A stretch of DNA of 63,800 nt, filler included, from Folioceros fuciformis (GCA_049999805.1; 8 parts of 8 records of this genome joined end to end with filler, not necessarily neighbours in it); one strand, 5' to 3'; shown: positions 1 through 63,800, counted from the first letter of the whole stretch. Program-made: numbers and translations. Notes: generated by a model from the sequence alone, not told the origin.

Positions 1-2027
1 CCTCTGTTGGCCGAGCGCCTTCGTGTGATGCATGGCGACACAGGTCTACGTGTAGCCCCTGCGTAGCGGGGAGCTTGCGCTCCTCCTCGCTTGTTCCTCC
101 GCTGCGACGGTGCTCCTTGTTCATTCCTCCGCTGCGATCCAGGTTCAGAATGGATCATGACCCCTCCTACACTTGTTCCTCTCATGCCTTGTGCTCCAAG
201 AAGCACCTGCATTGTCAATTTGAAGCATTGCGCCGCTTGTGCTGCTCGCGATGGAGGCTCACGAGCTTGCACGAATACTCACTTCTGGGCCTGCTCCACA
301 GCGGCTATCTCCATCTGCTGTGCCTTAGCCATTTCCTGTTGCAACTCCAGGTTAGCCTCGTAAGCCTCCCTCACCTGAGCTAGCAGGGCCCCCTGTTGTT
401 CCTTCAGCGCCTGCACTTCAGCCCTCGCCTTGCGCGCCTCTTCCTTGGCTTGAGCCTTCTCCTTGTCCAGGATCCATTGCTTCTCCTTCAGTAGTTGCTG
501 CGCTGTCTCCGACTACGCCAGTTGCCTCCTTACTTCAACCTCTCGCTCACGAGCCTCCTCCTCTTTTCCTCGAGTCTCGGTTTCTCGCTCCGCTTGTACA
601 CTTAACTAGGTCAGGGCCCTAGCAGCCTGATCCACGAGGTCTGCTTGGGCTTCCACCATCGCAGCAGTCAGCCCGAGCAGGTCCACCTCCTGCACCCCTC
701 CGGTGCCCATTCCTCTTGCCGTGATTTGTTTGCCCAGGAATTCTTGCAACTTGTCCAGGTCCCCCACCTGCAACTTGTCTCTCTGAGGCCTGCACCTGAA
801 AATGTCCTCCCACCCTGAGAAACCCTCCTGTGCTGAAACGCGCCCTAACTTATCCTCCTATCTGGAGGAAACTGTGTCCGCTGCCATCACCTGATCCTGT
901 GGCCCCTCGGGTCTTGTCTCACCCTGACCTTGCTCCTCCAACCTTCAGTCCTCAATTCCCTGGACTGCTGGTTCTCGTCCTCCCTCCTGCTGGCCCTTCT
1001 GCTCCAGGGTTGCCCCCTCTTCCTCCTGATCAGCCCCCATGCTCACACTTTGTCCTCTGGCCCTTTTCCTCTTGACAGGAGTCTTCTTCTATAGCACCAT
1101 CCTCTTCCTGGGCTTGACTGGGGTTTCTTCCTGCGAGCTATTCCCACTGTTAGCTTCCCAACTGCTGGAGGCAGCCCTTGCTGGCTCAGCGGGCTTCCAC
1201 TTCACATCGCGAATTGGCTTCCACAGGTGCAGCGAGGCCAGCATTTCTAACTCAGTGACTAGGTTAGCGTAACTGTACACATGGATTAGAAACGGGGAAA
1301 TAATACAAGGTTCAAGATTGGGTCGGATCAGGTTATGCCTCTCCTCATCCATCCGGACATATAAAATCCGCCCCCAGTCGATCCTGGTACCCTTCACTAC
1401 TTCATGCACAAACAGGAGCATCTGGTCAGACAGATAATCCTGTTTACGCACCCGGAAGAAGCTCAGGAACCACCTGGCCAATCCCAACAACTGGGGACTT
1501 GCCATGTCGCGCACCAGCCACCCGTTCGCTTCCTTTTTCGTGCCTGCCTTGAGCAGCATTTCCGCGGCTCCCGTCCCGCCACGCTTCTTCAGGGACTCCA
1601 GCACCAGCCCCCCCTCCTCCTATTGGTCGCGCCCGTAGACCTTCCTAATCAACTCTAGGCTCCATTCCTGGGGTCTGCCTCTGATCCCCTCCTTGCGTAC
1701 AGGCTCTATCAGCCTCAGGGCGCACTCCCAGACCAGCTGGGGTGCTGCATGGTTCCACTTCTGGGTCATACAGCTCAGGCCCCGCTCTGCCACCAACTTC
1801 CCTGCCCTCACCCTCCAGTGCTCCATATTGGGCCACAAGAGTAGGTCAATTCGGGGGACAGGAGGCCCCCCCTCCTGTCCAGAGGCTGCTGCTCCAAGGA
1901 TCAGTTCAGGCCGCACCCTCATCCTGCCTGTCCTTCTCCTCTCACACCCTGCGTCGTCTCTCCCGTCGTCTTGGCGCTTTCCCCTCTTTCAGCCGCTTCA
2001 CGCTTCAAGTTACTCCCGCTCCCCATA
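1..2027 (-). pseudogene. Decayed extra ORF of a Ty3/Gypsy (Tat-like) retroelement: globular N-terminal domain plus long coiled coil
   Basis: ORFs 1620-1922 and 1089-1604 share one frame, which continues toward position 1 with only a few TAG/TGA stops. Motifs IDWGRIL and ISPFLIHVY, then E/Q/A-rich heptads (EKAQAKEEARKARAEVQALKEQQ). Lies antisense just upstream of a G-run and LTR-like segment. Confidence 0.55.
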
Positions 2028-2295
2028 CTTTCGGATGCTGGACAGAGCTCCCCTTTCTCTAGGGTTTTTATACCCTGCCTGCTTTCTCCCCTTACGCCCG
2101 TCGGGCTACCTCCAGTCGTCCCTCCGGTAACGGTTGCCCTACCGACTACCGTTGCCCCGTCACCTCGGGCCCTTACTTTTGCCTACCTTAATGTTCTCAA
2201 TGACCCGAGGGCCAAGGAGGCACTCGCTGCTTCCCCCTCCTTGTCCCGATCTCCCGTACTCCCGAAACCCCGAAGCCCAAGGTGGACTTTGGGGG

Positions 2296-2571
2296 TAAAC
2301 ACCCCGATCTTACTCGCTTACTAAGCCGATTCGCCTGTCCCTTCACAAAAGAATCACAACCTACTCATTCAGTCGCTCAAAATGGGGGTTCCGAAAGTTT
2401 TTTTTCGTTCACAGAACCCCAAGCTTCAAGTGGGTGCTGGCCAAGCTCAGGACTCGACTCATCCCAACATTGCCCTAGCACGACATTTTGCCAAGACAAA
2501 CGAAGTCCACGCAAACCGTGCTAAGGCGCATCTGAAGAGGAGCCTTTTGCTCAAACGTGCTGGGGATTACA
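2296..2571 (+). mobile_element. Probable 3' LTR of a Tat-like Gypsy element
   Basis: Preceded by ACTTTGGGGG (PPT-like). Termini (G)TAAACACCCCG...TGGGGATTACA resemble the TGTAA..TTACA inverted ends. Abuts the interrupted non-LTR element at 2572. Confidence 0.45.
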
Positions 2572-4480
2572 CTTAGGCTCTCCATCCTAAGCTAGTGGCT
2601 TCGACGTCCGAGGTGACCATTATGGCTTTATGGGGCCTTCATCGAAAATCGGGAGCCTTTTTGTCTAGACAGGGCAATATTTGGGTAGGCCCTTACATCT
2701 ACCCTAAGCCTTCCTTTGAAGTAATGTTAGGGATAGTCTATGACCATCTTCATGACTATCTTTCTTCTCATGATCCCTCCCGTGGATTTTTAGAGGTATT
2801 TCTTTTAGCAGCTACAGTTGCAAGGAAGCTAGTTCTCCCTCAAGTTTCACAAGTTATGGGTGCAAGTAGATTGTAAGCCATAAAGAAGGCCACTCCTAGG
2901 GTGCAGCCAATTGTTGTGGGAGAGTCTTTCTTACCGCTCATCAATCGGAGTACTACTATTTAGCTCAAGGATCATTTCCAATCTCATCTAAATCCTTACC
3001 AATTTGGGATTGTGACTGTACGAGGCTGTGAATTGGTCGCATTTGGGGTTTCGCTAGTTCTTGAGTCTAACATGTACTAAGTCGCTATGGAGGTGGATGC
3101 GGAAAACGTCTTTAACACAATATTTAGCGCAACTATCATTAATGAGGTTTTGGGCACTAGTGGGCAATTAGTGAGCGTTATTCCTTTCGTCCATTCATTC
3201 TACACGTTGCCTTCCCTTCTCTACTACCAATATGGGCTGGTGATGGAAAGTGTTTCTATGCTTGATTCAGCAGAAGGCACAAGGCATGCTGNNNNNNNNN
3301 NNNNNNNNNNNNNNNNNNNNNNNNNNNNNNNNNNNNNNNNNNNNNNNNNNNNNNNNNNNNNNNNNNNNNNNNNNNNNNNNNNNNNNNNNNNTCTTTGTGA
3401 TAGTCATTTCTATTATTGCATTGTCAATTTCTAATTGCTTATATCCCTTTGTGGTGAACGATACTCACATTTTGGGGCCATATGAGCACACAAGGGAAGC
3501 TTTCAAGTTTTTTTCCGCAAAGTTACCTCATATGGTCTAAAGGTAAAGATTTCTAAGAGGAGGGTTTAGTCCACTCCTGTAGCATTGCCTCCTTTGGCCT
3601 TCCCGGGGGGCGAAATTGCTTCCTCACAAGGCCTTTAAGTTATGGGGTTCCTAATGGGCCCTTCAACCTTTGTCCAAGGCTTTGTGAATGCGACCCTTGA
3701 GGAGGACTTAGCCCATGTGGATGACCTTGCCAATTAAGGGGACCCACAAGTGGTCTTGGGATTCTCTCCTCATTATTTGCGAATCGTCTAGTATACCTTC
3801 TCTGGATGGTCTCTCCCTCTTTGACAATCCTAGCAAGCTGGAGGAGCTTTGACAATAGGATCATGGATGTTTTTGGTGATGTAGTTGGTTGTGGTACTTT
3901 CGAGTGTAACATCGAAGATCTTGCAAGGCAACAAACATCTCTTCCTATCGTGTTTGGAGGCATTGATTACTGACGAAAGAGATATTCGCACCCAGGGCAT
4001 TTCTTAGGAATTGGGCCGATTCGGCTCCTATTTTGGCTTCTCGTGTTTTCATTGATGATCCTGCATTTTAGAATCTTTTATTCTTGCTATTGAGGAGCAT
4101 GCCCTCTCTTTGTAGGTGTCTCTAAGATCAGCTAGGGACTCTTTTTTTTTTGTGGCTAGGGTTGCTATGCCTCAATTTTCATCTCTTTTCGCCATAGGGA
4201 TTCGGGGGCCCCAAGCTTCTCTTCTCGAAAGGGAATACGAGCATGTGTAGCTTAATCTTCTTTGGGATCCTTGAATCCCCAGGTCTGTTCAAGCACGACT
4301 TCATTCGTGCTCAGGAAAGGGTGTAGGTCATTGGCTCTTAGCTCGACCTTGCATCCAAGCTTTTTGAATCACACTAGTCACATTTTCTACTGCGATCAGG
4401 TTTTGTCTTAGTTAGGTCCAACCTTTGGCCTCTTCTCTCTCCTTCTGCAATTATGGGTCATTATTATCTTGCTAATACCA
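2572..4480 (+). mobile_element. Degenerate CRE-like (restriction-like endonuclease clade) non-LTR retrotransposon RT
   Basis: Broken frames read VQPIVVGE, HLNPYQFG..RGCE, EVDAENVFNTI, AEGTR, VNDTHILG (decayed ADD), SCSGKGVGHWL and a Cys-rich tail, the motif order of this RT family. Many stops and frameshifts; 100-N gap at 3292-3391. Confidence 0.7.
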
Positions 4481-4710
4481 TACATGTTTTTGCCATTACC
4501 AACGCTCGTTGTAGAGGAATGGAAGCCATTTAAATATGTTTTTATATTACTTATGAGATTATTTATTTTTATTTCATCACATCTAATATGTTATATGAAT
4601 TATAAATATCTTTATAAAATATAGAACTTTATGTTTTTATAATTTATTTTATGTGTTAATATTGATGAATATTTTCTTTATACTATGACCCATTTTTCAA
4701 AGATGTCATT

Positions 4711-5447
4711 TGTCACAACCCCAAATTACACTACTTTTAAATAAGATGTGTACCTTGGAAAATTGAGCATGCTCGTTTCTTAGTTTGCATGGCCTTTCGT
4801 TGATCTCAAGTACTCTACCAAGAAGCCCAATTCAACAAATGCAAATACGAAGCTACCCTAGGCCTATCTATTATGAAAAAGAACCTATTTTGTTTTACAC
4901 CTAATATCCTATTCACTATAACTTTTCCAAGGTTACGATTTATCTATTATCTTGTTCATTCGTTATTACGGTTTTTGAGAAAGCAACCTCATATTCATCT
5001 AAGTTGTTGTGCTCTAAGAGATCTTGCCTTCCAACATCTGAATGTATTTAACCCTTAGACCGTTTAAACTTAGCATATATTTTATATTCATGTATATATG
5101 GGTTGGCCAGCCCCTATATTGATATATGCATATATTCTTGCACTGCACACAAATGCCTCCCTTAGGGTGCTTCCTCTCCATCGTGCACACCAAGGTTGCT
5201 GGTCATCTTTCCACTCTTCGGTGGTTTACTACACACGAGATTGATGAAAGGAGTAGCTTTCTCTACTCCTTCTCCCTCAATGTGAGTAAGTGATCACGTT
5301 TATAATTCATAGATGCCTCACCTTGGGTGCTTCCTCCTCATCATACACACTAAGGCTGTTGGCCATCCTTCCACTCTTCGGTGGTTTACTAGACACAAGA
5401 ATGACGAAAGGCATAGCTTTCTCTACTCCTCCTCCCTCGATGTGACA
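4711..5447 (-). mobile_element. 3' LTR (737 bp) of the PHD-integrase Gypsy element
   Basis: Minus strand reads TGTCACA...TGTGACA (7-bp inverted termini) directly after the PPT. Internal ~130-bp duplication at ~5153-5285 and ~5313-5445. Confidence 0.8.
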
Positions 5448-5466
5448 TCATCACTCCCCCTCTTAA
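5448..5466 (-). promoter_or_regulatory. Polypurine tract (PPT)
   Basis: Minus strand TAAGAGGGGGAGTGA immediately before the LTR start. Confidence 0.8.
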
Positions 5467-5563
5467 TCTGCTGACCATCTTTTGTTGGCAAGACATATTA
5501 ACAAAATTTGCACCAAAATTCATCACTTGAACCCGTTCCAATACATGCTAACCACACTGCCCT

Positions 5564-7706
5564 TCACAACGTATCAACTGCCACGCACATTGCACAAAAC
5601 CATTGCCCCTCAGGCACTGTTTCTAGTGGAGGCTCTAAACAAAAAATATGCCACCCATCATTGCACCTATCACAGAACAACATGCAATGATCCTTTCCAG
5701 GGTCTCCACAGCTTGTGCAAGCAAATCTCTTATTTTGTACAAAAGCTTGCACATAAATTATTGGATTTAAATGAGGTAAATGACATGGCGCACAATTTTT
5801 CATGTGCTCCAAACAAGTTGTACCATCTCTTCCCTCCAATTCCAAAACTCCATTCAATTTCACACTTCTCACTCTTAATATTATTTTACTTGCTCTTGTA
5901 TCAATTATTGTCATTGTCTTCCTCTGCAAATATACATAATCTCCCACTTCAAACTTTTTCACCTTAGGTATGAAATGCCCACTTCATATTTTCTTGTACC
6001 TTAACTTATCCCTATGTTGAGCTATTAATAAGTTGTCCATTGCCATGCACATGATTCTCTTAAACAACTCTACCCTTTGTGTAACTATCTGCAACCACTT
6101 ATTAGGATCATCCAACTCCACTATAGCATTTACCATGTCTTCCAACATCCCTAATAACTGTGGCCTCCGCCCAAACAACAACACGTATGGCGAAAACTTT
6201 CCCAATGATGCTTGCCTACTCATCCTATAACTCATCGCAAGAAATGGTAACATCCTATCCCACTCACTCTTGTCCATTACCAAACAATACTTTCTCAAAG
6301 CCCTCTTGCATGTCTGTACCATTCTCTCCGCCAAACCATCAGCCTCTGGATGATTCCTTTAGGTAACCCTATGGTCAATAAGATACTCATTTAAAAATTC
6401 ATCAAAATCTCCCATAAACCCAGTACCTTGATTTGTCAAAATTTCTGCACATGCCCCAAAAACACTCAATACATGATTAAGAAACGCTTCTTTAATGTCA
6501 CGTGCCTTCTTCTTTCTTAAAGGCACCAACACTATCCACTTAGAAAAATGTTCTATCATTACCAACACATATTTAAACCCTCTACGCGTGACTGGTAAAG
6601 GAATACATGTGTTGGATAGCTGATTAGGGTTCGGTAGTCTAGTTAAGTTAAGAGCTTTAAAGGACACACCTTTTCATTAGGGTTACTTCCTTTGATTAGG
6701 TCACAACGTTTCAGAGGTGACTTAAGTTATTCTTATGACCAATACATTATTGTTGTATTCTTAACACAATGTGATTATCTAATATGTTTAATTGATATGT
6801 AATTACCTAAATTTGTTAATTGATAACTCTCTAGCCAAATCCAAACTCCGCCTATGAAACATCCCCCTAATAGGCAACGAATGAAGCTGAGAAGTTTTGC
6901 TTGAAAAACTCGCTTTCACCCTACCACAAACTTCACAAGTAGACGCCACCTTCTCCATCACCTCCATCATTCCTTTCTAATAATAATTGCTCATGAGTAA
7001 ACTTAGTGTCCTTTTTGTACCAAAATGTCTTAACTCTACATGAATTTTTTTTGTCAAATTATCATTTCTTTCGGTATTGGCACCATCTTCATGTTTTCCC
7101 TACACAATAACTTATTATCAACCCATACATACCTTCTACTTCGTTTCGTCACTCTATCATTCTCCCTTACCATCAACGGCTCTTTATTTCTACTCGTCAT
7201 CACCCACTCCAATGTATTGTTGTCTTCCCAAACTTCCATCGTCGTCGAAGAAACTCCTAACCCCACCAAATTCACCAGGTATGCACTTGGTGTCCATTTG
7301 GACACCACCAAGTTACAGTGAACCCCTTCATCTTTATAAAATCCTGCTTGGCAGCTGTAGAGTGCTTTGCACTTCCCAACAGATTCCTTGATAACACATT
7401 TGCATTAACATGTTTCGCTCCTATCCTATGCTCAATAGAAAAATTATACTCCTATAAAACGAGTGCCCACCTCGCTAAGTTTCCTGTCAATTTTTCACTT
7501 TTCAGCAACCACTTCAAAGGTTGATGATCTGTCACCAACTCAAATTGAGTACCATACAAATAAGGCTTAAAATGTGATACCACCCATACTGCCGTCAAAC
7601 ATTCTCCATGATATGAGGAATAATTACTCTCAATAGAATTGTTACTCCTACTTGCATATGCTATCACATGCTCCACTCCATTTTCATCATCCTACACCAA
7701 CACTGC
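5564..7706 (-). pseudogene. Ty3/Gypsy pol fragment: RNase H - integrase - C-terminal PHD finger
   Basis: RNase H (VIAYASRS..YHGECLTAVW..LVTDHQPLKWL..LARW); integrase core (SLDLAREL/PVTRRGFKYVLVMIEHFSKW, LTNQGTGF, GLAERMVQT); FEVGDYVYL; then C4HC3 PHD at 5585-5719. 5' part cut off by the LTR insertion at 7707. Confidence 0.9.
6599..6823. mobile_element. 225-bp AT-rich insertion splitting the integrase
   Basis: Removing it plus one TAA restores the codons E-L-P-V-T-R-R-G. TAA lies on both sides (6596-6598, 6824-6826). Its start recurs at 35469-35505. Confidence 0.65.
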
Positions 7707-8575
7707 TGTGGAGCACATAGTAGATAGATCCCTTAGAAAATGATAGTATTTGTTTTTTTTTGAATTGTGGTTGAATACTTTGGCAGGGTCGATAGGGAAT
7801 TAAGCTAAGTAGGATGGTTAGGGCCCGGGTGGTGCTTGTGGTCGAAGGGTAACGAGTCCTGGGGATAGGGTGTCCAGATCTGTGTGGAACCCTAGGTCAC
7901 AAGGTGGAACCCTAGGTCTGCGCGTGTGAAGGGTGAGTCGGCTCCTGGAGGGGAGATGGGGATGTCGGGCCCTGCTCCTGGTGCACCGGATAGACAAGGT
8001 TCACAAGGGCACAACAGCGCGGGAGCGGGGATACTATGGTTGCGCGGTATGCGAAATGTAGGGATGTTCAGGAGTGCGTGCACCGAGCATGACTAGTCTC
8101 GTATCCTCGGCTTACATGGAGGCCATGCCCTACAAGGGTATTCTCAGCTCTGCTCCCCCTGGGTATTCTTTGGCTCCGGACAGGCTGCGGTAGCGGCATC
8201 TCTTCGGCCGCCGTGTGGGTCGTGGAACGGAAGGGAGGGTGGATTGAGCTGCGCTGTGGGGGGGCGGGTCGAGCTGTGCCCACCACAACTCAACCCGCCC
8301 TCCCGCCCTGATCGAGCTGTGCGGGCCGGGGTGGATCCGGGCAGGCGGCTTGGCTGCCGGGGTAGATCTAAGCGAGGCGGGATCGCCAAGCAGGCCGCGT
8401 TGGCAGCAGGATGGCCGGACCCGCAGGTGCAGCAGCCTGGGAGCCGGATTCGGGCTGAGGCCGATGGGATTCAACGGGATGGTTGGGCAGGCAGATCAAA
8501 GTGGATCCATCTGGCTGGGAACAGCGGCCTGGCTGGCTGTCTTAGCCAAGCAATCGCCCGGCCCGCGAGTGCCCC
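7707..8575 (+). mobile_element. 5' part of an Athila-like family LTR (TGTGGAG...) with GC-rich tract, truncated
   Basis: Starts TGTGGAGCACATAG..CCCTTAGAAAATGATAGTATTTGTTTTTTTT, matching the ends at 46327 and 58699. Inserted in the Gypsy RNase H. Confidence 0.7.
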
Positions 8576-8579
8576 TCCC

Positions 8580-10300
8580 TTCCTCCTCCGATCCTACAGT
8601 GGATTCAACTTCCTTCCTCCTCTTCTTGGCCCTCTGTTGCTTTCCTCTCCTCCTTCCACTACGGGTGCATATTGCCATGGCTGCAACCTCCCCATAGTAA
8701 CCACCCTTTGTGGTGTCCAGGTCTTCCAATCCCCTAAGCACCTTAGCCTCAGCCTCCTCCCAAACAGCCATGAGAGCATTCTCTACATGCATGGCTGTTG
8801 CAACCCCTTGGGTTGCTGCTTGTTGCACCCCCATCACAGCTGGTTGGGCTATTCGCACACTCTTCCTAGGGTTCTGGCAAAGCATGCTGCCCGCCCCATG
8901 ACCTTGTTGTTTGCAGTCTTAGCACAACCTGTCATAATCTCCATTGGCCTGCCTGGTTGCTGATGGACAGCTATGGGCATAATGTCCAAAGCCACGGCAA
9001 TTGTAGCATTGGACAACCCCCGCTATTTAGTTAGCAACCCTACCCACCTGGTTACTGCGACCACCCATGACCATGGAATTTCGCAGAATGGAAGGGTGAG
9101 CTGTCTTGGGGTATTGCTAACCTTGGGGAAACTCCTGAATCTGGTAGGAGTCCTCCATCGGCCACTCCTCTTCCTCTCCCTCATAGGTCAGCAAGTGCAC
9201 CTTAGCCCCTTGACAATGGGACTTAGTGTGCCCTTGCTCACCACAAGTGGAGCAAAACAAATTGGCATGGCCATTAGTTGCAGCCCTCCTCCTCTCATGT
9301 TCCTTGACAACATGGAGATGAAACTTCTCAAACTTACTCATCATCTCCTCTATCTTGGACTCCTACTGCTCCATCTTCCTGCTCCTTGATCCTTAGTCTT
9401 CTTTGTCTCCATCCTCCTCTTAGCCACCTCGGCCTCCTTCTTCCTCCTCCTTTTCTTGGCAGCCTCGTCCTCCGAGGACTCCTCCTCCATGCTGTCCTCC
9501 GCTGAAGATGAAGAACTCCCCGATGTTGATCCCTTTGAAAAATCATTCTCCTCAGAGGAGTCTTCATCCGAGGAGGATAACTCCTTCTTCTTCTTCCCTT
9601 TCCTAGGCCTGTTCTTCTTCTTGTCCTTCTCCTTCACCCTCTCTCTCTCCTTCTTGGATGTCCCCTTGCCCCAAGGGTGGGATTCTTCATAGTTGAGGGC
9701 TGCCTTGATAGCCATGTCCACGTCTTTCTCTGCAAACAGCTTCACATGGCCCCACATTTTGGACCCTAGGCCTCCAGCAAACCACCGGATAGCCTACAAG
9801 TCAGAATGAGGCCCACAGCGGTTTCGCAGGCTATGGAACCTCTCCACATAGGCTTGCAAGGTTTCCTTCCGCCTCCTTCTCAAGGACTCCAACTTGGACA
9901 GCACATAACCCTCTACATCTATACCCCTAAACCTCTCGCAAAAGGTCCTCTTCAGCACATCAAAAGTTGCTAGAAAAGTACCGGACTTGAGGTACTCCCT
10001 CTAGTACCACTTGGCAGGCCATAGAACCCCATAGAACAATTGGATGCACTGTGCATCCACTGATTCATGGTTAGTAATGGTCAGCAATTCAAGCTGCTCC
10101 ACAAACTCATCCGGATCTTCATACCCCTTCGTCCCCCCATACAAAGGGTCCGGTTGCTTGGTGGACATTGCAACAGGAGTTGGGACTGCCATGGTGCCTG
10201 CACTCACAACCAGAGTTGCAGATCCAGCAGCTACAATTGTGTTGATGTTGCTGGACCCTTTAGCACCTGCACGCCTAATCACCTGCACAAGACTAGGATG
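8580..10300 (-). pseudogene. Ty3/Gypsy gag (retrotransposon gag domain, K/S/E-rich linker, two CCHC knuckles)
   Basis: YGGTKGYEDPDEFVEQLE..AKWY, KETLQAYVERF..GGL, CSTCGEQGHTKSHC and CYNCRGFGHYAHSC. Stops and frameshifts present. Confidence 0.85.
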
Positions 10301-10309
10301 GGGGCTAAG

Positions 10310-10572
10310 TAGAGATCTAGCAAGGGATCGAGGATGCAAGATTAGGAAGCTTAGAAAAGAATTGATTAAAATTATATGTGTCCATGAGACTACAAGACTG
10401 TAAGCGAGCAAGATGTGTCTGTTCACAGAGGTGTGAACCAAATGTCAACAGTCACTACGTATGAAACGTGACAGCGTTTCATATCTACGTTCATAAATAA
10501 ATGAGTAAATTAGTTAACCCTTAAAGCCTGGCTATTTAATACTATAACTTGATAAGGTATGGTATTTCCTTA
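10310..10572 (-). mobile_element. Small solo-LTR-like insertion (263 bp)
   Basis: Flanked by CTAAG (10305-10309, 10573-10577). Homologous to 61749-61892, including the hairpin ATGAAACG..CGTTTCAT. Confidence 0.55.
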
Positions 10573-10917
10573 CTAAGTAGCATATTTGGATTAGGTTGCC
10601 CTGGCCTAGGCTCCCCTCCAACAGCTGAAAGTTGGGGCTCTTGCTCCAACAAGATCAGACCCCCAAAATCACATGGTTGCTTGCCCCTCGCTTCCTCCTA
10701 GCTGGTGTGTGCCTTGGTTGTGCCCTCCTCAACTCCCTCTCTACAGCTCTTTGCCCACGCTCCACTGCTTGTTGCTGCCTCCTTGCTTGAGCCCCCTTTT
10801 CACAGCTGGAGTTGAAATCTTCAACTCCTATGCGGGGCATCCATCAGCCCTTCCCGCATCCCCTTACACAGTCCCCTATCTAAGTTAGTTCCCTCTAAAC
10901 CTTGACAGCAATGTCAC

Positions 10918-10938
10918 TCCTTGGCAACGGCTCTAAAA
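10918..10938 (-). promoter_or_regulatory. Primer-binding site, Athila-type (tRNA-Asp-like)
   Basis: Minus strand TTTTAGAGCCGTTGCCAAGGA directly after the LTR end, a decayed form of TTTGGCGCCGTTGCCGGGGA. Confidence 0.6.
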
Positions 10939-11600
10939 TCTGGAGCGATCCTTCAACCAAGAATCACCAAAAGGTCCACATTAGTCCTTATTGTCATTGC
11001 ATTGCTGAGATCCATTCCCAAGAGAGTGACCTCGTGACAAGGTAGTCTACTATTCCTTCCCAATGCACTAACCTAATCCTACCTATCAGCACCTACCCAA
11101 CCCTAATAGTGGCTACAGCAGTTAGGTCAAACTCCATAGCTCTATTCCTAGCACCAGACACCTCAGCAGCTGAAAGGAAATCCCCAACACCAACTCCAAC
11201 CTCCACTCTTAGCTCCAAGCACCAGCCATCTCAGCAGCTGAAAGAAAGCTGCAACATCAACTCTAGCCTCCACTCTCAACTCCAAGCACCAGCCATCTCA
11301 GCAACTAAAAGGAAGCTGCAACATCAACTCCAGCCTCCACTCTCAGCTCCAAGCACCAGCTATCTCAGCAGCTGAAAGGAAGCTTCAACACCAACGCCAG
11401 CCCCTATCTTCAACGCCAACGCCTCACTTCAACCCTTCAACTCCTCACTTCAGCACTTCAGCTCTTGAAATATGGAACCCTACTTTTCAACTCCTGGAAC
11501 TTGGAACACAACAGTCTCCCCACTTGCATCCCTTAAGGCAGGGATGTGAAGTCTTGGGCTGGATAGCCTCCTTGGCTCACGGCCCTACAACCCTAAACTT
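10939..11600 (-). mobile_element. 3' part of the 5' LTR of the Athila-like element; contains about four 67-bp tandem units (11150-11400)
   Basis: Homologous to the LTR ends at 51138, 53930 and 58742 (CCAAGAAYCACCAA..GTGA.CT.GTG.CAAGG). Confidence 0.7.
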
Positions 11601-11725
11601 GGGAACCCACTTAGGGATGTGTAGAGGGAAAACCTATTCGCGAACCCCTTTTTGAGTGACAGATTTGGTGGATTTTGGTTTTTTGTGTGAAGTGAAGGAG
11701 AAAGCGGCTTGGGTTGAGGATAAAA

Positions 11726-11825
11726 NNNNNNNNNNNNNNNNNNNNNNNNNNNNNNNNNNNNNNNNNNNNTTAATTAATTAANNNNNNNNNNNNNNNNNNN
11801 NNNNNNNNNNNNNNNNNNNNNNNNN
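11726..11825. other. Artificial contig linker 44N-TTAATTAATTAA-44N; also at 17911-18010, 24539-24638, 30504-30603, 35506-35605, 45418-45517 and 61893-61992
   Basis: Seven identical 100-nt spacers, each carrying a six-frame stop cassette. Confidence 0.97.
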
Positions 11826-12558
11826 CAGCCTTCCCTCTTGCAGCCTTCAAGGCAAAGGCGAGGCCTAGGGCTGGGTAGCCTTCTTGGCTCACGGCCCTGC
11901 AACCTCACCTCAGCCAGCATACAAGGTGGTCAGCCATTGCGGATCCGGCCACACGAGTCTTGGGATCCTCCACGTTCCCCTAGTGGCAAGGGAAATCAAG
12001 ACCTTGGTTTAGTCTCAACCAGCTCAGCGCCCTAAGCCAGGAGTTCTGCACCCAAGGTCTAGGGAAATCGCACCGTAGACAGCCCCCTTCTCAATGGCAG
12101 GTCTAGCCTCTTATACTACCTTGGCCCAAACCTCCATCTCTATCTATTAGGGTTAGCCTCAGTCAACCACCCAGCAATCTCTCTCTGACCTAAGCCGGCC
12201 CTAATTCTGACCTAAACCTAACTCTGACCTAACCCTAACTTTGACCCAAACCTAGTTCTGACCTGAAAGGGGTTGTGTCCCATGGACACCACTGGGTGCC
12301 CTTACCAAAATTGACCAACCTCTCAAGACTACCAAAATGGTCAGTGCCTCTCAACCCTCTCCCTCCTCTCTCAAATCATTCCATCCCTTCTCTCAGATCA
12401 TTCCAGCAACCCTTCAAAGACACATCTCACCTCACCATTAATCTAGCTACTAATCTTTCCTAATCTTTTAACTATTTCACCACAGGGTTCACTTAGAGAT
12501 TCCCAAAAAGAGAAATCCTACCATTTTCCAAGGACCTATTCAGGATGTGGAGTCCACA
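11826..12558 (-). mobile_element. 5' part of an Athila-like family LTR, inserted in a Copia RNase H
   Basis: Ends on + with CCATTTTCCAAGGACCTATTCAGGATGTGGAGTCCACA, as at 60216. Interrupts the Copia RNase H just after RTKHIE. Confidence 0.75.
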
Positions 12559-15500
12559 GGTATCTCAACAAAGTTCTATATGCTTTGTCCTCGCATGAAA
12601 CCTGGGATTGGAAACGAGAGCTATAGCACCCATATTGTTGCAGTGTAGCTTAGTTGGTCCGATTTGCGGTTGTTGCACTGACTCAAGAAACTGCCTTTGC
12701 CATTCAGCTTCTTTGCAGGCATCCGTAAGGGCCTTGTATTCAGCTTCGGTTGAGGACAAAGCTAGGGAGGTTTGTTTTTTACAGCTCCAGCTCACCTAGC
12801 CTCATGTTAGAAGAAAGCAGTATGCCGACAAGCTGCGGCGGGTGTCTGCATCAGACGCCCAATCAGCATCGGTGTATGAGATAAGTTCCAAACTCTTACT
12901 CCCACTTGAGGTATATTGCAAACCATATGTAATAGTCCCCTTTAAGTATTTGTAAATTCTCTTTATAGCAGCCCAGTGAATCCTTCTTGGCTGCTTGAGG
13001 AATTGAGAGGCTTGGCTAACAGCATAACTAATATCGGGGCGTGTCTAGTTAGCCAGGAAAATCAAACACCCCACAGCTTCAGCATATGGCACATAGGTAC
13101 AGCAGTATCTGCATCTTCATGTTCCTGTTGTGAAGGAGGTTCACCATCTGACATTGGATAGGTGAATGGCAGAGCATGTACAGACTGATCGATATCCACA
13201 AAAGGATATACAAGATGAGGATCCACATCCAGCTTAGGAAATGACAATTCTATGAAGGTAACACTACGAGAGAGTGTAATTTTTAAGGTTTGGGGATCAA
13301 ACAGTTTGTAAGCTTTAGACTCTTTTGACTAACCCAAGAACATAAGGGGTTTAGCCCTAGTATCTAATTTCCCCCTCTTCGGTTCAGGGATATAAGCATA
13401 CGCTGGACACCCGAAAACTCAAAGATGCAAGAGGCTGGGCTTCCTACCCCATAAGGCTTCATAAGAAGTCTATCCTGGGAGAGCTACTATGACCACACGA
13501 TTCAAAATATATGTGGCAGCAACAACAGCCTCTCCCTAGAAGCTTTTAGGGAAGGATGACCACGAGAGCATGCTTCGTGTCATTCCCATCAATGTTTGGT
13601 TCTTACGCTCGGCAACACCATTTTGCTGCTGAGTGTAGGGAACAGATAGCTGCCGAACGATGCCAAACTGTTGGAAAAGGTGGTCAAACCTGTAACCTGT
13701 AAATTCACCTCCATTATCTGTACGGAAGTACTTGACTAGTTTTCCTGTTTGACGTTGTACCATTGGAATCCAGGAAGCAATGGTATCAAACACATCACTC
13801 TTCAGCTTAAGAGGAAAAGTGCGAGTGTAACGTGAGAAGTCGTCAGTCAACGTGAGATAGTATTTAGCGCCACCAAGAGACTTCACAAGGAGTTTACCAG
13901 CTATGTCAGCATGAATTAGCTCCAAGACAGATTTGGCCCTTGTTGTTATCTTATTCTTGAATAGTAACTCTTTTTGCTTGGATAATATGCAGGAGCGACA
14001 TGCCTCAAGATGCTTAAAGCAAGGAGGAAGCTGTTCTTTATAACAGTTAGACGATGACATAAGATCTAACTTAGACCTATTCACATGTCCTAAACGTGCA
14101 TGCGAGAGGTTAGCCTATACATTGTAAGCAGCCAACAGAGCCCTTACTTTGGATTTTTGAATTGTTACTAATTGATACAAGTCATTGATTAGAACAGCCT
14201 TAGCAATAGAAACTTCTGGAAATGACTGCTGGTAGATATAACACTTCTTGTTCTTAAACTTAAAGCCATATTTCTAACTCTAAACAAGGGCTTTGATGGA
14301 TAGAAGATTCTTACTCATCTCAAGGACAAAGAGAATATCATCCAGATGCAAAACTGTTCCACCAGAAAGAGGTATGTTTACTGAACCAGTTCCTTTTACC
14401 TTAACACCATGAGCATCACCAACATACACTAGTTGAGGTGATAGCTGTTTGTGTAGGGTGGAGAAGAGTTCATCGTTGTTGCAGACATGAGCCGTTGCGC
14501 CAGAGTCCACAAACCAGGAGGAAGACTGATTCTTATAAGAAGTCAGGCAGACTGTAAGGACAATTTTCCCACTCTTATGTTGAGATCCAGAGGTCTTGTT
14601 CTCCTTTGATGTAATGTGAGCTTGAGATTTGGAATCCTTCTTAGGCTCACCCGCCTTCTTTTTCCTGCAGTCATGTTCCCAGTGTCTGGGGATCTGACAC
14701 CAATTACAGTTACCATTGTGTTTGGTCGGGAAGTTGGAAGAAGAGGTAGAAGACGTGGGTGTCTTCTTGCCCTTGTCTTTTCCTCTCCACTATCCTTTTC
14801 CTTTGGAGGCAAACAGGACCTTCTCCCCTCGCAGGCGGGAACCTGAATGGGTATGTAGGTGGCCTTGTTCCTCTTGCAAGAGAGCCCCTATGATTTCATT
14901 CAGATTCAATGTTGATGGTTGACCACTTGCTGCTGCCTTGTAAGCGTCACGCAAGGTGGCATTCTGACTGGATATGAATGTTTGATAAGACAAAGGCAGG
15001 TTGGCCAACAGTTGAGCAGTCATCTCCACCTCAGTGATCTTGGTACCTAGCGCGGCAAGCTGTGCCCGTAGGTGCCTCAACTTAGTGATATGAGCCCCAA
15101 CTGGGTCCTTCAACCTAAGACTATGGAAGTTATTACGAGCATTGATCATCGTACAAACATTCTGAGCCTAGTAAGTATCAAATAGCTGCTTCCAGACAGC
15201 TTCAGCTGTTTCCAAGGTGTCAACTTCAGTTACTGTTGACTCATCCAGACGAGATAATAGAATAGCAAAAGCAACCTTGTTGCCTTTCTTCCACTTTGCT
15301 ATCTCATCAACTTTTGGTTGTGGAAATGTTGTGCTAGGGACCTTCAATGGATTGGGTATGGATCCGTCCACACACTCCCACACGTCCCTGGCATCCAGGT
15401 TAGCTTTCATTCTCGCCTTCCAGCTCTCAAACCTGAGAGTTTCCCATCAAATCTGTCTTTCTTCTTAAATTCACCTGAGTAAAGAGACCCAACAGATGTA

Positions 15501-15974
15501 GATTGTGGAGCTACTAGGATGGATGCCATAATGGGCTGAACAAGTGTTGGATTGACAAGAATGATAGGAAATGGTGGATCAGAATACAGCCAGGAGAATT
15601 GGTCCAAATCTGAATCACTATCTGAGTCAACTTGCAACATCAGATACATACCCAACAAGCGCACCTCCGACATAGCCTGATGAGACAGAAAAGGTACGAA
15701 ACGGTACGTTGAAATGGCGTTTCGTTAACTCTAGTTTTAGTTTTTAAGAGGAAAACCCTAAAAACTATGTCATGTGAACATCTAACTGAATAACGGTTCA
15801 CATGACAGTGGCAAGGGACCAAGAACGCAAGAGACATGACTCCAACAACGAAGAGGCAAACAATAGACGGATCCTGACATGTCGATGCATCATTCAATAG
15901 GTACAACTCTGGAAAGTGCCTGTTAATGCTCTCTAGTCAGCATGCTTGGATCCCAAATGCTGTAACGCACCGCT

Positions 15975-16567
15975 TCAGATCTTGGAAGTTGTTGCACCTT
16001 GCTGATCCCCAACACTTGCTCTCTCCCTCATGGGAACGAGTGATTTCAGATACAGGGCTGTAACTGGTTGAACAGCAGAGACTAAAGAAGATTCCCTCAA
16101 AACCTTGAGACTAGCAATCTCACTCGCAAGTTGACTGACTTCTGATTGGAGAGATTCAACATTGAAAGAAATTTGTTCCAGCTTTGGCTGTGTCTGAACA
16201 AGCAATCGAGTCAACAGGGCTTCAATGTTGTCCAATTTGGAGGAGAATCTCTTATATGCAAAAGGACGTCTTGTAGAATCCAATTGATTAAGTAATGCCA
16301 TGTCTTCGTCAACTCCTACTAATCAATTGTCTCTTTTAATCCTTGATTGCAGAAGGTCTCTCCTCTCAATCTCAAGACGCCTGGCAAACACATGATTGTA
16401 ATATGTGTGAGGAGAGACAAAACGTTCTCTCACTCCATCCTGCCTCTCTCTGGATCCGAACATCATTGTCCAAGTTATTGTGTCGCCTTCATATATAATC
16501 GGCCCTAGCAGCCCAAGGAGGTGTAGGAATAGGCATGTTGCTACGCCTACCACTCCCTCTAGGTATT
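15975..16567 (-). pseudogene. Extra 5' ORF (coiled coil) upstream of Copia gag, frameshifted
   Basis: Begins (I)PRGSGRR; heptads LDNIEALL..VESLQSEVSQLASEIASLK; ends QPVTALYLKSLVP. Resembles ORF 27428-27964. Confidence 0.5.
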
Positions 16568-16685
16568 TTAAGCACGAGGACCAAAAACTGATGCGACTAT
16601 CATCTATGATAATTGAGACCCTAGACTAGACACATTAGACAATCAATACAGCGGAAGACTCAGAGCATCGAGGGCTCTGATACCA

Positions 16686-17040
16686 TGACAATTATGTCTT
16701 GTAATTAGCTAGAGTACCTAGACTAAGAATCAAGACTTAGATACAAATGTAATGTGTGTGTATAAAAATGAATACAGATGCCCATATATACAAAAATTGT
16801 AAGTGTCCTTTGAGTTAACCCTCAAGTAACCTATCTTAAGTAAACTCGTATTGGGTTTAATTCCCCAACAGAGCGTGACAGCTACAGCAACGGCTTTCAG
16901 TACAGGCCTGAAGAAAGCCTTCACCCATGAGATAGATGAGACATTTCCTTCACCATTAATCCCTTCCCGAGCTTCAAAATGAGTTAAACCGCTCAAAGTT
17001 TGCCGCCCGATTTCATACACTCAACGGGCTCCGTATGACA
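16686..17040 (-). mobile_element. 5' LTR (355 bp) of the Copia element
   Basis: Minus strand TGTCATACGG...AATTGTCA followed immediately by the tRNA-Met PBS. Confidence 0.7.
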
Positions 17041-17303
17041 TACCTGGTAATTGTAATTGGTATTTTGTTATTACGTTTGAAATATTTATTTATAGTTTTA
17101 TTTTTTTGTTTTATAGCTATTTATTAGATTAATATTAATACTAATTATTATTATTTACAATACAAAATGCGAGCCATTCCAGAAATGGTTTTCAACTTGT
17201 ATATGCAACATCATAAAAATTGTAGGTATGTAGGCATGTTTTGAGCGATTTACGTTGTGAATAGGCATCCAAAATGCATTGCATTTATATGCCTGCTCAC
17301 AAA

Positions 17304-17438
17304 TGCATCTTCACTCCATGGTCCTTAACTGCATCTTCACTCCATGGTCCNNNNNNNNNNTGCATCTTCACTCCATGGTCCTTAACTGCATCTTCACTCC
17401 ATGGTCCTTAACTGCATCTTCACTCCATGGTTCTTAAC
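17304..17438. repeat. 26-bp minisatellite (TGCATCTTCACTCCATGGTCCTTAAC)
   Basis: About 5 tandem copies with an internal 10-N gap. Confidence 0.9.
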
Positions 17439-17910
17439 TGTGGCAAGTTCCTTATCAAGAAGAGCCTCCACCCTCGATGTGTGGCAAGTTCCTTCTCAAG
17501 AAGAGCCTCCACCCTCGCTGTGAGGCAAATTCCTTCTCAAGAAGAGCCTCCACCCTCACTCTGTGGCAAGTTCCTTCTCAAGAAGAGCCTCCACCCTCGC
17601 TGTGTGGCAAGTTCCGTCTCAAGAAGAGCCTCCACCCTCGCTGTGTGGCAAGTTCCGTCTCAAGAAGAGCCTCCACCCTCGCTGTGTGGCAAGTTCCGTC
17701 TCAAGAAGAGCCTCCACCCTCGCTGTGTGGCAAGTTCCGTCTCAAGAAGAGCCTCCACCCTCGCTGTGTGGCAAGTTCCTTCTCACGAAGAGCTTCCACC
17801 CTCGCTTTGTGTTCCTCACTTGCCTCTGTCCTCTCACGATGAGAAGAGCCTCTACCCTCGCTTTGTGTTCCTCACTTGCCTCTGTCCTCTCACGATGAGA
17901 AGAGCCTCCA
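17439..17910. repeat. 41-bp minisatellite (TGTGGCAAGTTCCKTCTCAAGAAGAGCCTCCACCCTCGCTG) grading into a 56-bp unit
   Basis: About 9 near-identical 41-mers, then two 56-bp units sharing GAAGAGCCTCYACCCTCGC. Runs into the contig end. Confidence 0.9.
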
Positions 17911-18389
17911 NNNNNNNNNNNNNNNNNNNNNNNNNNNNNNNNNNNNNNNNNNNNTTAATTAATTAANNNNNNNNNNNNNNNNNNNNNNNNNNNNNNNNNN
18001 NNNNNNNNNNAATCTATTCTATTTCATGAAAAAAAGTAAGTCCCTAGGTCAGAAGGCCCGAAAGGGCATGAAACATGCTTCATATGGATGATTTGAGACA
18101 CTTGATCAATCTATAGAAACAAGAAAAGGAATGCACTCTACAATTACACAGCCCAAAAGAAAAAGGGCCTATGAACTCCGTAAGTCTAGATGAACTAATT
18201 AAGCTCAATAAAAAGCAAGGAAAATCTAATATAGAAGCAAAGCTCAATAAAGAGCAAGCAAACTATATAATAAGAAACAACCTTAATAAAAATAATATTA
18301 ACGATCAAAGTCTTGACGACTTGATAAGCTCGTGGCTGGGATTGTCCCGGGTATGTCCCACCTTGTGCTGCTCGTCTTTCATGACATAT

Positions 18390-18845
18390 TGAAGCAGAGG
18401 ACATGGCTGACTTGGATGCCATTCTACATGCTACAGGAGTCAACTCCGCCGCCGACGTGCTGTCGGTTTGGCACATGTTGCAGCCGCGACTCCGTTATTC
18501 CACATACGCGATGAGGCTATGGCCTCTGAGAGTAATCTATTTGCCATGTTGGTTCTTCTCTCCATTCAAACTGCACACGAGATATCTAATGTTGCGATGT
18601 ATGCATTGCTACAAGTTTTGGGGGTGAATTTGCTGCCACAGCCCAATACCCTGCCACGCATAATTGTAGATGCAAAGAGGACATTATTCTCATTTGGGCC
18701 AAAGTATCATAAAATACATACATGTGAGAAGGATTGCTTGCTATTTTGGGGAGTGTACCCAAACGACGACAATTGTCGTTGTTGCGACAGAGCGCGCTTT
18801 GTTACAGGGAGTGGCCTCTATAACGGCACAAGGATGAGAACAAAG
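18390..18845 (+). pseudogene. CACTA/En-Spm transposase (TnpD-like) N-terminal fragment
   Basis: LLPQPNTLP..DAKRTL..KYHKIHTCEKDCLLFWG..DDNCRCCDRARF matches the LP..EAKK..KIHAC..DC.L..C..C...R motif that precedes the Transposase_21 domain. The stop codon is supplied by the LTR at 18846. Confidence 0.8.
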
Positions 18846-19053
18846 TGATATAGGGAGCAAAGGTAGTTTTAAGAATAATTCTCTATCTATGTATTTTACA
18901 ATTAGTTAATCATGTACACCAAGGTTCCTTTTCAAGTAACGACTAACCTGTCCCTTCGAAACGGTCTGTCTCGGCTGCCTTCTAACGGTCATGCCGTTCC
19001 GTCTGGGTTTAACTAATACGTGCACCGTTAAGGGCACTATATGTGCTCTAACA
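18846..19053 (-). mobile_element. 3' LTR (208 bp) of a minus-strand LTR element, with PPT at 19054-19065
   Basis: Minus strand GTTTACGGGGGG then TGTTAGAG...CTATATCA. Truncates the CACTA ORF exactly at its TG end. Confidence 0.65.
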
Positions 19054-19080
19054 CCCCCCGTAAACCAGGCGCGAACGGCG

Positions 19081-19175
19081 TAGGCATAGGGCAGGCGCCG
19101 CGACACTCTAGACGACTTAGGCGTAGGGCAGGCGCCGCGACACTCTAGACGACTTAGGCGAAGGGCAGGCGCCGC
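19081..19175. repeat. 37-bp tandem repeat (2.5 copies)
   Basis: TAGGCRTAGGGCAGGCGCCGCGACACTCTAGACGACT repeated next to the PPT. Confidence 0.9.
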
Positions 19176-19283
19176 TATACTTTGTAAGTGAGGGACTGAG
19201 GGTGCTCGAAAGCGGGCGGAGAAGCTTCTTGATTTTCCCGGGTTGGTGTTCCTAGAGGTGCGGTTGTCAGTAGTGGAGTGATA

Positions 19284-20131
19284 GGCTGCAATTGCTCCCA
19301 TCAACCTTGGTGTCCACTGTGGTGAGGACATTTCGGATGTCGAACGTTGCTGCACTGTCGACCACATCCACAGGTCGTTTCCAGTAGAGGGGTACTATTG
19401 CAGGACCTTAACATCGGTTCTTTACCTGCACCTCCTACACTATCAGGAAAACATGCAGGATTATCAATCTCGTGGTGATGGAATCGTAAGGACAGATCTG
19501 CAGAAGCTGGTAGAACTCGAGCGTCAGCTGTCTGAAGCGAGAGAACGGGTGACAATTCGTTTCTTTTCGGTCCCTTCGCCTGCCTTCAAGTTCCAGAAGC
19601 TGTCGTTGCGGCTTGCTTCCTGTCAGACCTATTATCTCACCTAACGTGTGAATTTCTGTCAATTTTCAGTTCGCAGATTTGAGAGAAAGGTTCAAGCACA
19701 GGGACTATCCTAAGGTTCGTGGGCCACATGAGCTTCTGTTGTCTAGGTCAAAATTTCGCTGTAACCGGGGGTTCATTCAGGTACGTGGATGTGAATTCTG
19801 CGCTAGCTCGTCTCGCCAAAGAAATGCGGAAGTGACGATCAAGCCGTGAGTGTAACAACTAAATTGTCTGACGCGTCAAAGTAATGTATTCAATCAGGCA
19901 CATTTTCCTAAGTGACCAGACGCCGGATCATGCAGGTTGGGAAGGGGAGTGGCAATCGACACGATGGTTGATATATCCCACAAGCACCATGTCACCATCC
20001 AGGATAAGGGAGCAGAGCCAGTGCGTATTGTCTTTTTCAGCTATCTTCGTGGGATTCATCGAGACCTGCTGCAATGTATCCGTACTCCCTATTGCATCAG
20101 CTCTAATTCCCTTGATTGGTACCTAGAGTAA
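19284..20131 (+). pseudogene. Spliced ORF of unknown product (exons ~19284-19548, 19670-19780, 19898-20131)
   Basis: Two phase-0 GT-AG introns (19549-19669, 19781-19897) with CTAAC/CTGAC branch sites join the frames: LQKLVELERQLSEARER/FADLRERFKHR..RGFIQ/AHFPK*. In-frame TGA at 19913. Confidence 0.4.
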
Positions 20132-20715
20132 CCTTGAAGATTCGGGGGAAGAAGATAAGAAGCTCTATGATCACTCCGGTGGCAAGGCGGATGGTCTCTT
20201 GCTGGCAGTGGACAAGTTTCTGTCTTCAGGAGAACGGTCCTAGCCTCCGTCTTCAACGAGCATGCTACGGGACTATCCAATTGGCAGAGACGCGACCATC
20301 CGGTGTAAGAAGTAGCCCCATGCGGTCTTGAGGCACACAACAATGAAAGTGTTCCATTCATAGCAGCTTTTACAACGTTCATAGCAGCTTTTACAACTAA
20401 AAGACGGTCAACTGGGTTACAATTCACAAACTTGCTTGGTGCAAGAGTAAATGTTGCGAAACCTACTCGATTTATATCGAAACATGGGAGGTGTATGCTC
20501 GTGACGACTCTACACTGGTGTCGTCATGATGAGCCCGTCAAATTGTTCACATTTACAATATGTAGCTTTTACGCAGAAAATGAAAATGACTCGAATCTGT
20601 TCCCTATTAACGGAAGGGAAAATACTTTGACTTGCGGGATACGACTATGGTGCACAAGACCGGGCCAAATTGAACACGCTGTTCTTTCCTTCTTTCACCC
20701 CATTTTTATACAGAA

Positions 20716-21025
20716 CTTTAACAAAGTATTAATAAAACTATTCCCTACAAAATAATTAATAAAATTGCTCCTTAGAAGAAGTTTAACCAAATGCTGCCGA
20801 GGATGCCGAGAAGAAGTTTANNNNNNNNNNTAACCAAATGCTGCCGAGGATGCCGAGAAGAAGTTTAACCAAATGCTACCGAGAAGAAGTTTAACAAAAT
20901 GTTTAATAGAATACTAGCAAAAGGCCGGATATCATTTGCTCCAAAGTTTAACAAAATACCAAAGTTTAACAAAATATTTAATAAAATACTAACAAAAGGC
21001 CGAACATCATTTGCTCCAAAGTCTG
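20716..21025. repeat. Degenerate AT-rich tandem repeats (AAGTTTAAC(A/C)AAAT core)
   Basis: Core recurs about 8 times with variable spacers; 10-N gap inside. Confidence 0.7.
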
Positions 21026-21829
21026 ACATATACCGATGGCCACAATACACCAGCTTGGTTACAATAGATCTCTTTGGGTATACTAAAAGTTACAAAGCAA
21101 GCTCACTAGTAAGGTTATGTATGCGCACCCAAACACAGAAAGGTTCAAATTATCACAGGTACGAAGGAGTTGCTCACGTCATCAAGTGGACAATGGCCTC
21201 GACGCATGGGAAATCTCATCACGCAATCACCTGCTTAATGAGATTCCGTGCATATCACCGCCTGTCAGCTTAGGAGATCTCGAGATGCTTGCTAACAGGG
21301 CACACAAAAAGGAACCAAGCACTCAGCGCAACTTTTCCTCAATATAGCTGCAATCAAGGCACAACACTTTGACAGCACGTCTCAATGGAGCCCTTGCTTT
21401 AGAAGATGGCTTTGTTAGTGATGGTTGCAGTCAGACCCTGTTCTAACCTTAATGATCGAGGCGGCATCTCCCTGCTCAGCAAATATGCGTGAGCAACGGG
21501 AGATGTGAAGGGTTGCAACCAATTGCCTGAAGCAACACCAACACAAAAACGGAAGTGATACACCTTTGGGCGTGAAGTCGACGCCTTCTGATGTGACGCT
21601 TTCTTATACTCGTGCCCTTCACAATCAATAGACGCAACTTCAGCCCAGTTCGTGTCCATGCTACCACCTACAACATACTGAACCCTTAACATGCACAATC
21701 TCACCAATTTGACCTGGTAGATTTTCTTGTTGTGCGCCGCCATGGCTGGTAACCCCGGCACCCATGGTGCGCAAGAACACAGAGTGTCGGGCTTCTCTTT
21801 CGAGGACTTGCGATAGCGCCACTAAGAAA

Positions 21830-22345
21830 TCAAGCGGGTTCAGTACCCTCATCTGTGGGGACAAGTTCTTCCTTCCCTTCACAAGCAAACACAGTAGTTG
21901 CAACAACAGGTTCAAGCGTATACTCTAGCCTGTTTTCACAAATCCCCGCCTTTACCACACTTGCACTAGGGATTCATGCTTCAATGCCTAGTGCCGTACC
22001 TTCTGCCTCACTACCAAACCCAGGAGTTGTGGGAATCCTTTGCCTGCACCAGGAGCTGGTTTCGCCAATCCTTTGCCCGGTTTTGGATCTGAATTAGGAA
22101 ACCCTCCGCCTGACCCTAGAACTGGATTCGATCCTTCTCTACCTCCCCCACCAGCACCGGGAGCAGGATTTGACCACGCCCTCTTGCTTCCATACACACA
22201 AACATACCAGCCCTTTTATACAGTCGAGTTCAAGGACCGAGATAGGTTTAATAGCAATAAATACCCTGTGTGGAGTGTTCGAATGAGAGCTGCCCTTGAT
22301 GCCAGACATGTGCAGACAGTCGTGAGCGGGCATGTCGCGTGCACT
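21830..22345 (+). pseudogene. Copia gag N-terminal fragment with Pro-rich leader
   Basis: EFKDRDRFNSNKYPVWSVRMRAALDARHVQTVVSG is homologous to the gag starts of the other Copia copies (EFKEKDRFDG..RMQDFLAARDVW). Confidence 0.65.
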
Positions 22346-22584
22346 GGCTGTAGAGCTGTCATACCTGCCTTAGTCCGGCTGTGTCCCTCTCGTTTGGGCT
22401 CATCAGCAGCATAAGTCTCTCTTATACGGACAAAATCCCTAACACGACATGCAACACACACACACAGATCGATATGAACCCCTTGCCTAAAATTGGGGCA
22501 ACCACAATTGAGGGAGCACCATTTTAGGCACGACCTCATTGTCATCCTATCACCAGTTTCCTAAACACCGCTTATAAAAACTGC

Positions 22585-23380
22585 TTAGGATGGAACTACA
22601 GTTAGGATGCACTCGTTCTTCATAGGCGTCACTCTCTTCATCTTTGACTGTGAGTCCGGCCTGTAGGGTTCCAAAGACTGGCCAAGTTCTTCTTCAGCCT
22701 CTGGTTCCAGATTCAGGGAGTATTGGGGCGCTATTGTTTGCGAGCTGTGTGCCTGCAAGTACTCCTGGCACGCCCGCTGCAAGCCTTGGAATTGCCCATG
22801 GGTTTTCTCCGTCCATACTAATTGACTCGTCCTAAGCAAGTTAATCACAGCGTAAAGTTGATGGGGCCAACCCAGCACATACCTGCCTGCACGATACGCA
22901 TGGAATTGTGAGAACCAACGCTTAAGGTTGCTCATATTCCTGGGGAATTCTGCAAGGCCATACGCCACAAACGCATCCAAGGGCATGTGGTGAAATACTT
23001 AATGAAAGAACAAGTGATTTTCAATCGTCTAGTAAGCACCCTCACAATACGTGGTTCACACTCAAGGCAGATCCTTGAACCCTCTCCGCTGAAGCTCGAA
23101 CAGATCACGATGATCAGTGGGGTAGTACTGTCAAACAGTAGCACTGTCAAACAGCCTAACGTCTCTCAAAATCCACTCATAGCTTGCGTAGAGATAGCCC
23201 TGAGTCAGCGCCCCTTTGCCGGGTCTCCCAAACGGCAGCCCTGGTGCGTCTTGGTCCCAGGCGCCTCGCGCGCACCTACAGTTCAGCTGGCCATCCTCTG
23301 GATATCAGTGTGTTGATGCTGCGACGCTCCTGCCACCCCGCTAGCTTCTCGTAGTTTGATGTTTCGAACACCACATATGG
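22585..23380 (-). pseudogene. Decayed ORF (~265 codons) of unknown product
   Basis: The frame of ORF 22585-22986 extends upstream through isolated TGA/TAG/TAA stops (GYLYASYEWILRDVRLFD..HRDLFELQRRGFKDLP..MPLDAFVAYGLAEFPRN). Confidence 0.4.
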
Positions 23381-23674
23381 ACCAACCCTAACCTAGCTTA
23401 TATATAGTCGTTGTCAGTGACTGGTCACACGCACATCCACTATTAACTGGGTATTAAGCAGAATTATGTATTCAAAACATTAGGGCTTCTCGACCAGATG
23501 AATCCATCACTGCAAAGTTCCTTCTCGGTAGTCAGTCCCGACTCCTAAGTTCCATCCCTTGCATTAGTCATTCTTAGCCCTTGCAGGCTGTTCTGCCTAC
23601 ATAGAATTGAAGCACTTGCCTTGCACTTCACACGAAACCGTTCTCCTGTTGGGATCGCCAGCATCGGCGGTTCA

Positions 23675-24078
23675 AGGCAGGATGTATGATATCCTCGATT
23701 TCACAGTAGCATTAGCTCAGCATCCATGATTCGCCGCACAGCAGCATTAGCTCAGCATCCATGATTCGCCCACATTGCTCACAATGTAGATCGGCAGAAC
23801 GTATGATATCCCCGATTGCGTAGCAGCATTAGCTCAGCATCTATGATTCGCCCACATTGCTCACAATGTAGATCAGCAGAACGTATGATATCCCTGATTG
23901 CACACCAGCATTAGCTCAGCATCCATGATTCGCCCACATTGCACACCAGCATTAGCTCAGCATCCATGATTTGCCCACATCGCTCACAATGTAGATCGGC
24001 AAAACGTATGATATCCCCAATTGCATAGCAACATTAGCTCAGCATCCATGATTCGCCCACATTGCTCACAATGTAGCT
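23675..24078. repeat. 82-bp minisatellite with partial (35/41-bp) units
   Basis: ATTAGCTCAGCATCYATGATT at 23711, 23746, 23828, 23910, 23951 and 24033. Confidence 0.9.
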
Positions 24079-24353
24079 CGATTGGTAGCTTCTAGGCTTG
24101 CAGCTGTATCTTAGTATCCAAATTGGGCAAGTGACACTGACCTATATGCTTGAGGTGTTTTTGTTGGGATAGCAAGGATCTAGGCCTTTATAAAAAGGTC
24201 ATACAATGTTCCCACACAATATGGGACATAAGTGTGCTAGGCACACTTGTACAACAAGATGGCACACAAGCCTACACACAAGTATGCACTACCCTTGGGT
24301 AGGCTAGGCCTTTATAAGCTCCTAGGCCTTCCATGTTATTGGTCCTTGACTTG

Positions 24354-24538
24354 TGTGGAGGCAAAACCCCGGGCACTGATTGCCGACGGGTTCCACCTTT
24401 AGTGGCCACACTTATCCCACTGTCGTTGAGACATTGGGTTTCGTTCCCACGAAGGAGCGATGGGGTTCCTTGCTGCTGTGGATGGAGGGTCGGACTTGAT
24501 CAACTCGATGATGGATTCGAGGGCTCCCCTCCAGCTCC
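24354..24538 (+). mobile_element. Terminus of a young LTR (TGTGGAGGCAAAACCCC...)
   Basis: Near-identical inverted copy at 25073-25257; both copies run into assembly gaps. Confidence 0.7.
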
Positions 24539-24865
24539 NNNNNNNNNNNNNNNNNNNNNNNNNNNNNNNNNNNNNNNNNNNNTTAATTAATTAANNNNNN
24601 NNNNNNNNNNNNNNNNNNNNNNNNNNNNNNNNNNNNNNGGTCCTCAAAAGTTGTAGTAGGATGCCCTCTATCGTGGGAAGAACCCTAAGATGGAAAGTGG
24701 TAGCATGCTATGAACGGGCGAGGTCCATGGTTAAAATGGTTCCAAACACATAATTAAAATGGTTTGATAGGATGTCCGGTCTATTTGATTTTTAACCTAT
24801 TTTGAGAAGTAATGCACATACACAGCATATTTAAATACTAATCTAATTTCTTTAAAAAGATTTGG

Positions 24866-24894
24866 ATTATTATTATTATTATTATTATTATTAT
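24866..24894. repeat. (ATT)n microsatellite
   Basis: About 9 ATT units. Confidence 0.9.
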
Positions 24895-25040
24895 CTAAAA
24901 ACATTTACTTAACTTCTTTTTCTTACTTGATAAATAAATANNNNNNNNNNNNNNNNNNNNNNNNNNNNNNNNNNNNNNNNNNNNNNNNNNNNNNNNNNNN
25001 NNNNNNNNNNNNNNNNNNNNNNNNNNNNNNNNNNNNNNNN

Positions 25041-25257
25041 GCCGGACAGCGAGGCTTGTCATACGCCTGATCGGAGCTGGAGGGGAGCCCTCAAATCCAT
25101 CATCGAGTCGATCAAGTCCGACCCTCCATCCACAGCAGCAAGGAACCCCATCGCTCCTTCGTGGGAACGAAACCCAATGTCTCAACGATAGTGGGATAAG
25201 TGTGGCCACTAAAGGTGGAACCCATCGGCAATCAGTGCCCGGGGTTTTGCCTCCACA
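25041..25257 (-). mobile_element. Terminus of the same young LTR, inserted in a Copia RT
   Basis: Interrupts FLHGELEEVLFMEQ at 25258. Confidence 0.7.
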
Positions 25258-27153
25258 GCTGTTCCATGAACAACACCTCTTCGAGCTCACCATGAAGAAA
25301 CGTTGTACAGACGTCCATCTGGTGCAGTTCTACATCAAACTTAGCTGCCATAGCAAGTAAGATTCGAACTAAGGGAGGCTTGACCACAGGGGAGAATGTA
25401 TCTCCATAGTCTATCCCAGGTATTTATGAAAACCCTCTTGCAACAAGTCTGGACTTGTAACGGGCAATTGTGCCATCTGACTTCAACTTGGTTTTAAAAA
25501 CCCATTTACAGGTGATAGGCTTTCTTCCAGGAGGAAAATCTGCAAGCTCCCAAGTATGGTTTTTGACCAGCGAATTATACTCGTCATTTATAGATACCTG
25601 CCAGTGTTCACCATATGGTCCATTTAAGGCTTCAGTGTAACTCTGTGGATCAGGCCTGATCTCTGGAACATGTAGGTCAGTAATATTTGCAGCATGTTTC
25701 CTGAAATCAATTGAGTTGTATGGGAGCTCACTCCACTCTTCCCTTGGTCGTCTGTCTCTAGTGGGATAACGAGGGGAAATAACTGGAGGAGTATTTGGGT
25801 CCACATCCACAGGTGGTACAAGCTCCTCATCAAGAGGATCAGAAAGATCAAGGACATTATCATTGTCCACTGAAACAAGAGAGTGTACATCATCACCAGA
25901 GTCCTCAACACCCAGGTCAGATGTGTCACTAATAGGGTCACTATTATCAACAGGGAGAGAATGGACATCATCGATGTCTAATTGTCTAGGTGGATCACCA
26001 TCTGAAGCAGGATAGTGCACAAAGAACTGCTGATCATCCTCAACTTCAAGTTCAGGAGTCTTATCCTGAACGGATTCAGTTGAGAGCATATCATCAACTG
26101 TAAGATTTGACCTAGGGGACAGTAGTTCCTTGAAAGTGGCACTTCTGGACAAAGTTATCTTTGCTATCACTGGATCAAATAGCTTGTATGCCTTTGACTC
26201 TTCTTAATAACCAAGGAAGATGAGAGACTTAGATTTGTCATCTAGCTTTCTCCGTTTTGGTTCAGGTATATAGGCAAAACCAGGTGAGCTGAAGACCTTC
26301 AAGTGTAACAGACTTGACTTTCGTCCCCAAAGAGCTTCGTAAGGTGTTCTACCAGGAAGAGCTGAAGTGACTACCCTATTAAGAATGTAAGTAGCACTCA
26401 CGATAGCCTCTGCCCAATACGTCTTAGGTAGAGCTGACCATGAGAGCATGCTTCTAACCATTCCCATTAGGGTTTGGTTTTTCCTCTCTGCAACACCGTT
26501 TTGTTGTTGGGTGTATGGGACGGAGAGCTGACGAACAATGCCAAATTATGTGAACAAGTCATCAAACTGATGTCCAGAGAACTCCCCGCCATTATCTATT
26601 TGGAAGCACTTGACGAGATGTCCACTTTGTCTCTGAACCATCACAATCCAGTTAGAGATGGTCTCAAAAACCTCACTCTTCAGTTTTAAAAGGAAGCTCC
26701 ACGTGTATCTGGAGAAGTCGTCAGTCAAAGTGAGGTAGTACTCTTCTCCTCCCAAGGATTTGACTGGTAACTTCCCAGCAATGTCTGCATGTATCAATTC
26801 CAGCACAGCCTTGGCCCGATTTGCAGTTTTATTCTTAAAGGGAAGCTCCTTTTGCTTTGACGGTATGCATGAGGTACATGCTGATAAGTGTTTGAAGCAG
26901 GAAGGTAGCTTCTCTCTGTAACAACTGGAGTTAGCCATAAAGTCAAGCTTATGGCGGTTAATATGACCAAGACGTGCATGCCAGAGATTGGCCTATGCAT
27001 GAGCTGCAGCTAGCAAGGCTTTGACCTTTGACTTTGGAATCGTAACTAGCTGATACAGATCATCAACAAGTACAGCCTTAGGAATGTGTCCTTCAGGTTC
27101 TACAAGTAAGTAAATGAACCATTTTTCATCTTCAAACCTGAAGCCATACTTTC
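25258..27153 (-). mobile_element. Ty1/Copia pol fragment (GAG-pre-integrase, integrase, RT N-terminus), same family as 12559-17040
   Basis: WHARLGH, LELIHADIAG, DNGGEF, DPQSYTEAL, KPITCKWVFKTK..YKSRLVARGF. Confidence 0.9.
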
Positions 27154-27427
27154 TGTTAAGGTGGAATAGTTTTCTTTTAACCTAACTCGATGGGTTAGTC
27201 TAACTTAACTAGGGTTAGACCAGGCCAGGTACATAAACATACACACAAATACCTTTTTATTATTCAACATACAATTTTTGATATAAGCTTTCGCTATTCC
27301 AAACATTGGAATCAAAGCCATGGATTTTTCTTTTTCTGAAATTGCTCTTGATAATGAGAGAATAGATCTACTGTTTAGGTGGTCTCTAGATCCTTGGTTC
27401 TAGAAACTTCTTTTATGAAAATTTGTA

Positions 27428-27964
27428 ATGGTAAGAGGTAGAGGTCGCCGGCCTCCGGTGTCTGTCTTTCAGCCTTCTCCTAATCTGAGTACACGAGTGA
27501 AGCAAGCTGTTAGAAAACCTGGAGTCTGGGGTGATACTCTGTCCTCCACAATAGATTACGTTAGATTTGCTCGAAAGGGGTTAAAGCAATCTTTCTCTTG
27601 TAATCAAAATCCTACGAGGAGGTCAACGAGAAGTTATGCTAGGAACCTATGTGCTCACAATCCTTGCGAACTGGAATTCTGTCAACAGATTTCGGCTGTG
27701 ATCCATGAATCCCTAGTCCCTATCCATGATTTGAGGCAGGTTGTGAGCAGGATTGTGGAGCTTCTTCTTCAATTTAGTGAAGAGGTGTGCAGTAGACTCA
27801 CAGCGATTGAAGATCTTCTGGAACAGAATTCTGTGGTAATTTCAGCACTATCTTCTCAGCAAGGACAGGTTCACATTGATTTCTCTGTTCGTAATCCAAT
27901 GGCTGCAATATATCTGCCTTCGATGAAGCCATCTTGCTCTGGGCGAGATGCCCCTCTTCTGTGA
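27428..27964 (+). CDS. Intact 178-aa extra ORF upstream of Copia gag (basic N-terminus, coiled coil)
   Basis: ATG ~110 bp after the PBS; MVRGRGRR; helical C-terminal half (LRQVVSRIVELL..RLTAIEDLLEQ); NPMAAIYLPSMKP. Homologue at 15975-16567. Confidence 0.6.
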   Translation: MVRGRGRRPPVSVFQPSPNLSTRVKQAVRKPGVWGDTLSSTIDYVRFARKGLKQSFSCNQNPTRRSTRSYARNLCAHNPCELEFCQQISAVIHESLVPIHDLRQVVSRIVELLLQFSEEVCSRLTAIEDLLEQNSVVISALSSQQGQVHIDFSVRNPMAAIYLPSMKPSCSGRDAPLL

Positions 27965-28575
27965 AGAATATTGAGATCCAAAGGGACGCGCGCCGTGGCA
28001 GGAATAACTAATTTTGTGATTCGCCTCTAGGCGCCGCCCCTGCTAGGTGTGGTTTGCAGAATCGGATCGGTGAGTGGGTGATTGGCTTTGGGAATTCTGC
28101 TGCCACATGTTCATGTCGCGCTTCTGCCTCGCGTCCGTCGCGATGAGACGCTGTAACTTGTCATTTTGATACTTTACTTTTTAAGTTGGCATTTCGTCCC
28201 TTGTGTTTAAGTTGTCGATTCGGCCTCCGTTCGTTTTGTTTTTAAGTTCCTTCTTTATAAAACAGCTTAAGTTGAGGTTTTGTTTAAGAAAAGGAATTTC
28301 GAATAGTTTTCTATCAGTCTAGTTTTGAGAGGTAGCTTACCTTTTGCTAGATTGTGCATGTCCACTTCTTCTTCAAGTAGTGAGTCTGACTTTGTAGTTG
28401 AGTCTCATCCTACAGATAGATATGCCTCCACTGATTCAGAAGCTGAAGAACAAGTCAGATTACATGCACAACTCACACAATCACGTTTGAGCTAGCACAC
28501 TTGAGAGCTAGTTCTGTTCTCCCTTCTCCACCTGTACACTCAATACCTCCTCCTGTGGTTTCTATTTCTCCTATC

Positions 28576-30503
28576 ATGGCAACTCTAGGAACTACATATT
28601 GTGGAGAGTTTAAAGAAAAGGACCGGTTTGATGGAAAAGCTTCCCATTTTGAGTGCAGGCGTGCCCGGATGCAAGACTTCTTGGCTGCCAGAGATGTGTG
28701 GGAGTATGTTGACGGTTCTCTTCCCAAACCTGATCTTTCAAATCCAGGTGTAACGCAAGACATGGTGGATAAGTGGAGAAAGGGAAATAAAATAGCTTTT
28801 GCTATTCTGCTCTCAGGCTTGGATGAAACAACTGTTATTGAGGTAGAGTCCTTACCTACAGCTGCCGATGTTTGGAAGCAGCTCAAGGCTACGTATCAGG
28901 TGCAGAACATTCTCACCCTTGTGCATGCAAGAAATGGGTTCTATGGCTTGAAGTTGCGTCATGGAGATCCAGTGGGACCACATATTGTGAAGTTCCACCA
29001 TCTGCATTCCTAGTTAGCAACTCTTGGATGCAGTATGACCAAAGTGGATGCAGTTGCTCAATTGCTTTCCAGCTTACCAACTTCTTATCAGAACTTCGTG
29101 TCAAGCCAAAATACCTCCATTTGAGCATCTTATCAAGCTGTGAGTGCTGGTAAACCTTCCCTTATAACGTTGAATGACTTGATTGGGGCTCTCCTGCAAG
29201 AGGAACAAAGCCACCAAAAGTCATGGCCTTCGTCTCGCCTCCGGGGAGAGAAGGTGCTTTACGTTTTGAAAGGAAAGGGACCAGGGCACAACAATAAGAA
29301 CAAGAAAGGGGGGAGTTCATCCAGCCAGTCTTCTCCTCCTCCTGTCAAGCGCGAAGGCGCCTGCAATTGGTGTCAAATCCATGGGCATTGGGAGCGTGAT
29401 TGCAGGAAGAAAAAGGCAGGTGAACCTAAGAAGGAGGCTCGCCCTTTGGCTCATGTTAGTACCAAGGGAGCACCTTCTGGACAACAGCAACATAAAAGCA
29501 GCAGTGTTGTGTTGAATGTGTGTCTCATCTCAAGCAAGGAGAATTCATCTATGTGGTTTGTGGATTCTGGATCTACTTCACATATTTGCAATAACAGGAA
29601 GCTATTTTCTAAGTTCAGCTATCAATCACCTTTTCATACTGTCTATGTTGGTGATTCTAGAGGACTTGAAGTGGAGGGTAGTGGTCAGGCTAGCATACCT
29701 TTGCTAGATGGCACTAGTTTGCAGCTCTTTGATGTGTTGTATGTACCTACCATGAGTAAGAATTTGCTTTCTGTTAGAGTAGTCACTTCTGCTGGTGACT
29801 TTGGCTTTAGCTTTGAACATGGGCATTGTTACATATATAGAATACACTTGCCATGGGAATACGTTGCTGAAGCTACCTTAGTTGATAATTTGTATCAGCT
29901 AGATCCTTCCCCTCCTTCCTCTCTTAGTGCCCAAGCTCTAGTGGCATCTTCTTCTCTTCAAGCTAGTTTGTGGTCTAGAATGGTCCCGAGTTGGTTTCTC
30001 TTCATGCGCGTTTAGGTCATGTCAATAAGGCTAAGCTTAATCTCATGTCTCACTCAAGCTGCTATCGTGAGGAGCTGCCTCCTTGCTTCAAGCACCTTGC
30101 TTCCTGCAGTGCGTGTATTTTGTCTAAGCAAAAGGAGCTTCCTTTCAAAAATCAAATGGCAACTCGGGCCAAAACAGTCTTGGAGCTTATACATGCAGAT
30201 TTGGCGGGGAAACTTCCATTGAAGTCACTTGGTGGGTCTGAGTATTACCTCTCTCTCACAGATGATTATTCACGTTATACATGGACTTTTCCGCTGCAAC
30301 TGAAGAGTGATGTTTTTGAGCATATTTCCTCTTGGATTACTATGGTTCAAAGACAAACAGGGCATTTGGTTAAGTGCTTTCGCATGGATAATGGTGGAGA
30401 ATTTACTGGACATGGGTTTGATGACCTCTTTCAACATTATGGGATTATTCGCCAAGTTTCTGTTGCATATACTCAACAACAAAATGGAGTTGCGGAGAGG
30501 AAG
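28576..30503 (+). pseudogene. Copia gag-protease-integrase, disrupted
   Basis: ORFs 28501-29013, 29140-30015 and 29991-30503; in-frame stops at 29011 and 29122, frameshift near 29990. Confidence 0.9.
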
Positions 30504-31517
30504 NNNNNNNNNNNNNNNNNNNNNNNNNNNNNNNNNNNNNNNNNNNNTTAATTAATTAANNNNNNNNNNNNNNNNNNNNNNNNNNNNNNNNNNNNNNNNN
30601 NNNTGTGCAGCTGCTGCTTGGGTTCCACTTTGCTCACTGCTGGCCGAATCTGGTTGTTCTTGTGCACAGGATGGTGGCGCCTCATAGCAGATGGATTCTA
30701 TTGGGTCACCTTCGTAAGGGCTCCACCTGCGCCTCTCCGTCTGCTTCAACCTGGCCATGGCAGTGTGTGTGATTCGGATTGGTGTGTGTGTGGTGTTTCC
30801 TTCAGCGCCTGCGCTCTTAAGGCTGCTTGCCCATGTTTCTTTTATGCTCCCAGCCGCGCGTGTGGGCATCGTTCTATTGCTTATATGTGAAGCCCGTGAA
30901 TTTGTTGTCCATAAACGTTGTCGCGGGTTGTTGGTGTTTTCGTACTTAAAGCCTTAAAGCATGTTGGGCTTTAGTGGTGTTGAGTATGGTAAACCCAACA
31001 TGGGTTAGCCTAACTTAGGTTAGTTAACCTGTGGTTAGCTATATAGTTTATTATTTTAAACCCTAAACATTTATATATGTGCTCTCTTGACTTCTTATAA
31101 TGTAATGAACTATTCGTATGCTTTCTAGCTTCCGCTGTATGTTTTCAGGATCCTCTACAACCTTGTCCCCTGCAGCCTAGATTGTCGGTTCAGCGACGCG
31201 GTTGGGAGCCTTCCAGTGCCCAGCCCAAATCCACAGAGACCAAGTTCTTGCCTCACCATCAATCTAGCATCGGTCTTGTAATTTCTGCGTGCCTAGCTCC
31301 ATTTGTCACAGCCCTGGCGATCTAGTCAAGGTCTCAAGACCTAGGCGTCCTTCTACTCTATCCCCTTGACACAAAAAACCACAACACCTCTAGACCCTCG
31401 AGTGGTTGATCTCCACTGCACCTTCAACTCTCCTCACAACCTAGCCCTTGCTGGTGTTGGCCAAGCAAAGCTCCCAGCCTCCTCCAATGCCCTAGTCATC
31501 ACCCGCTACATGAGATG

Positions 31518-31648
31518 ACATTCGTTGCATGAGACACACGTTAATGCCACGAGACATTCGTTGNNNNNNNNNNGACATTCGTTGCATGAGACACACGTTA
31601 ATGCCACGAGACATTCGTTGCATGAGACACACGTTAATGCCACGAGAC
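31518..31648. repeat. 36-bp minisatellite (GACATTCGTTGCATGAGACACACGTTAATGCCACGA)
   Basis: At least 3 copies around a 10-N gap. Confidence 0.9.
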
Positions 31649-32679
31649 AGCCGGTTGATCCCTACCCGAGGTAGCTGGTTAATAAATCACCTAAGTCAAT
31701 ATTTAATATTATCTAAATTAATTAAGTGAGGTATATATAATAACTATTATTGAACTGAAAGCCAAACCTATACCCAAACCTAATATTAAACCAAACCTGT
31801 GGTGCAATACCAAAGCCAAGTTTTCTTAGGCTCGGTACCAAACCTAGTCCCATCTAGGTGATAGTAGTGCCCTCCATTCTCTAGTCAATTAATCCAACTC
31901 TAGTTGTCACTTGGTCAGTTAGCCTAACTAATAGCAGGAATGGGGAAAATCAAAAGGAAATAAAACTAAAAATAAAAGGAGAAAAGGAAACCTTACTAAG
32001 ACGCATATGATCCTTCCTTGACCAAACTAAACTAGTGCCCCAAAATTTAGTGTTTCACAAGTGCTAAGGAAGATTGATTATAAATAGTGTGGAGGGTCAG
32101 TGTGGATCGGTAATGGAGGGAAGTGATGAGGTGTTTGTGACCCTAATGTGCATCTACCAGTGAGATATGGGTGTAAAATTACATGAGTGTGGCTTGGTGT
32201 GCATGAGAATTAGCATGCACATGCCATAGCTCCCTAATAGACGTGAGAGGAAAACCCGCGCCATCCAAACGCCGCAATGCGCGAGTGTGCCAAATGGGTG
32301 GGTACTACCTTGGTGGCTAAATTCACTACCACAGGGGCTGAACCTACTATGGTGGCGAAGCCAGGTTTGGTGGTGGTGCACTCAAGTACGGTGGTTGATT
32401 ACGTCAGGGTAGGAACTCACTTTAGGAAGACTAGAACCCATAGATTTAGAACAACTTAACACAAACCATTCCCTTGGGAAGGAATCCTAGGACTACAACG
32501 ACATAGAGGGTGAATGTGGACCTCCTTGTGTCCCTAGACGCAAAATATCACTCCACAATGGTCACACTGTTTCATCCAACATCTTGCACCACATAATGAC
32601 TATCTTGAACTCCCAAGTTGTATTCAATTCAGTATAATGGAAAGCTAGAGCACTTAAAGAATCTTCTACAAAATCCAAC

Positions 32680-33540
32680 TTGCTAGCGTGGCTCTGTGCA
32701 ATGAATAGCATAATGCCCCGGCATACCACAATTGAAGCAACAGCCTGAGCAGCCACCATTTGTGGATGCAGGGACGAATCAGGTTTCCAAGGTCTTGGAG
32801 ATGTCGGACAAGGTCCATACCTCCTCAATCTAGGAGGTCCTAGTGGTTGAAAGGATGGGCGAATGGACTGTGGTGGACAAGGAATAGTTACAGCTTGCAC
32901 CTGGTAGGAGTCATCCACGTACCAATAATCTCTTGGTAGGTAGGCTTCCACTTGATTGACAGAGTGGTGGGAAGCCTTGGTGCACTCTTGGTTGGTATGT
33001 CCTGATTAATGACAAATTGAATAGTACACCAACTGCCTGCCCGATGAAGGTGACCTCCTTGGTGCTTAGTTGTGTACGACCTTCATCTCGAACTCAGATA
33101 GTCTCCTCGTCAATGCCTCAACCTGATTTGTCAGTCCTCCACCACTTTAGGACAATTCACCTCTCTCCATCCTATATGATCCTTTGCCTCTCCGATCCTT
33201 CTTAAATTTTACGGTCCTCATCCTCCTCACGCCTCTTGCGTGCTCTCTCCAAATCCTTCCTCATCCTCTTCTTATAAGCCCTATTAGACTCCTCATTGGT
33301 ATAAGAATCCTATACAAGGCTATCATAATCCATATCAGAATGAAATGGTGACTTAGACTTAAAGATAATGAGGGTTTGGGGATGTTGTCTTGACCTCCTC
33401 TGATACCCATACTTCTGGTTCTACCTCCTCTTCTTCCTACTCAACTTCGACAGCAAAAAATCTTCAGCATCCTTCAAAGCCTTCTGCAAACTGATCACAC
33501 CCCTTGTGCAGTAGGTTGCTATCCTATTAGACAATTCTCC
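32680..33540 (-). pseudogene. Gypsy gag C-terminal fragment with CCHC knuckles
   Basis: CFNCGMPGHYAIHC near 32695-32738 and a second decayed knuckle (ICH*SGHTNQEC) near 32980-33016. Confidence 0.65.
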
Positions 33541-33723
33541 TGAAGAAATGAGAGTGTTGTCATGATTAGAGTTTAGTGGGTAGAGTTAATTATTATTAAT
33601 TATCTAGCTAATACCCATTCGTTAGGGTTGCACTCTTAGGTTGAACATACACACCTTTTTAGTTATAAGTTTAGGGTTGTCTCTCAACATATATAGCTAT
33701 ACACATTTATTGCAAGTAATGTA

Positions 33724-33950
33724 ATGGGTTTAGGGTTTGGTGTTTGGAACATCATTGTGGAGCAAAATGGACTAGGGTTTTATCCGCATCTTGGATCAAA
33801 ATGGGTTTAGGGTTTAGTGACATAGCAGAGCAGAATAGGTTTAGGGTTTAGCAACATGATGGAGAAAAATGGGTTTAGGGCTTTATGAGCATTGTGGAGT
33901 TAAATAAGTTTAGGGTTGAACGACATAGCGGAGCATGATGGCATAGAGTG
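33724..33950. repeat. Degenerate ~36-40 bp satellite with GGGTTTAGGGTTT cores
   Basis: Six units of the form AAAATGGGTTTAGGGTTT..CAT..GGAG. Confidence 0.7.
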
Positions 33951-34419
33951 GAGCATATGGAGGGCATCACAAGGTTATGGACTACAATAAGGAGTACAAC
34001 TGTTTGGTTTTGATCTTTTTACAAGAGTTTCTACATGCCTCTATCATATAATGCGTGACACCTAGCCTTTATCCATCAAGGGAACCCTTTGCGCAGTGTG
34101 TTCTCGACTTTGTTCCGAGGACAAGGGGGTGAAATGTCATATTTGTCATAAGCATAAGGACTTCGACATGACCACTTAGGTGGCACAAGTGCGACTTGCT
34201 TCTTCTTCCAAATCAACTGCCAACCCTCTTCCGACAGATCCCTTGGGGCCGCCCCCAGAGGCTTGGTTGTGGCTTTGAGGGCAATCTAATCACTTGTCAG
34301 TTCTTTTCTATGCTCGTTTTCCATGTCCTCGCCTCTTCCGACTGCTCCCTAGGTGCCTACATGATGATATCTACCTTGCTTATTGTCTTCCCTTGGATTG
34401 ACTTGGAGGATGCTTGGAT

Positions 34420-35468
34420 TTTGTTCCTTTTGTTAAGAATGCTTTCAACACCATCTCCAGGGTTGTCATCTTCTCAGAGCTCAAGAGTGCAGGAGGTCAA
34501 TTCGCAAGTCTCATCCTTTTATTCACTCCTTCTATGGCTCGCCATCCAAGCTCTACTACCAACACGGCTCTACTATTGAAGGTGTCTCAATTTTTTATGC
34601 AGCAACAAGCATGAGGCAAGAGGATCGGTTGGGAGGTTCGTTTTGCAATGGCACATTTTTTAGCGTTGTCTTCTACTGCCTTAGCATTTTGGGAATGCCT
34701 TTCCCCGTCTGTAGCTCATGACATTCATATTCTTGGGCAAGGAGTCACAAACAAAGCAGCATTTGATTTCTTCTTGTCAGAGCTCTCCAAGGTGGGGTTG
34801 GGTTAAGCTATCTAAATGCAGGGTTTGGTCCCCTTCAGGCATCACTCCTCCCCCTTTAATACTCGGGGGGGGGGGGGGAGGGATATCACCGCTTCGCAGG
34901 GACTTTGAGTCTTGGGTGTTCCCATGGGACCTCCTGATTTTGTTTGTAGGTTTGTGGATGCAACGTTGGATGAAGATTTGGCTCATATCATGACCCTCTC
35001 ACAAATCAGTGATCCTCATATTGCGTTTGGTATTCTTTCTTCTTGTTTTGTGTGGCGACTAGGTTACCCCACTCGAACTATTGCGCCTTACCCAGTTTTC
35101 TTATCAAGTCTCAGGAAGTTTGACAATCAAGTTATGCAAGCTCTTGGGGACCTCATAGGTCTTGGCACCTTCGAATGCGCCGTTGGTGATTTGACTTGGA
35201 AGCAAGCTTTCTTGCCGATCGCCTGTAGAGGGGTTAGCCCAGCTGCCTTAGTAGTTGGGCCCTCTTGGCTCCAATTTTGGCCTCTCAATTTTTGCTGCAA
35301 GATTTCCCTCTTCTTGAAGGTTTTATCTCAGGCATTAAGGAGGTTGTTTTCCCTTTACAGGTATCTCTTAGGTGAGCGAGGGATTTTTTACCTTTGGAGG
35401 CTTATGAGGCTCTACTTTCTTTCACCTCCTTTCCAGAAAAGGGTTGAGGCATCGAGGGGTCTCCAAGC
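34420..35468 (+). mobile_element. Second degenerate CRE-like non-LTR RT
   Basis: VKNAFNTISR, MRQEDRLGG (GTRQGDPLGG-like), SPSVAHDIHILG, LGVPMGPPDFV..DPHIAFGIL. Colinear with 3090-4220. Confidence 0.75.
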
Positions 35469-36735
35469 TAAAGGAATACATGTGTTGGATAGATGATTAG
35501 GGTTCNNNNNNNNNNNNNNNNNNNNNNNNNNNNNNNNNNNNNNNNNNNNTTAATTAATTAANNNNNNNNNNNNNNNNNNNNNNNNNNNNNNNNNNNNNNN
35601 NNNNNTGTTTGTCTGGATGGACTTCATTTGCCCTGGGAGATTGTGGGGTGGGGGTGGTGTTGTGGTTTGAGCGAAAGAGGTAGGGAGTGGAGCAAGCCGT
35701 CACTTTTGGTTTACACCAGAGGTTGTCTGTCTGTGCTCAGACAGCCGGGGCTCTACTCTTCGGTAAATTGCTGGCAACTCTTTTTGAACCTGAACACCTT
35801 CCAGCAATCGAGAGTCACAGACATTTAGGTTAGCGCTGCTAATACTGATTTTTTCGGTAAGAACAGCAGTTCTCGTGCTTTAAACTTTGCGTGACGATGA
35901 CTTCTTACATCTCCTGGTCTACCCCTGAACGTCTTTCCTGCCAGCGGAAGCTTTTCGTCGTGTATTTATGATTCGTTTGTTTCCCGTGCGTGGCCGAAGA
36001 ATAATTCTGTGGGATCAGGACATGGTTGTCTGCGTAAAGTTCATGTCTGATTGCCTGTCTCGTTCTTCCTCCTCTTTTTCCCTGCCTCACTCACGTCAGA
36101 ATGAAAGCCTCCCGAACTAAATGAGTTAGTCCACTACGTCCATCATGGCTTATGAAGAGCATGCGCATTCTTATGCTCTCTATTTGCTCATGCTTACGTC
36201 CTATGTGCGTATTACTCGACTGGTTTCACCTTGGGTTTGTGAAGGAGCCTTGAGAGTTATATCAGGTGTGGTGGGAAGGCTTAGGTTTTGAATGAATGTT
36301 GTATCTTTCATACATGGCCCAGATCTCTCAAAGCCTTCTTGTGTTCCTGCAATCATGTCACGTGATGCCTGCCCTCTCTCCCACTCCTCAAACCTGAGGG
36401 TTCATTAAAGAAAAAATGCTGTCATGTGTTTCTCGCGGCACCTTAGAACTGTCTTCTTTCCATCGGTTTTATTCTAGTCATTCTCTCTAATACGTAGGTC
36501 ATGTTGTCAAGAACCAAATGTTCGTCAGGGCTATGCTCCAATTGGTTATGTCAAACGGGGCGTCCTTTGCTCATTTCCTACAAGGTCTGAGAAACAGCAT
36601 GATTTACACTCTCCCTATGTGATGGGAATGGAAGTCTTAGTTGTTGGATAGATGCTCTGTTGTTACCCTTGTTGTTGGTGGACTATTAGAAGTTCCCAGT
36701 TAGAACTGATTTTGCTGTTCTGAGCTTCCTCGCAG

Positions 36736-39691
36736 ATTAGAGTCGTGGCAATACGTGGTCTTCCACTTCTTTGCAAGGACACTCCGGAGCACCTCCCGAA
36801 GATTGCTGATGTCTTGGGGCAGCTGCTTGTGTCAGGTAGCCTATGAATAGGATCCCCTGCATGTGAAGGCAGGAATGAAGTCAGTGGAACTGTTAACCCT
36901 TCACTCTCTTGCTGTCCGATTTGTGTAGAGGAGGGACTCGAAAGGGATGCTGTGCAAAAGGCCATGATGACAATACTCTCGCAGGATGCGAAAGGTATTG
37001 GGCTTCCTGTTGGAGCGCATGAAGTTGCTCAAGGTTGAAAATGTTTTGGTCTTCTGACATACATTTGTGTCCACAGCCTGCTTGACAGCTTTATTTAAGC
37101 ATATTGAGACTGGGGAGGAGAATCTGCGGGAGAAAGTCATAGTCTTTGTGAGAGAAAAGGTATCTGCTTAGAATTTTGAGCTGCTCCCCTTCGAATCTTG
37201 ATGTGATATTTGAACAATGCAGTGTTAGCGCACTTCTGTTCCTCACCATTTAGTTATCCTGCAGGTTTTTCCTGCTAAGAAGGAGCTGCTGGTCCCCCAG
37301 GTAGAGATGGAGCGCCACATTACTGACTTAGTCAAAAAGGTGCTTCCTATTTCCCCTTCTATAATCTTCACTAGTTATGGTACTTAGTTTGTTGACTATT
37401 CGAAGTCAGCATCATGAAGACGGGGAGGTGAACTCGGGGAAATCAAGGACAAGCAGAAACAAAGCCTTAGTTCATTTTTCTGGGCTTCTCCTGGTTTGCA
37501 TCTGGAGTCTGCTGTCCTTCCTCTGTACTCAAGGCCACATTTCCGTGTGATCCTTCTGTACATCCGATTGCAGATAAGCATTTGCTATTTCTAGAGGAAA
37601 ATTTGAACTTGAGAAACTTCAGTCCCATATCGAGTAGCAAGCTCGTGACTTGGACTCCTGTATGCCAGGTAGTACAAGTACCCCAAATCCACATGCTATT
37701 GGCTGGGACCAGAGTGTCTCCTCTCCAATGAAGTTTCGTTGTATGCAGATTTTGCAAGATGTGACTGGAGCAGAATTCAAAATGTTTATGGACTTTCTGA
37801 AGAGTCTGACCCTTTTTGGAGAAAATGCGCCTCCTGAGAGGGTCCAGGAGTTACTGGAGATTGTGGAGAGTCAGGCTGATCTCGATGCACAATTTAAGGT
37901 AATCAAAGAGACTGACTTGCTTTGATTATTGCTGTTGTTTATAGCTGTATAGGTATGGTGACTTTTGTTTTACCATTGTACAGGTGACAGACACAGATCA
38001 CATAGATCGATTAATGTCGTGTCTGGGCATGGCCCTTCCTTTGTACGCGGTAAGTGCCAGTGCTGTCCTTCTGTTCCCTGAAGTTTAGTCAATTACCTAT
38101 GTTTTTTTGGGACGTCAAACTTCTATACTGTTCGATGATAATGTTGTTTTGTGGTTGAGTTCAGCGTGGGGCTTCCAACAGTAGGTTCTTTACGTACATC
38201 AACAAGCATCTTCTTCCCGTTTTTGATGCGGTGAGGGCTAGAAGTTTAGCAAGGTTTTCTCTGACGGGGTTTTCTCAATAGCTCAGTGCTAAATGTTCTC
38301 TTACTGTGTTATCTGCAGCTTCCAAAGGAGAAAAAATCAATCTTGCTGCGGAACCTTGCAGAGGGGTCTCCCTACACCTCAGCTCAAGATGCCAGGCAGC
38401 TTCTTGTTTCCGTTCTGGAGTTGCTCAAGGTATGTCAATTGATTCTGTTCGACAACCTGGCTATCTTCGGTTTTAAAAACTGAGTGGATGTTTTCCTCAG
38501 TTGAAAGTCGAATGTGTGGAATAATTATACTCAGGATGATGGTTTTGTCTCCTGCAGAAATCTATACCCAAGCGGAAGGCACATGAGGATTTAAATCTTA
38601 CATCTGTCGAGTGTCTTCTGTATACATTTCATCAACTGGCACATAAGGTAGCTGATATCACGTCGTTTTGGTTCGGAGCCACAGAAGTATGTTATTGCAT
38701 CTAGGTGGTTGGGCTCCTCATGGTTTTTTTCTTGACGATCTCTGCAGACCCCCAATACCACCAATAGCTTGTGTGGGTACAAGATTGTGACTGGACAACC
38801 ATCTGATCGTTTGGGTGAAGATTTTTCCGAGCTGTACAAGGATTTTTCAGAAAGGTATGTTGCAAACACGGTATAGCTTTAATTTGGTGAATCTCTGATT
38901 CGGTAGCAGCCACACGAAATTCTGTACTCACTAAAGGCTGCAGGTTGACAGCAGTAGAGGACGTGGCAAGAACTTTTAGCAAGAAATTAGCTCAAGGAAT
39001 GTCAGAGCATAAGAAAACAGTGGCTGCAGCGAAAGATGAAACTGCCAAAGCAGAAGCTGTAAGTTATACCTGAGTAAATACCTCTGATGTCCTTACGGCA
39101 CCTCAATTTGCGTCAACCGACGTCGGAATTGTCCGTTTTGCAGATACTCAGAAAGTCTGAGACTAGCATTGGTCTCCGCCTGTGCAATAATATTCTGGCC
39201 CTCGCTCAGGTAGAACCAACTCACTAAGTTATTTGCCGGTTTGTTGTGTGGTTTACTGAACCGCCGTCTCTGACTCCTCTTCTATTGCCACCTCAGCCAC
39301 TCCACCACAAATCCCCAACTTTCTTCGGGGAGATAAAGGGTTTTCAGCTGTCATGGAAAGAACCAGCTAAATTACCCCCTCCAACTCAGGCTGTCGCCAC
39401 AACTTCTGCAGGGTAACTGTTTATTTTGGGTTTTTGTCACTGGACTGCTTGTTCCACTCCACTGACTTGTTTACTTTGACCAGCTTAGTAACGATACCAC
39501 GCGTGTTCAGGGTGAAACGTCCAACGGCTGCCGGTAGCAATGGAGCGGCTGCAAAAAGGGCTCGATCGGATGGTGCTTCGCCTCAACTCGTGAATAAAGC
39601 ACTTGCGGGGTTGTCTAGGGGCGGAGGAGCAGGTAGAGGTGGTAGAGGAGGATGGCGTGCTAGGCGAGGTCGGGGGAGAGGAGGATATTGA
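36736..39691 (+). CDS. API5: Apoptosis inhibitor 5 (API5); exons 36736-36835, 36929-36994, 37077-37159, 37265-37339, 37749-37898, 37984-38049, 38165-38230, 38319-38429, 38558-38647, 38748-38854, 38944-39058, 39144-39209, 39297-39412, 39511-39691; N-terminal exons not on this contig
   Basis: All introns are GT-AG and in phase. The spliced protein has IRGLPLLCKDTPE, MERHITDLVKK, DVTGAEFKMFMDFL, VECLLYTFHQLAHK, NSLCGYKIVTGQPSDRLGEDFSE, LSWKE and an RGG tail, all hallmarks of plant API5. Confidence 0.95.
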
Positions 39692-39829
39692 TGAGAGGAT
39701 CCGGCGCCTTCACGGCTGGGAGAGAAACGAAGCGTAGTTACGGGCAGCGAGGAACCTCCTCTTGGTCTGGTGGCGAGGCATTGTTCTCTATTCAGCTTAG
39801 TTCTCCCAATTGTATTGTAGAAACCATTA

Positions 39830-41130
39830 GGGGGGCCAATTTTTTTCCAGACGTAAAAGTTTTCGCAGACAATCATTTACTGGATTTGTAGCATGAGATG
39901 GTACTGTCCCGTTTTTTAAGCGTAAAGCGTCCGTGATTCCCATGGGTAATGTCATACGCATTTTGTCGGGCGCTGTGCGTTTGACAAATTCTGGAACGCG
40001 ACTGAGGAAGATGACCTTCTGTTGCATCCTCGTTAGCAGCCTTTCGCGGGCATGGAGCTATGTAGGTCCTGGCCACCGATGGTTGATTTCGACTTACTCC
40101 CGTGGCTGCCCTCCGCATGCAGCTTCTGGCTTTAAGCTAGATGTGAAGTCAGCTGTAAAACGCTCTCCTCCTCTGTTTTCAGATTCCTCGAGGCCACCTT
40201 GAAGCGTCTTGTCTCCTGGGCTCGTGAGGTCCCTGCACAGGAAGAGGAGACGAAATCACGTCTCCTGAGGACAAAATATGTTTTTCAAGTTATTTTATCT
40301 GAAGAGTGCCGGGAAGCCTTTCAAGCTAAATATTACGGGTCCTGAGCGTGCTATGGTACGAAGCGAATTGAGCTTCATCTATCTCGGATAATTCTCTTGC
40401 ACATCAACTGATCGGATGCAAACTTCACCTCAGCCATGAGGTATGTCAAATCAACTCCATTGGTGTTGATGTTTTGAGAGACAGGAAGCCCTTCCTTCCA
40501 CATGTAGACGTGAAAGGGACCAGAGGAATAATGTGTCGAAATACCATCGGTGGCCCGCCGGTGCGAGTTCTTGCTGGCGATGACCGGGAAGGAAGGTGTC
40601 ACCCCTGAGCTGAGGGAGTGCTCGAAATGAGCAAGAGCGTCCTGATCCTGGACGTGGCTGGTAATTCCCTCTCTGGACTGGAAGCGTTCCCAATTGGTAA
40701 AGGCTCGTACGCCTGGCCCCATGTCTCTCCTACCAGCACCAACGGCAGCAATCTTAGCGGAATCTTCAAGGTTGCTTGCTGCCTCCAATCAAAATACCTG
40801 GATGCAGCCATAAACTTCAACACAAGCCTCACGTGTTTCTTGCAGATTTCAGCTTTGAAGCCGGTGAAACTTCCGTGGAACCTTTTCATGACATACTGGA
40901 TGTTAGTCACTATCAGCTACATGGCCCTCTTGCTCAAAGTCTTCCTCCTCCAAATCTCAATTCTGTGTTCCGTGGCTTCAATCAAATCACTGATGCTCTT
41001 TCTCAGGGACATGGTTCAAGGCTTCCCTCCTCATAAGTTTCTGAAAGCAGGGCAACCGCTTCACTGGGGACGTCGCCAACTTACAGCTTGCTCGAGTCTT
41101 CGGCGGTGTAGGATTGGCAATTACCTATTC
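39830..41130 (-). pseudogene. Possible decayed coding region of unknown product, convergent with API5
   Basis: Overlapping protein-like frames (MSLRKSISDLIEATEHRIEIW.., 40599-40910, 40375-40788) broken by stops and frameshifts. No recognised domain. Confidence 0.3.
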
Positions 41131-41137
41131 AAGACAC

Positions 41138-41323
41138 TAAGCCAATAACGGTTCGTATTTAAGTTAGGTTAAAACGGTTACAACTAGTTCTTTGTTTTGA
41201 GCTTTTTTTTAACCTCAATATAATAATCACTTACGCCAACGCCTTAGCTTCTTCATGCTCTTGATCATGGTGTTGACCACGGTGATTCTGGTCACGCGAT
41301 AACTACGTTATGGTATCAGGGCC
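41138..41323 (+). mobile_element. Possible short LTR plus Met-PBS (TGGTATCAGGGCC at 41311-41323)
   Basis: Good PBS match. The LTR boundaries (TA..TA) are inferred only. Confidence 0.4.
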
Positions 41324-41426
41324 ATTACGGATCCCATATGGTATGAGTTCTGCACATCAAATTGGAAAGCAGCATTACGGATCCCATATGGTATGAGTTC
41401 TGCACCATCAAATTGGAAAGCAGCAT
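41323..41426. repeat. 50/51-bp direct tandem duplication
   Basis: CATTACGGATCCCATATGGTATGAGTTCTGCAC(C)ATCAAATTGGAAAGCAG occurs twice. Confidence 0.9.
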
Positions 41427-41898
41427 CTGCCGTATAAGGCACTACAAACCCTAGGCTGTCTGCATACTCGGTGATCACAAGGATCATATCTTTAGGCACA
41501 GCAATTAGACGCATTTTTCAATTACATAAGCCGCACGGAGCATGCCGCTATGCCGCGTCCAGCCTGGACAGCACCACCTATGAGTATCCCTTGGAAGGAG
41601 GAAGAAAAACAGCTTTATTTCACCTTGCGCAAGCAATTCTGGCAGGTTTTGAGCAAGTGGGACCGTGATCAGAAACATGCGTAGCATAACTGATGCTGCA
41701 CCATGACAATGCACAGGAATAGAGAGATAGGTTCTCAAGAGATTATGATTCACCTTCTCCTAGACAGTATCACACTTGTAGCCCTTATAATTGTTGCTGT
41801 GAATTGCATGTAGAAGATCGGCAAGTATCCCGTCGTCCTCCGTCCACACAACACCTCACATCACAACCTAATAACATTACGATTAGGCAGTTGAACAC

Positions 41899-44800
41899 TA
41901 TAGGGTTATTAACGCCCAATGTGCTTAGACTAATGTGATAAGTCTAATTAAACTAATGTGATTAGTCTAATTAAACTAGTGTGATAAGTTTAATTAGACT
42001 AATGTAATTAGTCTAAGATTAGTGTTTAATTAAGTATCATTAGCTTAAGCTAATCTTTAGGAAGCTTCCTGCATAGCTTCCTGTGAGCTTCTTGTGAAGC
42101 TTCTTTGGGTGCTTTTCTAGAGGGTATAAATACCCCCTTGAGCTCCCTTTGCAATAGAGATGTAAGACCTCTCTTTCTCCTCTCCTCTCCTCCTCCCTTC
42201 TTCTCTCCTCTCCTTCACCATGCTCCTCTAATGATCCTTTCAAGTGGTATCAGAGCAAAGGTTGTGGAGCAAGATAGTTGTGCCTATTGTAGGTACAATG
42301 AGCGGAGGCACAAGGCAAGAAGATGGAGTTAGGAGGGTTAGGGCGCCAGTAGGGCGCCACCCGGGCGCCAACTAAGCACCACTTAGGCCGTCAGCAGGGT
42401 GCCAACGCGGCGCCACTTGGGCGCCACCCGCGCGCCACCCGCGCGCCAACGCGGCGCTACTTGGCCGTAAGCAGGGCGCCAGCGGGGTGCCACCTTGGTG
42501 CCAGCAAGGTGCCCGTAGGGCACAAACTAGGCACCAACTAGGCACCAACTAGGCACCAACTAGGCACCAACTAGGCACCAACTAGGCACCAACTAGGCAC
42601 CAACTAGGCACCAACTAGGCACCAACTAGGCACCAATGGAAGGGATACCTGGACGGTAGTCGTTCGCCAGTGGANNNNNNNNNNNNNNNNNNNNNNNNNN
42701 NNNNNNNNNNNNNNNNNNNNNNNNNNNNNNNNNNNNNNNNNNNNNNNNNNNNNNNNNNNNNNNNNNNNNNNNNNGCCGAACTGACCCCGACCGTGGAAGT
42801 CAAGATCTCGATCGGACGATGGGAGACATTCCAGTTGTGAGCGATCGAAGCCCAAGTTGTGGACATCCGATTTGGAACAAGTTATGAGGGTAACTTTGAG
42901 AATCTACATTACATTCCGACTGTTTACTAACTAGCCTTTTAGTTGATTTGCATTGGTTTTTGAATCATGACGTCCTCTAAAAACATCATGTTCAATATCG
43001 AGAAGTTAGATGGTACTAACTTCCCGTTCTGGAAAGAACAAGTGTACAATGTTCTAGTGCAGAAGAAGCAAATCAAGCCGATAAAGTTGCTAGGAGTGAA
43101 ACCTGTTAGCATGACTCAGGATGAGTGGCAGGATCTAGATGAGCTTACTAGGTCTACCATCATACTAACATTGTCAAAGTCGGTCTACTTCAACGTGAAA
43201 GACAAGACCACAAGCTACGAGCTATGGCAGAAGTTGTGTGACCTGTACAAGAAGTAAAGTGCGGCTTCTCAGGTGTACTGGTTGAAACAACTAGTGGACT
43301 TGAAGATGAAGGAAGGGACAAGGATGTCCGATCATCTAAACGAGTTCAATACAATTTTCAGCCAGCTCTCATCTCAAGGTATCTCGTTTCCAGATTCCGT
43401 GAGAGCTATGTTTCTATTGGTCACATTACCAGAGAGCGTCCCAACACCTTTCGTACAGCTCTGAGTAATTCGGCTCTTGCCAGTGGTCTTACCGTTGTAA
43501 ATGTAGAAGGTAGTCTGTTAACAGAGGAGGTGAACAGGAAGAATATGGAACCTTCGAAAGGTTCCAATGCCCTCATGGTGAGAAGAAGGTCCACTTCAAA
43601 GGGGAAGTACAAGGAGCGAAGTTCTTCCCATAGTAAATCTCATAGTCGTAACAATGTTGAGTGTTACCATTGTCACAAGAAGGTCACATCAGGAAGGACT
43701 GCGAGAAGTTCAAGAAGGACATAGGAAAGGAGAAGAAGCAAACCGACACCAAGGCAAGTCCGAGTACCAAGCCTAACGAGGTGAATTATGTTGACGATGG
43801 ATATGTTCTTATCTCTTCTTCCTTCGATTCTGCACAACTGACAGCGGTGGATAGTCATTTATTCTCTAATTGGATAATTGACTCTGGAGCATCTTTCCGT
43901 GTTACTCCGCATAAGGAGTGGTTTAGCACTTATGATGCTACTAGGAAAGGATGTGTTCGGCTTGGAAATAACTACGCGTGCGAGATTGCAGGCGTTGGTG
44001 ACGTGCAGCTGAAGTTCCACAACGGATCTTCATTCACATTGAAGGATGTTAGGCATGTTCCGAAGTTGACAAAAAACATGATTAGCGCAGGGCAGTTCGA
44101 TGACGCTGGCTACCACTGTTGTTTTGGAGATAATTCTTGGAAGGTCTCCAAAGGTTCTCTTGTGTTAGCTTGTGGAACGAAGTGTGGCACTTTGTACTCA
44201 CTTCAGGTAACCACTGTTAAGGATCATGTGATTTGAGTAACGGAGCAGCCAAGTGTTTCCTTGTGGCATAGTCGGTTAGGACATCTGTCTCAAAAAGGAA
44301 TGAAGATCTTATCTCGTTTTGGTTACGTCCCTGCTTTTGACTTCTCCGATTTCTCCGTGTGTGAGTACTATTTGTATGGAAAACAGATGAAGTCACCACA
44401 TGGAGCAAGAGGTAAACACAAAAGTAGACCTCTTGAGTTGGTTCACAATGACGTTTGTGGACCTATGTCCACTGTATCGTTAGGCGGTGCATCTTATTTT
44501 GTCACTTTCATTGATGACTTTTCACGCAAGGTGTGGGTTTATCCTTTGAGGAAAAAGGATGATGTTCTGACAGTGTTTCAGAAATTCGTCACCCTTGTGG
44601 AGACTCAATCTGGCCTCCGACTGAAGTGTCTAAGGACAGACAATGGGGGAGAGTATGTCTTGAAGGCTTTCCAGTCATTCTGTGATTCTAAGGGAATCAA
44701 GAGAGAATTGATTGCGCCGTATACTCCTCCCCAGAATGGTGTGGCTGAACGGATGAACAGGACCATCCAGGAGCGGATGCGTAGTTTATTGTCAAACTCT

Positions 44801-45417
44801 GGATTGCCTAACGGATTTTGGGCCGAAGCAATGGCTACTACGGTGCATCTTATTAACAGATCTCCTAATAGGGCTGTGGATGAGCAGGTTCCGGAGGACT
44901 CCATATGGTCTGGAAAGAAGCCGTCATACAAGCATCTACGAGTGTTTGGCTGCGAGGCATACTACCATGTTCCTAAGGAGTTTAAGGACAAGTTGGCACC
45001 CAAGTCCAAGAAATATATTTTTCTTGGCTATGGTGAATCTGGTGAGATGGGATACCGTCTGTGGGATCCAGAGGCCAAGAGAATGGTTCGCAGTAATGAC
45101 GTGTTCTTCAATGAGACCAAGATGCGCAAGAAGCCTACTCCAACTGTGGAGGTGCGACGGGTGGTGTTTCAAGAAGATGGATTTGACCGTCCTGCGCAGG
45201 TTGAACGTCGTGATGTGCAGGAACAAGTTCCTCCACTTGTACAAGAGGAGAGAGTGCAACCAGCTCCGGTCGAGGCACCATTGCTTCGTAGGTCAGGAAG
45301 GATCTCACATCCTCCTGACAGGTATGTTGCATCTCTTGATTATGTCATGCTGACGGATTGTGGGGAGCCCTCTTGTTACCAAGAGGCCATGTCAGTGACT
45401 GACAAGGACAAGTGGGA
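41899..45417 (+). mobile_element. Tnt1/Tork-like Ty1/Copia element; 5' LTR 41899-42242, PBS 42245-42256, disrupted gag-pol 42967-45417
   Basis: TGGTATCAGAGC PBS; FNIEKLDGTNFPFWK, WIIDSGASF, WHSRLGHLS, LRTDNGGEY, NGVAERMNRT, GEPSCYQEAM. The LTR matches the solo LTR at 62333-62795. Confidence 0.92.
42525..42636. repeat. 11-bp tandem repeat (AACTAGGCACC) in the Copia leader
   Basis: About 10 perfect copies, preceded by degenerate GGCGCCA units from ~42340. Confidence 0.95.
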
Positions 45418-46326
45418 NNNNNNNNNNNNNNNNNNNNNNNNNNNNNNNNNNNNNNNNNNNNTTAATTAATTAANNNNNNNNNNNNNNNNNNNNNNNNNNN
45501 NNNNNNNNNNNNNNNNNCAGTTCCGCTGATGTCTGCTCCATGCAGAGCTGTAATGGCGGCTCACGCTCCGTTTTAAAGTTTCACACTTTCCAAAATCCGG
45601 ACGGGAAACATGCTTGACAACCGTGGGCAATTTACTTTAACCCAATAACTTTGAGGCAATGAGGCAAGTTCTAGGGCTCCGACGAAAACATAAACATGGG
45701 CGTCCCACGAAACCGATGCAAAATGGACCTCCGACGAAAACATACACAACACGGAGCTCCACCAAAACACAGGGCATCCGTAAATTAACCCCCTACGTAC
45801 GAACCTACTCAGCTTGAGTAGATGTCCGGGGATGAGAGGTCTTCCAACTTTTCTACATCGATCTTGGATTCGAATTTTTGAGATAGTAATGGGTTCGAAT
45901 TCTTAGGATTTTAAAGGTGCTCCAGAGTAATGCTCCTACCTTAGGCCTTTAACAAAGAAGCTATAGCCTCAAATCTCATCTATCCACTTCACAAGAGTGT
46001 CGTACTTAACTTAAATTTCACTTAACCTCCACAAGAGTGTAGTACTTAACTCTAATTGCATTGAGCTTCCACAAGAGTGTAGTACTTACCTCTAATTGCA
46101 CTCAACTTCCACGATAGGCCCTTCTAGGATGTTGCTTGTTATTCAAGAATACTTAAGCTATCACCTAACTAGCTAATGCCCTCCATTCTCTAGGAGGCTT
46201 TCTCTGAACTCTTTCCAACTCACACCACACTAGGCTCACAACTGAGCTCCTTCTTGAGGAATGATTGACTGATTTGAGTTAGTATTCTCAAAACCTTTGT
46301 CCTAGCCTTTTACATTCCTAGCTAGG

Positions 46327-49300
46327 TGTGGAGTCCACATGACGAAGAGATCCCCTCGAAAATGGTAGTGTTTGTTTTTTTTGGGGTTTCATATTGAATT
46401 TCGTAGGGAAGTGGTTAGGACATTAGGCTAATAAGTTGGGTCTAAGTAGGGAGTGTGGTAGGTAGGTCAATGATCTAGGTTCCTCTAGTTAGCGGAGATG
46501 GAGGTGTCCGGACGCTACCTTGGTGCATCGTGTGGATAGAGATCACGAGAGCACATGTGGCCGGATTAGCAGACCGGCGGGATCGGGGCGGTGGCCTACA
46601 TCTGGTCGGATCGGGGGCCAACAGCAACCGGGCTCTGGCTGGCAGATTTGGCCAAGGGTGGATCCAGGAGAGGCAAGCGGTTTGGGTGGCTAGGCGGGTC
46701 AGCAGTAGCTCGACAGGCGGCCTGGCCATCAGCGGCCTGACTATTGAGGAGCCGGCGAGCGACCCAACAGATCAGGCCGGCTAGATAGCAGGTCAGGTGG
46801 CCTCCTGGCTAGAATAAGTGACTGGCCGCGGTTGGGCGGCCGGACCATGGCTGGCGACCTGGAGCATGGCCGGGCCAGCACTGACCTGGATGGCGGCCAG
46901 CCGGGCTAGCCGACTGGGCCAGTAGCGGAGGCGAGCGGCGGCATTAGCTCTGGGCGTACGAGTCCAACAGGCAGCCAGGCCGAGCAGGTAGGCTACTTGG
47001 ACGGATTTGGAAGGTAAGAGCCAGCTTGCTGCCTCTGGGCACGCGGCCGGTAGTAGGCTAGCTGGCGGACCGGCTATAAGGGATCCAACCAGACAGCCTG
47101 GACGGCCCGGTTGGGCTGCCGGGCTGGACGAGGCAAGAGGCCGGTTTGCGGCCTTTGGGGACGGAGGATCTAGGCATCTTGGTAGCGGCAGTGAGCTGGC
47201 CTGGCCATGGCTAGCTATGGATGGAGCCAGGCAATCGGGCGGCTGGCGATTTGGCATCCAGGCGGGCGAGCGCCAAGAGCAGGAGTTGTGGGGGTGGCAC
47301 CTTCAGGCAGCATGGCAGGTGGCTGGCCCAGCAGCGGCCGGCTGCTGAGGAGCCGGCGGGCGACCCGACAGAGCAGGCAGGTTGGAGGTGGGCAGAAGCT
47401 AGGCCAGGCCTGCTGCGGGGATCCAAGCAGTCCGACCGGCTGGCTGCATCAGGGCCGAAGCAGCACAGGGAACCGGCCAGGCTGTAGGCATACATCAGGT
47501 AGCCTATGGGCCAGCAGCGGCTCGGCTGCTTGGCTAGCCGGGCTGGCGGCTGGTCGGGGGGATCCTAACAGGCGGGCCTAGCCGGATTGCCAGGTGACGG
47601 CGGGTTTGCTGCAGTAGCAGACCAGCTAGGCAAAGGTAGGCGGCTGGCAGCGGCCGCTAAGGAGTAGGCAAGCTGCAGTAGCACAGACGGCCAGCAGGCG
47701 ACCGGCAAGCAGGCAGCATAGAGGCTAGCGGGAGCCATGCCAGGAGGGCGGCGCTGGATCCAAGCCAGGCGAGCTGCGGGCTTCAGGCAGTCCAGGCTCT
47801 GGCTGATCGGCTAGCACGGCTAGCTGCGGCTGGTCGGGCTGGAGGTAGGCGGTGGTGCTGGATCCAGACCAGACGGGCGGTGCTGGATCCACAAGTGTTG
47901 CACGTCGAGACCGGATTTGGGCTGCAGTCCCGGCTGGATCCGGCGAGCCGGCTGGCTGCTAGCCCAAGGGGCAACAGGCAGCTGGGCCCGTCAGCAAGCA
48001 AGTAGCTAGCAGACTCGGCTGCTAGCAGCCAAGCAGCCCGAAGCGTAGCAAGAGCAGCTGGCAAGCCGGCTGGCTGGTACACGGATCCGGTAGGCGGCTA
48101 GGCCGGGCATGTGGGCTGGCTAGCCGATCCGGGAGGCCTAGCTGATCGGCTAGCCGGCTGATGGTAGTAAATCGGGGCCGAATCCAAGCCAAGTGGGGAT
48201 CCAGGCTAGGAAGGCTAGCATATGGGTTGGCTAGCGGTCTGGCTGTAGGTGGATCCAGCTAGATAGCCAAGACGGCCCGGCTAGCCGACGGGCGAGTCTG
48301 AGGTGGATCAAGGTGACAGGTTGGGTGGGATCCAGGCAACGACCAGGCGGCTAGCAGTGGCTGCTGAGGAGTAGGCCGCTCAACAGGCGGCTTGGCAGGT
48401 GGTCTAAGCAAATGCTAGCCGGATCGCCAGGTAGGTCGCGTTGGCGGCAAGCAGGCCGGACCCGCAGGTGCAGCAGGCAGGAAGCTGGATTCGTGTTGAG
48501 GCCAGGCGGGATCCAGCAGGCTGGACGGGTGGGTAGCAGCCACGCGGATCGATGGTAGGCTCCTGGCAGGCGCTAGTTAGGGCTAGAGGGCGCCTGGCCA
48601 GCAGGCTCCATGATGCCTGGCAAGATAAGGGCAAACGAACCTCGCTAAGCGGCTACAGGCAAGCAGCTAGGATGGGCTGCAGGTGGATCCAAGCTGGTCA
48701 GGGCCGGGGCTGGGTCTAGAAGCCGGCAGGCGGCTAGGCATAGTAGGATCGAGGCCAGACAGGCGGCGCCGGATCTAGGCCAGGCTGGCTGCTAGAGAAC
48801 AGGCAGGCAGCCTCGAGGTTGACGGGATCCAAGCACTATCCGGTCAGGCTGGCGGATCCCGGAAGGCAGGAGGAGGTGGGCTAGTAGGTGGGTTATACGG
48901 CTGGATCAGCCGATTGGCGGTTGGCTAGCAAGCTCTAGGTGGCCTGGCTGGATAAGGTAGGCTATCTGGAAAGCAGGGAGGTGGCTGACCTGACCAGCGG
49001 GCTGTGGCAGGTCGGGGTGGATCTGGCGAGGTGTGCGTGGGTGGAGGCCGGATCGCCAAACGGATTGCACATCCAAGTAGGGAGGCAAGCCGAATTAACA
49101 GGGCCCAGCCAGGTTGACGAGCAGGCAGATGGTAGGAAGGCCGGGGCGGCAACCTAGCTAGCGATGGCAGCTACGGGCAGGCACAGGCATTCGGCAGACA
49201 GCTAGGCCTGAAGGCAGGTGACGGTGAAGGGCATCATCGACGATAGCGCGGTGGAGAAGTGCTGAATCGAGTAGTGCGGTGACGGGGCTGGTGTGCAGGG

Positions 49301-51138
49301 GAGAATACAGGTCCCATGGTAGCGACGTGTGCATTCGGATGGAGGACCGTATGCATCGGTGAGGCAGCGGTTCTAGGCAACGTGCAGTGTGGGAGTACTT
49401 TCTAGGTCTGGAGAATGAGCAGCGGTGGAAGTGTCTGGCCGAGCGACCGGTGTGGAGTTCCAGGTGCCCTCGCTGAAGGGGGGGAAGTAGTGGGCTGAGT
49501 TTCAGATCCTGTTGAGGCTGAGAGAAAGTAGGCTGAGAAGGAGTAGGCTTGCTGTTCAGGGGGAAGCCTATCCATGGGGAAGAAGGGGGGTGTTCTGAGT
49601 TATACTCCACGGCTGATAGTCTGAATTCCTAGTCTTGAGCTACTGTCAGCTCATCTTAGTGCATGCGGGGAGGTTAGCGCATGCGGGGAGGTGTGTGGGA
49701 GTTAAGGGCAGTTTTGAGAGGCACTGATGATTGTTGGTAGGGGCAACTAGGTAGGGGCAACTAGTAGTGTCCAAGGGATAGCGGGCAATTAGGGTTAGGA
49801 TAAGGTTAGAGTTAGGCTCAACTTAGGTTGGGGTTAGAATTGGTAGGGGAAAGTAGTGGGCTGAGTTTCAGATCTGCTGAGGCTGAGAGGAAGTAGGCTA
49901 ACAAGGAGTAGGCTTGCTGTCCAGGGGGAAGCCTATCCATGGGGAAGAAGGGGGGTGTCCTGAGTTATACTCCAAGGCTGATATTCTGAATTCCTAGTCT
50001 TGAGCTATTGTCAGCTCATCTTAGTGCATGCGGGGAGGCACTGGTGATTGTTGGTGGGGCAACTAGTAGTGTCCAAGGGGTAGCGGGCAATTAGGGTTAG
50101 GATAAGGTTAGAGTTAGGCTCAACTTAGGTTGGGGTTAGAATTAGGTCGGATTAAGGTTAGGTCAGAGTTAGGATTAGGATTAAGTCAGAGTTAAGGGCG
50201 GCTTAGGTCAGAGAGAGATTTCCGGCTGACTAAGGCGAACCCTAGTATACAAAGATGGAGGTTTTGGCCAAGGTAGTTTAAGAGGCCCAAACCTGTCATG
50301 GAGGAGGGTAGTCTTACGATGTGATTTCCCTTGACCTTGTGTGCAGGCTACTAGATTAGAGTGCTGATTTGGAGTGAGATTGAACCAAGGGCTTTATCCC
50401 CCTTGCCATTAGGGGAACGTGGTGGATCCGCAGTGGCTGAACTTTTTGAATGCTGGTTGAGGTGAGGTTGTAGAGCTATGAGCCAAGGCTGCTATCCAGT
50501 CCCAGACCTCACATCTCTACCTTAAAGGCTGCAATCTAGCCCCAGACCTCACATCTCTGCCTTCAAGGCTGCAAGAGGGGAGGCCGTTGTGTCCCAAAAT
50601 TCCAGGAATGAAGGTTGAGCTGTAGATTTTGGGAGTAGAAGTTAAAGTGAGGTGTTGGAGTGAGTTAAATTGAAGTGTTGAAGTGTTGGAGTGAGTTGAA
50701 GTGAAGTGTTGAAGTGTTGGAGTGAGTTGAAGTGAAGTGCTGAAGTGTTGGAGTGAGTTGAAGTGAAGTGCTGAAGTGTTGGAGTGAGTTGAAGTGAAGT
50801 GTTGAAGTGTTGGAGTGAGTTGAAGTGAAGTGCTGAAGTGCTGGAGTGAAGGACTAAAGTGAAGAAGTGAAGGGCTGAAAGATTGAAGTGTTGGAGTGAA
50901 GGACTGGAGTGCTGGAGCGTGGAGTTGGTGTGCTGAGCTAAAGACATGGCTAGAGATTCTGACCTATTACTGTAGCACTAGGTATCGGCTAATAGATAGA
51001 TCATATTAGGGCATTGTGGGGAATGGTAGGTAACCTTGACACTAGTTCACTCCCTTAGGAGCGGATCATAGGATGGCAACGATAATACGGGGAAATGTGG
51101 TCCTTTTGGTGGTTCTTGGGTGTAAGAATCGATCCACA
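46327..51138 (+). mobile_element. 4.8-kb solo LTR, Athila-like family
   Basis: TGTGGA...TCCACA termini with a perfect TSD CTAGG (46322-46326, 51139-51143). No gag/pol inside. GC-rich tract ~46500-49200, ~365-bp duplication 49480-50140, 31-bp minisatellite ~50650-50850. Confidence 0.88.
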
Positions 51139-51143
51139 CTAGG

Positions 51144-52220
51144 CAATTACTAAAGTTAGGAACCATGAACATCACTTTAATTACAAAAATAGTATAGAAT
51201 ATTCCAATTTTTCTGATGAGTCATAAACTACATGTAACCAGTGTGTCACCAAGGATAGAAATGATTGGAGGTTCTACAATTGTCTTTGTAATGGGGTCAA
51301 GAACAAAGTCTAAAGAAATCATCAATGGAAAGTCATCGGAAGGAAAGACCAATTTATCATTAGAATCAGGCTCCTCCAAATGTGTAACAAAAGACTCATT
51401 ATAAGGTAAGGAGTCAAGATATGGCTTAACATGGGATAACATCTCCTTGAAAGTTATGTTGCAAGCAAAGACAGCTTCTTAAGTGAGTATGTTATACAAT
51501 TTATAAGGTTTCACTTCTTCTCCATATTACATAAAAATCATAGGTTTTGCTAGGTCATTCAATTTCTTATGCTTGTCTTTTAGAACATAGGCATAAGCTA
51601 GAGAACTAACAACTTTGGTCAAAATCCAATTAAGGATGTAAGTAGTCGTGACCATAGCTTCTACCCTAAAGCTTTACTAAACCCGAACCATTCCAACATG
51701 CTCCTTGTCATTTCGAGCAGTGTCTGATTTGTCCGTTTTGCTATTGAGTGTAGGATACTATCGAACCATCCCATGGTCTAGTAGGAACTAATTGAAGTGA
51801 GAGTAGACAAACTTTGCCCCATTGTCTATGCGAAGACACTTCAACAAACAACCTGTCTAACGCTAGACGATGGGCACCCATTCTTGAAAGACATTAAAAG
51901 TATCTAACTTCAACCGAAGAGGGTAAGTCCACGAGTATTTGCTTTAGTTATCAATAATAGTAACATAGTATTGGGCATTGCCCAAACTAGGTATGTGAAT
52001 TCTACTAGAGATGTCAACATGCACCAATTCTACTACATGTGATGCTCGATGTGCTATGATCGTGGCCAAGTTGATGGATGACGATGTGTGATAATTTATG
52101 GAATTAGCATGTGCACGATCAGAAACAAACACACGGAACAACTTGTGCATTAGATTTGAAAAGGAAGAACACATTGTATATATCCTAAAATTAAAAGTAA
52201 CTGCCATAACTATCACTAAC
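51144..52220 (-). pseudogene. Old Copia integrase fragment
   Basis: VELVHVDI..SLGNAQYYVTIIDN..CLRIDNG, with many stops. Confidence 0.75.
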
Positions 52221-52436
52221 CCTAAATGGTAGTAATGTAACCAAAACTAAAGTAGTCCTTTTAATACTCCCACTCATTGCTAACATTTAGCTGAGTAGAG
52301 CTCATAAAAGAGAAAATACACTGAACAAACGGGTTCAGGCAAAACCCCAAGCTTAAACCCTAGTGCACACATCATCATGATTGCACGCTGCCCAAAAACC
52401 ATGGGTTTCTCCCGTCATTCTCAGCTCGTCTAGACT

Positions 52437-53929
52437 TCAAGGCAATGCCTTCAAAACTTGCTTGTGCTCAGCCTTGGACCAAGAATTCGTGAGCTCCACT
52501 CTGCACAAGATGGCGTCGAGAAGCGTAGTAGCCACTGGTACCTCAAGGGAGCCCATACCCTTATCTGATTCGGAGGAGAGTGAGGGTGATGGAGTCGCCT
52601 TCAACCAACAGTTGTCTTTAAGCAAACGCCTCAACCAAATGCCTTCTTTTGCAGCTTGTTTAAGTGCAGCATATTCAACTACTGTAGAAGATAGAGAAAC
52701 AGTAGACTGTTTCTTGGATGACCAGGTAACGGCACCTCCAGCAAGTAGAAACGCATACGTAGACACTGACTTCCTAGTATCTGGGTCAGAAGCCCAATCA
52801 GCGTCACAATAGCCAACTAACGTAAGTGCTTCCTCACCCTTAGTCTGCTTCCCATAATGAATTCCATGCTTGCTGGTTCCCTTCAAATAACGCAAGATTC
52901 GTTTAACTACTGACCAGTGAACTTCCCCAGGGTCCTTCAAAAACTGAGAGGTCATGCTAACTAGGAGAGAGATATCAAGCCGGGTATGATTGGAACAGAA
53001 AATCAAGGACCTAACAGCCTGAGCATACGGGACATCTGTCATCGCTTTCCGACCAACATTTGTTTGAGGTGATTGCTCCTTAAGCATCTTACAACCAGCC
53101 TCCATAGGGGTGGCAGTAGGTTTGGCCTCCATAAGCTTATATTTGAATAACATATCAGAGCTATACTTCTCTTGATAAATAACTAGCTATCTAGTCTCCG
53201 AGTTTCGTAGAAGTTGAGTGCCTAGATAGTAGGAAAGCTCACCTACATCTACCATCCCAAACCTTCCTGATAGTAGACCTTTAACCCTCTCTATTTTTGA
53301 CAGGTCAGTGCCGAGGAGAATACAGTCATCTACGTAAAGCAATAGGATGACAAAACCATCAGCATCATGGAGCAAGTACACATTCGAATCGGCTGTTGAC
53401 TTCTCAAAACCAAGGTCCTGTTAGAACTCATCAATACATGCGTACCATGCTCTTGGACTTTGTTTCAAACCATATATTTTCTTGAGCAGCCTACACGCCC
53501 AATCTTCCTTACCAGAAATCTCATGCCCTTCCAGCTGTTGCATGTAGATTTCTTCCTCCAAGCGACCATGAAGGAAGGCCGTCTTAACATCCATCTAATG
53601 GATGAACAAGAAGAAGAAGGCAAACATAGCAAACAACACTCTAAGGGGCTGAGCTTTGACTACAGGAGAAAAGGTGTCATGATAGTCCAAGCCAGGAACT
53701 TGAGAGAAACCTCGAGCAACAAGCCATGCCTTATAGCGAGCAATTGATCCATCTGCCTAATACTTGAGCTTGAAGACCCACTTGCTACTCTCAATTTTCC
53801 TCCCCGAAAGGGGTCTACAAAGCTCCCAAGTTCCATTAGTAAGAAGTGAGTCATACTCAGATTTGATTGCTTTCTACCACTGCTGAGATTCAGCTCTTAG
53901 AACAGCCTCATGATAAGATTGTGGCTCGT
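52437..53929 (-). pseudogene. Copia RT and partial RNase H
   Basis: EPQSYHEA, LLYVDDC, VHWSVVKRILRYLKGT, GYCDADWASD, WSSKKQSTVSLSS. Continues across two solo LTRs into 58705-58741 and 60222-61748. Confidence 0.9.
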
Positions 53930-56900
53930 TGTGGTGTGGAACTTGCACCCAAGAACCACCAAGGGCCACACTTCTCCCTTAATATCGTCGTAGTACTAGG
54001 ATTCGCTCCCAAGGGAGTGAACTAGTGTCAAGGTTCCCCACAATCTTCCCCAACATTGCCCAAGTTGAACCCTAACTATCAGCCGGTCCTAGGCCAAACC
54101 ACACTATAGCAAAAAGATCAGAACCCTGTCTTTAACACCAACCACAACCCCAGTTGAATGAGGATTCAGCATCATCCTCAGCTCTCACTTCCAGCTCCTG
54201 GTATCAGCCGCCTCAGCAGCTAAGAGGAGGCCCTAGCCCTGGCCTCGACCTCCACTCTCAGCCCTCAAGCCCCTATTCCAGCACTTGAAGTCCCTACTCT
54301 AGCACTTCAAATCTCTGCCCCATCACTTCAACTCTTCAACCCCTCACTCCTGGATTTTGGACACAGCAGCCCCTCCCTTGCAATCCTTGAGGCCGGGATG
54401 TGCAGACCCAGGCTGGATAGCCCCCTCGGCTCACAGCCCTGCAATCCATCACCTTGGAAACCCCTTAGGGACGTCAAGGTATCCCAACCCCCAACCAGCC
54501 TGCAAGAGAGGTCAGGCCCTGCGGATTTGGTCACCCAAATCTCTGCAATTTTGGGAGCCGCCACGTCCCCTAGTGGCATGGGGAATCAAGGCCGAGGTGC
54601 ATCTGCACACTGGATTAATCCCTCCAACCCAGCAGCCTGCACACAAGGTCAAGGACACTCTTCACCAAAAAAAGCGTCCTCACTCAGTGACAGGCCTGGC
54701 CTCTTATACCCCTTGGCCAAGAACCCCTGTCACTGCCTAACCAAGTCAGCACGCCTCAAACAGAACCCTCCACTCGTCAAAACCCTAAACCTAACTCCAA
54801 CCTAATCCTAGCCCTAACTTTGACCTAACCTGACCCCAACTTGCGGCCCTGGTTGCTCTCATCAAAATTAATCAACCTCTCCAAACTAGCAAAACTCACG
54901 AGTGCCTCTCAACACCCTCTTCCCCTCTCTGATCCTCTCCTTTCCCTTAGATCATCTGCAATCCCTCAGAGACTCCACCTTCCTCCAATCGTCTACTCCC
55001 CCTCCTGCTCGCCAAGGGACCCATGTCTTGGCATAGCTACGCTTCTAGTACCCCTGACGAGGTAACCTTATAAACATGGCACCTGAGGTGGCATTTCCCA
55101 AATCCCTTGCCCCCATAATCATCATCAGGCAGTTCGCAGGTTCCTCAACCTATCTCAATTTTGTTTGCAACCATTCTCATGGAGGGCTGCACCACCGACC
55201 ATTGCCCAGGCCCCCGTGGCCTTCCTGCCCAGAGCCAAACTCGAGCTGCTTTCCATCCACCTTGTAACCATCGTTTGGTAGCAGATGAGGCACACTCCCT
55301 CCACTAACTTCCCCTGTCTTCGCTTCCAGTCTCGGCGGAAACGTTTCGGTGAGAACTTCTTATCCAGCGATGGAGACTGCCCACTTGACCTTTACGGTTG
55401 CAACCCTTATCGCTATGCTCTCGATCCCATGAGCCTTTGCACACCGCCACTACGAAGGGCTCATCATGGAAATCGGATTGCATATGCATGCCTGAAGGGA
55501 CAGCCTTCCTGTTCCCATCTTTTCCGACTATGGGCTCCCAAAAACCAGCTCTTCCAATGCCATCATTGTAAGAAAACCCATCATGGAATAACTTAGTTCC
55601 TACACAGTTTCTCCCATTGGGCCCAGTCTTGCAGGTTGGGGTTTCCTTGCCAACCAAACCAAGCAACGCCGACAGGTCTCCCAACATCTGTGATCACTTG
55701 GACAAAGAGCTGGCAACAACCTCCCCACTCAAGAGGAATACGCACCGACGTCAAAACCCTGCGGTTCTCCTCACTATCTGATTCCACAAGCATAGCAACA
55801 TGGGAATCTCTAGCCCCCGCCACCTCGAGGTAGTGACTTGCAACTTGTCTGTCCCCATCAATATGAGAGTCATCTTTTGCAATGTGAAGGTGCGAGGGCA
55901 GCATGGACGTGTTAGGCAAGTCGCCCTTCTCCTTCTGCTTTGCTAGCCAGCCCCCTGCCAGCCTACTTCCGGCTAGCCCGCTGGCTGCCTGTGCTGTTGG
56001 GGCACCCACCTACCCCCTTGGATTTGGCCAAGCAGCCAGCCCGCAGGGCTGCCTGCTGCAGCCACTAACCAACCCCCAACCAGCCTCCCTCACAATCCTG
56101 GCCAACCAGCCATGGCTGCCTGGATCCTGATGCCCTGCCTGCCCGTAGCCGGGTGTCCGTGCTGCTGGCCCAACCACCATCCAGGCCGCCTGCTCAGATC
56201 CAGCACCGCCGCCCACTTGGATCCAGCCCGAATCCTGCTGAGGCCTGCCTGGCCTAGATCCGCTTATAAGGTTGCCACCAGCTGGCCCGGGCTGACCTGC
56301 CGCCTAGGCCTTTCAGCAGCCCGCCACTCCCCAGCAACCGTAGCCGGGTGTCCGTGCTGCTAACGCAACCACCATCCAGGCTGCCTGCTCAGATCCAGCA
56401 CCGCCGCCCACTTGGATCTAGCCCGGATCCTGCCGAGGCCCGCCTGGCTTGGATCCACTTATAAGGTTGCCACCAGCTGACCCGGGCTGACCTGCCGGCT
56501 AGGCCCTTCAGCAGCCCACCACTCCCCAGCAGCTGTGGCCAACTGCCCCGACAGCCGACCTCCTTGCCAACCTGCCGCCAGCCTGAGCCTTGCTTGCTGG
56601 CCAGCTTGGCCTGCATGGCGATCTAGCCAGGCCACCGCAATCCTCCCCTGGTCAGGCGGCTGTCTGGCTACCCGGCCGGATCCACCTACCAGCCTGGCCG
56701 CACACTCCCTCTTAACCGATTCGCCCAAGCCGCCCTCTTGCCTGGATTTCCTCCCACACAGCCAGCCTCCCATGCTAGCCCGACCGCGTGCACCAAGGCC
56801 AAACACCAGCCTTGCTGGTTTTTGGATCCACCCACGTCGGTAGCCTTCTTGGCTAGTTGGATCCGCCAACCTGGTCTACCTCCGGCAGGATCCGCCGGCC

Positions 56901-58699
56901 TGGTCCCCACCGGAAGGATCCGCTTGTCTGGTCCCCAGCGGTCGGGTTTGGTTTGGATTTCCCCCCCTGCCTGGGCTTCCCCCAACTGCCCGGCCGCCAC
57001 TTGGCGATCTAGCCATCCCACCGCCCCACGGCCTGCCTCAGCTGCTGGTCCGAACCCGACCAACCAGCCAGCCTTGACCAGCCTTCTTGGCTGGTCAATC
57101 TATTCCAATCTTGACGCAGTGTCGCCGCTAGCACCTGATCCAGCCGAGGCCACCCAAGCTCGCTGGCCAACTGCCTGGTCAGCCTATTGCCTGGCTAGAT
57201 CCGGCTAGGAAGTCGGCCAAATCAGGCTGCCCCCCCCCCCTACCAACCTGACTACGCATGCCTGGGCTTGCCTGCTGGTCAGCCCGGCTTGGATCTGACC
57301 ACCCGCTTGCCCAGGTCGACTGGCCAGAGACCGCTGGCCAACCTCCGGCCTTTTGATCCAGCCAGGCGGCCAGCCTGCTCAGCCTCGCTGCTCGCTAGAT
57401 TTACCCGCCTAAAGGCCCGGCTAGCCTACCTGGCTGCTAAGGCTCTTGCAACCAGGCTGGTGCCTGGCTTTCGGGTCCAGCCATGTCTGGATGCAACGCC
57501 GCCACCGGGCTGCCATGAACCCTCCACTGAGCGCTCCTGAATGCCACCTTGCTGCCTAGTCCAGTTTGCCGCTTGCGGCGGCAGCCTAACTGCCCTAAGC
57601 TAGACAGGACTGCCAGTCACCGACCCGCGTGGCTGCTACCTGGCCGTCCAGCCCTGCTTGACCCATCCTCGACCAGCCGGCCAGTCTGTTGGCTGGTTGG
57701 ATTTGGCCGTAAGGTAGTCGGAGCCGACAGCCAGGCCCCTACCATCCTGTGCCAATGCAACCAGCTGGTTAGCCCTACTACCCTGCACCACCAAGCTGCT
57801 GCTGGTCCGGCCACCCTCCAGGCCGCCTTGCCATGGCAGTCTGCCCTCCTGGATCTGGCCAAGTAGCCGGCCCAGATAGCCGCCTGCTCCTGCTTGCTGC
57901 CAGTGAGACCCCTCAGCCGGCCATCCGCCGGCACACTGGCTGCCACCCGCCATCCGCCGGCACACTGGCTGCCTGCCTAGTGTTGGCCGGTCCCCATGAT
58001 ACCGACAGGCTGCCGGTTGGCCACAGTCCAGCTAATGGGCTAGGCTGCTCAGGCCCTTGCAGCCCGCCTCCGCCTCCAGCCTTGACCAGCCTACCAGCCC
58101 AACTGGCCGAACAGCCGGCCGCTGTTGGCTCCAAGCCTCGACTAGGCAGCCAGCCTAACTACCCACCATAGGCGTCCCTCCTACTACCTTTCCTGGAGCC
58201 ATCTTGTGGTCACCCCGGCCTGTTGAATCCAGCTGAGGCTTGCAACCACCGATCTGCCCACCCGTTAGGATCTATCCCAGCAGCAGGCCGGCCCGGGCGC
58301 CTACCGGGCATAGGCATGGAGGTAGGGCACCTAGGCCTGCCCAGCCGAAGGCCAGGGAAGGCCTAGGCACCCTACCTCCAAGCCTATGCCCAACCGCCTT
58401 CCGCACGCTCCCAAGGCCCCAACTCACCCTCACACTCCCGACTTAGGGTTCCACACACGCCGGCGTCCCTCTCCACGGGCACACCCTACCCCGTACTTAA
58501 CATTTTCCACGGCCACAGGTTAGCTAGACGATTGTTTTCTTTCTAAACTGCACCACCACTATCTCTTGATCATCCTATTTGATCTAGCCTTATCTAACAT
58601 AGTTTCCCTACTTACCTCTCCGAGGAATTCTATCAAAACTCCAAAAAAAACAAATACCACCCATTTTCTAAGAGGCCTATCTACCTTATGGTCTCCACA
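53930..58699 (-). mobile_element. 4.8-kb solo-LTR-like insertion, Athila-like family
   Basis: TGTGG...CCACA termini; TSD CTCGT/CTCAT (one mismatch); the host frame resumes (PGYE|PQSY). GC-rich tract ~55940-58440 with a 195-bp tandem duplication at 56143-56532. Confidence 0.85.
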
Positions 58700-58741
58700 C
58701 TCATAACCAGGACTGATGGCAAGATGAACAGTCTCAACTGC

Positions 58742-60216
58742 TGTGGAGTGATTTCTTGCACCCAAGAACCACCAAAGGGCGACACATCCCTTATTATCGT
58801 TGCAATACTATGATTCGCTCCTAAGGGAGTGAACTAATGTCAAGGTTTTCTACAATTGTCCCACACTGCCTAATCTAACCCTATCTATTGGCCGGCTCCT
58901 AGCCCTAGCCTCACTATAGCAAAAAAAGTTCAGAATCCTTAGCCCTGTCTTCAACGCCAACCACAGCTCCAGCTGAATGAGAACTCCAGCATCATCTTTA
59001 GCTCCCACTTACAGCTCCAAGTATCAGCCGCCTCAGCAACTAAGAGGAGGTCCCAGCCCTAGCCTTGGCCTCCACTCTCAGCCCTAAATGCTAGCCACCT
59101 CAACAGCTGATTGAGAACTTTAGCACCTAAGCTCCTCACCTCAGCACACCAACTCCGCACTCCAGCACTTGAAATCTCTTCTCTAGCACTTCAGCTTTTC
59201 AACCATTCATCCCTTCACCCTCACGGTTCACTCCTAGATTTTGGAACACAACAGCCCCTCACTTGCAGTCCTTGAGGCAGGGATGTGCACACCCAAGCTG
59301 CATAGCCTCCTTAGCTCACAGCCCTGCAATCCGTCGCCATGGAAACCCCTTAGGGACGTCAAGGTACCCCAACCACCCAACCAGCATGCAAGAAAGGTCA
59401 GCCCTTGCGGATCTGGCCACCTAGATCTCAGCAATTTTTGGTGCCGCCATGTTCCCCTAGTGGCATGGGGAATCAAGGCCGAGGTGCATCTGCACACTAG
59501 ATTAACCCTCTAACCCAGCAGCCTGCACACAAGGTCAAGGGAGCTCTCACCAAAAAACCTCCCCCCTCAATAACAGGCCTGGCCTCTTATACTCCCTTGG
59601 CATGGAACCCCTGTCACTGCCTAACCAGGTCAGCACGCCTTAGACAAAACCCTCCACTCGTCAAAACCCTAAACCTAATCCTAATCCTAACTCTGACCTA
59701 ACCTGACCTCAACTTGTGGCCCTGGTTGCTCTTATCAAAATTAATCAAACTCTCAAAACTACCAAAACTCACGAGTGCCTCTCGACACCCTCTTCCCTTT
59801 CCGATCCTCTCCTTTCCCTTAGATCATGTACAATCCTTCAGAGACCCCACCGTCTTTAGATCCTTCCCTCCATTTTGGTGGCCAAGGCCCATGACCCGGC
59901 AGATCTACTCATCTAGTGCCCTGCAACTCGTATCTAGATAGCTACCCATCAGCTAGGTCCCGGGCACCTTCCCTTGCATCTACAGTCAACCGGATCAGCC
60001 CGAGACCACAGCCCAAATCCCACTGCCTCTCTTGCTTAGGATCCTACAGCCAGGCCGCTGCCTAGCTCTCGAATCCAGCCCCCAGCCGTCTCACCGTTAA
60101 TCTAACTCTAATCTAACCGAATCTTCTAACCTTTCCTCTACAACACTCACTCACAGATCCAAAAAAATAGAGAACCCATCATTTCCCAGGGGTCTGTTCA
60201 GCATGTGGAGTCCACA
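58742..60216 (-). mobile_element. 1.5-kb solo LTR, same family
   Basis: TGTGGA...TCCACA termini with a perfect TSD ACTGC (58737-58741, 60217-60221). Confidence 0.9.
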
Positions 60217-60221
60217 ACTGC

Positions 60222-61748
60222 CAAGTCTCCAGCATCAGAACCCAGAGGAGGAGGGACAGGAACTTGATCCCGACGACCAATCCAATCTTCAGGTTTGTAA
60301 GGTTGCTCCAGCCATTGATCCTGCGGTCTGTGGGTATGTGCAGAATGTCGAAGAAGAGCTGGAGACTCAGGAAGAGGCATGACATACTCGGCAGGATCAT
60401 CAACTCCAAAATCGTCTAGAGGAGGGTCAAGAGCGTGAGGAATTGGATATGGGACAAGGCTAATCAACAACGAAATCCGGCTGGGGAAGATCAGCAACAT
60501 CATCATCTACTGAATCAGGATTAGCATGGGGAGCAATAGCTGGGACAAAGGAAGGATCAAAGGTAGGAAATTCAGCAACATCTAAATCACCTTCTAACTC
60601 GAGTTATACATCTGGGGCAAGTTTGAAAGCTGGAAATTCGGATTCAGCTAGATCAACTGAGTCAACAGCGTGCAACACTGGATGTTCATCAAAAACAAGA
60701 GTTCTAGCATGAACTACTCTGCGAGAGGTAGGATCAAACAGTTTGTACCCATGAATTCTAGCTGTGTACCCAATGAAGACGTGTCTCTTGGATTTATAAG
60801 AAAACGTCTATCGTAGTTTGGCAGGAATATGAGCATATGCAATGCTCCCAAAACACAAAGATGATCCAGATTAGGCTTGACACCCGTCCAAGCTTCAAAA
60901 GGAGTCACTCCACGAACAGACGAAACTGCAGTCCTGTTCTGCAGTGCAGATATGTAGCAACCTGGACGGCCTCAGCCCAAAAATGAACAGGCAGCCTCCC
61001 CTGAAACAATAGAGAGCGAGCAGCATCCTGAATAGTGCGATGTCTCCTCTCAGCACGACCATTCATGTCTGAATGGTAAGGGATAGTGAGCTACCGTGTA
61101 ATGCCTTTGTCTTGACAAAATTGCTGAAATGTAGTAGAGAGATACTCTTTGGCATTGTCAGACCTAATGCACTTCAACTGCTTGCCAGTCTGACACTCTG
61201 CATATGCAAGATACCTCTTAAAGCTATCAAATACTTCACTCTTATGTTGTAGGAGCTTCGTGACCGTGAAGTGGGTCTTGTCATCTTCAAAGACTACAAA
61301 ATAGCGAGCTTCTCCCCAGGAAGGAACAAACATGGGTCCACAGATGTATGAATGAATCAAAACAAGAGTGTCTGTCTCCTTTCGTGGCTTGCCACTGCCA
61401 AAATGGGACTTAAATTGTTTCCCATGAACGCATGCCACACACAACTCTAGGTCAAGTAACTCGGATTCTGCAAATCCTGTCACCATTTTCTCTTTGAGCA
61501 ATCTTCTCATCGCCTGGATATTCGGATGGCCTAACCGGTAGTGCCATCGAAATGCTTTGCTCACAGCCATCGTAACTCCTATGGCATGTGCTGTAGGATG
61601 TGAAGCAAGTGGGATAAAATCCAGTGGATACAAGTCATACAAGGGAGATCCCCGAGCTATAACGATCGTAGGAGAGTCCATCATAGAGATCACACATGAA
61701 GTCCCTTCAAAGGTGATCCTGTACAGGCCAGTCTTGCCAAGTGCCTAG
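60222..61748 (-). pseudogene. Copia GAG-pre-integrase/integrase and linker
   Basis: WHYRLGHPN..CVACVHGKQ, IHSYICGPM, CIRSDNAKEY, TPFEAWTGVKP. Confidence 0.88.
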
Positions 61749-61892
61749 TGAAAATACCTAATATTCTAGGGTAAGCTATTTAAATAGTCAGGCATTTGCT
61801 AATTATTAATTTAACGAACGGTTGTAGGTATGAAACGCCATAGCGTTTCGTAGCGTCGTAGCCAATGGCGGTTAAGGGTCACGCCTTGTGAA
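61749..61892 (+). mobile_element. 5' end of a small LTR (TGAAAATACC...)
   Basis: Homologous to the reverse complement of 10430-10572. Cut by the contig end. Confidence 0.55.
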
Positions 61893-61992
61893 NNNNNNNN
61901 NNNNNNNNNNNNNNNNNNNNNNNNNNNNNNNNNNNNTTAATTAATTAANNNNNNNNNNNNNNNNNNNNNNNNNNNNNNNNNNNNNNNNNNNN

Positions 61993-63800
61993 TGAAGGTC
62001 CAACGATTCGAAATTGGCACCCTTCCTGGTGGCAAATCCTCTAGCACCCAAGTCTCATTCTCCACCAGCGAGTTGAATTATGATCTTATGGCCTCTTGCC
62101 ACTTTTCCTTTTCTACAGATGTGATTGCCTCTTGATAGGATTGTGGTTCTCCCAAGTCTGATGCTGTTACTAAGGCCTGAGACATCATGGTTGAGTGTTG
62201 TAGGTGCCCTTCCATGGCATATGGCACTTCCTTCCACTCCAGCGGTGACGAGGTGTGTCTACGAGTTGATCTACGTGGTTGAACCACGTCTGATTCTGGT
62301 GTTGGCGGAGGCAGCTGATCCGTTGTCGTATTTGTAGGATCACTAGAGGAGCATGGTGGAGGAGAGGAGAAGAGGAGGCAGAGAGGAGAGGAGAAAAAGA
62401 GGTCACATTGAGAGTGGTTGGCAAGGGAGCTCAAGGGGGTATTTATNNNNNNNNNNNNNNNNNNNNNNNNNNNNNNNNNNNNNNNNNNNNNNNNNNNNNN
62501 NNNNNNNNNNNNNNNNNNNNNNNNNNNNNNNNNNNNNNNNNNNNNNCAAGAAGCTTCCTACAGATTAGCTTAAGCTAATCTAAACTAATGATACTTAACT
62601 AGACACTAATCTTAGACTAAACACATTAGTCTAAGCACATTAACTAGACACTAATCTTAGACTAAACACATTAGTCTAAGCACATTAACTAGACACTAAT
62701 CTTAGACTAAACACATTAGTCTAAGCACATTAACTAGACACTAATCTTAGACTAAACACATTAGCCTAAGCACATTGGGCTTTAATAACCCTACAGTATT
62801 CGGGTCTAGCTTAACTTCGTGGTCATCACCTCCCACTTGCTCAGGACGGTTGTCATAACCAGCATTTTTTGTCCCAATATCATATTGGTTTGTCATGTCA
62901 TCTTCCTCCAAGTTAGCCTCATCTTCTAGCTATTCAGTCATATCATAGGGGAATTCATGCACTTTTGAATCCAAGGTATCAGTAGCAGCTGAATCTCCTT
63001 GTTGAGTCACAAGTGGAGAAGTTGCTAAAAGTGATCTTTCATCAAATTTGCCGAATCGAGCATGTGTTACCCTACCGGTTGCTGTGTCGTACACTTTATA
63101 CCCCTTTATGCCTTCTGAATATCCCACAAAAATCATCTGCTTTGCTTTGTAGTCGAGGTTTGTTCTCTGCTCCTTGTGTATGTGCACATAGACCTTGCAC
63201 CCAAAGATCTTAAAGTGAGAGATAGCTGGCTTCTTACTCGTCCAGCGTTCGAAGGGGGTGGAGTCTTTGAAGGCTGATGTGGGAATTCGATTTTGAATGT
63301 AGGTGGCTGTGTGTACTCCCTCTGCCTAGTACCTCCTTGATAATCCCGATTGATACAGCATGGCTTTAGCTGCTTCTTGTAGATATCGATTCTTAGATTC
63401 AGCAAGTGGGTTCTGACTGGAGGTGTATGGGACAGTGATCTGCCTCCCTATACCAAGAGATCTACAGTAGTCCTGGAAGTCAATGCTGTTAAACTCCCCT
63501 CCTCCGTCACTGCGAAGAGTTTTCACCTTATTCCCAGTTTGCCTTTGTGAGAAATTCACATAATCGATAAATCTCTCAAGTGCCTCTGATTTGTGGCGCA
63601 AGAAATATGTCATTGTGAAGCGACTGTAGTCGTCCACAAGCACCATAAAATACAGTGCGCCTCCAAGTGATTGGATGAACATTGGCCCGCATAAATCTGT
63701 ATGCACCACAGCAAGGGTTTCCGTGGCTCTATTTTGCTCATGAGGCTTCTTGGCATTCTGCTTGGGGAGTTTTGCATGCACACATGCGTCACAAAGCACA
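61993..63800 (-). pseudogene. Copia integrase, linker and RT start
   Basis: VHTDLCGPM..LVDDYSRF..LRSDGGGEF; GEPQSYQEAI. Interrupted by the solo LTR at 62333-62795. Confidence 0.9.
62333..62795 (-). mobile_element. Solo LTR of the Tork-like family with four 45-bp tandem units
   Basis: TGTAGG...CCTACA termini and a perfect TSD GTATT (62328-62332, 62796-62800). Homologous to 41899-42242. Confidence 0.9.

Follow-up and report, generated by a model that had tools for sequence, protein, structure and literature searches.

The window, the whole stretch of 63,800 nucleotides of Folioceros fuciformis DNA that was analyzed, is composed mostly of nested elements, and towards its left end it holds the 3' part of a Gypsy element whose integrase terminates in a PHD finger. 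The features of this copy, from the 5' side of the element, are the following.

6821..7706, minus strand: RNase H end, tether, and zinc finger of the integrase, interrupted by stops and frame changes
6599..6820, no strand given: 222-bp foreign insertion splitting the integrase, missing in five compared family copies
5987..6598, minus strand: integrase catalytic core in the PHD frame (Pfam rve), broken by stops at 6359-6361 and 5984-5986
5720..5983, minus strand: C-terminal beta domain of the integrase, with FEVGDYVYL and the CAPCH motif, and linker
5585..5719, minus strand: C4HC3 PHD finger at the integrase end (Pfam PF00628, E 1e-9, profile positions 1-47 of 47, 8/8 ligands)
5564..5566, minus strand: stop codon of the polyprotein frame
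5454..5469, minus strand: polypurine tract (PPT), read from the sequence and kept in family copies
5005..5453, minus strand: repeat B, 449 bp, TG..GCACAACA; family-copy homology starts at 5453 and stops at 5005
5001..5004, minus strand: the four flanking bases next to the element, where the target-site duplication is expected, judged from the 4-bp duplications of two-ended copies

In frame -2 of the minus strand (5983-5564), FEVGDYVYL and the CAPCH motif are followed by CTSC-x11-CDRC-x4-HIFC-LEPPLETVPEGQWFCAMC and a stop. The preliminary description of this DNA had read here a complete C4HC3 PHD finger, and the profile comparison bears this out: Pfam finds the whole finger with all eight ligands and, upstream of it, an rve match at 6362-6673 (E 2e-9), and integrase core and finger align with the polyprotein of a sister family as a single tblastn piece (6598-5585). 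The polypurine tract placed 3' of the PHD frame and the glycine placed two residues ahead of the histidine are both present. As to intactness, the finger is indeed whole, but the frame that carries it has stops, frameshifts, and the 222-bp insertion, and the 5' half of the copy is missing. Two stops lie between integrase core and PHD (6361 and 5986) and further ones at 6979, 7454, and 7694; the frame changes are near 7341/7245 and 7066/7057, and family homology stops at about 7706, with gag, PR, DNMT, RT, and repeat A outside the window. The window copy is a dead 3' end of an element, in which the finger alone is whole. The insertion at 6599-6820, with a TGTTGGA start on the plus strand near 6609, is possibly a piece of another LTR.

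The 737-bp LTR that had been assigned to the element is replaced by the family repeat of 449 bp (5453-5005), which is the post-PPT half of a split LTR and forms the right end of the window copy. Ends of the type TGTCACA..TGTGACA do exist at 5447..4711, but, the window itself apart, none of the 44 own-genome matches listed (from 40 scored of 83 candidates) passes query position 471 (about 5000 in the window), and the extra 294 bp, like 4701-5004 as a whole, are matched by the window's own loci only, among the loci compared.

Elsewhere in the window, a remnant of another integrase-PHD element, with 46% to the sister polyprotein, lies on the minus strand at 23676-24157; the DNA that encodes its PHD seems to have been expanded in part into the 41/82-bp tandem repeats D3/D7, which adjoin a 185-bp inverted-repeat element at 24354-25257. 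Sister family C is represented on the plus strand at 2414-2485 by the final 72 bp of its repeat B (97% identity), with a half-palindrome end. GC-rich repeated elements with open frames occupy 1089-1988 (minus), 8097-8963, 46793-49628, and 54224-57208, with copies recurring at 11, 54, and 59 kb; the two open frames at 1092-1988 have no Pfam match. Copia-type fragments (gag, integrase, and RT-like frames, by eye) are found at 13536-14789, 25424-30551, 43242-45469, 52437-53186, and 61091-63799.

Domain content and descent of the element

The sister family retains a 2386-aa open frame comprising a gag-like region, protease, C5 methyltransferase, RT, RNase H, integrase, and PHD, and three long copies of family A, the family in which an integrase tree of 67 rows places the window copy, are colinear with it, methyltransferase included. 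The Pol order PR-RT-RH-INT in one frame is the Gypsy arrangement (in the sister family, with family A colinear), and the integrase is a DDE enzyme (rve) with D-D35-E spacing. No tyrosine recombinase is among the Pfam hits of the sister frame, and no chromodomain was found by Pfam at the integrase C terminus of either that frame or the window copy. The methyltransferase inside Pol is of the Dnmt3 type and is unrearranged; its PDB hits are DNMT3A/B/C in 29/29 (best E 1e-10), and DNMT motifs I, IV, VI, VIII, and X are found in families A, B, and D, with damage in some family A copies. Its position varies: some subclades have it ahead of RT, and one has it after RNase H and before the integrase. 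The latter arrangement is seen in P0023, P0025, P0033, P0034, P0035, and their allies, a subclade with a tail of ∼330 aa after the PHD that is weakly Tudor-like in one row. Two own-genome loci, L033 and L034 (G000 C6056 and C6226), have internal deletions and an acidic tail 3' of the PHD, and their long open frames join DNMT to integrase-PHD without RT/RNase H.

In the RT/RNase H tree, 95 of 144 rows form one clade. A subset of 54 rows picked from this tree gives the clade a support of 100/99 and leaves outside it seven chromodomain-bearing or allied rows and the genome's own other Gypsy elements; it should be noted that the outgroups are own-genome and database elements rather than REXdb references. 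The integrase tree has the window copy inside the same group. Named relatives are Klebsormidium nitens (the best), Coleochaete, Marchantia, Calypogeia, Riccia, Closterium, Tetraselmis, and Pseudoscourfieldia, and Streptophyta and Chlorophyta contribute one unnamed PHD cluster each (ESM Atlas). An E-class PPR gene points to a land-plant host, and these nearest named relatives make a seed-free one probable. A DNMT-bearing Pol of K. nitens, P0241, is a member of the 100/99 clade and is joined at 99 to PHD-bearing integrases of the same species; from its species and domain content it would be the published KnitGypsy-Dnmt3 (de Mendoza et al. 2018, PMC5890265). The element thus very probably belongs, by these sequence relationships, to a KnitGypsy-Dnmt3 lineage of non-chromovirus Ty3/Gypsy elements in green plants. 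As described in the accessible text of that paper, KnitGypsy-Dnmt3 shares the Gypsy domains, a Dnmt3 in Pol, and a DIRS-like A-coding-B-A-B order; the land-plant members, self-priming, target duplication, and palindromic joint are additions made here. A PHD is unnamed in that text and the readable supplements, although Fig. 4c or the supplementary figures may depict one.

A chromovirus with a swapped domain was considered and rejected: because the RT/RNase H sequences form a separate clade (100/99), and the integrase likewise, with the chromodomain rows outside, the element is not of that kind. The statement that the PHD stands instead of a chromodomain is therefore unsupported as regards descent, the lineage being a clade separate from every chromodomain-bearing row tested; the PHD would rather do a chromodomain-like job, gained independently. 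Chromoviruses (Tcn1, Tf1/Sushi, MAGGY; PMC6317226, accessible text) resemble the element in carrying a chromatin-reader module at the integrase C terminus and, as in Tcn1 and Tf1, in self-priming, but the element differs in its PHD, its separate RT/RNase H and integrase clade, its split repeats, and its DNMT3. Three own-genome Gypsy elements allied to chromodomain-bearing ones (L163, L164, L169) have a C-terminal module that is chromodomain-like by eye, without a Pfam call. Gypsy polyproteins from outside the clade (P0228, P0257, P0268) carry a PHD after RNase H and before the integrase; P0228 has a Dam adenine methylase as well.

Split repeats and the route of insertion

The 5' repeat of family A, termed A (495 bp), is unrelated to the repeat B that follows the polypurine tract, and insertions take three forms. 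The first is A-ORF-B with a 4-bp duplication (AAGT), A-ORF-B with plain flank being the commoner form in family A. The second consists of A-B units with one or two joining bases, whose duplications are perfect in 5/8 and have one mismatch in 3/8. The third, A1-ORF-B1-GC-A2-B2, occurs complete in two copies of sister families, whose duplications are ATCT and ATAA, and a complete A-ORF-B-A-B with the duplication GCAT/ACAT is also present in one metagenome contig; family A has A..B, A-B units, and only three B-GC-A joints, these with a short A. One sequencing run on the family A unit covers 3/30 bins, with no joints in these.

In three families the B/A joint is a palindrome, CAYGACA-GC-TGTCRTG, and the outer ends of every copy are its two halves. 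It has 10 sites in the genome (two of them on one duplicated contig) against none for the reversed control, and six of the 10 sit 190-590 bases beyond a PHD. Among metagenome loci (the best 80 of 444, many redundant, 69 with enough sequence), a half site was found in 61/69 and the full joint in 17/69 (15 distinct), as compared with 2/48 and 0/48 control windows, and DNMT is upstream in 20 of the 21 loci with room for it. The primer-side and PPT-side ends are unconstrained (family B has an A ending in TCTT and a B starting with GAAG). The bases after A complement a stretch inside A, over 11-16 bases in family A (11 of 16 copies, against 0-1 of 200 shuffles), over 18 bases unrelated to these in family B, and over 15 others in the metagenome copy; Tf1 and Tcn1 prime themselves according to the accessible text of PMC6317226. 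At the A2/B2 joint, the pre-primer end meets the post-PPT start, with 0-2 bases in between that vary and often look PPT-like. No target-site preference is apparent among 47 flanking 4-mers, of which 1/47 fits NCGN, the Phygy target preference given for REXdb in that same text.

These features suggest that the functional LTR would be B-GC-A. An RNA running from within A1 to within A2 would prime itself in the manner of Tf1/Tcn1, giving a cDNA with B-GC-A at each end, and the ends would then be joined into a circle; such end-joining would leave an A2/B2 joint with the 0-2 variable bases observed. The DDE integrase would open this circle at one internal palindrome, cutting CA^GC on each strand, so that a two-LTR circle would yield A-ORF-B-A-B and a one-LTR circle, or later recombination between repeats, A-ORF-B and A-B. 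Cleavage of two-LTR joints by integrase is reportedly known from foamy virus.

A route without a circular substrate has also to be considered, in which A-ORF-B-A-B would arise, for instance, when linear or concatemeric cDNA is cut internally and then recombines into resident copies. A-ORF-B with plain flank, the commoner form in family A, could follow cutting at both internal sites, and repeats can be misplaced by short-read assembly, but complete A1-ORF-B1-A2-B2 units have their own 4-bp duplications (ATCT, ATAA, GCAT/ACAT), and the A2/B2 joint resembles that of end-joined two-LTR circles. Such a linear route is rather improbable, and opening of a circle by the integrase inside the LTR is the likely course. 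Elements of DIRS order provide a parallel. Ngaro and PAT are DIRS-order elements with split direct repeats, and SymbioDIRS-Dnmt3 shares the A-ORF-B-A-B order, an implied circular intermediate, and, in this Symbiodinium case, a Dnmt3 in Pol, but the present element differs from them in its 4-bp duplications and in having a DD35E integrase in place of the tyrosine recombinase of that order.

The PHD finger: conservation and proposed role

Tail and PHD used as a query gave at least 150 own-genome matches (150 scored of 184 candidates), close family A copies being mostly 70-86% identical and several families 45-50%. An integrase-only query was chosen to avoid circularity, and the downstream sequence was checked in the best 30 loci of its 150 matches. 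PHD sequence follows the integrase in 26/30, although one has the first 12 residues only; in the other four, homology is lost ahead of the PHD through an insertion, gap, or deletion, and no other domain was found in its place in those loci. The eight ligands could be aligned in 24 of 29 family A loci, and 16 of the 24 keep all eight. The dN/dS of the finger is 0.29 (95% interval 0.18-0.48 by codon bootstrap; pairwise among decayed family A copies, the pairs not being independent), that of the integrase core/tail (5768-5983, family copies) is 0.19, and those of three non-coding pseudo-frames at the 3' end are 0.95, 0.98, and 0.56, the last with an interval (0.40-0.80) that overlaps that of the PHD. 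These data place the finger within the element, as had been proposed, and support a PHD that is family-wide and apparently under purifying selection. In a search of the genome for PHDs (150 scored of 188 candidates), 96 of the 129 matches listed sit on integrases of the KnitGypsy-Dnmt3 lineage. Among the 83 database rows of the clade, 56 have the PHD, 15 stop before the integrase C-terminal domain, one is cut within it, and 11 reach the integrase tail without a called PHD; seven of these 11 form a Closterium-containing subclade (at least seven rows) that is truly without a PHD, from which the CAPCH motif upstream of the PHD is gone as well, yet in which DNMT is kept.

A cage Trp at His-2, which marks readers of methylated K4 (PMC5415848), is present in 0/68 database PHDs of the lineage and in 0/62 readable metagenome PHDs. 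The Asp after Cys3 (64/68) and P-x-G-x-W (50/68), both of which the window copy has, correspond to the R2 and A1 contacts of KDM5A PHD1 (bioRxiv 715474), and the histone-contact residues are among the best-conserved positions other than the ligands. The best solved relatives are KMT2D/C PHD2, KDM5/lid PHD1, BAZ2A, ATXR5, and CHD4, with many UHRF1 entries, and the ING, BPTF, and TAF3 types are absent among the 60 PDB hits listed of 77; most of the close solved relatives prefer unmethylated K4 (PMC5415848). An alignment-based model, used in place of a single-sequence prediction that was set aside (pLDDT 40), has a pLDDT of about 90 in the finger and superposes with an rmsd of 0.7-1.5 Å on the PHDs of BAZ2A/B and ATXR5. 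Tudor-PHD fold matches (PHF1, UHRF1; rmsd 11-15 Å) reflect domain order alone and were also set aside. H3(1-35) of this genome was modeled in complex with the PHD, with no controls folded; the score of 0.23 lay below the threshold and was counted neither way. The likeness to readers of unmethylated H3K4 of the BAZ/KDM5-PHD1 type seen earlier is thus sustained, and the residues of the PHD appear fitting for a reader of the unmethylated H3 end. Because the cage Trp is found in 0/68, the R2 Asp and A1 pocket are kept, and relatives of the ING/BPTF/TAF3 type are lacking among those hits, a K4me3 reader is unlikely.

The likeness to the PHDs of KDM5 (PHD1), BAZ2A, ATXR5, and UHRF1 extends to the lack of a cage Trp, the Asp after Cys3, P-x-G-x-W, and the superposition just given, but family A differs in being without the N-terminal Asp and the acidic-wall residue. 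Across the lineage an acid occurs at Cys3-5/-6 in 35/68 and before Cys1 in 52/68, so that the K4-pocket acids differ, as they do between families A and B; family A has, in most copies, an Asp at the position of KDM5A E305, a His where the acidic wall would be, and basic residues ahead of Cys1, so that one of three K4-pocket/acidic-wall positions is acidic. The variable pocket acids, the His wall of family A, the PHD-less subclade, and the lack of a 4-mer preference argue against a strict K4me0 filter. An alternative is that the PHD is a methylation-blind nucleosome anchor of the UHRF1 type, reading A1 and R2, ignoring K4, and improving integration without steering it from promoters. A1 and R2 are the residues whose contacts are invariant, the UHRF1 PHD recurs among the matches and there is a structure of it with an H3K4me3 peptide (3sow), and the target sites are without preference; however, the K4me0 preference of most close solved relatives (PMC5415848) and the E305-equivalent Asp of family A speak for discrimination, and this alternative is considered unlikely.

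An ADD finger serves animal DNMT3A, and the PHD might in a similar way serve the DNMT3 of the element, with reading of H3K4me0 coupled to methylation of the newly inserted copy or its flanks instead of to choice of site. PHD and DNMT3 occur together in 33 of the 83 database rows, many others being partial, no row outside the clade has a DNMT, and the internally deleted copies keep both in one open frame without RT. PHD and DNMT, however, lie on opposite sides of RT and would be parted if the protease cuts in the manner usual for Gypsy elements; the PHD-less subclade retains its DNMT. The Klebsormidium DNMT was without activity in yeast, a result that its authors regard as inconclusive (PMC5890265, accessible text). 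A role of this kind is quite unlikely. Slightly less probable still is a non-histone role, in which the finger would bind a host remodeller or the N terminus of an element protein, or be a structural part of an intasome for circular DNA. Related PHDs bind PAF15 and Stella (according to structure titles), the top relatives KMT2D/KMT2C and UHRF1 also have non-histone partners, and the CAPCH motif and PHD are lost together in the Closterium subclade, but this role is at odds with the conservation of the histone-contact residues, and a movable tether is suggested by certain Gypsy elements from outside the clade in which the PHD follows RNase H and precedes the integrase. That the PHD is a passenger, either a captured host fragment or an assembly chimera, as the broken window copy might suggest, has a negligible probability and is refuted because the PHD is family-wide, 45-50% identical across families, present in algae, liverworts, and metagenomes, and has a dN/dS below 1.

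The best reading of the finger is therefore as a putative reader of the H3 end that tethers the integrase. Binding of the PHD to the H3 end is predicted with good likelihood from its residues. The PHD would remain on the processed integrase and dock on nucleosomes through the free H3 N terminus (A1 and R2) and, by disfavoring trimethylated K4, would direct insertions away from active promoters; the chances that avoidance of K4me3 shapes insertion are about even. As far as seen, copies occur in genic and repeat-rich contigs alike. The CpG value of the flanks is 0.48 versus 0.68 at 12 host-gene loci, with 0.51 for the window; this depletion fits methylated surroundings but is compatible with targeting, later spreading, and selection alike, and was not counted. 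The PHD-bearing Gypsy-7a_cRei of Chlamydomonas has intergenic insertions at 2.6 times chance, a bias that may stem from selection according to its authors (PMC9940879, accessible text).

Relation to known elements and significance

Taken as a whole, the best explanation, with a probability of roughly 0.55, is that the window holds a copy of the KnitGypsy-Dnmt3 lineage that would be inserted by opening of a circle and guided by the H3 end off active promoters. REM1, like Gypsy-7a_cRei of Chlamydomonas reinhardtii, is a Gypsy element with a PHD in its polyprotein. The caution expressed earlier, that PHD-bearing retroelements may already have been reported, proved justified by Gypsy-7a_cRei, which resembles the present element in having a PHD in a Gypsy Gag-Pol and in the hypothesis of chromatin-guided gene avoidance (PMC9940879, accessible text). 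Compared by description only, it differs in its two ordinary terminal LTRs and in that no DNMT is listed for it; its legend places the PHD before INT, as in the three rows outside the clade, which indicates that the PHD may sit elsewhere in the polyprotein. PHDs are called common in retrotransposons in the accessible parts of PMC6673714, PMC8557442, and bioRxiv 2021.11.30.470311, whereas REXdb, as far as its description is accessible (PMC6317226), has no PHD lineage and requires two matching LTRs. The accessible parts of PMC12344493, PMC10508981, and 10.64898/2026.05.21.726589 have nothing on this finger. In the literature searched, whose scope did not extend to Repbase, theses, and subscription journals, no account was found of an integrase-terminal PHD in a land-plant Gypsy element, nor of land-plant members of the lineage, their self-priming, or an internal-LTR palindrome and circle opening. 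With PHD-bearing relatives already published, the PHD alone is of modest novelty; greater surprise lies in the DNMT3 domain and in a structure with split repeats, self-priming, and palindromic ends, and the combination of PHD, DNMT3, and split repeats is barely described in a land plant.

Since the copies lack two matching terminal LTRs, libraries based on LTR finders, such as REXdb, would miss these elements. Gene counts are inflated by them, as the PHD matches of the genome indicate; the Marchantia gene Mp7g09570 (P0017), annotated as a PHD gene, is composed of DNMT-like, integrase, and PHD pieces of the lineage and looks like a fragment of such an element. A wider reading, which is offered tentatively and is doubtful at present, is that a widespread and largely unclassified green-plant lineage of LTR retrotransposons uses end-joined circles as the normal substrate of its DDE integrase, which would cut a palindrome in mid-LTR, and has its own H3K4me0 reader and DNMT3 writer, a pairing that follows the logic of animal DNMT3A, to choose silent chromatin and to mark the new copies. 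LTR circles are usually regarded as dead ends in the replication of retroviruses and retrotransposons, and with a family whose insertions resemble opened circles, a natural enzyme becomes available for testing whether circles can integrate, a question of long standing. Gypsy integrases would have in the PHD a second histone-guided targeting module, independent of the first and this time in land plants; specialists would take note of a land-plant element that combines such a reader with a DNMT3 writer and with what looks like circle opening.
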